From Mytilus trossulus (taxonomy: Eukaryota), in assembly GCF_036588685.1 (NCBI RefSeq), contig NC_086376.1, positions 35,278,001 to 35,342,000 on the forward strand: DNA of 64,000 nt, given 5' to 3'. The notes beneath the pieces are model-generated. The model made no database searches and was not told the origin of the DNA. It saw only the letters and a list, made by a program, of their open reading frames with translations. Every line of letters starts with the position of its first letter. The first letter of the stretch is position 1. The position numbers and the translations under genes were made by a program. Below, piece by piece: positions 1 to 64,000 of the stretch.

Positions 1-16
1 TGAGATATAGATTATA

Positions 17-190
17 AATAAAGGCAACAGTAGTATACCGCTGATCAGAATTCATAAATCGATTAAAAAAAACAAATCTTGGTTACAAACTAAAACTGAG
101 GGTATTACATCAAATATAAGAGAAGAAGAACGACACAACAGAAACAATATTTGCAACACAAACAAAAACTAACTATAAGATAACAATAAC
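17..190. repeat. Dispersed repeat (ATAAAGGCAACAGTAGTATA… family)
   Basis: A second copy lies at 2630-2790. Confidence 0.7.
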
Positions 191-464
191 AATTTAACTA
201 CAATTGTTTTGCTTTTTGAATGCGGCTTGTAAATTTCAGGGATTGTCGTAAACTTGAAATATGTTTTAGATGGTTAATAAAGGGATCGTTCTGGTTTAAG
301 GGTGAAGTTATTTGTGTGTTACAGCAGAAAATAATAGAAACATTGACAAACATTTCTGTTGCAAATTATATTATATTTGGTAATGTTAATTCAATTCATC
401 AATAAAAAAAATAAAAAGTTAGACTGTTCCAAGCATGAATGACATTAACGGTACTAATTTTCCT

Positions 465-510
465 GCACCAGATGCGCACTTTGACAATACATGTCTCTTC
501 AGTGATGCTC
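465..510 (-). ncRNA. Degenerate type I hammerhead ribozyme (separate family)
   Basis: Reverse strand reads GCATCA CTGAAGA GAC ATGTATT GTC AAAG TGCGCATC TGGTGC. Stems I and II are intact, but GAAA is mutated to AAAG. Confidence 0.55.
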
Positions 511-1320
511 GTGGCCAAAATATTTGAAATCCAAAGCTTATATCAATGATAAAGAGCTAAAATCCGAAAGGTCCAATGCATTTGATATCATGAAGGCTGA
601 TGAACCCTTCTGTAGCCATAGGAATTACGAAATTGTCAAACTGGAATAGTATCAAAACAGCAAAACTGATGAATAATAGAGACGAAAGTGGCCATCTTAT
701 ACATGTACCAAAAGGAAATTTCGTTCGAAGCACTATTGATTATTGTTTTATTGCATGTAATAGAAAATGGGGATTTTATTGTAAATAAAACCAACTTTTT
801 TTTAGAATATCATCAGGCTTTAATGAAGATAATTTCGTAATGAAATTTTTTATATAGATGACTCACTTGTTTGTCCCTGATATGCTAACATTTTTCTTTA
901 TCGAAAAATCCTAAATTACTTTAAGATTCCCTAAAACTCTTTTGTTGAGTCACTAAATTCGAGTGCACCCTAAAACGTGTACTTCAATTGGTCTTAGTTT
1001 ATATTTCTTTTAACACTATCTCATTTATAAACCTGTTTAGAGGAATCTTTGCTAGCATTACATGCAGTAATCCTCTACCTATCAAGCACCGAATTGTCAA
1101 ATATTAGTGTACACGAGGAAATCTGTGGATTTTATATAGAATTTTCATATGTTCAGCATTGAATCAATACAAGCGTACATAATCCTTAACAGGCCCATGA
1201 ATCGAGACTACAACAAGAAATAAAAATCAATCATTTTTGAATTTCGCTCATGCAAAGCATCAGCAATGCACGAAGACAAAAGAACAAAAATTGAAAGTCA
1301 GTGATTTTTAAGAACTGAAA

Positions 1321-1362
1321 CGTCACTGATTAGTCTTTTGTAGACGAAACTCGCGTCCTGCG
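1321..1362 (+). ncRNA. Degenerate type I hammerhead ribozyme (same family as 26910)
   Basis: CGTCA CTGATTA GTCT TTTGT AGAC GAAA CTCGCGTC CTGCG, with a core G8->U substitution. A more decayed copy of the family lies at ~4300-4470. Confidence 0.6.
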
Positions 1363-2220
1363 TAAAAGATTTTTATCCTGGTATCAATGATCAATGATGA
1401 GTTTATTGAATGTGTACACAATGCTCATACATATAGATTGAAACTTCTTACAAAAAATGATTTGAATGAGATCACAAAACACTCATGGTCGCATATAGAT
1501 CAAACCTTGAAAGATGTGAATTTATGCAACTAGACAAAAACAGAAGTTAGTATGTGTAGACGTTTCGACGAAATGGAAAAGCGTCCCTTAAAAATAACTT
1601 TGTTTTTTTTTATTAACTTAAATGCAGTTAGTTTGAATTTAAAGTTTGCATACACTCAAAACAGTGCTGTGAGGAGAGACAGTATAATAGTTTATAGAAA
1701 TAATCTGAACTGTGTTGAAACTTTTCCTTAATATGCTCTAACTGTAGAATAGGAAAAAGGAGTAAATTTCAAACGTTCCAATGTGTGATTTTAAAGTTTA
1801 AGCAATATTAATGACAAATGCTTCCTTGGTATTTATATGAATCATACGATTAAAAATATCTCGCAGTTTTGAAAAATAAAATGCGTCATGAGAGATATAC
1901 TCAAATTTTAAAATATTTATTCATTGTCAACCATTAACTTCCATTCCGTCAGTATATCTAACTCAGCACTTTCATATGTACTTAAACACCACCATGTGCG
2001 TCTATTGGTGTTTTCGAATGGCATTTAAGTCAACCTTAAATACAATAAGGCCAGGCGAATTTCATTAAATAGTTGACTGATCATTATAGACCTAAACCTA
2101 TTTCATTGTGTAAGTAAAAATAAAATAAGAAAATAAGAAAATGTTGGTGTTTCCTCCTTAATATTTTTTACATTTAGTGTTACTTATGTACACTATAATC
2201 CAGTTTATGCACTGTTTTAG

Positions 2221-5200
2221 ATTTTGGAAGAATCAGTAAGACAGACACATGGTAAAGTCATACAAACCAGTGAAATGCATCGTTTGGTCAGAATGACTCA
2301 AGTTATCGTAAGTGAAAATTTGAAATATTAAATCGTATTTCCTTTTTGATTCATTTCAATTCAAACATTTATCCGTAACGTCTGTAATCCTTCGGAGTGA
2401 TTTAACTTTCCATTTAGAAAACCGTTGGTCCAACATTTGGATTACCAAATATAAGTCTATTCCAATAAGGCATAGTGTACCTTGTAATCATAACAGTACG
2501 ATCATACGTCAGCTATACGCCAATGAGACAACTACTCGACAGAGACCTACTGAACTTTACATGCATTATTTTCGTGAATAGTTGGCATAAATGTACTCTG
2601 TGCTAAATCATTAGTTGATTTTTCTGCAAAATAAAGGCAACAGTAGTATAGCGCTGTTCGAAATTAATAAATCGATTGAGAAAAAAGCAAATCCGGTTTA
2701 CGAACTAAAACTGAGGGAAACACATTAAATATAAGAGGAGAACTACGACACAACAGAAACACAACACTATAATGTAACACACACAAAACCGTTCGCAATC
2801 AAGTGTGTGTCAATGTCCTTGCTTAAGTGATTGTCTAGAATTCTGACTAGCAACATAAACGAAGGAAAACATTTTTTTAACAGGGATTGGCTTCACAAAT
2901 TGCTTCAGAGATAAGGTATTGTCCGCATGAACAGACAAGGGAAGTCATCAAACGAAAAATTAGAATGGGATCAAGTCATGACGATTCACATGTAAGAAAT
3001 TATATAAGCAAATGGTATACTTTTGCATGATGTTCAGAATAAGGACCGCGTTATTTGATATGTTTTCTTGTTCTGGATGTTCTTTAAGGATAAAGTATAA
3101 GTAGAAAACACTTCATTTCCATTTTTTTCTAGAAAGCTCTTGATCACTTTTGTATTCCTACAACTGTCACATACAAAACAATTCATGAAACTTATATATA
3201 AGACTAACCGGCAGCATGATGACATTCTAGTTGTAATTTAAAGTTTTCAGATACATTGTTAGATAATATTTAAAAAATAATACATTAATAGGTTTAAATA
3301 TTACCTGGGAAAAAACAAACACTTCTCTTTCGTTTTGTGAAGCTTATATAGTTATATGTCCACTAATGATCTAAATGTACATTACTACATATCGTCGCTG
3401 GACTTCCAAAATGTTGTAAATTACGAATTTTTCAAGAAAAAAATATCTCACAAACAGACTTTGAAAACTTTGACAAAATGAATGCTTCCAAAATGGTGTA
3501 TGTGAACTTGAACAATTTTGTAAATAGCAGTGAAATGAAAACTTTGACATTTCTGGATTATCTGAGAACTTTAATTAGTTTCACAGAAATAAAGAAATGT
3601 ACAATTATTTTATTCCAAAAGCCAATACAAAACGATTTTCAATTTTCATACAACATTTTGGAAGCAAACTTTACAAACAACTGGCATTGGAAATTTTGTA
3701 ATATGTCGTATTTCAAACGATTTGATTGGTCTAGCTGTATGCTTTTTTGTTATATCAAAGATTTCCTCTCGCCCATACTTTTGGTGTCAAAAAGTCCTTT
3801 TATCCAAAAAAGTCATATACACCATTTTGGAAGCCCAGCGACGATATGTGATATCGAATTGCAATGGTATATTTTCCTATACTCAATATGTGGTATAATA
3901 AAACTGACGAAGTTTCCTTGAAATTTGTCTTGTGGACATTTATACTAGGATGATTGCTTGGATATGGTTATGGATTTTCTGAACCCTTTGAATATGGAAA
4001 ATGGACAAGGGAAGTTTGTTGAACTAAGCGCAAGAACATTACAACTCGGTGATAGGGTTCGTCGTGGACCCGATTGGTCGTTTGGCGATCAGGATCGTAA
4101 TCTTCCTGGAACAGTTATTGGGCAAGACGAGGAAGGTACGTATGTAAAAATGGTTGATATTTTATTACTCAATAATCAATAATCGATATAACTTCTTCAT
4201 GTTGACATGACATTTCTGGTGTGTGTTCATTTTCTGTAAATGTATATACAGTTTGCAAAATGTTAAATGACTATTCGCGACAATAAGGTTGTTTTACCTA
4301 AAGACTTAGTTTGCCTTAGCCGTATTTGGCACCACTTTTCACATTTCTTTGCCTTTAATGCTCTTCAACTTCGTATTTGATTTGGCTCTCAATATGTTTT
4401 GATTTGGGTGCTACTTATGATTTTTATATAGATGAAACGCGTCTGGCGAAGCTAGATATCAGCTTGGTATATTAGAAGAGGTGTAAACATTTTCGTACTT
4501 AGGTATTTTGGTTCACCTTCAATGAAGACATTCATACCCGACCGATAAAAAAACGCATTATTTAGAAAATCTCTACCGACAAAGGGTTCGGGGGACGAGT
4601 GGTCTAAGTAGCTTTTATACTGTATTCCTAGCCTATCAGCACCGTGGTGGTGAGTTTGAACCCCACACGGTCAAGTGCGTTCGATGAAAACCTTTATTGA
4701 CTTTGATTACGTTTCGTACCAAAGGTCGTAAGTTTCCTCTTCCTACTCCAGTTTCTTTAGCTATTAAAAAATTGTCACAATGATATAGACAAAAACTGAA
4801 TGTGCCATTTAACACCTAACATCAATCAATCAAGCATCTTTCTATAGGACCAAGATCACAAATCGAAAATTACGGATCATATTTCTTATAAAATATCAGT
4901 GGAAGCATACGTGTTCATGTCGTCTTATGTCGATTTTCATTTTTATGAATTCGTTCTTGATAATTCAAAATACCCTTTTTTTCTTCTGAAAGGTATTATA
5001 TGGGTAGAATGGGATCATGGCCAAGAAAATGTATATGCGTATGATGAACAAAGACACATTTATAAGATTATGAAAGTAAGCGAACCTAGAATACTTGTTG
5101 ATGAGATGATCGCTGTTGGTTGTAAAGTTGTAAGAGGTAAGTTGAAAAATATGTGAATATCAAATTGATTTCACATCATTTGACGTTAATAATTAAAAAA

Positions 5201-8200
5201 GGGGGAAATAGTATGGCTTTTATTGGTTATTGTTTTATAAAACATGTTATTCTATGTGGTGTTTTGACTGGACACAAGTAACTCGTAGGATAAATTAGCT
5301 TAACAATATGCCACAATTGTTAACACAAATGATGAGCATACACCTGCAGTAGATTGGAACTGCACATTTCCTAAAATGGTACTGTTTGAACAAATTCAAA
5401 TGGAAGTAACTAATTATCATCAATTGATGTATATGCTTTGTTTTTCTGTATGAACATGATATTGTTAATAATGTATACAAACAGAAACACTTAAATCATG
5501 ACATTGATTTAAGCAAATTGTTCTTCAAGTGAATATTCCAAACATTTATTAATATATGTTTCAACTGTAAGTTCTATACGACATATTATATTTGAGACAA
5601 TATATTATAGGGCACGACTGGAAGTTTGGTGATACTAATGGTGGACCAGATAGTATAGGAACTGTTTTAGATGTAAGAAGAGAAGGAAAAGTTGTGGTGA
5701 GTATAACCTTTAAAATCATGCAGATTCTACTTGTATCGTTACAAAACGCATTAAAATTTATAAAACGTTACAAAACCTAGAACTTATTATCTTGCAGTGA
5801 ACAAACCATCTTTCAATATAATTGAGAATGGAAATGGGGAATGTGTCAAAGAGACAACAACCCGACCAAATAAAAAAACAACAGCAGAAGGTCATCAACA
5901 GGTCTTCAATGTAGCGAGAAATTCCCGCACCCGGAGACGTCCTTCAGCTGGCCCCTAAACAAATGTATATACTAGTTCAGCGATAATGAATGCCATACTA
6001 ATTTCCAAATTGTACACAAGAAACTAAAATTAAAATAATACAAGATTAACAAAGGCCAGAGGCTCCTGACTTGGAACAGGCGCAAAAAATGCGGCGGGGT
6101 TAAACATGTTTGTGAGATCTCAACCCTCCCCCTATACCTCTAACCAATGTAGAAAAGAAAACGCATAACAATACGCACATTGAAATTCAGTTCAAGAGAA
6201 GTCCGAGTCTGATGTCAGAAGATGTAACAAAAGAAAAAAAACAAAATGACAATAATACATAATTAACAACAGACTACTAGCAGTTAACTGACATGCCAGC
6301 TTCAGACTTCAATTAAACTGCCTGAAGGTTATGATTTCATCATATGAACATCAGGCACAATCCTTCCCGTTAGGGGTTTAGTATCATACCATCATAACAT
6401 ATATGAGAAGAACATAACCCGTGTCATGCCAACAACTGTTTTTTAGAATAAATGTGTTTAGTTCCGACGCAAAGACATTATCAGTGACTCAATATTAACA
6501 CCAAAATTTGCAATCTTTATTGACTTGACAACAGTATCGTAATTATATCCCTTCTTAATAAGTCTATTCAAAGGTTTTGTAAGTTTCTGAGGTGAATACT
6601 GATACCTTTGTGCTTTATAAAGAATATTTCAATATGCATACATTTTGCTATTTGAAGACAATTTTCGTTTTTATAATTTAAGGTAAGATGGGACTGTAAA
6701 CGCACAGGCCTATATAAGATGGGACATAAAGGACGGTTCGAAATTCGATTAAAGTAAGTATTTTAAAAAGAACCATACGTCAGTAGAGAAACATCCTGTA
6801 AATTTATCATTGAAATGTATAAACTTTGAAAAGCATTTCAAAGAAATTTAGACTCTTGAACAAATTTGAGGACAAGAAGATGCATAATTAGATTCTATGG
6901 TGTCATATCCTCAAAGACATTGCATTATAGTGATAGTAAAAGTTGTGTGTTTTAGCTTTTAAATTGAAATTCACTGACTGAGCAAGCAAACTAATAATAT
7001 ACATCCATATTAACTGCTTTATTATATTCAAATTTACATTAAATTATGCATTGTCATTACAAAGAGATGGCAATGCCCAAACTAGTCGACAAGCCAGGGA
7101 ACGAATTCCAGGACGTCGGCATGCTAGACGTCGATCAATGTCAGACGAGGAAGATGAATTTGTACCTGATGTACCCACTACATCTACAAAACATGCCAGC
7201 GACTACGTCATTCCTATCTATTCAGATTCAACAGGTACTCTTCTCTCTGTATGGCATTTACTTTATGAAGTATTAACTTTTGTTTATAATTGTATATGTT
7301 AACAATTAAAAATATATTTCAGCTCACTCTGTCTAATGATGATTCAAAAAGAAATCAAACTTATGTCAGTCAAAGGTGACCAAAAAGTAATGACTTTTAT
7401 TTATAGTTAATAATATCACATATATTCTCTACCTAGTATAATAAAAACTTCAACCTTTGATCTTTTAACACAGTAAGCGCTATTTGGGAGTATCAAGACT
7501 GTTCTGATTGGAAGAAGTATCCTGATGAAATCAATGTAAAAATTGAAAGGGCTTATCAGAGGAAACAGAGGAAAACCATTATCGAAATCGATCGTACAAC
7601 GTAAGTCAATCTTATGTTATAGTTTAATATATTGCTAGTAAAGTTCTGTGAAAATCTGTTAAAATACCCAATATGTTCCTTGTCAGATGTTAGTTATCAT
7701 TAATATACCATCAACTTAATATTTAAGGGTATAAAAATAAAAAAGGCTTGGATAGAACAGCCTCAGTTTTTAAGGTTACATACCGAAATTTGATGATCTT
7801 TCTTTTTTTATTAATTGCTTTTTCTATGACGTCATATTTTAAGATAAGAAGTTAGCAATATCCTTTAACTCTACTTTCCGCTACATAGATGATGTTCTTT
7901 CACTAAATAATTCAAAATTTGGTGATTCTATCCCATTGAACTAGAGATAAAGGATACTACAGATACAGTTAAGTCGGCTTCATATCTTGACTTACATCTA
8001 GAAATTGACAATGAGGGTCATTTGAAAACAAAACTTTACGACAAAAGAGATGATTTCAATTGTGAACTTTCCATTTCTTAGTAGCAACATTTCAGCAGCA
8101 CCTGCATACGGAGTATATATCTCCCAATTGATACGATATTCCCGTGCTTGCATTTCCTATCATGATTTCCTTGATAGAGGGTTGCTGCTCACAAGGAAGC

Positions 8201-9805
8201 TATGAAACCAAGAGTTCCAAATTGTGAAGTTGAAATCATCCATTCGTAAATTTTACGGACGCCATCACGAGTTGGTTGACCGTTATGGAATAACCGTTTT
8301 ATAAATGATATCGGATAAGTTCATTACGTCGTAACTACAATCCCCTTCCATTTCATGAATGTGACCTACCGAATTAGACTAATTACCGGATTTGTTATCG
8401 CATAAGTAACACGACGGGGGCCACATGTGGAGCAGGATCTGCTTACCCTTCCGGAGCACCTGAGATCACTCCTAGTTTTTGGTGGTGTTCATGTTGTTTA
8501 TTCTTTAGTTTTCTATGTTGTGTCATGTGTACTATTGTTTGTCTGTTTGTCTTTTTCATTTGTAGCCATGGCGTTGTCAGTTTGTTTTAGATTTATGAGT
8601 TTGACTGTCCCTTTGGTATCTTTCGTCCCTCTTTTAAGGGACCATGCATAAAAGAGGGACGAAAGATACCAAAGGAACAGTCAAACTCATAAGTGACCCT
8701 TTAGTAGTGGTGGACTGATTAAAGATACTTTTATAAAACTAGATATCATCGGAATCCGAATATTCTTTTGTTTATAATGAAATAAAAATAAAGTGTACTT
8801 TTAATAATATAAAAAAGTTTTATCCATAGAAAATGGGGAAAACATTGCCTAATCTAAGCTTAAAAAAACTGAAATTAGGTCAGTTGCAATCCCATGAAGA
8901 CCTGATACATTAACGTTTTTCCTAATCAAAACTGTATGAATTTCATAGATTTTTACCTGGTCTTTCAAAACATTCATGCTTCAGGGTACGTTTGCCGGAT
9001 CCGAAAAGAGCTACAGTGGCTGCAAATACGTTTTCAATTTTCACTGCCAAAAAAAAATGTTTACAGTGTTGTCTCCCCTCAAAACATGTATATTTAATCT
9101 AATTTTTTAAATTATTTAATCATTCAACCTGTTTTAATTGAAGTTAATAAACACATTTTTTACAACCAAATACAAAAAACATGATACTTTGTCACCAATT
9201 ATGTTGATAAAAGGGAAATCCCTCCATGTCTTTTTTTTTGTCTGTTTCATTTTTAGCCATGGCATTGTCAGTTTATTTTCTATTTATAAGTTTGACTGTC
9301 CCTCTGGTATCGTTCGTCCCTCTTTCTTAATTTAAAAGTTGACATAGTTGTATCTTTATGGACCTGAACAAAGTGTACATATGATTCAGCATAAAACAAA
9401 TATAGATTGTGCAAAGAATTATTTAAATATAATGCAACAATATATTCTGGTCTCTTATTTAGGATATTCACATGACTTTCGTTGCAGGTATGAAGTACAT
9501 TTTTCTAAAATGGAACAAGAAAATCCACAAAACAAATCGAAAGTAACAGTAAGAAGACGAGGTTGGTTTTCTTATAACTTATATCACCTAGATAAAGGCT
9601 GTAATTTTATTAATCACCTGTTGGCTCTGACAGTTTTTATTTTCAATATTATAGTAATCTAAATAAATGTAATGAAGATAATGCATATGTTTGATCGGTC
9701 CGTTTTAATTTTTTCAAATAAAAAAAAGTCACAAAAAATCTGCTAATATTGAATTCACAAATTCTAAAATATCTAAATAAATAGTATTTATCTTTTTCAG
9801 ACTGA
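2221..9805 (+). CDS. Multi-exon gene encoding a protein with 2x MIB/HERC2 domains and a C-terminal WWE domain (5' part not identified, probably upstream of the window)
   Basis: Ten exons with AG/GT boundaries and compatible phases: 2221-2307, 2884-2991, 3949-4135, 4993-5136, 5611-5696, 6683-6753, 7065-7234, 7474-7600, 9488-9561, 9801-9805 (TGA). Translation gives GDRVRRGPDWSFGDQD...GTV...WVEWDHG and GCKVVRGHDWKFGDTNGG...GTV...VRWD...YKMGHKGRFEI (MIB/HERC2), then WEYQDCSDWKKYPDEINVKIERAY...YEVHFSKMEQEN...VRRR (WWE). The first two exons are less certain. Confidence 0.85.
4584..4833 (+). mobile_element. Decayed tRNA-derived SINE with V-domain-like core
   Basis: A box-like GAGTGGTCTAAG, B box-like GAGTTTGAACCCC, core TTTCCTCTTCCTACTCCAGTTTCT and (TCAA)n tail. 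Reverse fragments near 17665-17775 and 37150-37260. Confidence 0.6.
5819..6630 (-). mobile_element. Dispersed retroelement 3' fragment (probably Penelope-like), family A
   Basis: Starts AATTGAGAATGGAAATGGGGAATGTGTCAAAGAGACAAC on the + strand. Near-identical copies lie at 11623-12075, 40356-41100 and 43357-44125. All share one end and are variably truncated at the other. Confidence 0.7.
7841..8692 (+). mobile_element. 5'-truncated Penelope-like retroelement (RT C-terminal half and 3' end) with an inverted tail
   Basis: Frameshifted translation FRYIDDVLSLNN…SASYLDLHLEID…KTKLYDKRDDF…SSNISAAPAYGVYISQLIRYSRAC…KFYGRHHELVDRYG. The 3' 44 bp are duplicated in inverted orientation (8593-8636 / 8649-8692). 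Confidence 0.8.
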
Positions 9806-10049
9806 TGGTAATTGATGGAAACATTTTAGTGTTGACATAAATCTTTGGGATAAAGACAAACAAGAACCACTTCAGCTTAAAACTTTCGTGTTTATCATGT
9901 CTTTCGCATCCACGTTTTTGTTCATTTTGGGAGACAAACATGAAGATCTCATCCCTCGATTCAATAACATAATACTTGTAGGAAAATGTGGTTCATTGAT
10001 CCTATAGAGTCAGCTCATACTGCTGATTGAGTGTATTCCTGTCTTTCAT

Positions 10050-13000
10050 TTATTTGTCTATTTGGCTTTTGATATTTGTGATTATGACATCTTTTTCTAG
10101 ACCATTAACTACCAGTACTTTGTTTCGCGATCTGGAACCCTGTATAAAACAATAAAAAAAATTGCAAACTGTTATCTAAATGTTCAGTGGATTAATTTCA
10201 CTGAAGCTGTCATTAAACGGTTCAGTTTAATTAGCTATGTAGTATAAACCGAAATAACATTTAAACGTGTTTATTTGGCAATACCGCGTGTATGTCTCGC
10301 CTTTATTTCCAAATTTGATGTGTTTTTGTTAACATTTTCTATATCCTAGGATCGCGTAAGTTCACACCCATTCACACCCAAAAAAGACTGATTTTGTTAA
10401 ACTAGTGTCAGCAATGCAATTAGAGTTTGGGATAATGTTTTCTCAATTTATTTCACATATAGGCCCCTACCAAAAAAGCATTTATTCTATACAAAACTTA
10501 AGAGTATTACAGCTTCGAAAAATGTAACACCTTTATATTTTATATCTGAACTGGTTATTTAATCATATTACAAATGCTGAAATATTGCCCAATAACTTTA
10601 CAGGATTTGTCAAAGCTTGAGCATTTACCAAAAACAATAATCAAACACTGTCTACTGAAGTAAATCTGCGTATTTTCAGTTCGACCAATGAGTATATACA
10701 AAGTTTTAAAAAAAATCTAATTGATATTTAATTTATATTTGTTTGGGCTCTTGGTTATACCATTTGACAAAATTAAGGACTTTTTGTTGTGAATTTTCCT
10801 TGGAGTTCTATATTTTTTGTTATGTTACTTATTGATACAGTAAGTTCAAACTTCCTTATCCACATCGTTGTCAATATGATGGAACTTTATGCGACTTTAT
10901 GCGACTGTTTAATCCACCATTTTCTACTAAGTAAGGAATATGACGGTTGTTATCCGTTCGTTTGATGTATTTGAGCTTTTGATTTTGCATTTTGATTAGG
11001 GATTTTCCGTTTTGAATATTCATTGGAGTTTAGTTTTTTTTGTGATTCTACTTTTCATCCTCTTTCATCAGAAATATCTAATAATTGAAAAAGAAACGTA
11101 TACTATAATAAATGAAAGTATTTACCTTGTCTAGTGATATATCTGACTTTCTGATACCCAATACTTTGGCCATATATTTAACAAGTTCTGTATTGGCTTC
11201 TCCGTCCACTGGTGGAGCAGATATTTGAACACCTATTCCATCGTCTTCAAAACCTGTAAAAAGTATGTAATTTAAATGTAAGTTAGTGCCCTGTGTCTTT
11301 TTATCTCGTTTTTTAAAATACATGATCCAAATTTTGCACAACGTGTTGAATACGGTTAGCTTAGCAAAATTTGATGAAGAAACCTTACAAAATAACAATT
11401 AAAATGTAATTTATTTTACCTGTGATCGAATTGTGCTTGGCACCAGGTTTGGCTAAAATTTTAATTGATACAGATTTGTCAGGCTTCGTGTTAACAGGTC
11501 CATCGTCTGTAGGTTGTACATCTGCTTTCTGAAATTATATGTCAAGCACACATAACACAACACATTAAAAATATTTAAACAAATGCCAAAAAGTATAATT
11601 TTAATCACAACTAGAATATGATAAAATTGAGAATGGAAATGGGGAATGTGTCAAAGAGACAACAACCCGACCATAAAAAAGACAACAGCAGAAGGTCGTC
11701 CACAGGTCTTCAATGTAGCGAGAAATTCCCGCACCCGGAGGCGTCCTTCAGCTGGCCCCTAAACAAATATATACTAGTTCAGTGATAATGAACGCCATAC
11801 TAAACTCCAAATTGTACACAAGAAACACAAATTAAAAATAATGCAAGACTAACAAAGGCCAGAGGCTCCTGACTTGGGACAGGCGCAAAAATGCGGCGGG
11901 GTAAAACATGTTTATGAGATCTCAACCACCCCCCTGTACATCTAGCCAATGTAGAAAAGTAAATGCACAATAAAACGAACATTAAAATTTAGTTCAAGAG
12001 AAGTCCGAGTCATATGTCAGAAGATGTAACCAAAGAAAATAAACAAAGTGACAATAATACATCAATAACAACAGATGTTTTTTTTATATTAAAGTCTCGC
12101 ATTTTATTGATAAAAGTACGTTTTAATCATAATATTATACATGTATTATCAATATAAAATGTAGATGTGGTATAATTGTCAATGAGACAACTCTCAACCA
12201 TTGACCAAATGGCGTGAAATTAAACAAATGGCATAGCAATACTTATTGAAGTATATTGCCTCTTTAATTTACATACATCTTTGTTATGTAGGTTGTGTCA
12301 TATTGTTGCTGTCGCATGCTTTTATGCAAACACATGCAGCATATTATGTTTTAAATGAAGAGACTGCAATGTTATCATTTATACATTGTATAACTTTTTG
12401 TCTGACGATTTTGTTTAAATGAAACATTTCATTACGTGAAGTTCAATTTATTCATTTTCAAATTTTAAGTTTTATACTTTTTTTAAAAGGAAATTCGATA
12501 TGAAGTATAACGAGCGTAAAGATGCCTTTTGAAATTCACCTTCCTTTCTCGACTTATTTCCTGTGTATGGTTATATGCTTGTCTATTCTACGTTACTGGT
12601 AAATAATTGTTCTGTCGATTCTACGTAGAACTAAAGAACACAAGAGAACTACGTAAAACTGAAACTCATTCGATCTTGATCTTGATAGGAATTCGGTGGT
12701 ACACCCAAGGATAATAATATAATTGGCGTTCCGATTTCGTGAAAGAGGATTCTAGATAGTTATGCTGCTTCTCTGCCAAGCACGTAGCATTTATTAACGC
12801 CTGAGGCAAAGACTGGTAGTGTCAAAGATAAAATTATTAGACTGTTGCCCGGTGAATTAGCACGTTAAACCTCCGGATAAGCGTGTTGGTAATAGCGGGG
12901 ATCATAGCAAATTAACGCGTTCTTGTTGTAATATTCTACTTGCCACGACAAGGCCGCATCAGACTTTATCCGATCCACCCATTCATTCCATTATAATAGT

Positions 13001-13520
13001 TAAAATGATGCATATGAAACAGTTTGTGTATGATGAATAAGAGTCGGCTGTATCGTACGTTGTCGTTGGCATTGCATGATTCAAAGTTCTCGTGTCTCCT
13101 TTTCAAATGCCGCCTGCGTGTTGTTCAAATTGATTTGTAAAACAGTTTAATATGTACATGGACATTATCCTATTCCCATTGCCCATATTTTATTACTATT
13201 GACAGAACCTACGGTCTTGTGAGTACTAGTGATTCACTAGTGCCTACGGATATCATATGATGTGTGAAACGCGGCCAATGGAGTATCCAATATGGAGTAT
13301 TCTGCAGAATCGGAAATAGGAGGCAGGTGTCCCGCGCACCCTTTTTGGGGCTATATATGATCATTTATCAGTATGGTTAACGCATAGACTTTTTACATGT
13401 CCCACTCCAAACATAATCGATTTTGGTATTGTCATTATTTTAGGAGTATTTAACTAATATTAACGTCTTGGATATGAAATGATTCACTACCTTTTCAAAA
13501 GCTTTTCCCTTCTTCGGCAT
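10050..13520 (-). CDS. C15orf40: UPF0235/DUF167 (YggU family) protein, C15orf40 homolog
   Basis: Exons 13520-13491 ([10 protein letters not shown]), 11528-11420 (…[16 protein letters not shown]), 11253-11126 ([43 protein letters not shown]), 10139-10050 ([11 protein letters not shown]…DK*). All junctions are GT-AG and in phase. [14 protein letters not shown] and GxxSRxK are DUF167 signatures. Confidence 0.9.
11623..12075 (-). mobile_element. Family A retroelement fragment (in C15orf40-like intron)
   Basis: Aligns by eye to 5819-6275. Confidence 0.7.
12755..12960 (+). mobile_element. Decayed bivalve Meta-type SINE fragment
   Basis: TGCTGCTTCTCTGCCAAGCACGTAGCATT…GCAAAGACTGG…GACTGTTG…TAGCAC…AAGCGTGTTGG resembles the Meta-SINE body as I recall it. 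Confidence 0.45.
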
Positions 13521-14214
13521 TGTCTGTTTACATCGGCATGCACAATGTGATACAGTTTTAACTCGAAAGATCGCTCTGTGTAAGGATTGCATATAGTTAT
13601 ACATTTGTACTTTCACTTTCTCTTTTAATCAATATACATGTAGGTCAAGTAAACAAAATTTGAACCAGTAGTAGATTGGTAAAACGAATGACCGAAAAGC
13701 AAAATTATGAAAATAAAGAAGTACTTGCAAATTTAATTTTTAAATCATAGTGATGTCGACGAAAAGAAAAATTATAATGCAAAAGGATATGTGTAGTGCC
13801 CCCCCCCCTTTTTTTTTGGTTTAGGTATCATTGCATTTAGTAACCCAATGTTTATATGTTATAAAGGGAGTATTCCGCAATTAACAAACTTAATTTTTAT
13901 GCAGATAGTGTATAATAACAATATTATCTGAAAATGCTGGCTCTTTGGTTATGACCATATATATATATGCAAAATATTGCTTGATTAAAAATCATCATTG
14001 GAAATTGAAACCATATCTTTTAGATTTGTAGATTTAATCACAATTCTGTTTATTATAACATTTTAATTATTCAGTTATTATAACTTATATCACAACTTTA
14101 ACTTAGGTTATACGTGTTGTTATATAAGGATAATTTCGAATACCTGCATTGTAAATCTTTTATCCGAAATTGAGCCGGGATGATGTCACACTTCTTAGTT
14201 ATGGTTAGTTTATG

Positions 14215-14247
14215 TATGGAAGTAATGATTTAAATATTACTTCCATG
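14215..14247. mobile_element. 33-bp P-like mini-MITE
   Basis: TATGGAAGTAAT…ATTACTTCCATG inverted arms flanked by a 7-bp direct repeat GTTTATG. Confidence 0.55.
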
Positions 14248-14782
14248 GTTTATGCAAGTACTCAATGGTAGTTTTTTTCCTAAAGATCATATTCAACATT
14301 ACTTCGACGATTTAATTAGTTTTCTTTCTTTTGATTTTTCCTGAAATCTGTGTGCAATATATACAATCATTGTAACAAATATATTTTTGCACAAGCTTTG
14401 CAAATTACCTCAATTCATTTTTATTTTTATTATTATTATTACTAAATTGTATTCTAAATAAACTTCGAATATAGAATACATTCTGAGGGGGAACAAACAT
14501 CGACCTATATTTTGTTCAAAAGGTACTTTATATTAAAACTCTACAATCTCTACCATACAATTTTCACATCACTGAGTGCATGGGTTTAATGATCATAAAA
14601 TAAATTTGTAAATGAGTATATTTCACCATTTCTTTTGTTGAACCGAACTCGACGGTATATTCGAAAAGGGGAAGTTCATAAAAAGGGACGAAATCAAACG
14701 TTAACTAACGAAACAAGTGAAAACCAACTGTCATATTCCTGACTTGGTGCAGTAACTTTCCAAAGAACAATATGGGTTAAAC

Positions 14783-14829
14783 CATGGACAGTCTATATTT
14801 GTATACTAACTTAGTATAGACTGTCCCTG
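14783..14829. mobile_element. 47-bp P-like mini-MITE
   Basis: CATGGACAGTCTATA…TATAGACTGTCCCTG flanked by GTTAAAC/GTTTAAC. Confidence 0.5.
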
Positions 14830-16419
14830 GTTTAACCTTGTTATATATCATATGTAAGTCCATTGTGAGACAGTTTTCTTTAAAAACATTAAAATAATCT
14901 CAAGTATCAAAGATCATCAAACAATGCACACTTACAAAAACAAACCTGACACTTATTCTGTTTTCAAAAAGAGAAGTATATAGATATCATTGATTATAAA
15001 AAAACAGTCCGGTCTGTATATGAAATGTGGCTAAAAATCACTGCTTAGTCAGAAATTCAAAAACATGCGTAGATAGGTCTGAGTGCTTTCAGTGTTATGA
15101 TTGACAAATCTGAGGATGGACGCCACTCCTCAATCAAATGCCCATTTTATAATAATTAGCGATGAACTCTTTCAGAATATTTCTAGCACTTTGAAAATGT
15201 AGATGATTTTTTCAAATTGTTAGCAAAAGAAAATCTTTACTTTTATGGGGAAAATGGTAATTTTACAGGTAGTTCTTTTGACATCAGAAGAACAATTCTT
15301 AATACTGTTCATTTAATATGAATAATGTGTTTAATGTATGTTTTGGTGTGTTTTTCTGTTTGGTTGGGTGCGGGGGTTTGATTCTGACTGAGACTTAGTG
15401 TGATATTCATGTTACATTATCATGACTTATTGTTGACTTAATTACTTCAATCATTGTATCTGATATATATGATCTTTACGGACCCTAAAATCTAGAAAAA
15501 TCAAATATTCTTAGTATTCAGATATATACTGGTGGAGTCGTTGCTAACTGTTTCTTTGACAGCTGTCTAAGATTATCTTTACAATGCCAGTTTATTGAAA
15601 TTATCAAATTAATTACAGAAATGGACTTAAGTGTAAGTAGGACCTGGGACTATTATAAATGTACCAAAGGGACAGAAATTAACTTTTTCCTTGTTTGAAA
15701 CATTCCAATAGGGAACATATATAACATCAAAATCTGACAATCAGAGCTTTTTTTATTATTATCATAACGCTGTCATAATTATTTTTCGAAAGCACTTTAT
15801 CTATTTTATTATCAAAATCTTGTGCAATACTACAGAAAACATAAAGAGCTGCGCTATAAGCGCATGATACTCCCGTTGCCCTTTTAGCTTATATGCTTTA
15901 AATGATTTATTTTTGTACATTAATTAGGCTGTTAGTTTTCTCATTTGAATTGTTTTACATTTGTCGTTTCGTGGTCTTTTATATATAGCTGACTGTGCAG
16001 TGTGGGCTATACGATGACCTATAGTTGTTAATTTCTGTGTCACTTCGTCTCTTTTGGAGAGTTGTCTCATTGGCAATCACACCATGCACACATTCTTTTT
16101 TATATTATATGATCAATTTGAAATACTGTGAGTCCTGTCAAATATGTTTAATCATTTTAAAAATGTACAAAGTGGTAACCCTTTGACACAAAACATGAAC
16201 AATTTTGCACTTTTCATGGCTACCTGAAAAAACGTAAAATCTGAAATTTATAAAAATCGAAAGGGAGCTTACGTTAATAGATAAACAATTCAACAAAGTT
16301 TCATAAAAGTTGGTGGCATCGTTTAACTTTTTTAGTAATTGTCCGAAGTGTGAACATATTTAAAGACATAAGACATAAGACATTCATAAGACAATAAGGC
16401 AAAAGACACAAGACATTTT

Positions 16420-16720
16420 TACTAAGGCAACGGAATTTACATAAATACAATCCGCTTAGATCAGATGGTAACAACGATAAATATCTCTCAAAAAAAAATT
16501 CATATATTCTGTAATTAATCAGATTTAATATAGCAATTATTTGATCATCCCACATCAAATTAAATCCACATTCATATAAAGTATTTTTAATTTCTAACCA
16601 CCATTTAGAGTGGTCAATACCCCTTATACTAAGCTGATACAATATAGAATACAGTGTATATGATTTTTGCACCATATAACAAATTAGGTACAACTATTGT
16701 ATCAAATAGCTCTTGTTGCA
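16420..16720 (-). mobile_element. Decayed LINE ORF2 C-terminal fragment
   Basis: KWWLEIKNTLYECGFNLMWDDQ…FERYLSLLP…LCKFRCLS resembles the post-RT region of non-LTR ORF2 proteins. Confidence 0.5.
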
Positions 16721-16952
16721 TATCAATTGTTCAATTCAACTTCATAGCCTTTCTTAAGACTATAAACATGGCTTCTCGGAAAGCGGACCAACAATGGATA
16801 TACCATAATAAAACGGGTAATGTTGGTTACTATTTAGGACGTTAATTTATGGTATTTCGTCAGATTTTTCGTCTTTATCTTTTAAACGTTTTAAAATGAC
16901 TGGTTTGAAGCTCATATTGCAAAATGTAAATCGACATTGAAGAAAATTAAAA

Positions 16953-19900
16953 ATGAGAAAAATAACTAACAAAATCTCGAAAATTCGGTAATACCTTTTG
17001 ACAGATACCACTTAGGCTCCCTCTTAATCATCCCCTATTTTGTTGTACATGTATGTATTTTCGGTTTTCTAGAAACGGAAAATATACCCAGATGAGCAGA
17101 CACCCAGGCAAAGATGACATAATTTCAAATGAGATGCATACCTGCCAACTGTAACTATTTGCGAGGGATTTCCCCCATGGAAGCTCCCAAATGGAAATTT
17201 TGAAAGAGCAATTTTGCCCACAATTTTAAACACAATGGTTTATTTTACAAAGACTACAGGCTTTAAAAGGTATGAAGAAGCAAAAAACAACACTTTATAG
17301 ATGCATTTGAAACCCCCTTTGATGGTTTTTTTAGGACTGTAAGAGCCATCATGTCTTATTGGAAATAGGGCCCTTCACGGTTAGTTCGGCCATATTGGAT
17401 AGGGGGCAGATTTTTATAATGGAGGTAAAATGGTGTGGAAAATATTGGAAAACATCATTAAAACAATTAGCCAAACTGACTGGAAGAGCCCTATTATTTT
17501 GATTTTATGATTTAATTGCACTACTTGAAAATGATAGCACATAATCAGCAGAAAAATAAAATCCCCCAAAAAAGAGGCATAAAAGTTACAAGCCTATTTG
17601 AGTACCTTCTACTATATACAAACTTTAGCAGAGTGATAATGCTGATACACTTGGATGAACAATAATGAATGATTGATTTTGGTGTTTTAACACACCTTTT
17701 AAGCATTGCAATTAGGCTAGTTTATTGATGGAGGAAGCTGAGGTCCCATAAAAAACCCACAGACCTTTGATAGGAAATGAACAATAATGAAAAATATATC
17801 AAGAATATGGTAACAATAGATATAGGAAGATGCGGTGTGAGTGCCAATGAGACAACTCTCCATCCAAATAACAATTTAAAAATTAAACCATTATAGGTTA
17901 AAGTACGGCCTTCAACACGGAGCCTTGGCTCACACCGAACAACAAGCTATAAAGGGCCCCAAAATTACTAGTGTAAAACCATTCAAACGGGAAAACCAAC
18001 GGTCTAATCTATATAAACAAAACGAGAAACGAGAAACACGTATATATTACATAAACAAACGACAACTACTGTACATCAGATTCCTGACTTAGGACAGGTG
18101 CAAACATTTGCAGCGGGATTAAACGTTTTAATGGGCCCAAACCTTCTCCCTTTTTCTGAAACAATAGCATAACATCACAACATAATACATACATTTGTAA
18201 AACAATATAGATAAAATTGCATACCATTATTAGCTGTCTTGCGATAAAAGTCATGCAAAATTACAATTAGAAATATACTTGCACTTGCTTATTTGTGTAA
18301 ATCAATTGCTTTCTCATTGCCTTATAACCCTTATGATTATGCCCTTGATTTGGATAGACTCAATGTGTTTGTTAATTTTTTTGTTTTTTCAAATGCATTT
18401 TGTAAATGTGAAACAATGGGTTTGTAAACTCACTACTCACATTTTTGTTTACTTAAGCCATACCTAGTGATCCTACATTCCGTTGTCACTACCGGCAGCC
18501 ACAAATATTCACTCTGTGGTTTAAGTTTTTGAAATCTTAAAGACATTCTCAAACTTACTAAGCTAAAGATTTATACCAAACTTGGACAGAAGTTTGTTAA
18601 TGGGCATAAGACATGTAAGATAGTATTCAGAGCTAAATTTTGTTAAAAAAATATCCATATATTAATGGGTTTAGTTTTCCTGCCAGATAACATTACATAC
18701 AGTCAATGACAGTCTGAAATGAGTTCACACTTATAAAACATTTATTAGATTCATAAACCTTTCTGTTTTTTTGCCAAATTTGAACAGAAACTTCTTGCAA
18801 TAAAAAAAAATAAAACTATCAAGTTGAAAATTTGCAATAATTTTTCTCCATTTTTGTTGAGCCAGAAAAAGTAGGCAAGACATTGGCATGACTGGTTCTG
18901 CGGAACCCTTACAATTTTTTTTAATAACTTAACCAAGCTGTATATTTGTACCCAGTTATTTTAAATTAAAATTGTTGAATATAGATAGGAGTTAATTACA
19001 ATTGTTTATTTATTATAGTAGTTGTTGTTTTGTGTATTTACAGAGTGAGTTCAGTTCTAAACAGGGATACTAAACAGTTTGGTAAAAAGTATTTGGTAGA
19101 TGAAGAGGATGATACATGTTGGAATTCAGATCAGGTACAATTTTATAATGTAGACATGGTAGTCAGATTCATGTTAACATTAGTATGGTTTAAATTTCAG
19201 GAACATCTTCCAGGTATACTTATTGGTTGTATTTTCATATTCGTAAATATATTTTTTAATTTCTGATGGTATTAAAATGTGCTATTAATTTTTATTTTGA
19301 AAAGCTGACATGATTTCATTGTTTTAACAATATAGAAAAAAAAATGTGAAATAAAGAAACTATAGGTCACTATACAACCTTCAACAATGAACAAAACCTA
19401 TACTGCACTTCAGTTTTCATGTCATATACATTTGTAGTTTTTGTATTATTTGGACTTTACTATCCCAAACTGATATACAAATTGAAAAAGTTCTTAACCA
19501 CACAGCTTAGTTTTGAACCAAGTTAAGTTTAAACTGGCAAGTTGAATCGCAAATCCAAAATAGACAATATTTATTATCACAAACACATTTATATTAAATG
19601 ATTAAGGTATGCAGTATACTTGTAGTTAAAGAAAGAAATTCAATATATAAATTGTATAGCATGTAAATTGATAAATCAGAAAACCATCTGAGTAGCACTT
19701 AAGGGGGCTCACATGATCTAAATCATTTTTAATTTAATATAAGATTTCCCTATTTTTTTCTATAAATGAACTTTATCTTATACCTAATAGAAAAATAAAA
19801 TAAAAAAGAGGGGTCACCGATCATTTACGCTCACAATTTGTCTTCGAAAAAAGCATACATTTTTGTAAAGGTACTTTTTTTCTGTTGAACTAATAGGAGA

Positions 19901-22174
19901 AAAAGAGGTAATATCAAAATAAAAAAGAACTTAATTACAGAAATCGCTTAAATTTTAAAATTATTTAGTCAATGTATAGCTAAGGCGAAAACAATGATAA
20001 AAAATATAGGTCACTGATGAGTAAAAAAAGATATTTCAATTTTAATGCCAAAAAATAGCATTTTTGCACCAAAGGGAGATAATTTAGAGCTTTTTCAATG
20101 ATATATACATTTTCAAAGTCATCTGGGGCCAAACTGAATCGATTTTTTGGGTTAATTTTTGTATCATATTATGCAGAAATAACTAATAGTTTAATAAATA
20201 AAATTTGTTATGAGAAAACAAATGTTTATTTTTTGCTGAAATTTTTGTCTCCATAATAAGAAATCTTTCCATTTAAGTTTAGTAAGATGCCTAAAAAAAT
20301 CTGTTCTATCAAGTTTGATAAGTTTTGTGATTGTTGGTTCATTGGAGAATTAATCTAAAATTGAACCAACAAATTATTAAATTTAACATGTTTAAGAAAC
20401 AACATTAAACAGAGCCAATAATGAAACAAAAATATAAAACGGACAACTGCTGTAAAGTGAAGGAAAACATTCAGACTAGTTCTTTGACCTATAAATTGAG
20501 TTAGAAATCAGTTAAATGAAAAGTGCTTGTTAGGATGCTGTATTTCCTTTGTGTTAATATTAGTTTACAATTGTAATACCTTATTTTTATTTATTTTTTA
20601 TTTATGGAATTTTATAGTGATCATTTATTGTTATCATGTTTATTACACATTTATGTAATTTAATTTGTATATTCAGGGATCACCACAGTGGATAGCAGTT
20701 GAGTTTGATCAAGAAGAGATTATTACAGAAATCAGAATTAAATTTCAAGGAGGCTTTGCTGGACGAAAATGTTGTGCAGAATCATTAGACACATCAGAAA
20801 AAATAATAGAATTTTATCCAGATGATGTAAACTCATTACAAATATCCTTTTGTTATATATCATAAATTCTCAAGACACAACACTGCCATCCCACCTTGCA
20901 TATTCTACCTTATGTTGAATAATTTCGTTGTTCTGAAAATGCATGAAATAATTGACTCTGGATGCAATCAAACAACAATTAACCTAAATAATGAAAAGAA
21001 TTTCTGATGATTTCTTTTACCAGTGTCTACAAAAATGATTTAGACAAAGTTGCAATTGTTTATTACTTGGCAAAGTAGATATACACTAAAATTAATGCAA
21101 AATTTTAGTGTTGGTATGCTATATGGTACACTATTTGTCTCACATTTACCAAAATTAGTTTGATGTTGCCCCCTAGGATAGGAACACCCCAATTTATTTT
21201 TAAGAAGCTTGACCAAAGATCTGTGTCATACATTGCAGCTTCAATTTATTAATTGAAACTGAAACAACACTTGGTTTGCAGATGATTTTCTTTAATCCTT
21301 TTGTGTCAAAAACTCACCTTACTTAATTTGAGAATGCTAATTTGAAAGAAAAAGATCCCAATTGATTTTGGACCAGCAGGTTAAAGGCAAAGATAAATTA
21401 ATAAATGTATCTATAAAGTGACTGAAAATTATAGAAAAGTTTTGTTTTGGAACAGTAACATTGTAGATTAAGTATTAATCAGATTTTTACCAATCTTTGT
21501 CAAGTAAGTCACTTTGGGGATAAAAAGCAACCAACTCATTTTATTAATCACACCTTGAAAGGAAGATTTTATTAATTTTTGGTTTTATCAATTATATGAA
21601 ATATATTGCCAGTAGACATCAGTCTTCCCCACTAAATTCTTCATCTGCCTTAAAAACAGTGCCAAACACAAACTTATTCTTTATCTTCTAAATTCAAGAA
21701 GATAGTAATTTTGTTGATATAACCGGGTTTATAGTGCTTCTACATCTTTTAATTTGCTGCAAAGATAATAATACAAATGTCTTTTTTACATGTAAGGGAG
21801 CTACCATTTAATCTTAATGTTAGCGGGGCAGTTATGTTTTTTGTTTGAGTTTTAAATTGGCACACCGTTTTTCAATGCTATCAATGTCCCTTAAGCGGAT
21901 TGATTTATGCACACAAATAAATTTATACGGATTTTCTATGTATTAAAGGTGTTTTGTGGGGTCAAATTTATTAACTGTATGTGTATTTAGAGAGGTTTCC
22001 ACAAACTCTTTTTATATTATTTGAAATTAATCATAACTTTACCTTAACTAATGGTACAGCTTTAAACTAGATAAACCTCAGCCTGTGAAAAAAATAAAAG
22101 TGATATTCAACAATAGCACAGACTTCTTTGGTAGAATAACTATATACCAGTTTGATATTTTAGGAGAAGGATAA
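16953..22174 (+). CDS. NR2C2AP: Nuclear receptor 2C2-associated protein (TRA16; discoidin/F5-8 type C-like fold)
   Basis: Exons 16953-16987 (MRKITNKISKIR, tentative), 19044-19134 (VSSVLNRDTKQFGKKYL…TCWNSDQ), 20677-20841 (GSPQWI…FQGGFAG…FYPDDVNSLQ), 22058-22174 (SFKL…IFNNSTDFFGRITIYQFDILGEG*). The motifs VSSVLNR, CWNSDQG, FQGGF and STDFFGR match NR2C2AP as I recall it. Confidence 0.9.
17826..18185. repeat. High-copy dispersed repeat family (GATGTGGTATGATTGCCAATGAGACAACT end)
   Basis: Related copies at ~12163-12228, 15920-16100 (rev), 22918-22995, 32950-33216 (rev), 43015-43190, 48520-48660 (rev) and 63140-63212 (rev). Confidence 0.75.
20842..22057 (+). other. U12-type (minor spliceosome) AT-AC intron in NR2C2AP
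   Basis: 5' splice site ATATCCTTT at 20842, branch site TTTACCTTAAC at 22038-22048, 3' AC at 22056-22057. Of the junctions tested, only this one keeps the conserved frame. Confidence 0.9.
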
Positions 22175-22409
22175 TAAAATTGTTGTAATGTTTAATGATT
22201 TTAGCTTATTTTTATTGCATTGGAGCTTTAATGGAAAAGCTGGCCATCAAGCAATCTTGAGACATATACTTTTAGTTCAAGCTACTGTGATACATGGCCT
22301 TTGGGCTAGCATGTTTTGTTTTTTCGAAAAATAACAGATATTTATTTGAATAATGAGGTTTTAGAAAGAAAATCAAATGTGCATATGATCTATAAACGAC
22401 TTTCCCAAG

Positions 22410-24500
22410 TGTGACTGTTTAATGGTGAGTCATTAATAATATTTGTGATTGTCAGGTTGAGGGGACCTATTAATGGTGAGTCTTTCATAAAATTTGTGAT
22501 TGTCAGTTTTAGGGGAACCATTAATGGTGAGTTATAATTGATAAAGTTTGTAGTTTTGTTAGTTTGATAGAAACCATTCATGATGAGTCTGATAAAGTTT
22601 GTGATAATGTCAATTTGAGGGAAACTTTTAATGGTGAGTCATAATTGATTAAGTTTGGGATTATGTCCGTTTAAAGGAAACACTCAATGGTGAATCATTG
22701 ATAAAGTTTTGGATTATGTCAGTTTGAGGGAAACACTTAATGGTAAGTCATTGATTCATTGATAAATTTGGGATTATGTACGTTGTATGAAACACTCAAT
22801 GGTGAATCATTGATAAAGCATGTAACTATGTCAGTGTGAAAGGAACCATTAATAGTGGATCATTGATAAAGTTTGGGATTATGTCAGTTTGAGGAAAACT
22901 CTTAATGGTAATTTAAAAAAAGAAGATGTGGTATGATTGCCAATGAGACAACTATCCACAAAAGACCAAAATGACACAGACATTAACAACTATTTATATA
23001 AGTCATTTTTGAAATCTGTGATTATGTCAGTTTGAGGGTAACCAATAATGGTGAATTATTGGTAAAGTTTGGGATTATGTCATTTCGAGGGGAACTCAAG
23101 CGCTTAATGGTGAATCATTGCTAAAGTTTGTGATAATGTCAGTTTTAGGGGAACTATTAATGGTGAGCCATTGATAAAGTTTGTTGTAATGTCTGTTTAA
23201 CAGTTTAAGGGGAACAATAAATGTTGTCGGAGCCATAAATAAAGTGTGTTATTATGTCAGTTTGATAGGAACACTAAAATTGTGAATCATTGATAAAGGT
23301 TGGAAATATGTAAGTTTTAGGGGAACCATTAATGGTGAATCATTGATGAAATAAAGGAAAATGTCAGTTGAATGGTGAATCATTGATAAGGTTTATGATT
23401 TTGTCAGTTTGAGGGGAACCATTAATGGTAAGTCATTGATACAATTTGTGATTTTGTCAGTTAAAGAGGACTCTCAATGGTGAATCATTGATAATGTTTG
23501 GGATTATGTCAGTTTGAGAGGAACCATTAATGTTGAATAATTCATAACGTGTGTTACTATGTCAGTTTAAGAGATACACTCAATTGTAAATCATTGATAC
23601 AGTTTGTGATAATATCAGTTTCAGAGATACACTCAATGGTGAATCATTGATACAGTTTGTGATAATATCAGTTTCAGAGATACACTCAATGGTGAATCAT
23701 TGATACAGTTTGTGATAATATCAGTTTCAGAGATACACTCAATGGTGAATCATTGATACAATTTGTGATAATATCAGTTTCAGAGATACACTCAATGGTG
23801 AATCATTGATACAGTTTGTGATAATATCAGTTTCAGAGATACACTCAATGGTGAATCATTGATACAGTTTGTGATAATATCAGTTTCAGAGATACACTCA
23901 ATGGTGAATCATTGATACAGTTTGTGATAATATCAGTTTCAGAGATACACTCAATGGTGAATCATTGATACAATTTGTGATAATATCAGTTTCAGAGATA
24001 CACTCAATGGTGAATCATTGATACAATTTGTTATTATGTCAGTTTGAGAGATACAATAAATGGTGAATCATTGATAAAGTTTTTGAATATGTCAGTTTGA
24101 GGGGAACCATTAATGGTAAGTCAGTGATAAAGTTTGGGATTACGTCAGTTTGAGCGGAACTCTTAATGGTAAGTCATTGATAAAAATTATGATTATGCCA
24201 GTTTGAGGGGAACCATTAATGATGGTAAGTCATTGATTAAATTTGTGATTTTGTCAGATTGAGGGGAACCATTAATGGTAAGTCATTGATAGAGTTTAGG
24301 ATTATGTCAGTTTGAGGTGAACCATTAATGGTAAGTCATTGATAAAATTTGGGGTTTTGTCAGTTTGAGGGGAACCATTAATGGTAAGTCATTGATAAAG
24401 TTTGGGATTATGTCAGTTATAAAAGGGGAACTATTTATGGTAAGTCATTGATAACATTTGGGATTTTGTCAGTTTGAGATGAACCATTAATGGTAAGTCA
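22410..24500. repeat. 53-bp tandem satellite A (~40 units; resumes at 26333-26395)
   Basis: Consensus ~AATGGTGAATCATTGATAAAGTTTGGGATTATGTCAGTTTGAGGGGAACCATT. The near-perfect core at 23580-24020 has period 53. Confidence 0.95.
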
Positions 24501-26334
24501 TTATACGACCGCAAAATTTGAAAAATTTCGTCGTATATTGCTATCACGTTGGCGTCGTCGTCTGCGTCGTCGTCGTCCGAATACTTTTAGTTTTCGCACT
24601 CTAACTTTAGTGAAAGGAAATAGAAATCTATGAAATTTTAACACAAGGTTTATGACCACAAAAGGAAGGTTGGGATTGATTTTGGGAGTTTTGGTTCTAA
24701 CAGTTTAGAAATTAGGGGCCAAAAAGGGGTCCAAATAAGCATTTTTCTTGGTTTTTAAGTAAATAGAAATCAATTGGAGTTATCTTTCTTTGTATAGAAT
24801 AGTAGTTGAATCAACTTTTTTGCACCATAACTTTAGTATTAGTGAATGGAAATCTATGAAATTTAATCAGAAGGTGTATGACCACAAAAGGAAGATTGGT
24901 ATTGATTTTGGGAGTTTTGGTCCTTACAGTTTAGGAATTAGGGGCCAAAAAGGGGTCCAAATAAGCATTTTTGGTTTTCGTACCATAACTTCTGTATAAA
25001 TAAATAGAAATATATGAAATTTAAACACAAGGTTTATGACCATAAAAGGAAGGTTGGTATTGATTTTTGAAGTTTTGGTCCTAACAGTATAGGAATAAGG
25101 AGCCACAAGGATCTAAAATTAAATTTTGTTTGATTTCATCAAAAATTGAATAATTGGAGTTCTTTGATATGCCGAATCTAACTGTGTATGTAGATTCTTA
25201 ATTTTTGGTCTCGTTTTCAAATTGGTCTACATTAAGGTCCAAAGGGTCCAAAATTAAACTTAGTTTGATTTTGACAAAAATTGAATACTTGGGGTTCCTG
25301 AATCTAAAAATGAACTTAGATTTTTGATTATTGGCCCAGTTTTCAAGTTGGTCCAAATAAGGGTCGAAAATCAAACTTTGTTCGATTTTATCAAAAATTG
25401 AATAAATGGGGTTTCTTTGATATGCCAAATCTAACTGTGTATGTAGATTATTGATTTTTGGTCCTGTTTTCAAATTGGTCTACATTAAAGTCCAAAGGGT
25501 CCAAAATTAAACTTAGTTTGATTTTAACAAAAATTGAATTCTTGGGGTTCTTTGATATGCTGAATCCAAACATGTACTTAGATTTTTGATTATGGGCCCA
25601 GTTTTCAAGTTGGTCCAAATCAGGATCTAAAATTATTATATTAAGTATTTTGCAATAGCAAGATATCTTCAATTGCACAGTATTGTGCAATAGCAAGTAT
25701 TTTCAATTGCACAGTATTGTGCAATAGCAAGAAATATCTAATTGCACAATATTGTGCATTAGCAAGAATTTCAATTGGAGTTATCTTTCTTTGTCAAGAA
25801 TAGGTAGTTGAATCAACTAAAATCATTGTGTTTTTTTTATACAATATACAATGTATATTCACTTTTACTACCAACTGATAAATTAAGACAATCTTTACCA
25901 TTCAGTGATAACAAGCACATTTTTACATTTTAATATTTTATGATGTATTTAAATGAGTTATTATTGTTGCAAACTCCATTAGAAATTTGAATTGTGATTA
26001 TTTATGGAATAAATGATAGGGGGATGTGAAAAAAAATGGGGGGGATTCAATTTTTCTCATTTGAAATTTCGTAAATAAAAAGAAATTTCTTCAACCATTT
26101 TTTTGAGAGGATTAATATTCAACAGCATAGTGAACTGCTCAAAGGCAAAAAAAATATTTTAAGTTCATTAGACCACATTCATTCTGTGTCAGAAACCTAT
26201 GCTGTGTCAACTATTTAATCACAATCCAAATTTAGAGCTGTATCCAGCTTGAATGTTGTGTCCATACTTGCCCCAACCGTTCAGGGTTCAACCTCTGCGG
26301 TCGTATAAAGCTGCGCCCTGCGGAGCATCTCGTT
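24501..26334 (+). mobile_element. Helentron-associated non-autonomous element (HINE, DINE-1/pearl-like) inserted in satellite A
   Basis: TTATACGACCGC (24501-24512) is inverted to GCGGTCGTATAA (26297-26308). Also a 3' hairpin GCTGCGC-CCT-GCGGAGC, a (GTC)n microsatellite at 24553-24577 and internal tandem repeats. Inserted at TT of the satellite unit (AAGTCATT|GATAAA). Confidence 0.82.
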
Positions 26335-26909
26335 GATAAAGTTTGGGATTATGTCAGTTTGAGTGGAACTCTTTATGGTAAGTCATTGATAAGTCAGTAT
26401 AAAGAAAACCTCTAATGAAAAGTCAATATAAGGTATGCAGTTGTATTAGCATTGACACATCTAATAATTTCCATAGCGATTTTTATACATCACGTGCACA
26501 TGCTCAATCTTAATCTATTGACTTTGAAACTTTGCAAAGTTCAAGTTAAAGTTTGAGACAGTGTCAGATCCAGAGAAACTATAATTCATTTGAAAGTAGT
26601 TTAAAGTTCAAATGTTCGAGTTTTGCCATTTAAATATCAACATCTTAATTACATACGGTCAATACTCCTCTCTTTGACAAAAAAACATATTTCTTAGGGA
26701 CGGGTTATTAAAAAGTTTTGTATTTTTAAAAGGAGCTCCTGAAATAGAATAGGACCTCTATAATTCAAATTCAGGATATCTATAAATCACGGCTTTTCTT
26801 CTTCTGGCATAGATTACCTTAGCTGTATTTGGCAAAACTTTTGGGAATTTTGGTCCTTAATGCTCTTCAACTTCGTACTTTATTTGGCCGTTTTAACTTT
26901 TGGTTCGAG

Positions 26910-26951
26910 CGTCACTGATGAGTCTTTTGTAAACGAAACGCGCGTCTGGCG
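26910..26951 (+). ncRNA. Type I hammerhead ribozyme within a dispersed repeat (~26795-26992)
   Basis: Stem I CGUCA/UGGCG, core CUGAUGA, stem II GUCU-UUUGU-AAAC (one mismatch), GAAA, palindromic stem III ACGCGCGU, and a GUC cleavage triplet (after C26946). Confidence 0.75.
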
Positions 26952-28770
26952 TATATACAAAATTTAGTCCTGGTATCTATGATGAGTTTATTCACTCAAC
27001 GTTCCTGCAATATTTCAGAATCTCCCATCATTTTCGTCTTTTGTACTCTATAATTATATATTTGTTGTAACAATTATTCAAGTATTTTCTTTCCTAAATG
27101 TGCAGCAGCTTCTTATTTTGAAAGAGATGACATATCAATGGAAATAATACCCCACCCACACATTTGTTCACCATTAAACTCGTATTGCAGATGCAGTCAA
27201 TGTTCTGTGTTGATACCAAGTGAGTGAGACTGGGAACATAATTATATACTGACTGTTAGATATTCTCTTCCCAGGATGATTTAAAAAAATAAAAAAGATT
27301 TATATGTTTTTTAAATCATTTGCAGTTAACCTAATTAATCGAGAAATCAGTGATAAAACTGTTTTGTGAAATGCCTGTAATAGTCATGCGAATGTAGCTC
27401 AAGTCGAGAATCGTAAAACTATCGAGTTATTTCTCTTTTGATAATGATTTGAAACTTTCTATCAGCAGGATATTACTATTCTATAAGTTTGTTGGTTCGT
27501 CTTTGATCTTTTTTATAAATGAGTTGTGTCCTTTTCAAGATATTTTTTGAATTGCACCTTTTATTTGACTTTTGGTTTATGATTGATGAAGGCAACAGTA
27601 CACACTACTTTATACAAAGACGACTTCATCTGGAGGAATAAATTTCCTTTATTTTGTGTTTCCTGTCCCCCATAACATAATACACATTGAACTGTTCAAA
27701 CATTTTTCTTTCTTCATGATATTTAGTTATAATTAATTATGATAATATATATGAATATATATTGTATTATTCAGCATGTATGGTGTTGCTTTTCAACATT
27801 TTATACATGTATAAAAACGATGATGTATATACATGTATGAAAACGATGCTGTATAAATGTTACAGTGAATTTGTATAATCAGGGATTATGCCAGTAGAAT
27901 CCCTAAAATGTTCAGGGATTATACAGAATAACTAAAATGTACTAAAATATATAACATATTGAAATATAATAAAAGTTAACAGTATTATATCAAACTAATA
28001 ACCATAATATTGTAAAACATTACTGAGGCTTAATATATTAATATGAAAGACATAAAAATATTGAAATGTTAAAAAACAATATAATTAAATGATAAGCCAA
28101 ATATATATTGAATAATTGATGCTTTGTTTTTAATACTGACTTTATCAGTATTAGTATCAAGCGCGCCCTTTTTCATACCGACTGTATCAGTATTAATAAT
28201 AAGCGAGCCCACAAGGGCGGGTTGATAAAGTCAGTATGAAAATATTAAATGGCATAATGATTATTATTTGCATCGTATTGTTTTATTAATTGTTTTGGGG
28301 TTGAGAATATGAATTAAAATGAAAATGTCATTAACACTATTTTTATGCGTACAATCGTTTTGATAAATGTAAATTTTATGTTCAATATTTTAAAAATAAA
28401 CATTTTATTTACAAACTTGATTTGGGTGGCTTCGACTATTACACATGTGCCCTGCTTTTCTACAGGTATATCTACCAAATTCATATTTGTTTTTACCACA
28501 ATGTCAACATTTAAAAAACCTTGTCCCCCATATCGAATCATATTTTACGGTACGTCTCAGGGAAATAGAGTTTTCAGCACAAATATCTGAAGGTACCAAT
28601 GAAGGGAAATCAGCAACCTCAAACTGATTTCGTGTATTAAAGATCCGAGCAGGGTCCATACTATTTGACAAGGCGATATCCTTCTTAAATCTGTTTGTGA
28701 ATTAGATGTTTCACAAAATTCTATCAAACTGTCCAAGTTGGACAGACGCGTTTTCCTGTCACTATATATA

Positions 28771-29704
28771 TGTTCCGGACCATATGAGTATTTGGACCAT
28801 ACGCGTATGGTCATGACCATATGGGTATAACTCATATGGTCCGACCATACGCGTATGGTCCGACCGTACGCGTATGGTCGGGGTAATTAACACTCTGTTA
28901 CAGTTTACTTTCAATACTTCTAAACTCGTTCATTAAAAAGACGCTATCATATATTTAATAGGTAATTTTATTATAATATCATAATAAAACGATTAACTGA
29001 ATAAGAATTAGAAGTTTCACACAGTTAATTTTACTTACTTGTCAAAACTTTAATAAGCACATTTTATACCGATGGTCATTACCGATTTGTTATTACGAGT
29101 GAATGGCAATATGTCGACTTAAAAAAATTAATTCCAAAAATTTCTTAATGAACTGTTACCCGAGGAAGTCACTGGAAAGTAAAATAGTTTATTTAAGTTA
29201 TCTTGTGAGTATGGTGTATTGCAGTCATGCTACGATATTTGAGATCTAGAGCTTCATAAAAAAAACAAAAGGTGTAAATGAAAAGGATCGTGCACAACCA
29301 AGTCTTGCAAATGCAAAAAAGCTATGATACCGTGTTGAAGTAAATGTCACCCAAGCCTATATGCAAGAATGTAATTAGCGATGAAAACTAACTATTGCAT
29401 CAATATTTTATTTTAACGTAGTATTCAAATTATAAAAATAGTACCTTGCCATCTAACCATCATTGTTTTTATTAGATAAAGTTATGGTATTATTGAAACT
29501 TGAATAATGTAATTTTAACAAAAATACCTATATGGTCCCAATACTCATATGGTCCGGCCCGTTAATAACCAAACTAGTATTATACTCATATGGTCCGACC
29601 ATACGCGTACGGTCGAACCATACGCGTATGGTCGGACCATATGAGTATACGCATATGGTCATGACCATACGCGTATGGTCCAAATACTCATATGGTCCGG
29701 AACA
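28771..29704. mobile_element. MITE/foldback element with ~110-bp TIRs built from palindromes, inserted in (TA)n
   Basis: TGTTCCGGACCATATGAGTATTTGGACCATACGCGTATGGTC… at the left end and its inverse at 29595-29704. Repeated palindrome ACCATACGCGTATGGT. TATATA on both flanks. Confidence 0.88.
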
Positions 29705-32090
29705 TATATACCACCTACCTAAAAAAAATCAGGTTTTTTTTCTGTTCAAGCTTTGATTTCCTAAGTTAAGCTTCGTAGGTTCAGATTCAATAGTTCATTA
29801 AATTTCGTTTCGTATCAAATTTTCTATATCAAAGTCTATCTCATTAGCAATTATCACCTTACAAGAAAGCGATTGCTTAAGTTCGTGTTTAATGTATCCC
29901 TATGGGAATTTTTGTTTGTAGTGAAGCAGCTGGCACTGAAATGCAGCATTTTAATATGGATTGCATTTAGACTTCTAATAACTTCACAGAAGTTTTCAGT
30001 TCTATCGCACTATGATGCAATATATTATTTGGGGCCAATAGTTGAATGTATTATAGGGTCTGCACATTTGATAGATAATAGTATTAAACTGGAGTTATCA
30101 TTGTATAAATCTTACAAAACTGTTGAATTATCTGTATTGATTTTACAGGGAACATTTATTTATTTATTTATATGGCAATATGAAAGACTTCGGAGTATTA
30201 ATCACTTGAAAAAAACTTCGTGATACATTACAAACGTTATTTGATTAAAAAAAGGTAAATTCCTAATGTTAAGGAAATTGATAAACCATTGCATGTATAC
30301 TAGTATATACTGTACTACGTCCTCTACGCACTATTTCACTGAAACGTTTGATTGCTACCTTAAAACTTTCGTATTTCATTGCCGGCTTTTAAACCACCAG
30401 TCAACACAGAATCATAGTGCACGTGAAATATAGCCGAGATAGTAGACATAAAAAAAAAGAGCGATGCCAGGAAAAAAAGATGGGTCCAACTATATGTCCC
30501 TATTCAAATACATTGATCGTCTGTTTGTTAATTTAACTTTGTCACTACACACATTTCCAATGAGTTTCTGTTCGATAATAAAGAAAATCACGTGTTTAAA
30601 AGTGAAACTAAGCCATTCAAGTATGAAGTATTTTCAAAATGGTTTTGAATTTGAATAGCATATGAATTTATCAACTTTGGAGTTCCTACAATATAAAAAT
30701 AAGAAGATAATGTATTATTGGCAATGGAACATCTCACCACCAAAGACCAACTCATGGAATTGAAGTTTACAACCACAAATCCACGTACGACCTTCGATGA
30801 GCAAAACCTATACCGCGAGCCATAAAAGTAAAACAATTCAAACGAGAAAACTAACGGTCTGATTTATGTACTTTTCTTAAATCGAATTTATATAAATCTG
30901 ACATATATCATATCAATTAAACTTCAGAAATTCGTTTTCTTTCCAAAGTTAGTTCTAAAATGTCACGTCATTTATCATGATATATATTGAAACAATTTAA
31001 AATAAAAAAAGATTAGACTATTCATCCAAGATCTGAGTTTCTCTATTATGTTATGACAGAAGATGATTTTATGATCGATGACTTCAACTGTATACTTTTC
31101 GCCTCTCCTGATCTTTATTGACAGAACATAGAGAATTCCAAACAAGGCATTCTAATCAACTTGTTGAGTTAACAAGCGTTTTGTTCACACAAATATGTAA
31201 TAGTGGTAACTATGTTTAGAACCGATGCAAATATTTCCAATCCATTTAATGCCATGGTAATTCAATAGCCAATGTATCAACTAAGTTCCTAATTGATCAT
31301 TCTTGTGGGGGAATTTTTAATCTTGGCACTAAAAATTTACAAAACTGCATGCAAATATTGTTTTAGACTTCCCCGTCATTGGCGTCTCGGCCCACTCGTG
31401 ACTAAAATGATTTAAAACGATTGTTTTTAATTTTCAAGCATGTTTGCAGATTTCCGTAGACTTAAACCGAAAACAGAAATAAACCGGGACAGGAAAGGAT
31501 TATTGTGCTTATAAGGGGCTTATTCGCCTTGATTAGCAGATTTAAAAAATAAGGAACCAAAGACAAATAAAAAGTACCGAAACTGAATGAAAAAAAATGT
31601 GACATATCGATGCATTGCGCATTTTCATTTATTTGATTTTTTCAACGGCACCACCAGATCAATGTAACTTACATCGGTGAACAGAAAAGTGACCCTGTGA
31701 CGCACTCACAAGCAAATAGAACGATTTAAAAATTGAATAGCGGCAACGAATGTGTATTAACCATATATAAGATACTTAGTATCCCTTATTTAATCAAGTT
31801 AATACAGATGGCGGCTTTAGTTGTAGTTTCATTTGATAGGAAAGCAGATACATATCAACTTTCATCCCATCAGAGATCTTAATTAACAGTGGAACGTAAA
31901 AGTTGTTTAAAATATAGTTCATTATCATACGAAAATTCTTTTTTTATCGTGTTTTTTTTTATGGTTTTTGGCGAGACTAATTTTATCCGCCATATTCAAG
32001 AATGGCAGACAAATGAAAATCAAATAAAAAATCTAAAACCTTTTTAACTAGATGTGAAACAAAACAAAAATGAGTAATAAAGTCGTTTAA

Positions 32091-32362
32091 GGTGGTACCT
32101 AACACCTGAACTAAAATTAATTTGGCTCGTTTAATTTTCTTAAAATTTTGACAAAGTATTTACTTTGACCCTTTGACAAAAATATAAAAAAATCAAAATA
32201 ATTGAACCAACCGTTTAATCAGAAAAATTACACTGATTATATAGCAGTTTGACAAACACTCATTTTGTCATTGCGAAGCTTAATATTCCCTTAAGAACAC
32301 AACGTCATTTAAACGTTCTGCTGATTTTACAGAGTTATCTCCCTGTAGTGTTAGGTACCACC
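32091..32362. mobile_element. Kolobok-like MITE (272 bp)
   Basis: TTAA on both flanks and a perfect 15-bp TIR GGTGGTACCTAACAC with purine-purine termini. A degenerate relative lies at ~52295-52550. Confidence 0.8.
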
Positions 32363-35294
32363 TTAAGTTTCATAATGGAATGCAAAGGATATTTGGGTTA
32401 TCATACCGGTCTACTGTTCGCGATCCGCGTATGCATGCACTCTTCAATCTAATATAGGTGGGTAGATGAATGTTGGAATGCATTAGAAAGCCCTGTATAC
32501 ATGTTACATGGTGTTGGATAAAGGATCGTCTTTTAACTGTCTCATGACTTTGGTCAGAACCAGGCTTTTTGATGATATCTATGACTGCGTGATAGGCAAC
32601 ATACAACTGGGTTTTATCGTATTAATCTGACACTGACAGTAGCCATTACAAAGTAAAATACTTTCAAATCCACGGACACCAATAGCCAAATGGTTATCCT
32701 GTCTGACTAACTTTAATAACAACGACAAAATATGTAATACATATGCCAATGATTATCAAAGCATCGAAGTGTACGTTCTTGAACTTATATAATATATTGG
32801 ATAGTCAATCACTCCTAAAATCCCCGTAGTAGTAAAAGTAATATCTTGATATTCTCAAGTCCAAATAAAGTGAAGAATTACATAAACTATCAAAAATTTA
32901 CCTTCAACACCGAATTCTCCAAATAACAAAAAAACATTAGTATGTCTTTTGATTGAGTTAAGCTTTCAATGAATATTTTATAGTGTGTATTTCTATGTTG
33001 TGATGTTGTGGTGTAGCACTTTTGTTTCAAGCAAGGGTGAATGTTGGTACCTATTTAACAAAACGTTCAAACCCGCTGCAATTGTTTGCACCTGTCATAT
33101 GCAGTGACCCTGATGTTCAGTGGTCGAAGACCGTTCTTTGACCTATAATGGTTTATTTTTTATAAATAGTGACTTGGATGGAAAGTTGTCTCATTGGCAC
33201 TCATACCACATCTTCTTATATATTAATATATTTGACAATAGACAACCAATGACGAGCATCATACTTTTGGACAAGCATAAACATATGTGACATGGAGGAT
33301 AAAATATTTTTTTTTTTTTTTTAGATTTTGACTTTCTCCTTTTTAATCTCAATAAGCAAACTAAAAATAAGATACATACAATAACACAAATGTATAGCAA
33401 AATAACACAGAAAATGCACTCAATCGTACAAAAACTGGAAAGATAACGAAACGTAGTTACTAAAAATAAACAATCATGACCATTGTATATCGCTAGTAGC
33501 GAAAAAAACATAAGTACTTAGTCTTATCAAACTGTCTATGTGCCGTCTTAAACTCTAATATATGCGACTGCACTTCAAAAATAGATTTCATTTTATGCAA
33601 GAACGTCATTCACAGTACAGAAAGACTTACAATACTCAGATCAAACTATCACGGTGCGAAGTTATCAGTTTCATTCTATATTCACACCACCTTATTAAAA
33701 CTATTAACATTATCATAACCACTAAATGTTCTGAATGGATGGCGTATACTGATGCTTAAGTTCGATTGGTTAGAATTGGACATAGAATTGGGAACATGTC
33801 CCGCACAGGAGATGATGTTAAATCATATAGTATGTGTATACAAGACCATAATGTATGATTTAACAAAGCATCCGTACCTTTTAAGAAATGTTCAATTGGC
33901 AACTTAGATTGTTCAGTATATTATATTATGAACTATGCCAGTAAAAAGTAGGCGCAAAACGCAGACTACTTGCTGAAATAATTGTTATCTCTTTGAAAAA
34001 TACAGTGCGTTAAAGTTAGTAATCCAAAGAACGACAAAAAACATAAGGAAGATAATATCTCCTTTAAATTGTTTTTAGAAAAAAAATGGGGGAAATGACT
34101 GATCACAACTGTGCTTAAGGGAGTATGAATCTCATTTCCAATGAATGCACATTATATTCTTTAAGTAATAGGTTAAAGTAATATAAATTACAGTATGTGT
34201 TAACAAGACTTCTGTTTTAATCTTATACTCTAGCATCCTTCATTTAAGTCGAATATTTGAACTGTATTTGAAGAAATATAATAACTGGTACCGCCGATCA
34301 ACAAGTATACCCTTGGTAACCTAATCAGTTGTGGGGGTTATTAAGAGTCAATAGTTTGTTTTATTCCCCTAAAGTTGACGTATAAATTGCTACAGTTATT
34401 ACCGGAATACTTCCAGTGTTTATTCCCGGTTTGACTATTTACGTAATAATTTAATAAGGTGGTATACTCCCAGAAGAATATTAGTACCAAATCAAAACTT
34501 ATTGATTCCGATTTTATATAGTTATGGAAGCCTTTCATCTTGGTGGCCTAACTGACATTGATGATAATAGTTCTGAACATTATAATGACCCACTGATTAT
34601 TTTATGTTTGTTTTAATGTACAATATAAACATTTAGGCGAACAATCAATCTCTTAACTAAATAAACAGAAAAATCTCTTAAATACGATATCAATCGTAAA
34701 TCAAATGGCTCCATATATTTTCATCCATCATAACTTTTCTTCGTATGTGGAACTAATGACATCATGATTAGAATCGCATGCAACTTTAATTCAGGATGTA
34801 AGCGACATGTAATCTTAATATTTGCGTTTTGTAAACAGTAAAGAAAATCTGTAGGATTGTCCGTCCTGTATAGACATGAAATATATTTGTCGCTGAACGT
34901 TAAGTTAACTACAATCAACCGCTTATAATAATTACTATGAGATAGCATTCCGTTCCTCCGAGATTGCATTGCTTTCAAAAGGTTCAGATCAAAGCTGAAC
35001 TATAGTGATTGAAATGTTCTCCAATTTGGGCAAGGATTTTAACCTTTGATATATATAAACTTTTAAAATATTGCTTAATCAAGTCATAATAGAAGAACTA
35101 TTTAACCAATTGAACTTCGCTGCTATATAATGATAACTTGAAAAAAGGCGGGAGATATCAAACGGACATTTAAAACTCAAAAGTCGAAGAAGAACTGACA
35201 ACTCCATATCAAAAAGCAAAGATTCTCAATAAAAAAAATGGAGTTTATCTCAAGTGTTTCAGAAGGGGAAAAAGATGTCTGATTACATAAGAAT

Positions 35295-37118
35295 TTTTTC
35301 TGAAACCTAAACTGACCGACATTGTTTGTCTCTAGATATTCCTTGATATTTTCTGAAACCTAAACTGGCCGACATTGTTTGTCTCTAGATATTCCTTGAT
35401 CTATTCTGAAACCTAAACTGGCCGACATTGTTTGTCTCTCGATATTCCTTGATCTATTCTGAAACCTAAACTGGCCGACATTGTTTGTCTCTAGATATTC
35501 CTTGATCTATTCTGAAACCTAAACTGGCCGACATTGTTTGTCTCTATATATTCCTTGATCTTTTCTGAAACCTAAACTGGCCGACATTGTTTGTCTCTAG
35601 ATATTCCTTGATCTATTCTGAAACCTAAACTGGCCGACATTGTTTGTCTCTAGATATTCCTTGATCTTTTCTGAAACATAATCTGGCCGACATTGTTTGT
35701 CTCTAGATATTCCTTGATCTTTTCTGAAACATAAACTGCCCAACATTGTCTGTCTCTAGATATTCCTTGATCTTTTCTGAAACCTAAACTGAACCTGAAC
35801 TGGCCGACATTGTTTGTCTCTAGATATTCCTTGATCTTTTCTGAAACCTCATCTAGCCGACATTGTTTGTCCCTAGATATTCCTTGATCTTTTATGAAAC
35901 CTAAACTGGCCGACATTGTTTGTATCTAGATATTCCTTTATCTTTTCTGAAACCTAAACTGGCCGACATTGTTTGTCTCTAGATATAATTCCTTGATCTT
36001 TTCTGAAACCTAAACTAGCCGACATTGTTTGTGTCGAGATATTCCTTGATCTTTTCTGAAAAACCTAAACTAGCCGACATTGTTTGTTTCTAGATATTGC
36101 TTGATCTTTTCTGAAAAACCTAAACTGTCCGCCATTGTTTGTTTCTAGATATTCCTTGATCTTTTCTGAAACCTAAACTGGCCGACATTGTTTGTCCCTA
36201 GATATTCCTTGATATTTTCTGAAACCTAAACTGGCCGACATTGTTTGTCTCTAGATATTCCTTAATCTTTTCTGAAACCTAAACTGGCCGACATTGTTTG
36301 TCTCTAGATATTCCTTGATCTTTTCTGAAACCTTAACTGGCCGACATTGTTTGTCTCTAGATATAATTCCTTGATCTTTTCTGAAACCTTAACTGGCAGA
36401 CATTTTTGTCTCTAGATATTCCTTGATCTTTTCTGAAACCTAAACTGGCCGACATTGTTTGTTTCTAGATATTCCTTGATCTTTTCTGAAACCTAAACTG
36501 ACCGACATTGTTTGTCTCTAGACATTCCTTGGTCTTTTCTGAAACCTAAACTGGCCGACATTGTCTGTCTCTAGATATTCCTTGATCTTTTCTGAAACCT
36601 TAACTGGCCGACATTGTTTGTCTCTAGATATAATTCCTTGATCTTTTCTGAAACCTAAACTGGCCGACATTGTTTGTTTCTAGATATTCCTTGATCTTTT
36701 CTGAAACCTAAACTGACCGACATTGTTTGTCTCTAGACATTCCTTGGTCTTTTCTGAAACCTAAACTGGCCGACATTGTCTGTCTCTAGATATTCCTTGA
36801 TCTTTTCTGGAACATAAACTGGCCGACATTGTTTGTCTCTAGATATTCCTTGATCTTTTCTGAAACCTCATCTAGCCGACATTGCTTGTCTCTAGATATT
36901 CCTTGATCTTTTCTGAAACCTCATCTAGCCGACATTGTTTGTCCCTAGATATTCCTTGATCTTTTATGAAACCTATACTGGCCGACATTGTTTGTCCCTA
37001 GATATTCCTTGATCTTTTCTGAAACCTAAACTGACCGACATTGTTTGTCTCTAGACATTCCTTGATCTTTTCTGAAACCTAAACTGGCCGACATTGTTTG
37101 TCCCTAGATATTCCTTGA
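35295..37118. repeat. 53-bp tandem satellite B (~34 units)
   Basis: Unit CTTTTCTGAAACCTAAACTGGCCGACATTGTTTGTCTCTAGATATTCCTTGAT, head to tail with no spacers. Confidence 0.97.
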
Positions 37119-40100
37119 TAAGGACAACTTTGATATAAAATGAAGATGTATTGATTGATTGATTAATTGTATTAAAAGTCACTTTCAGTAAGTAGTAGTT
37201 GAATACAGCTACCACTATTTGGGGTTCGAACACAAAAAATCAGTTATAACAGGCTAATGATCGCTTTACATGAACTAGTTAAACAACTCAGTCATCATTG
37301 AAAGAAGCTTGAATATCAAATTTGAAATCAAATGATGGCAAGAATTGCTACCCAGTAATAACTATGATCAGTGGATGTTTTGATAAAAACGATCAAATTT
37401 TACCAGTAAAATGCAATGCCATTTGCCAGTTTTAAAATTAAACCGTTATTCTAATAAATGGACGAAATTTTATAAAGATGTTTATCTTTCCAGCCTTAAC
37501 TGTTTTAATATGAATTCTTATTTAAAGCTCGCGTGGTTTTATAGGCATTAGAACTAATCTCAGACTATTTATGGTTACATAAGGCTGCACACTGTATCAA
37601 CAATAACTATAAAGAACTTTTTATTAGCTCTATCAAACTATCCAATTTTATTTGAACTATTAAAATAATGACTTAAGAAATACGAGAAAACTATGGTTAA
37701 GAACCAGCCATGATAGATCAATAGGAACGTCAAATATTTACTTGCATTAGAAGATGCACGTGAGTCACAGAATAACCCAATTCAAAATCTGGGAAGAAAG
37801 ATGATCTATCAATATTACTGAATCATACAAAAACTGTAATTGCATAGAAAATATAGATAGTCATACTGTTTCTATGATTTGTCTGTACTCTATCAGAGGG
37901 TCAAACAAATCGACCAGATTTATTCCTATACTTTAAGGTGTATCATGGACATCAAGGTCAAATAAAGCCAATACAATCATTCCTTTACTATAAGGCACAA
38001 CTACAAGGATCATAGAGTACCATATTACTAGAATTAAAAACAAGTTAAGATGATAAGATACGAAAAACTGTAGAGAAAATATACGAGTAATTGAATGATT
38101 GATCAAAGTCCAATTACTTCATTCACATCTTTAAAAGAAAATCACGCAAAATGTTTTATAATTATTTGAATAAATGTAATGTTAATGGGAAAAAAATACG
38201 CTTTAAATTTGAGATTCGATTTCTTCCGGATCCGGTATTTAAAACATTACACTTATAAAATATAGTCCTATGTAGGAATCTACTTCAAATTATCTAACAC
38301 ACAGATTGCCACCATCAAAGCAAGTCAACGAAATATATAAATATATATATATATATGTAGCTGTCTTCAGGCCGTGCAAGGCTGAAATTAAATGTAACAT
38401 CATTTTCATAATTGATATCTAGTTCTATTGATACTGTTTGGTCTCATAACGAAGAAGGATTTGATATCGCTTGATATTGACTAGAGTTGTTTAATTTCAA
38501 TATTATAATAGACGAGCCTTGGCGAGTTTATAATTATCATTGAAATAAATAATGATATTTAATATCGAGTTATGTCTAGTTTTCATGAGTTGTTAAGCGT
38601 ATCACTTCTTTATATGCAGAAACTATCATTGTCCTGGTGTTATATAACCGATTCACTTCAAATACGTCTAGTTTGCTTGGGAAAAAATTGCCAGAAACCC
38701 AGACTACTCTAAACATCATGTTTCCATTGTTTGTAGACGGTTTAAAATAGAACCAGATTTGACAAAAATATAGTTCCATGTGAATCGTGTTAGTGTTTTG
38801 CATGTTATTGAAGAATCATAAATTTTCATTATGAAGGGGGAAATGAGCATGACCTTTGAAAGTCGTCATTTGACACAAAGAGTAGCCAATGTAAATGTCG
38901 CAATTTTAAACACACATTGCAAAACATGGCAATCAAACCATTGGATTATTTTGAATCACTATTTTATATCACTCGCCGACCAGTGTGATACAAGACATTT
39001 ATATGTCTGCTTGCGGCATATGGATAATAAGTCACAATCATAAGAGACTGTAAAATGCATAGAAATATACTAGTTTTAGTGATTCCTTTGGAAAATCTTT
39101 TTTTCGATGGGGGTATTCATATATAATGTATGCGAATACATTTTCTAAATGTATGAAAAATCATCCAAAATTAACCAGATTTTCTTACCTAAAAATTGTT
39201 CGTGAAGTCTTTTTCTTTTGGGTTTGTTGAATTGTTGTTTATTTATTTTTGACAACTATAGGTGAAACTGTGCAAATATTATAAAACGAAAGCCACAGTG
39301 ATAAACTTGTGAGATTTCAAAATATAAACGAAATAGGGGGGGGGATAGTAGTGCAATTTAAGTTACACTTGTTTTCTTTTTTTTTTTATCCAGGGATACT
39401 TTCTTTATTTGAGAGTCTAGACAAGTAAGACTTGTTACGAGGAAAAAAATAGTCATTATTATTCTTGTAAATGGTATATTAACCAACCTTTAGATTTTCT
39501 ACTTTTCAACTGATTTTTTTTAATAAGATAACAATTTATTTAAGAATAAGGTCTAATATTGTTTGTTAATCTAAGAAAACAAAATTAAACCATCCAAGAT
39601 GAAATATGGATTTGTATACATCTAATTCTAAGTTACGTAGACGTCTGGCGTAGGAATATATTACTCTGACGGGTTAAGAGGCCATTACTGTGATGGAAAT
39701 AACATGTAGTTGTGATTTAAAGAAATAATACTCATACATCAGAAGTGATTATAACGTATACAATGGACTATTATAAATCTAGACAAATCTAAATAAGGCT
39801 GTTCTATCTGTGATTTATCTAGCTTGTTTTCATGACAAGTGATTGATGGAATTCTGAAAAACTTTGATCATGATAGCAAAGATAGTATGGTGTCTTTCCA
39901 AATTAGAAAATATAATATAACATGTGGGTAGCATTATAAATAGACCATCGGCAAAGAGGAAATTATCATGCAGCTACAGAACATATAAGTACCTGCCTGA
40001 TTTTAGAGGAGTTTATACTGCTCAGTTCTCAGTTTGTATTGTACTGTTGATTATTCTTCTGATTGTTTTTCCCCTCTTCTTTTTTTTCTTTCTTTTCAAT

Positions 40101-40355
40101 TTAAGTGCTTGCTCTAAATTACTGTTGAAAAAAAAAGAAAAAAAAAAGTTTTTTTACCGGTTTTATGCATTCTTTGCATAGAATTTCTAGTTTCTTCATT
40201 CAAATGGCGGATGTAAGGGATCAACCATTTAATTTCAAGCGGGTATGGTTTTATGTCTAAGTGAGAAATTTTATATATCTATTTTTTTAGTTTCAACGCT
40301 ATCAATCAAATTTTTTTCTTTCAAAATTTAACACTATTAGGTATAGGGAAATAAC

Positions 40356-41100
40356 ATTGAGAATGCAAATGGGGAATGTATCAAAGAGACACCAAACCTA
40401 TCATAGAGCAGACAACAGCAAAAGACCACCACGAGAAACTCCCGCACCCGGAGGCGTCCTTCAGCTGACCCCTAAACAAATACTAGTTTAGTGATAATGG
40501 ACGTCATTAAATCCGGATTTTACACAAGAAACTAAAATTAGATATAATACAAGACTTACAAAGGCCCGAGGCTCCTGATTTGGGACAGGCGCTAAAATGC
40601 AGCGCACAGTAAAACTCAGCTTTAGAGAAGTCCGAGTCCGATGTCAGAATAGAAAACAAAAGAAAATAAACAAAATGACAAGAATACAATAATACATAAA
40701 TAACAGACTACGAGCAGTCACTGACATGCCAGCTGCAGACCCCAATTAAACTGATTGAAGATTATTTCTTCATCATATGAATATCAGGCACAATTCCTCC
40801 CGTTAGGGGTTAAGTATTATACCATCATAAAATATATGAGAAGAACATAACCCTTGTCGTGCCAACAACTGATTTTAGAATAATTGTGTTTAATTCCGAT
40901 GCAAAGACCCTATAAGTGAATCAATATTAAAGCCAAAATATGCAATCTTTAATGACCTGACAACAGTATCGCAAATATATGCCTTCTTGATAAGTCTGTT
41001 TAAAGGTTTTGTAAGCTTTTGAGGTGAATACTGACATTTTTGTGCTTTGTAAAGAGTATTCAATTTACCATAAAAGATTGGATGTGAAATATCCGAACAG
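40356..41100 (-). mobile_element. Family A retroelement fragment with ORF C-terminus
   Basis: Aligns to 5819-6630 and includes the ORF remnant …ISHPIFYG…KCQYSPQKLTKPLNRLIKK…SLHRN*. Confidence 0.7.
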
Positions 41101-41793
41101 CATACAGAACTTATTTGTTTTCCTTTTCTTGAACACAATATGGTTAACATCAAATTGGAGGCCAGAATATCTTTTTATGGGAAAAAAACCACATAACTCC
41201 TACTCCTGTGATGTATAAAAACTACATTTATAAACCGAAACCAAAGATCTAGTGAGAAAAAAAATGAAGATCAGTTTTATACATATTATTTCATTTTGGC
41301 ATCGTCGAAATATATTGAAAAACTCTTAAACGATTAAATTCCAGTAGAATGGACACATTTTATATTTTGAATCTGTGAGTGAAACAATTACAGAGATATT
41401 AGTCTTACTTCTTTGGTTGCATAAGAAATACATCTTTTCTTTTTTTTTAATCAATGATTTTATTTTGCTGCAATATCGCTTTGAACAGTATGAAAATAAG
41501 AAAAAAATAAATAAAGTGAACATGGTTGTTAAAATCTGCAAACTTAAAAGCTGGTCATTTTTAGTAGACTCGCTATCACTTCTTGCAGCTTGATTTGACT
41601 CTGACTAAATTTTGAGATTTTCCCTGTCAATTATCTTTTCATCAAAATTAATGTCAACAATTATCCTAATTAAGTTTTTGTTTCTATTCATTATCCTGAA
41701 TTTAAGGAATCACGCAAACAAAAAGTATGTTAATTGCTAATAATTAATAATGATTAAAATTAAGTATAATCAGAGCTCCAAATAAGTTCTTTT

Positions 41794-41911
41794 GTTACTG
41801 TTAATTATTACTCCAAGCTGATCTAATGAGTTGAACGAGTTGGAGCTTCAAAACTCACTTGTCAAAATAATGTGCATATATAATAGTTTAGTTTTGTCTT
41901 TAGATATCATT
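41794..41911 (+). promoter_or_regulatory. Core promoter of BTB copy 1 (conserved upstream block, TATA, initiator)
   Basis: TATATAA at 41877 and TCATT initiator-like motif at 41907 (30 nt later). The block GTTACTGTTAATTATTACTCCAAGCTGATC…GAGTTGGAGCTT…ACTCACTTGTCA is shared with copy 2. Confidence 0.6.
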
Positions 41912-41939
41912 AAGCATTTTGAAAAGAACGAAATAAGTT

Positions 41940-42698
41940 ATGAATATGAATTTCTTAGCAGACAGAGTACCTTTGTTGAACTTGGATGACCTTGAAGAAG
42001 AGTCATCTTCTGGTTATGACTCTCCAGTATTTGTATCCGACTCGGAACCCAGTTTGTCGGCATCGAGAGGAGAATCAGATCACAGTTACAGCGGTTCTTC
42101 TTCAGAGAATGACATTTCAAGTGAAAGTGACGATGAAGGTGATGATTTAGATGACCTTGAAGATCCTGGTGAAACTATGCACGTGACCAGTACAGAAACA
42201 GTGGTCAACAATATCAAGTACATATTGTCTATGCCACAACTTTGTGATGTCACATTTGAAATTGGACCACAACGCTTCCTTGTCTATGGTTTAAAGGCAG
42301 TCATTGGGTCACGAAGTAAAGTACTTCAAGATATGATGCTACAACAGAGTAGTCCACAGATGCAGAGAAAAACAAAGAAAAACAACAACCAAAACATATC
42401 CATACATAACTACGACATTGATGTATTTAGACAATTTCTCAACTTTGTACACACCGGAAGTGTCGTTATGGACGTAACTACAGTTGTTGGAATAGCATGT
42501 GCTGCTGAAGAATATGATGTTCCAGAGTTAAGTGATGCATGCTTGGGGTATTTGAAACGCTGTTCCACAACAACAACCAACAAACCAGTACTTCAGACCG
42601 AGGCCGACAGATATTCTGGTCACCAAGTTGCAAGGAAGATTAAGAGCATACTTATGAAGGAAGTGAGTCAACTGAAAAGAAGAGAGACTGTTGTTTAA
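41940..42698 (+). CDS. Intronless BTB/POZ-domain protein, serine-enriched protein (gprs)-like, copy 1
   Basis: 252-aa ORF with an acidic/Ser-rich N-terminus, then BTB (MPQLCDVTFEIG…LKAVIGSRSKVL…FRQFLNFVHTG…AAEEYDVPELSDAC). Upstream TATA box and downstream AATAAA. Confidence 0.88.
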   Translation: MNMNFLADRVPLLNLDDLEEESSSGYDSPVFVSDSEPSLSASRGESDHSYSGSSSENDISSESDDEGDDLDDLEDPGETMHVTSTETVVNNIKYILSMPQLCDVTFEIGPQRFLVYGLKAVIGSRSKVLQDMMLQQSSPQMQRKTKKNNNQNISIHNYDIDVFRQFLNFVHTGSVVMDVTTVVGIACAAEEYDVPELSDACLGYLKRCSTTTTNKPVLQTEADRYSGHQVARKIKSILMKEVSQLKRRETVV

Positions 42699-43356
42699 AT
42701 AAATGCGAACAATATACTATAGTGCTAACAAAATGTAGATAAAAGTGCTTTTTGTGGAATAAATATATGATAACTCTTTACAAATCAGTTTATACTTTTT
42801 TAATGAATATATGTTGCACTTCAGCGTCGATAATTAAAAATACGTTGTAAGTCATTGTCAAATGTACAAACTTTGCTGTTTCCCACGAATATATTTGAAC
42901 TAAATCGGTTTTAGTAATCAGCAGGTCGTTAAATGTTATAGCCACATATATCATAAGCATTTTGAAAAAAGACATAAAATATAGTCCATCTGTTGAAGTG
43001 CTTAAAATACAAGATAAAAAGATGTGGTATGATTGCCAATGAGACAACTCTCCACAAGAGACCAAATGACACAGAAATGCCAACTAAAAATCACTGTACG
43101 ACCTTTAACAATGAGTGGAACAAAGTCCATACCGAATAGTCAGCTATTAAACGACGCAAAATGACAATTGTTAGAAGATATTCAAACGAAAAAAAGATGG
43201 TGCAAAATTTTCAACATTATTGTTTCGTTGAGCATGTAGCAGCTAGCTAGGAATCAACTAGTTTTAAAGCAAAAATTCCCTTTTAATCTCGATCAGTGGA
43301 ATACAGTAAGTATCATGTATGACAAGTCATATAAGCATAAAAATATAAACACATAC

Positions 43357-44125
43357 TAAAATTGAGAATGGAAATGGGGAATGTGTCAAAGAGACAACAA
43401 CCCGCCAAATAAAAAAACAACAGCAGAAGGTCATCAACAGGTCTTCAATGTAGCGAGAAATTCCCGCACCCGGAGGCGTCCTTCAGCTGGCCCCTAAACA
43501 AATATATACTAGTTCAGTGATAATGAACGCCATACTAATTTCCAAATTGTACACAAGAAACTAAAATTAAAATAATACAAGACTAACAGAGGCTCCTGAC
43601 TTGGGACAGGCGCAAAAATGCGGCGGGGTTAAACATGTTTGTGAGATCTCAACCCTCCCCCTATACCTCTAACCAATGTAGAAAAGTAAACGCATAACAA
43701 TACGCACATTAAAATTCAGTTCAAGATAAGTCCGAGTCTTATGTCAGAAGATGTAACCAAAGAAAATAAACAAAATGACAATAATACATAAATAACAACA
43801 GACTACTAGCAGTTAACTGACATGCCAGCTCCAGACTTCAATTAAACTAACTGAAAGATTATGATTTCATCATATGAACATCAGGCACAATCCTTCCCGT
43901 TAGGGGTTTAGTAACATACCATCATATCATATATGAGAAGAGCATAACCCGTGTCATGCCAACAACTGTTTTTAGAAAAAATGTGTTTAGTTCCGACGCA
44001 AAGACCTTATCAGTGACTCAATATTAACGCCAAAATATGCAATCTTTAATGACTTGACAACAGTATCGTAATTATATCCCTTCTTAATAAGTTTATTCAA
44101 AGGTTTTGTAAGTTTTGTAAGTTTC
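43357..44125 (-). mobile_element. Family A retroelement fragment (between the BTB paralogs)
   Basis: Almost identical to 5819-6590. Confidence 0.72.
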
Positions 44126-44619
44126 TTGTACTTATCAAATAAGATTAACACACTTTTTTATCAAGTAGGATAGCAAACATTATCATAAAATCAGATTAGC
44201 ACACAAAAGAATTTTGACATCATAAATTCCCAACAAGTAGAAAGCACGATTATTAACATATAGCAATGTATGTAGCCAATAACTATGAAATTCAATCTAA
44301 AAGCAGATAGCAAAATTAAGACAAATATTACAAAAAGAAGAGATATAAGTCAGCCATGAGACAGCAGAGTTTGGTATTGACATTCACTGCATAAACATTT
44401 GTGTCCACTACAACAGCTAGATATGTCATTTTAAACTGCACAAATGAGGCCATATTTCTGGGGTAATTAAGCTATGCACTACTTCATCATTTCATTACTG
44501 AAAGAATGTTGTACCTTCTCTGAAATTCTAGCTACAGGTAGATATGTATGTGTCGAATATCTAAAAGTATGCGAATTATTTGAATACAATCTAATCTTGC
44601 ATATAAGACTGAGCAACGT

Positions 44620-45240
44620 TAACACGAAGTAATGCTGTCTCGGTCGAATGACACGCACGGCTGATTGTACATTGTCGTGAAGAGAGTTTGTCGTATGATG
44701 GTTTTCAAGGCGGGTCTCAACAACCTTTTCAACTACATTGGATACAAACGGAAGATTCGAGACGGGTCGATAATTCTTCAATACCTCTTTGTCTATACCG
44801 GCCTTTTTCAAGAGTGGTCGAACAACTGCATCCTTGAAAGATGGTGGCACACAACACTGTTCGAGTGACAAGTTCACTATCTTGGTGATGACGGCAGCCA
44901 AACTGTTTAAACAAGATGTACAGATGCAGGTGTAAAGAAGGTGAGTGGTTGGCCTTCAAATTTTAAATCGTATTTGAATTATTCATTCTCATATGCAGAC
45001 GATTCATTCACTAAGGAACGGTTGGTCCTTATTGTTTCGATTTTTCCAAGGAAAAAATTTCCGAATCTATTTGATAATTCAAATTCAATCTCATGCGATG
45101 GCAAAACCACATTGTTTGTGTTTCCCATTAGACCGTTTGTGAGCTTATGCAGTTTCTTTTGATCATGTCCAACTTCAGAAATTTTATTTGAGTAATAATC
45201 CGTCTTGCATTTGAAAACAGTTTGCTTGTCCTGGAACAAT
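44620..45240 (-). mobile_element. CR1/L2-group LINE ORF2 fragment (pre-RT region and RT start), decayed
   Basis: YYSNKISEVGHDQKKLHKL…FGNFFLGKIETIR, then [54 protein letters not shown]…QSA. Confidence 0.8.
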
Positions 45241-45299
45241 GTTCTTTGTAAATTTGTTTATGTACTTCGAGTTTTAATAAAAATTCCGAACTCCAAGGA

Positions 45300-46040
45300 A
45301 TATTAGGAATAGAAAGTCAATTACCAAATGTCAAAATCATAGCGCAAACACATCAAACGACTGAATAACAGCTGTTATATTCCTGACTTGGTACAGACAT
45401 TTTCGTATGTAGCAAATGATGGATGGAACCTGGTTCTATAACTAGATAACCCTCTCACTTGTATGACAATATCATAAAATTCCATTATATTAACAACAAA
45501 GTGTGAACAAAATAAACAGACATGATATGTAAAATTAGGGGTAAAGGGGTCAACATATTTTTATAATCTTTATCACTTTAAAACAAACAAATATATAAAC
45601 AAAGAAAAACAAAAGGGAATATAGACAACGTACACTAATAAAAACGAAAGACAAGAACACAAAAAATTGCCATAGCTGAATAACACAATGACGGGATGTA
45701 TAAGTACCGAGCCACGTCAAATTAACATCAACAACATTATGATTAGGCCAAACAGTTAAAGTAATAATTTAAACAGACAAATAAGAGAACATTATAACAC
45801 GTAATAATGATGTAAACAATGTCAGTTCCTAAAATCTATACTATGAGACCATCGTTTATTATTTGTGAAGTACTAGTGGTAGGGAATATTTATCAACAAG
45901 ATCTTGGTATCTTCTAAAGAACTCTTTGAGAAAGGGACGAGACGTTCTTTGGTATCACCCTTGTTCGTCAACTTTCTGCTCAGACACTGATGACGTTTTA
46001 CAAAGAATTAAAATCGTCTCGTATTTCATACATTCTGGTA
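45300..46040 (-). mobile_element. Decayed Penelope-like 3' fragment (second family)
   Basis: Minus strand gives frameshifted KRHQCLSRKLTNKG…TKERL…FFRRYQDLVDKYS…SQIINDGL, which parallels the RT C-terminus at 8170-8320. Confidence 0.5.
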
Positions 46041-47401
46041 TTGAGATGACCAGTAATGTCAAATTCGAAAAATTAGTCTAAAAATGAGGCAGAGGAAGCC
46101 TTGTCTGTTGTTTCTCTGGTGACTTGTTTTACTGCGTCTTTAAATTAATATCCTTTAAGAGATGTTTTTCAAAGGATCAATGTATCAACACAGATGGTCT
46201 TTAAATGTTGAGCTTTTTTTGTCGGAAGCTCCATAATATTTCTAAAGTTGACAAAACTATGCAGTTTTTAATTGATTGATAGGTAGACTTTCGAATTGCT
46301 AGTTAGTTACTTAAATCTGAGTTCTTTATTTATGAGATCTTAAAGAGATTTACAGAACAAAAAATAGAAAGTAAAAGCAAAGAATAAGCAGTAAAATTAA
46401 AGAATAGAAAAAATAGGGGAGAATATTAACTTATGACTTAAATATCGAATTCAAGAAATGAAGACCGCAAACCCCTATCAACCTTAAATCAAGACTTTAA
46501 TATAGCCGATTACGTATTTAAATCTTTTTTTAAAGATATCCTAATACATTTCACAATAGGAGGTAACAATATAATATATATTTAAATTTTCTGATATATT
46601 TAAGTCTCCAAACCCAAATTTGTAGATTAATGGCTTGGCGTAGACTAAGTTCTTTCTTTTAATGAATGGAATATATTCTGCGTGACAAAACAATAAAAAT
46701 CAAATATACTAGAATAAGTCGCTAGGTTTTTTCCAACCCCACCCCTGCTTTTTGAAAGTGTTTTTAAAATTATCCTTCTCCTTCCACTCCTAAATACATC
46801 CTTTTCTCGTCTACCATGACAACATGTTGTAATGATATACATGGTAAATATTTTCTCGTCTACCATGACAAGATGCATTAATGATATACATAGTAAATCT
46901 TCAGAGATGTCCACACACATGCCATTATAGAATGTCAAAATATCTTGGAAATGTTTAATCATTTCCTCTCCAAAATTGCATTATTTATATGATGAGTCCC
47001 ATGCTTGTCATATGAAAAGGTTGAAAGGTCTTCTTAAGGTTTTTTTTTTGTTTTTGTTAAATCAAGAAGAACTGCATCTTGTACAAAGTTCCATAATAAG
47101 TTTTGAACCCATGAAGATTAATTTTTAATTTAACACCAATCATTTTTTAATCAACGAAACAGAGAAACCAACAGTGAGTGTAATGGTCTAAGTTTAACAA
47201 TCGTTTTAAAGACCTAATTGAAGCATGAGTTTTATTTTGTAATTCAATACAAAGGAATTATATCATAAATAACAATTGATTTTTTCAAACAACTGAATTA
47301 AAATATAAAAGTGTGATAATTTCTTTATTTACCCGTTGTTAACTAGTTATAATTAATGATGAATAGAATTAAACTATTGTCAATATCTCAAATCAGTTAC
47401 A

Positions 47402-47512
47402 GTTACTGTCAATTATTACTCCAAGCTGATCAAATGAGTTGGAGCTTGAATACTCACTTGTCATAAATACTGCGCAATATATAAGGAATTCAGTTATGGT
47501 TAAGATATCATA
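47402..47512 (+). promoter_or_regulatory. Core promoter of BTB copy 2
   Basis: TATATAA at 47478 and TCA at 47508 (same 30-nt spacing as copy 1), plus the same conserved upstream block. Confidence 0.6.
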
Positions 47513-47542
47513 AAAGCAATTGAAAAATAATACGTTATAAAT

Positions 47543-48292
47543 ATGAACTTCTTAGCAGACAGAGTACCTTTGTTGAACTTGGATGACCTTGAAGAAGAGT
47601 CATCTTCTGGCTATGACTCTCCAGTGTTTGTATCCGACTCGGAACCCAGTTTGTCAGCATCGGGAGGAGAATCAGATAACAGCAACAGCGGTTCTTCTTC
47701 AGAGAATGACATTTCAAGTGAAAGTGACGATGAAGGTGATGATTTAGATGACCTTGAAGATCCTGGTGAAACCTTGCACGTGAACAGTACCGAAACAGTA
47801 GTCAACAATATCAAGTACATCTTGTCTATGCCACAACTTTGTGATGTCACATTTGAAATTGGACCACAACGCTTCCTTGTCTATGGTTTAAAGGCAGTCA
47901 TTGGGTCAAGAAGTAAAGTACTTCAAGATATGATGTTACAGAATAGTCCTCAGATGCACAGAAAAACAAAGAAAAACAACAATCAAAACATATTAATACA
48001 TAACTACGACATTGATGTGTTTAGACAATTCATCAACTTTGTACACACCGGAAGTGTCGTTATGGACGTGACTACAGTTGTTGGAATTACATGTGCTGCT
48101 GAAGATTTTGATGTTCCAGAGTTAAGTGATGCATGCTGGGGGTATTTGAAACGCTGTTCTGCGATAACGACCAACATACCAATACTTCAGAACGAGACCG
48201 ACAGATATTCTAATCACCAGGCTGCAAAGGAAATTAAGCGCATGCTGTTGAAAGAAGCAAGTTCAATGAAAAGAAAAGAGACGATTGTTTAA
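47543..48292 (+). CDS. Intronless BTB/POZ-domain protein, serine-enriched protein (gprs)-like, copy 2 (tandem paralog)
   Basis: 249-aa ORF highly similar to 41940-42698. The first ATG of copy 1 is ATA here, so the second Met is used. Confidence 0.88.
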   Translation: MNFLADRVPLLNLDDLEEESSSGYDSPVFVSDSEPSLSASGGESDNSNSGSSSENDISSESDDEGDDLDDLEDPGETLHVNSTETVVNNIKYILSMPQLCDVTFEIGPQRFLVYGLKAVIGSRSKVLQDMMLQNSPQMHRKTKKNNNQNILIHNYDIDVFRQFINFVHTGSVVMDVTTVVGITCAAEDFDVPELSDACWGYLKRCSAITTNIPILQNETDRYSNHQAAKEIKRMLLKEASSMKRKETIV

Positions 48293-51200
48293 AAATATTT
48301 TCTGCGAACATTATGCAAGTGCTTACTTCATGTAGATAAACAGTGCTATTTGTGAAATAAAATATATAACGAATTATTCCTTACAAATTATTTTACTTTT
48401 TTTTCTTTTAATGAAGTACATATTCATATGTTAATTGTACATCAACATCAAATATTCAGAATATATTGTACGGCAGCGATCGACTTTGTTGTGTTCCAGT
48501 CAAATTTTGAACTTTTATAGCCTTTTATAGCTGACTATACGATATGGACTTTGCTCATTGTTGAAGGCCGAACGGTGACCTATAGTTGTTAATTTCTGTG
48601 TTATTTTGGTCTCTTGTGGACAGTTGTCTCATTGGCAATCAAACCACATCTTCTTTTTTATATATAAGTCGAACGGTAAGAGCTCTTTAGAACCAAAGAT
48701 CTGATTGATTCAAAAAAGAACATTAATGAATAGTCATCTGCAATAAACAATGCTTCAGCTTGCATGAAATTTTTTCAACTGTTCATATGTTAACTGATCT
48801 ATCAAATAACTCGTACGGACCGCATATTAAAAATTACTTTACCGTCAAAAATAAGTTTAATATTTCGTCGACAATGTTGGTAACAATTCAACATATCAAG
48901 CTCGCATTTCGCTTTTAAACTGAAATAGACATTTAAAGAGTTTAGAGGAAATAATATAACACCAAACTGAAAAACGTATTTAAAATATATTCTAAAAAAG
49001 ATTTAGGGCCTAATCTATTAAAATCATCGTCAGTGTAAAGGGCGAATTAAATTCAGTTTTAAGATTCCTTCCTTTATCTTTCTCCGAGATTGTCTTTATG
49101 TCTGTCCTGAACCTGCGACCTGTAAATGTTTAACTTAAATGTTTGGATCGCTTGTCTGTGATTCATCAATAAAATGACCAGTCTGACATGCTTTTATACT
49201 ACTGTCAAATATCAATTACAATCAAAGAAATGGACAACTGTATTGGTTATTCTCGTTTGATGTGACGAAGGAAATTATACATAACGGGATTACAATCGGT
49301 TATTGTCATTGAGAAAAGGATAATTATAATTGACCCAAGTTAATTACTAAGCAGCTATATTATTATGAGTCTGATGACCTGCGGTCACTACTTCTGTTCT
49401 AACACAATCTCTGGTCAAAATGTAATAATTTTGATGATAATTTTATCACGAGTTCTAAGATCGTTATCTTCAAATTTAACTCGAAAGAAATTGTTTCTAA
49501 TAAAGACGTATCGTATTGATTATATCTGATGACCTTATGAACTATTTTATTAGTGCTAAATTGGAATGTCCTAATCGCTTGAATGAAATTACTACGAAGA
49601 ATTTCAGAAGTGTTGCTTCAGAAAAAATATGAATAATTATAATTATTTGATACTAGAGCTCTGAATTGTTCCCAAGTTGTCACTCGATACCTACATTGTA
49701 CACATATTAATGATACTGTATACTGACAATAACATTTTAAATTGCTTTCTATTCTTTATTTGAAATTCAACTAATTGATTCTGCACTTTTACTAATTTTG
49801 CATTGATTTTTAACATAGATGTTTTTATACAGGTTTTTTTCATGAACCTTCTATATTTGACTATAGAGTCTGAAATTATATGACGATATAGGTCAATTAA
49901 CAGAGTAAGTGACACTGTTTTAACGGATATATAATTACAGAAAAAAAACACTGAAAAAAATGCCAATGTGGTAATTAAATCTCCTTCACTCAGACTTTCC
50001 TAGGATTCTCACAATTCTGCTGGAGTAGTGTGCGTGTATAGAGCAAGTCCCTTTTAGTAATGTTCGTAGAATGTGTACAAAAACGAGCGTAACATATACA
50101 CTGACTCGCGCGCACATCATGACAGAAGCGCTAGTATAGACATGAAGTTACGCACTAACACATATGCACAACTGTCTATGCAACAGAAAAATATGCTAGA
50201 AAACCAGAAGTAACATAAGAAATATTTCGCTTCAATTTTTTAAAAGTGTGAAACAACTCAGGAATGAAGAATTTTTTTTAGAAGTACGGAAAGTATTGAG
50301 TAGGACAAATAAGGATTTTACTTCCTCACTCTTGTCAGGTTTTTTTTATTTGCATTGTGTTGCTTTTAAGTCCTTTATTCATTCGCTAAGTCTTAAGTGT
50401 TTAAAGGTGAAAATTGTATATTCCCAAACAACACATACATTAGGTAATACTGAAGAACTGGGTGTTTACGGATTTAAACGCTTGCTACACGTTGGTACAA
50501 TACAATACAATATGCTTTATTTTAAAAAACACTCAGTCACATTGACATGTGAAACAAGAGGTAAAAACATTAGAAAATAGCCATTCTCGAAAACAAAGCT
50601 TTACGTTTGGATTCTCTAATACAACAAGTATTAGTACAAAACATGCATATGACAGTCACTAAGTTCAAGAGAGTTTTTATAATTACTACAATGTTATATC
50701 ATAAGTTATTGCAACTGCAGTAGTAAATCCTCATAACTCGGAAAGCACATCTGTTATTGTGGTAGTAAAACCTCCCAGTTTGGTCGTCAAAATTGATTGT
50801 TTCTGGAGGAATATACGATCTCTAAAGAATGTAAAATGTATTATAAATCTTAACTTTATAATGTTTTAAATATTTAAATAAATTACTTTATAAAGTTTTA
50901 TTTTCGCAAATCGAAAATAAATCAATCTCCTTATGCGTTCAAATTCAACGATTGAAGTTCGTTTTGAATGAAGCCGAATATGTCATTGCAACACGCTAAG
51001 CATAATGAAAACAATGAAATGAGAGATACCATCAATGTGGAAGCTATATGTAGACAACAAACCTACTAAACAACAAAATAGATGGAAGAAAACAGAGTTT
51101 CATCGGTGGTAGACCAATACACATGGCAGGTTGACCGGACTGCAGAAACAATGTTAGCGTTTTCTTTTTCATCTGATGTTACCATTGCTATACAAGATTG

Positions 51201-52768
51201 GGTCTACTTTGGCTTTGCAAGGTGTGTAACTACTTAGTAACGCACTGTTGGCATAGTAAAGTTGAAATTAATGCTTAATGTAAGGGAGTATCACATCCTC
51301 CCTGATATATAGAGAAACTCTTGTTACAACTCATTGGGGATCAGAAGGTGGCTTGTTGCTTGGTAATGTTTTTTTCTGTCCAACACAACACAATTTTTGA
51401 GTGGCTATTGGACTTCGTGTCCTTCATTATGACCAACCCAGTTTGGAATTACACTCTCACAAAAGCGATTAACTATTGAATAGTTGATATATCGCTTAAT
51501 GTTGATGTTTCCGGAGTAATACATGCTAAAGTTATCTTTTCATATAAACAATTATTCTGTCTCTACATTCAATCTTTATTTGTTGAATCAATTCCTAAAT
51601 AAAACATTTGCATGCTCTCTTTTCTACAATTGTAAACCTCTTGTACTTTAAAGCATTTTATTTGTTTATTTTCCATTAAATATGTAAATTTTCACGTTAT
51701 TTGTTAATTGATATTTGTTCCTCCCATCTTAATGTGAAATGTACAATTAGTAATGGATCTGAGCTTTCAAAACGTGTTACATTTCACCTTTTTTCTGCAA
51801 ATCGGGAATTGGCGCTTTAAATGGCTTTTATTATAAATTAATTGACTGTTCAAATGTTGTCATGTTATAACACTTGGGTAAATAAATGACTTGCGATACC
51901 CTTTTTATTTATTAAGATTAGCAAATAAAGTGTTTCTTTTTCTAGTAATGTTTTCCGGTAAAACAGCTAGTACATGGAATCAATACGGCTATGAACAATA
52001 GCATGCTGTTCTGATAATAGAACATAATAGAATCCATAACTAAAAACAACCGATATTATTAAGTTTGATATCAAATGTTATTATTAAAGCTTTCTGCTGT
52101 AATCGATATATTTTCCAATTTTACATTTCACTTGAAGACAAATGCATCAAGATTTACATAAACGCACAAAATAGGAGAAGTCATTATTACTTTTATCAGT
52201 GTTGCCTCACCTGAAATGAGAATTTATAGTTTATACGATGGCAGGGAAACATCAGTGTGTTAAAGTTAATGTCTGAGCTTGTTACATTTCGTAAAAGGGT
52301 TTACCCCACACTATGACTTAGATAGATTTGCCTCGGTTAATTTTCATGAAAACTTTGACAAAATATTTACTCTGACCTGTTGCAGTTGACAAAAATGTAA
52401 TAATTTCAAGAAATTTGAACCACACAATTTGCAGGAATAATATCATTGGATGTATAGCAGTTTGAGACAATCTTTTTTTGATTGTTGAGAAGCTTGATTT
52501 CTCTTTAACAAAAGTATACGGTAAAGAATGTTCAGCCGATTTTTATGAGTCAATTTGCTTATGTAATCTGTACGTGTATGTAATAGTGTTATAATGTAAT
52601 TTCTTCATATATATGTTTAAAAACAAATTATAGTAAGCTGCTGCGTCCTCATGAAGAAATATTTTGTGAAAAATTTCAATTATATATTTGACCACACTTA
52701 ATGGAAAAGATCAAGGGTTACCCAAATACTTTAGAAACATTTCTATCTTGCAAAGTTCCTGTGAGCAG

Positions 52769-52922
52769 CAGGGGCTGATCCAGCCATATTATAAAGGGGG
52801 GTTCCTAACCCAGGACAAAAGGGGGGGTCCAGTTACATGTCCCCATTCAAATGCATTGATCGTAAAAAAAAAAGGGGGGGTTCCAACCCCCGGCCCCCCT
52901 CCCCCCTCTGGATCCGCGTCTG
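52769..52922. mobile_element. Small TIR MITE with 5-bp TSD (hAT5-like)
   Basis: CAGGGGCTGATCCAG…CTGGATCCGCGTCTG flanked by AGCAG/AGCAG. Confidence 0.7.
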
Positions 52923-54724
52923 AGCAGACAACAGTTGAAGAAAATGCCTACCCCGAATTGCATCGAATATAATTACAAGTAGTGCAATATGAACAAAAAA
53001 TTCAAAAATTAACTAGATATCTTGCACTGTATACAGACAGACATTCTTTTTTTTTTGTTTTTTTTAATTTATCAAAGTTTTATTGCACTTTTGCTGAAAC
53101 TTTGACAGACATTCAGACTCTTCTATCAAATCAATTGATAAAGTTTGACGAAGATAGGTGAAAATTTGATTATGCTCGTATATAACCGAATAAAGTCTTG
53201 GTCGGGTTTTATCTCTGACAACTATATTTTAGCACATCCAACGAAGCTTAAAATATAGAAGTAAGGAGATGTTAGACTGGTATTATTTTGAATTTGATAC
53301 GCAGAGTGTCAATACATGTGGTGAATGTCCAACAACAATAAAGGCACACTTGTTTTGATAATTTCTAAATAATTGTAATTTCAATCAAAATAAAATATTT
53401 AACAATTGTCAACATCAAAACAGTTTTCGTATCAAAATTTCCTGTTCACCTTCCACTGTCGATCATATTGTAAATAAGACACTTCAAAAACTTAAGGTAA
53501 ACACGCTATGTAGGTACCAGACAAAGACCTGTAATAGATCTACATATGTTATGTATATTTCATCGATGGACATTTACTGGAAAGTATTATCGTAAGTGTA
53601 ACCAAAAGTTATGTTTAATATGTTGGACACTAGACAGATTGCCAATCGTATTGATCATGTTGATTTACTCTCCAAACTGTCACTATTAAAAAGAAATAAA
53701 TGAAAATTTGAAAGCGGCGTGTGACACTTATTAAGCTAGTTTTACATCGTTAGATTACATCATTAAGTCAATTTAATCTTGATTTCTTTTACAATATTCC
53801 AAACAGAAAAGGACTAATAAAAACCAGTATGATAAGGAGCTTTGATGATTTTATTACATGAATCCTGACAATCTCAACTCACAAGTATGGTATATATCAG
53901 TCTTGTTTTCTGCTTGGTGATTGGCGTACTGAAGCAACACCCCCAAATACAGATTTTCACCATCAATTTTCAATTGCTTCACTGAGTTTGTGACTTTGTC
54001 TTGTAGCACTGTTGATCATCGCTGATCAATACTAGTAAAAACCCTAGATAAACATATAAACCCGGTGTTAACCTGTCCATTACATATCAGATATATCGTA
54101 TACTCCACAAGAGAATGTAATTTATATAGTGTAGTATAGTCCTTAAAGGAGATTTCAGTCATTACTAATGAAGCAATATTTGTCAAAGGAAAGTTATTTG
54201 ATTATCGTAAAGTTTTTCTAAGTATAACTTTGGGGATTTTGTCTGTGTTATGATCGTGTTATTGACTCTTAATCAGCTGATTGGAATATTTGGATGTTAA
54301 AAAGGAATACTTTGTTAGCGGAATGATCTACTACCTGAGTATAACGGTGTTAACTATCTTACTATACCTGGAGTCAGGTGAGTTTTCTCTTTTTAATTTA
54401 CTATTACTCAGTTCAACGCTCAAAATGTTTCGGTATTAAAAAATTCTCAGATACTAGTATTACCTTTTATAATATAAATCGTAAATAGTTCAACGCTCTC
54501 AATTAAGGATTCGGTATTAAAGAGTCTTACTAGTATTTCCTTTTAAGATATAATTCAATTCAATTCAATTCAATATTTTTATTTACGTCTCACCTTATGT
54601 ATAAAATATCACAATACATTTATGAAAGATACATTTTGTATACATAAGCCAATCTGTACAGATTTATGAGAGACGATAATCACTTAAAAGAGTATGTTTA
54701 TGTACATAATAAATATTAAACCTG

Positions 54725-55537
54725 GGCCCAGTTTCACGAAGCTGTCTTAGGACTAAGACATGTCTTAGGATGGTCTTACGACACATCTTAGTCCTAAGTG
54801 GGTTTCACAAAGTGGTCCTAAATTAGGACATCTCTTAAAGTTGGTCATAAAGTTAGGACAACGCGAGAGGTGTCTTATGATGGTCTTAGGATAGTTATAC
54901 GTTTATTTATATAAATTAAACTCATTTTTTATATTAATTTTGAAAAAAAGATCTCATTATCATCTAATTATCTATTCTCCTGTTCCTGCTTATAACGTTA
55001 TATTTCTAGATTGACGGATTATCATGATTTGTCAACAATGAAAATTCGATTGATATCGAGATTGCACGATTTTATCCCTTAACCTTTTTATAACCAATAA
55101 AGTCGAAATTGAATTTAACTCACTTGTACCAAAATAATGTCATCATTTTATATTCTTTTTTTCTTAATTTTGCATTAAAAATTTCATATTTATATTGATG
55201 TATTGTTAAATGTTATATATAAATTACTTTTATTTATATAAATTACTTTTATTTTTTTATATTTATTTTGCAAATTATGTCATTATATTAATCAAAACGT
55301 TGAGAATAATTTATGGTGAGACATACTTCATTTACATGCTTTTTTTACGTAAATCATATTTATATTTGAAAATTTAAAGAACTTGCGACAGGTTTAGTAT
55401 GTCTTAGCTAAGATCATCATAAGACAGCTTCGGGACGAGGTCTGAGATATGTCCTAGGATAGTCATAAGAGGATCATAAGACATGTCCTAAGATATATCT
55501 TATGACATGTCTTAGGATAGCTTCGTGAAACCGGCCC
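54725..55537. mobile_element. PIF/Harbinger-like MITE
   Basis: TIRs GGCCCAGTTTCACGAAG / CTTCGTGAAACCGGCCC, CTG 3-bp TSD, subterminal repeats (GTCTTAGGA/TAAGAC) and an AT-rich interior. Confidence 0.8.
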
Positions 55538-56649
55538 CTGAAAGGTAAAATTATACAACAAAAGTATTTCATTATTATTTACATTATAAAACTTCTCGGC
55601 GTCGTTGAAACCGTAAAAGGAATTCGGTGGCGTGTACTACACGAGATATTTTTAGTTTGTATTTTTTTAACGGAAATAGAACAAACTATTGGTCTAAAAA
55701 GTTAATTAAGTTAATTCCACCTGATATTTAAAGACAATTGAATGTCAGGTTAATTATAATGTACTTAACCATTAGATTGAAAATTTTAAACTACGTTTAG
55801 CCTGTAATAGGTTGGGTATTTGATAGAACTTGTTTCTTTTTATGTATACTAAATGACGAATAAATACTTTTTGATTGTAATAATATACAAATTCATTTTG
55901 AACGACTATAAAACAGTTAAAAGTACGAATGGACTCATGTGGTTTAAATCTAAAGTACAATTAACAGACTGTAAACATTAATCAGACAGCTACCCAGCAA
56001 CTCAAAAAATATTTGAGTTATAATTCTCTCCAACAAGCGCCCATCTAAAGTAAAGCATTTATAATAAACAAGATGAATGAAAAACATCACAAATTAGACC
56101 AAAAAGTATATAACTTGACTCACAAAATTGACGATAAGCAAAAGTATCGAAACATTATGACAGATCAAAACAATGCCAATATATATCACTTAAGGACACA
56201 AACAAAATCAACATGACTCACAAAATTATCACACAAACATCAACAAAGTATCCCCAAAAATACCTAAACCGCATCAGTATGAAGGGAAGAATTACAAAAT
56301 AGACCAATCCAATATCATCAACAATTACAAAAAAAGAACACAGGTGTTTCCAACATAATTTCAACATGTTCAAAGTACACTAATAAAAGCATCACCACGA
56401 ACCACAAACAATGGATTTCGAAATATGTCTGAGCAGCATTAGCATAAATTCTGATATGGGCCTCCAAACATATAATTAACAGGAATCTTTTACAAGACAA
56501 CATAACTACTCATTAACGTTTGAAAAAAATAGAAAACATAAACTGTCTCAATATCAAATATACTTGACAAAGTATCAACACGAATAATTACTTTCAGAAA
56601 AAAAAAAAAGTATCAACATTTATATTTTATAACAAAATAGATACAAAAA

Positions 56650-57620
56650 AGTATAAACATGAATAACAAAATATTCACATCAAATTATCAACACGATTAA
56701 CAATATAGATTCAACAAAATATCAACACGAATAACAATACAGATTCAACAAAATTTCAACATGAATAACAATACAGATTCAACAAAATATCAACATGAAT
56801 AACAATATAGATTCAACCAAATATCAACATGAATAACAATATAGATACAACAAAATATCAACATGAATAACAATACAGATTCAACAAAATATCAACATGA
56901 ATAACAATATAGATACACCAAAATATCAACATTAATAACAATATAGATTCAACCAAATATCAACATGAATAACAATACAGATTCAACAAAATATCAACAT
57001 GAATAACAATATAGATTCAACCAAATATCATCATGAATAACAATATAGATACAACAAAATATCAACATGAATAACAATATAGATTCGACCAAATATCAAC
57101 ATGAATAACAATACAGATTTAACAAAATATCAACATGAATAACAATACAGATACAACAAAATATCAACATGAATAACAATATAGATACAACAAAATATCA
57201 ACATGAATAACAATATAGATTCAACAAAATATCAACATGAATAACAATATAGATACAACAAAATATCAACATGAATAACAATATAGATTCAACCAAATAT
57301 CAACATGAATAACAATATAGATTCAACCAAATATCAACATGAATAACAATATAGATACAACAAAATATCAACATGAATAACAATATAGATTCAACCAAAT
57401 ATCAACATGAATAACAATACAGATACAACATAATATCAACATGAATAACAATATAGATACAACAAAATATCAACATGAATAACAATATAGTTTCAACCAA
57501 ATATCAACACGAATAATAATATAGATTCAACAAAATCAACACGAATAACAATATATATTCAACAAAATATCAACACGAATAATAATATAGATTCAACAAA
57601 ATATCAACATGAATAACAAA
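56650..57620. repeat. 34-bp tandem satellite C (~28 units; degenerate continuation to ~57890 and at 61025-61420)
   Basis: Unit AACAAAATATCAACATGAATAACAATATAGATTC. Confidence 0.95.
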
Positions 57621-57961
57621 ATAAATACAACAACGCATAAACAAGTAAAATTAGAAACAACAAACGAGCATCAATATAAATAACAAAAAAAGATACTTCA
57701 AAATTTCAACATGAATAACAAACTATTTACAATATATTATAAACCTGAATAATAAATAAAAACAACGAAGCATCAATATGAATAACAAAATAGATACAAA
57801 CTAGCATTACCATGACTAGAAATAGAACCAACAAACTAGCATCAACAAAGATAACAAAATATATACTTGAAAGTTTCAACATTAATAATAAGAAAAGTTA
57901 CAGAGATGATTTCACCTTTCCAATTGTGAACTTTCCATTTCTAAGTAGCAACATTCCAACA

Positions 57962-60900
57962 GCTCCTTAAGGAGTCAATTGACCATTTAGGTCATGTTGA
58001 CTTATTAGTAGATCTTACTTTGCTTAACATTATTGCTGTTTACAGTTTATCGCTTTCTATAATAGTATTCAAGATAATAACCGAAAACAGCAATATTTCT
58101 TTAAAAACTACCAATTTGAGGACAGCAACCCAACAACCAGTTGTCCAATTCATCTGAAAATTTCAGGGCAGATAGATATTGACTTGATTAACAATTTAAC
58201 TTCTTTTCAGATTTGCTCTAAATGCTTTGGTTTCAGAGTTATAAGCCAAAATCTACATTTTATCCCTGTTCTATTTTTAGCCGTGGCGGCCATCTTGGTT
58301 GGATGGCCAGGTCATCGGACACATTTTTCAAACTAGATACCCCAGTGGCGGATTTACCGGCGGGGCACAGGGGGCACGTGCCCCCCAGTTCAGGTCACCA
58401 AAAAAATAAGTTCTAACATAATTTTATTGCTACTGAATCTTCTTATCTAGAGCGGAAATGAATCACAGCTTGATTTGACTTCTTAAACTGGCCGTTAATT
58501 AATGCCAGCGTCCACATGCGTGATTTATGACAACTTATCGATGGGTGTGTAAATATTGACACCTTTGTGTGTTTTTAATGTCTCTTTGCAAGCTTAAATT
58601 ATGGAAAATACATTTACATGTTGATTGGAATAGTACGAATTTTTATTGGTTTATAATACAATACAGATTAAGATCGATTACCAGGTGAAACTTCTGATCT
58701 GTGTTTTTAAAGAATAGGTACAAATTATATGTTTAATGTCGATTATGTTGGTATACATCTATATTTAGGTACTTAGTTTCTCTCCATTCCAAAATAAAGT
58801 ACTCACAATACCATTTTATTTAGAATTTATGTTTTTTCTCTCTTCAAAACTGTCTTTTTGTGAATTTCTTCAGCAACAAATCAAATCATTTGTTTTTTGA
58901 TACCATACACGTTTGTTTTTTAAATGGAATGTCCTATTTCCTTCCCTCTTATGTTCAAGGGAAATCGACGATTTGTCCCCCCCCCCCCCTTTTTTCACCG
59001 GTCTAGGAAAAACATGATGAATTGACATTTTCTTATAAAAAAAAATCATTAATAAAATGCTAAATTATTTTCCTAAGATCTATTTTGTAACTGAATCTGG
59101 GACGTAATCATTTCTTTGAATGCCTGAGCATACAGTTATATTTGTTTATTTTTCTTGTTTCAATTGCCATGTACATGTATGAGGCTAAAAAAAAGGTCAC
59201 CATTTGTAAGGATATGAAGGTGTTTTACAGATATTAGAATAATGTACAAAAAAGTAAGTCTAGAGAGCAAGACCAAATAAATATAGAGGTCATGAAGAAA
59301 ATATTGATTGATTGTATGTTGTTTAACGTCCAGTGGCAAATATTTGATGCATGTTGAGGACAAATGTAATAAAGATCAATTGGCAGGAAAAGAAAGTATA
59401 AAGTGAAATAGTAAAAACAAAGATCTAAAAATAAAGAGATATAGAAACGACCAGTGATCTGACCCCCCCCCCCTTTAGAAAAAAAAAACAACAACCAAAA
59501 ATCAAAACACTCACACTCGCATATACCGTATATACATCTCTAAAAAATCTAAAATTTTGGTTTCATGGTGCCCCCCCAGACATCAAGGTTCTGGATCCGC
59601 CCCTGTACCCAAAGGATGATTGTGGCCAACTTTGGATTAATTTGGCCCAGTAGTTTCAGTTTCAATGTTTACAGTTTATCTCTAATTATAATAATATTCA
59701 AGATAATAACCAAAAACAGCAAAATTTCCTCAAAATTACCAATCCAGGGGCAGCAACCCAACAACGGGTTGACTGATTCATCTGACAATTTCTTGGCAGA
59801 TAGATCTTGACCTGATAAACATTTTTACCCCGTGTCAGATTTCCACTAAATGCTTTGGTTTTTATACAAGATACCCCAAAGATGATTGTGGCCAAGTTTG
59901 GATTAATTTGGCCCAGAAGTTTCAGAGGAGAAGATTTTTGAAAAAGATTACTTAGATTTATGAAAAATGGTTAAAAATTGGCTATAAAGGCAATAACTCC
60001 TAAAGGGGTCAATTGAACATTTCAGTCAGGTTGACTTATTAGTAAATCTAACTTTGCAGAACATTATTGCTGTTTACAGTTTATCTCTATCTATAATAAT
60101 ATTCAAAATAATATAACCAAAAACAGCATTTTTTTTTCAAAATTACCAATTCAGGGGCAGCAACCGAACAGCTGGTTGACTGATTCATCTGACAATTTCA
60201 GGCAGATAGATCTTGACCTGATAAACATTTTTACCCCATGTCAGATTTCCACTAAATGCTTTGGTTTTTGAGTTATAAGCCAAAAACTGCATTTTACCCC
60301 TGTTTTCTATTTTTAGCCGTGGCGGTTATCCTGGTTGGTTGACCGAGTCACGCCTCACATTTTTATACAAGATACCCCAAAGATGATTGTGGCCAAGTTT
60401 GGATTAATTTGGCCCAGTAGTTTCAGAGAAGAAGATTTTTGTAAAAGATTACTTAGATTTATGAAAAATGGTTAAACATTGATTTTAAAGGGCAATAACT
60501 CCTAAAGGGGTCAACTGACCATTTCGGTCATGTTGACTTATTAGTAAATTTAACTTTGCAGAACATTATTGCTGTTTACAGTTTATCTCTATCTTTAATA
60601 ATATTCAAGATAATAACCAAAAACAGAAATTTTTTTTCAAAATTACCAATTCAGGGGCAGCAACCCAACAACTGGTTGACCGATTCATCTGAAAATTCCA
60701 AGGCAGATAGATCTTCACCTGTGAAACAATTTCACCCCATGTCAGATTTCCTCTAAATGCTTTGGTTTTGGAGTTATAAGCCAAAAACTGCATTTTATCC
60801 CTATATTCTATTTTAAGCTGTGGCGGCCATCTTGGTTGGTTGACCGGGTGACGCCACACATTTTTTAAACTAGATACCCCAATAATGATTGTGGCCAAGT

Positions 60901-61025
60901 TTGGTTCAATTTGGCCCAGTAGTTTCAGAGGAGAAGATTTTTGTAAAAGCTAACGACGAACGGACGACGACGACGGACGACGGACGACGGACGCCAAGTG
61001 ATGAGAAAAGCTCACTTGGCCCTTT
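57962..61025 (-). mobile_element. HINE/pearl-like element with ~500-bp internal tandem repeats, one end missing
   Basis: Terminal hairpin AGCTCACTTGGCCC-TTT-GGGCCAGGTGAGCT plus A-run (61009-61025 region), (GAC/GGAC)n microsatellite at 60953-60993, and internal repeats starting near 59868, 60369 and 60871. Confidence 0.78.
58343..59605. mobile_element. TIR DNA element with 5-bp TSD (hAT5-like), nested in the HINE
   Basis: CAGTGGCGGAT…ATCCGCCCCTG flanked by TACCC/TACCC. The HINE repeat sequence resumes across the insertion. Confidence 0.78.
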
Positions 61026-61415
61026 GGGCCAGGTGAGCTAAAAAACTAGTATCAACATAAAAATATTTACAACAAATTATCAACCTGAATAACAAAATAT
61101 GCACAACAAATTATCAACATGGACAATAAAAATACCTGAATAATAAAATGGTCACATCTAAGTGTCAACCTGAATAATAAAATAAATAAAAACAACAAAG
61201 CATCAATACAAATATATTAAAAAAAAAAAAAAAGATACAACAAAGCATCAACTTTCATATCAAAATAAATACAACAAAGTTTTAGCAAGAATAACAAAAT
61301 AAATACAACAAAGTTTTAGCAAGAATTACAAAATAAATACAACAAAGTTTCAGCAAGAATAACAAAATAAATACAACAAAGTTTCAGCAAGAATAACAAA
61401 ATAAATACAACAAAG

Positions 61416-62132
61416 TTTCATTTTTTTACATCACTGGGTCGACACCTCTGCTGGTGGAACATCAGTCCCCGATGGTATAATCAGCTCAGTAGTCGATATT
61501 TCGGAACTTTGGTACTGACGTGATTTAACAAACAAAAAAATTAAATTGTCCGTTTATCAATTTTGAAATTTTTAAGAAACTAAGGTTTCAACTCCCTCAG
61601 GCAAAGTTGGCTTTAGATGACTTTGACTTTCAATTTTATGTATTTTTGTCATATAGCTCTTCAGCGGTTTCGGTACTTATACATCCTCGAATTTCAAATG
61701 TTTGGCTTTGAGCTTTCCCGATGAAGGTAAATCCAGAAAAGCACTTCGGACGCATCGAAATTATTAAACGTGTTGTTTTCATTTTTTTACATCACTGGTT
61801 CGACACCTCTGCTGGTGAACCATCAGTCCCCGATGGTATAATCAGCTCAGTAGTCGGTATTTCGGAACTTTGGTACTGACATGATTTAACAAAAAAAAAA
61901 TTAAATTGTCCGTTTATAAATTTTGAAATTTTTAAGAAACTAAGGTTTCAACTCCCTCAGGCAAAGTTGGCTTTAGATGACTTTGACTTTCAATTTTATG
62001 TATTTTTGTCATATAGCTCTTCAACAGTTTCGGTACTTATACATCCTCCGATTTCAAATGTTTGGCTTTGAGTGTTCCTGATGAGGCTAAATCCAGAAAA
62101 GCGCTTCAGACTCAAAGAGTTGTTTTCAATTT
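61416..62132 (+). mobile_element. Non-LTR retrozyme-like tandem dimer (~360-bp unit, one type I hammerhead ribozyme per unit)
   Basis: Two near-identical direct repeats with period 360-361. Hammerhead motifs at 61710-61753 (CCGATGA…GAAAAGCACTTC GGACGC) and 62070-62113 (CTGATGA…GAAAAGCGCTTC AGACTC). Confidence 0.75.
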
Positions 62133-64000
62133 TGTAATACGTCAAATTAATTTATGATGTGGCATTGCTATAATTATACGTTCAAAAGTATGTTTATGGT
62201 AAAATTCGTCAGTGGGTTTTAGACTTAAACTTGCCCATTATAATATAGGGTCAGATCTTTTGACGTCAATAGTAAGTATTAGATAGGATATTTTCATGTA
62301 AAAGGAGTTTATAGCATGTAATAAGATATATATTTAAACTATGTACATTTGCACAGTTAACCATAATGCACCAGTTACACATGAGCCACCAGCTGTCAAT
62401 GTATCGCCCTGAAAGTTATGACTTATATTACAGAATACCTGTGTCAAGAATATGTCTATCCTTGCTCGATAATGAATTATCACAGAATACGACAAAACAC
62501 CAATTTTGTACTTGATTTGAGCGAATCGAATGGTGCCAATGATAGAGCAGAAACTATTTAGCCTTCCGGAATTATTAAATCTACTTTCGATTTTGGTCCA
62601 GTTGTATTACTCTTTTGAACAGTGTTTTGTGCACTTTTATTTTTATTGGTCTATATTTCTTATGCCATGAAGTTTGGTATCCTTCTGCCATTTAGGATTT
62701 TTTATTCCACCTTTGGTTGTATAAATATATAAAATGTTAAGAATTGTTTAATATATACCGCAAGGTCTAATTTAACTTCAGTTTTTATCACAGCAAAACA
62801 TGCTAGTAAAAAAGATATCGGATTGTCTTACTAATGAAGAGGTTTTAACAACTTGTACGTAAATCCTGGCATTTTGTCTCTTGTTAGTCTTCACAAGAGA
62901 CATAGAATTTAAGCTGATGTTGCAAGTAGCACGATAGTGTTGTTTTTCATTTGACATAATTAAACCGCTTGAGTGACATCAAATTCTTTGACATAAAACA
63001 GATGAGTTAAATCGAGATCAACATGCAATAAAGTGTGTGTTCCTTTATTGAAAATTCAAGCTCATATTTAACAACTCTCTTAAGCGTTGCAAGATAATAA
63101 TGAAGTAAATATGAAAATAATTCAATCAATGAAAAAAACTTTTATAGCTGACTATGCGGTATGGGCTTTGCTCATTGTAAAATGACGTACAGTCACCTAT
63201 AGTTGTTAATTTGTTTAATAATCAATTCAATGAAAAGTTATTTTGAATTTCAACAGTTGAAAAAATCTGAACACATTTAGTAGTTAGATTTTCACATTCG
63301 TTACATTTGAAAATAAAGCAATGCTTTACTTTTTAAAAAAATCGGATATTTGGTGTGGGAGCCACTATGGGGAATTTAAGATTTAGAAGTATTTTAGAAA
63401 GATCACGTCTTCTTTTACTATTTAGATTTTTGACGAATGTGACCTAAGGGAGCAACCATTTACTTCAAAGGGGGCTATGGGTTTATAGTAAGAAAAATTT
63501 AGTTTTTTTATCGCGATCAATCAGATTATTTTTTTTTCAAACTTAACACGATAAGGTATGGAGGGAATTGTCATTCAGAATAATTTTTTTGTTATCTGCT
63601 TGACCAGAATTTTACCTCCATCAAATTGGGAATCAGAATATTATTCTAGAAAAAAACATAACCATACCCGAACACCCCTATTATAGTTTTGAAACAATGA
63701 AACAAATTAAAAAAACATCTGTTATAAATAGATCATCTTCACCATGCTGCAGATTCAAATTATAGTATCAACTTCACGTAAAATATTTGTAGAATCTTCA
63801 TTATCATCATTGCAGTTAAATATTATTTTTCTAAATGTCAATTTAGATAATAACAATCTTTCCCCCGTGTTTACATAGAAATTGTTCGTACATTATCAAT
63901 CAACCGAGTGACTAAATGTTATTCCACCTTTATAAGATAAGTTTTTATGTATCTCAATAATCGGAACACTAAATGTGTGTTGATGGAAAAGAAAGTTTTG

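Follow-up and report, generated by a model that had tools for sequence, protein, structure and literature searches.

Two head-to-tail repeats, each with a hammerhead ribozyme motif, lie in a 64,000-nt stretch of Mytilus trossulus DNA which we refer to as the window. They raise two questions: whether such a locus can still release an RNA circle, as an earlier note on this DNA had claimed, and which enzyme copies an element without an open reading frame. In the accessible portions of the literature, both the mobilising enzyme of animal retrozymes and the role of RNA circles as transposition intermediates are left open. Judged from its sequence, the array is likely a decayed, inactive copy of a mussel non-LTR retrozyme family. 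Nearly all mapped arrays of this family end at a fixed site 5′ of a predicted hairpin shared with Naiad elements, and we consider it probable that they are copied by the Naiad enzyme.

The array comprises two units of 360 bp that are 94% alike by pairwise alignment, in agreement with Tandem Repeats Finder (61416-62111, period 360, 1.9 copies, 94% matches). The region has a GC content of 0.34, and no stop-to-stop frame of at least 70 aa overlaps 61416-62133; the earlier description of two non-coding head-to-tail repeats of ~360 bp thus stands. The proposed cut sites, C61747 and C62107, are both the C of a UUC triplet and lie 360 nt apart, as had been stated. The first five bases of the array (61416-61420) are equally compatible with the adjoining 34-bp satellite, and the last tail (62108-62133) has a deletion of ~13 nt. 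An Rfam search of 58000-64000 at E<=5 gave five matches, none of them a hammerhead or another credible family. The proposed type I hammerhead is recovered by alignment and exact-match counts and not as an Rfam match, and the hairpin treated below is not a described Rfam family at this threshold. The features are collected in Table 1.

Table 1. Retrozyme and Naiad features of the window (positions in the window)
Feature	Position	Strand	Remarks
Two-unit retrozyme array, family 1	61416..62133	+	~+28..33 to ~+39 in cut-site numbering, almost exactly 2.0 units
360-nt monomer between two putative cuts	61748..62107	+	putative release, unlikely here
Terminal tail ending in a T-run	62108..62133	+	putative reverse-transcription start; family-wide array end (86/92)
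34-bp minisatellite abutting the array 5′ end	61257..61420	+	host DNA, outside the element
Type I hammerhead, copy 1	61712..61753	+	U4C, mismatched U-C in stem I, loop 3 reading GCAC; putative cut after C61747
Type I hammerhead, copy 2	62072..62113	+	core intact; in stem I, C-A next to the core and U-U at a second pair; putative cut after C62107
Naiad-type nested hairpin, copy 1	61433..61490	+	inner stem broken (61443, 61473, 61479, shared with copy 2)
Naiad-type nested hairpin, copy 2	61794..61851	+	same shared lesions, plus 61799 and 61818
5′-truncated Naiad A copy (RT end and 3′ UTR)	7841..8637	+	92% to Naiad A; shares the T-run end point; from a candidate helper family, with no tie to this insertion
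Fragments of Naiad B-like RT end and 3′ UTR	45312..46115	-	
5′-truncated copy of sister family 2 (Rtz375 type)	26798..26990	+	intact hammerhead core; homologous fixed 3′ end

The window also holds long 34-bp and 53-bp minisatellite arrays (56629-57799, 35296-37119 and 22419-24506) and ~500-bp tandem repeats with internal inverted repeats and ends in GACGACG runs (59600-61010 and 58030-58350), probably a mobile repeat. Two 253-aa BTB/POZ frames (41937-42698 and 47531-48292) likely represent a duplicated gene, and a DUF167/YggU exon is found at 11078-11398 on the minus strand.

A search of the 1.3-Gb genome returned 3523 first-look candidates on many contigs; the 40 that were scored have units of ~349-351 bp, 82-87% identical to the window unit. 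With its 360-bp units, low GC content and this number of dispersed relatives, the array falls within the description of retrozymes as head-to-tail, low-GC repeats of ~170-400 bp. The intact 44-nt ribozyme has 538 exact matches in the genome and its reversed control none, so the hammerhead reconstructed in the earlier note is the common form of the family. At the family level the repeats are dispersed and non-coding and carry a hammerhead in each unit, which bears out their assignment to non-LTR retrozymes with type I hammerheads.

Family 1, to which the array belongs, aligns to a second family along the whole unit. Between the two the ribozyme core is kept, and both sides have changed at the core-adjacent stem I pair and at the second stem III pair (alignment of seven rows, effectively two lineages). 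The palindromic element described earlier as stem III is real; however, the structure is a stem of 2 bp closed by a palindromic GCGC loop. Family 1 departs from the canonical type I hammerhead, with its paired 10.1-11.1 position and a stem II of ~4 bp. In 179 of 195 units, from a sampling that favoured the common form, 10.1-11.1 is an A-A followed by two G-C pairs, and this stem II is readable as containing two bulged A's. On that reading, the 5′ A corresponds to the additional base that PLE (Penelope-like element) ribozymes are known to carry before 10.1 (PMC4209133). A mispair at 10.1-11.1 served as a rejection criterion in PMC3088659. In addition, the predicted fold of family 1 pairs stem I with stem III instead. 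Because of this non-canonical ribozyme and the competing fold, family 1 may not make circles.

Further families complete the picture. The printed Rtz375 sequence matches family 2 by eye in machine-read text (PMC4918200, Additional file 11). At window 4300-4460, a decayed family 2 remnant lies in an apparent intron after a MIB/HERC2-like exon (3949-4182, Pfam score below the cut-off). Family 2b (354 bp) forms very long arrays of dozens of units with recurring variant patterns near the start of one contig (C1, 113122-288329, loci L262-L291). A ~550-bp tandem repeat (L216:422-1010, L222:6876-7470, L224) carries a type I hammerhead with a CUGAAGA core, and family 3 (L171:120-900, L172, L297) combines a hammerhead like that of the 550-bp family with the Naiad hairpin, which suggests that hammerhead and hairpin modules reassort. 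The Naiad hairpin model gave no match in the ~550-bp family itself, possibly a retrozyme family with another helper and, as such, a natural control. The paper texts that were searched contained none of the four family motifs.

The ends of the arrays point to how they were written. We mapped 92 distinct arrays, most of them chosen for an exact ribozyme, a criterion that leaves the position of the 3′ end free. Where several loci overlapped in one array, the array entered the count a single time, and one locus (L034) with flanks in common with L031 was dropped, reducing 93 to 92. The 3′ end falls at +35 to +45 after the cut site in 86 of the 92 arrays, the remaining six ending at +28, +48, +56, +194, +294 and +344, and beyond +40 similarity to the unit breaks off in the last unit of an array, whereas it continues in interior units. 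The 5′ ends are scattered, not distinguishable from uniform (chi-square p=0.16), and 57 of the 92 arrays are longer than one unit. The tail in the window stops at the same T-run as the family arrays. Of 86 arrays, 35 are flanked by target duplications of at least 5 nt, compared with 18% over 300 shuffles, none of which exceeded 30%, and 24 of these 35 start with TT; the other 51 arrays have no duplication of this length, and none was seen at the window locus. In family 2, 29 of 30 rows, two of which have common flanks, end at the homologous site. Inverted 5′ arms at 13 of 93 loci scored 61-86, a range that unmatched AT-rich shuffles also reached in the same script.

A fixed 3′ end, scattered 5′ ends and target duplications together form the pattern of target-primed reverse transcription from a single internal start. 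With the start located 40 nt downstream of the cut site, only ~40 nt could be copied from a cut linear monomer; we infer that the template is continuous across the cut site, either a circle or an uncut multimer. At common variant sites, pairs of units differ at 0.30 positions within arrays and at 2.11 between arrays (22 and 40 arrays, respectively). Such homogeneity is expected if each array was copied from one unit, and local duplication can give the same result. Two long family 1 arrays of 10 and 9 units (L115 and L116) show blocks of period 3 and period 4, which may reflect later block duplication or the copying of a multimeric circle. The blocks indicate that duplication of DNA in place contributes to array structure as well, and it could make arrays homogeneous.

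Directly 3′ of the family array end lies a predicted nested hairpin of ~60 nt. It is contained in the only part of the unit with similarity to Naiads: positions +36 to +105 are 81% identical to the 5′ start of Naiad A over 70 nt, and the match to Naiad B reaches 78-80% over 45 nt. Against the two Naiads this segment scores 86 and 51, where shuffles reach at most 34 and 33 and the other segments stay at shuffle level. The same nested hairpin is predicted in retrozyme families 1, 2, 2b and 3 as well as in Naiads A and B (z -2.3 and -3.2). Two-sided changes occur in 4 of 22 hairpin pairs; the covariation term is -0.03, from the few independent lineages that one genome offers. Twelve fixed differences separate two family 1 subfamilies, none of them in the hairpin or the ribozyme, and the hairpin shows a modest shortage of variants (p=0.01 or 0.07, depending on the threshold).

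The genome contains 13,435 occurrences of the hairpin core and none of the control sequence. The core is also present in 11 curated consensus records of Naiads (CGi, Sglo, Tgra, Pmar, Mcor, Mgal, Bpla, Skow-1, Pfla-1, Pfla-2 and Cmel), in 10 of them no more than ~60 nt from the start, and by eye the outer stems of these records differ in sequence and keep their pairing. Apart from Mcor and Mgal, the record labels presumably span oysters, other bivalves and hemichordates. In both Naiads of the mussel genome the segment is located between the T-run that terminates the 3′ UTR and the first ATG, ~20 nt or less ahead of the latter.

The candidate helpers themselves are abundant. As the earlier note had claimed, the window contains remnants of Penelope-like reverse transcriptases (Table 1); they were located by motif scan and tblastn, both far from the array, and Pfam found no RT among the 52 of 72 window frames that were searched. 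A Penelope-like helper is supported. The earlier note had missed the fixed 3′ end and the Naiad-type hairpin, both of which suggest a helper from the Naiads, a clade without canonical hammerheads. Directly behind the Naiad A remnant, its final 45 nt are repeated in inverted orientation (8577-8692).

Genome-wide, Naiad A has 24,890 candidates, and open frames of at least 1000 aa were found in 11 of 150 scored copies. Its non-tandem ends fall at -1 to +7 of the junction used by the retrozymes in 26 of 26 cases, and 2 of 28 run on. In 10 of the 12 Naiad A loci that reach the Naiad A start, the hairpin lies behind the element's own 3′ UTR. All 21 Naiad B ends lie at +1 to +11, with nine copies running on, a biased count as the query ran up to the junction. 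Naiad B was among the further Penelope-like families retrieved by a GIY-YIG search. It is a young element of 1056 aa (L212) with GIY-YIG at 183-273, CDC at 488, DKA at 615 and YxDD at ~900, and it starts like Naiad_Mgal in the PMC8557442 supplement. Naiad A carries a GIY-type motif in the N-terminal part of L208 and is ~60% identical to Naiad B in the RT part. Naiad B occurs on many contigs and includes a perfect tandem with identical 1056-aa frames (L212:3544-9899, period 4277, 100% over 2 kb); it has an extra hairpin inserted in the shared motif. Tandem Naiads were seen with periods of 4277 and 3370.

The retrozyme family thus has both an end junction and a cis RNA element in common with Naiads, which we take as the marks of a Naiad dependant. 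The array is not a Naiad PLE itself, as it has no ORF and resembles Naiads only at +36 to +105. Origin of the retrozyme from a whole pLTR of Naiad A, Naiad B or the fetched PLEs with a C-terminal endonuclease was considered and rejected, no such similarity being seen.

From these elements a cycle can be proposed. Intact arrays would be transcribed, and their hammerheads would cut out monomers of ~350 nt. A host ligase would then close the monomers, by extension to family 1 of the host-ligase circularisation demonstrated for a mussel retrozyme in the accessible text of PMC7229834. The GIY-YIG/RT protein of a Naiad would bind the hairpin, nick AT-rich DNA and prime on the U-run just 5′ of the hairpin. 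The reverse transcriptase would finally copy backwards through the cut site, round the circle or along an uncut multimer, and fall off at random. In its fullest form, this proposal describes retrozymes as two-module circles, in which a circle-making hammerhead is joined to a Naiad-derived hairpin that sets the start of reverse transcription, with the Naiad enzyme writing the arrays by rolling; we hold the chances of this fuller form to be evenly balanced. If it is true, Naiads would have in this hairpin, which is conserved between bivalves and hemichordates, their first defined initiation element acting in cis, and the way in which they form tandem pseudo-LTRs would be explained.

The same helper and the same start could also serve a different template. 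The RNA copied might be an uncut linear multimer, circles being a side product and arrays being homogenised by local duplication or gene conversion. This reading accounts equally well for the end pattern, and an anole PLE studied in vitro worked without hammerhead cleavage and used mainly uncut RNA as its substrate (PMC11167929, as far as its accessible text goes). The weak stem II of family 1 with its predicted competing fold and the higher-order blocks of L115 and L116 agree with it, and tandem Naiads would supply a downstream hairpin without any circle. However, each dispersed short array has close to one haplotype at the common variant sites, and circles are the main form of mussel retrozyme RNA according to the available text of PMC7229834. 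Moreover, the hammerhead stems covary between families 1 and 2, so that cleavage appears to be selected. On balance we judge the uncut multimer unlikely, and the circle remains our preferred template.

A second alternative concerns the hairpin. It could be a Naiad segment that the retrozymes captured and that serves a different function, as a promoter, a transcript end or a signal for translation, in which case the fixed end would be a transcript stop and another retroelement would do the copying, for instance a hammerhead-bearing PLE with a C-terminal endonuclease. Intact-looking elements of that type do exist in this genome: L221 and L226 encode a C-terminal-endonuclease PLE, with a canonical-looking hammerhead ~100 nt behind the stop codon and then a TA run. 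The position of the hairpin so close to the first ATG of both Naiads would also fit such a function. Yet the retrozyme has no similarity to the sequence of these PLEs, and the hairpin model found no match in 14 C-terminal-endonuclease loci (L214-L217 and L221-L230), some 5′ ends of which may lie outside the loci. Furthermore, the paired changes argue for an RNA structure, non-coding retrozymes keep the hairpin, and 57 of 92 arrays read through the supposed end. We therefore regard this reading as very improbable and retain the hairpin as the candidate start signal of a Naiad enzyme.

We now return to the window. Position by position, the coordinates, the reconstructed consensus and the lesions given earlier all check out, and alignment confirms that each ribozyme has its own lesions. 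In copy 1, G>T at 61714 affects stem I, U4C at 61719 changes the core to CCGAUGA, and G>A at 61743 abolishes the loop 3 palindrome. Copy 2 differs by C>T at 62073, A>G at 62085, G>C at 62087, G>A at 62108 and G>T at 62112, which weakens stem I by disrupting the pair adjoining the core (now C-A) and one further pair. A core change of the U4C type and a broken core-adjacent pairing were both used to reject hammerheads in the accessible text of PMC3088659. Two consecutive complete hammerheads, by which 10.64898/2026.07.22.740005 recognises an active locus, are thus absent from the array. Release requires both cuts and both ribozymes are damaged; release of a circle is unlikely here, and the claim that the locus is able to produce one of ~360 nt is not supported, whereas the suspicion of decay is.

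Activity of this very locus, with release of a 360-nt circle of its own, perhaps by a dimeric ribozyme or with protein help, is accordingly far-fetched: its two ribozymes lie 360 nt apart, the core of copy 2 is intact, the 5′ half of copy 2 would fully pair in stem I with the 3′ strand of copy 1, and a U4C variant supports viroid infection in vivo (PMC3088659, accessible text), but lesions sit at or beside the core in both ribozymes, copy 1 has lost the palindrome of its loop 3, neither copy retains an unbroken hairpin and the variant has no copies elsewhere in the genome, a diagnostic 23-mer of the locus occurring only in the window.

Two candidate subfamilies were rejected on similar counts. 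The CCGAUGA variant of copy 1 has three matches genome-wide, one of them in the window, and is not a spreading subfamily; neither is there a 360-nt subfamily, both matches of the 23-mer being inside the window.

The history of the array can be read from its substitutions. Compared with the family majority over 321 positions, both copies share 22 substitutions, 16 of which occur in three other arrays or fewer, and an 8-bp insertion; private substitutions number 9 and 10. Three of the shared changes break the inner stem of the hairpin (Table 1), the fold of which is lost in both copies. Since the array measures ~2.0 units and these three changes are shared, the locus most likely consisted at first of roughly a single unit, which decayed before a local duplication produced the second. 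On the shared branch, the 42-nt ribozyme has no changes where ~3 would be expected, a weak hint of an older active source rather than of decay followed by duplication.

Four raw RNA runs, of a species that may differ from that of the window and thus evidence neither for nor against expression of the locus, gave 76 reads on 61640-62400 when mapped at 95%, 72 of them partial fits. In the same runs no reads fell on the unique flank 62134-62400, and the reads carry family alleles at the listed differences. Three RNA reads contain a back-joint, which is equally compatible with tandem copies and with circles.

As a locus, the array is a relic, a decayed copy of an already described type of element; the point of interest is the probable link, at the family level, to the start signal of hammerhead-less Naiads. 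The fixed end and the shared hairpin name a helper (Naiad A or B, with intact open frames), a start site and a 350-nt substrate, all open to testing in an in vitro assay that is already established. A handle of 60 nt by which small circles become templates for a retrotransposon enzyme would also be relevant to RNA-templated gene insertion. We found no paper that states a link between Naiads and retrozymes; the supplements of PMC7229834 and of the preprint, as well as subscription journals, may bear on this point.

Among known systems, the closest are the non-LTR retrozymes of Mytilus galloprovincialis (PMC7229834 and PMC4918200, in their accessible parts). Like family 1, they are non-coding tandem repeats of 350-390 bp in thousands of copies, with a type I hammerhead, a 2-bp stem III and a palindromic loop. 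PMC7229834 reports ~5000 type I ribozymes in such repeats, cleavage at ~0.1 per minute and abundant circles. Self-cleavage was demonstrated there for a cloned mussel repeat, which may be of family 1 or of another family (the text describes two ribozyme families and the clone Mg353, and family 2b has units of 354 bp). Rtz375 (375 nt) represents a sister family, from which family 1 differs by its 2-bp stem II flanked by two A's. In its accessible text, PMC7229834 names PLEs only as candidates and gives no fixed end, hairpin or Naiad link.

The Naiad PLEs (PMC8557442, Naiad_Mgal) resemble family 1 in their 5′ hairpin, T-run junction, 5′ truncation and partial tandems. In contrast to Naiads, family 1 has no ORF and possesses a hammerhead, and only ~70 of its 349 nt are common to both. 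According to the portion of PMC8557442 at hand, Naiads lack canonical hammerheads; the hairpin is not mentioned in that portion, where the word 'stem-loop' has no occurrences. Vertebrate retrozymes derived from pLTRs are, like family 1, non-autonomous PLE dependants: Li et al. 2026 (10.64898/2026.07.22.740005) describe Xenopus retrozymes similar to hammerhead-bearing pLTRs and, in the accessible text, leave the mechanism and invertebrates open. Family 1, unlike these, has only a hairpin in common with its presumed helper, which belongs to a clade without canonical hammerheads.

The enzymology has its best parallel in PAc, a Poseidon PLE of the anole (PMC11167929, accessible text). In purified form, its protein makes nicks in AT-rich DNA, initiates reverse transcription at an internal position of the RNA and needs RNA 3′ of the start; its genomic ends mark the start sites, and uncut RNA is its main substrate. 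Internal initiation upstream of a cis-required RNA region and AT-rich targets are features which the mussel pattern has in common with PAc. PAc differs in being autonomous, in belonging to another clade, in carrying a hammerhead in its own pLTR and in using two start sites, whereas family 1 is non-autonomous with one narrow site. By this analogy, the mussel pattern likely fits initiation of the PAc type, in which the hairpin would be the handle, the U-run the start and the Naiad protein the enzyme.
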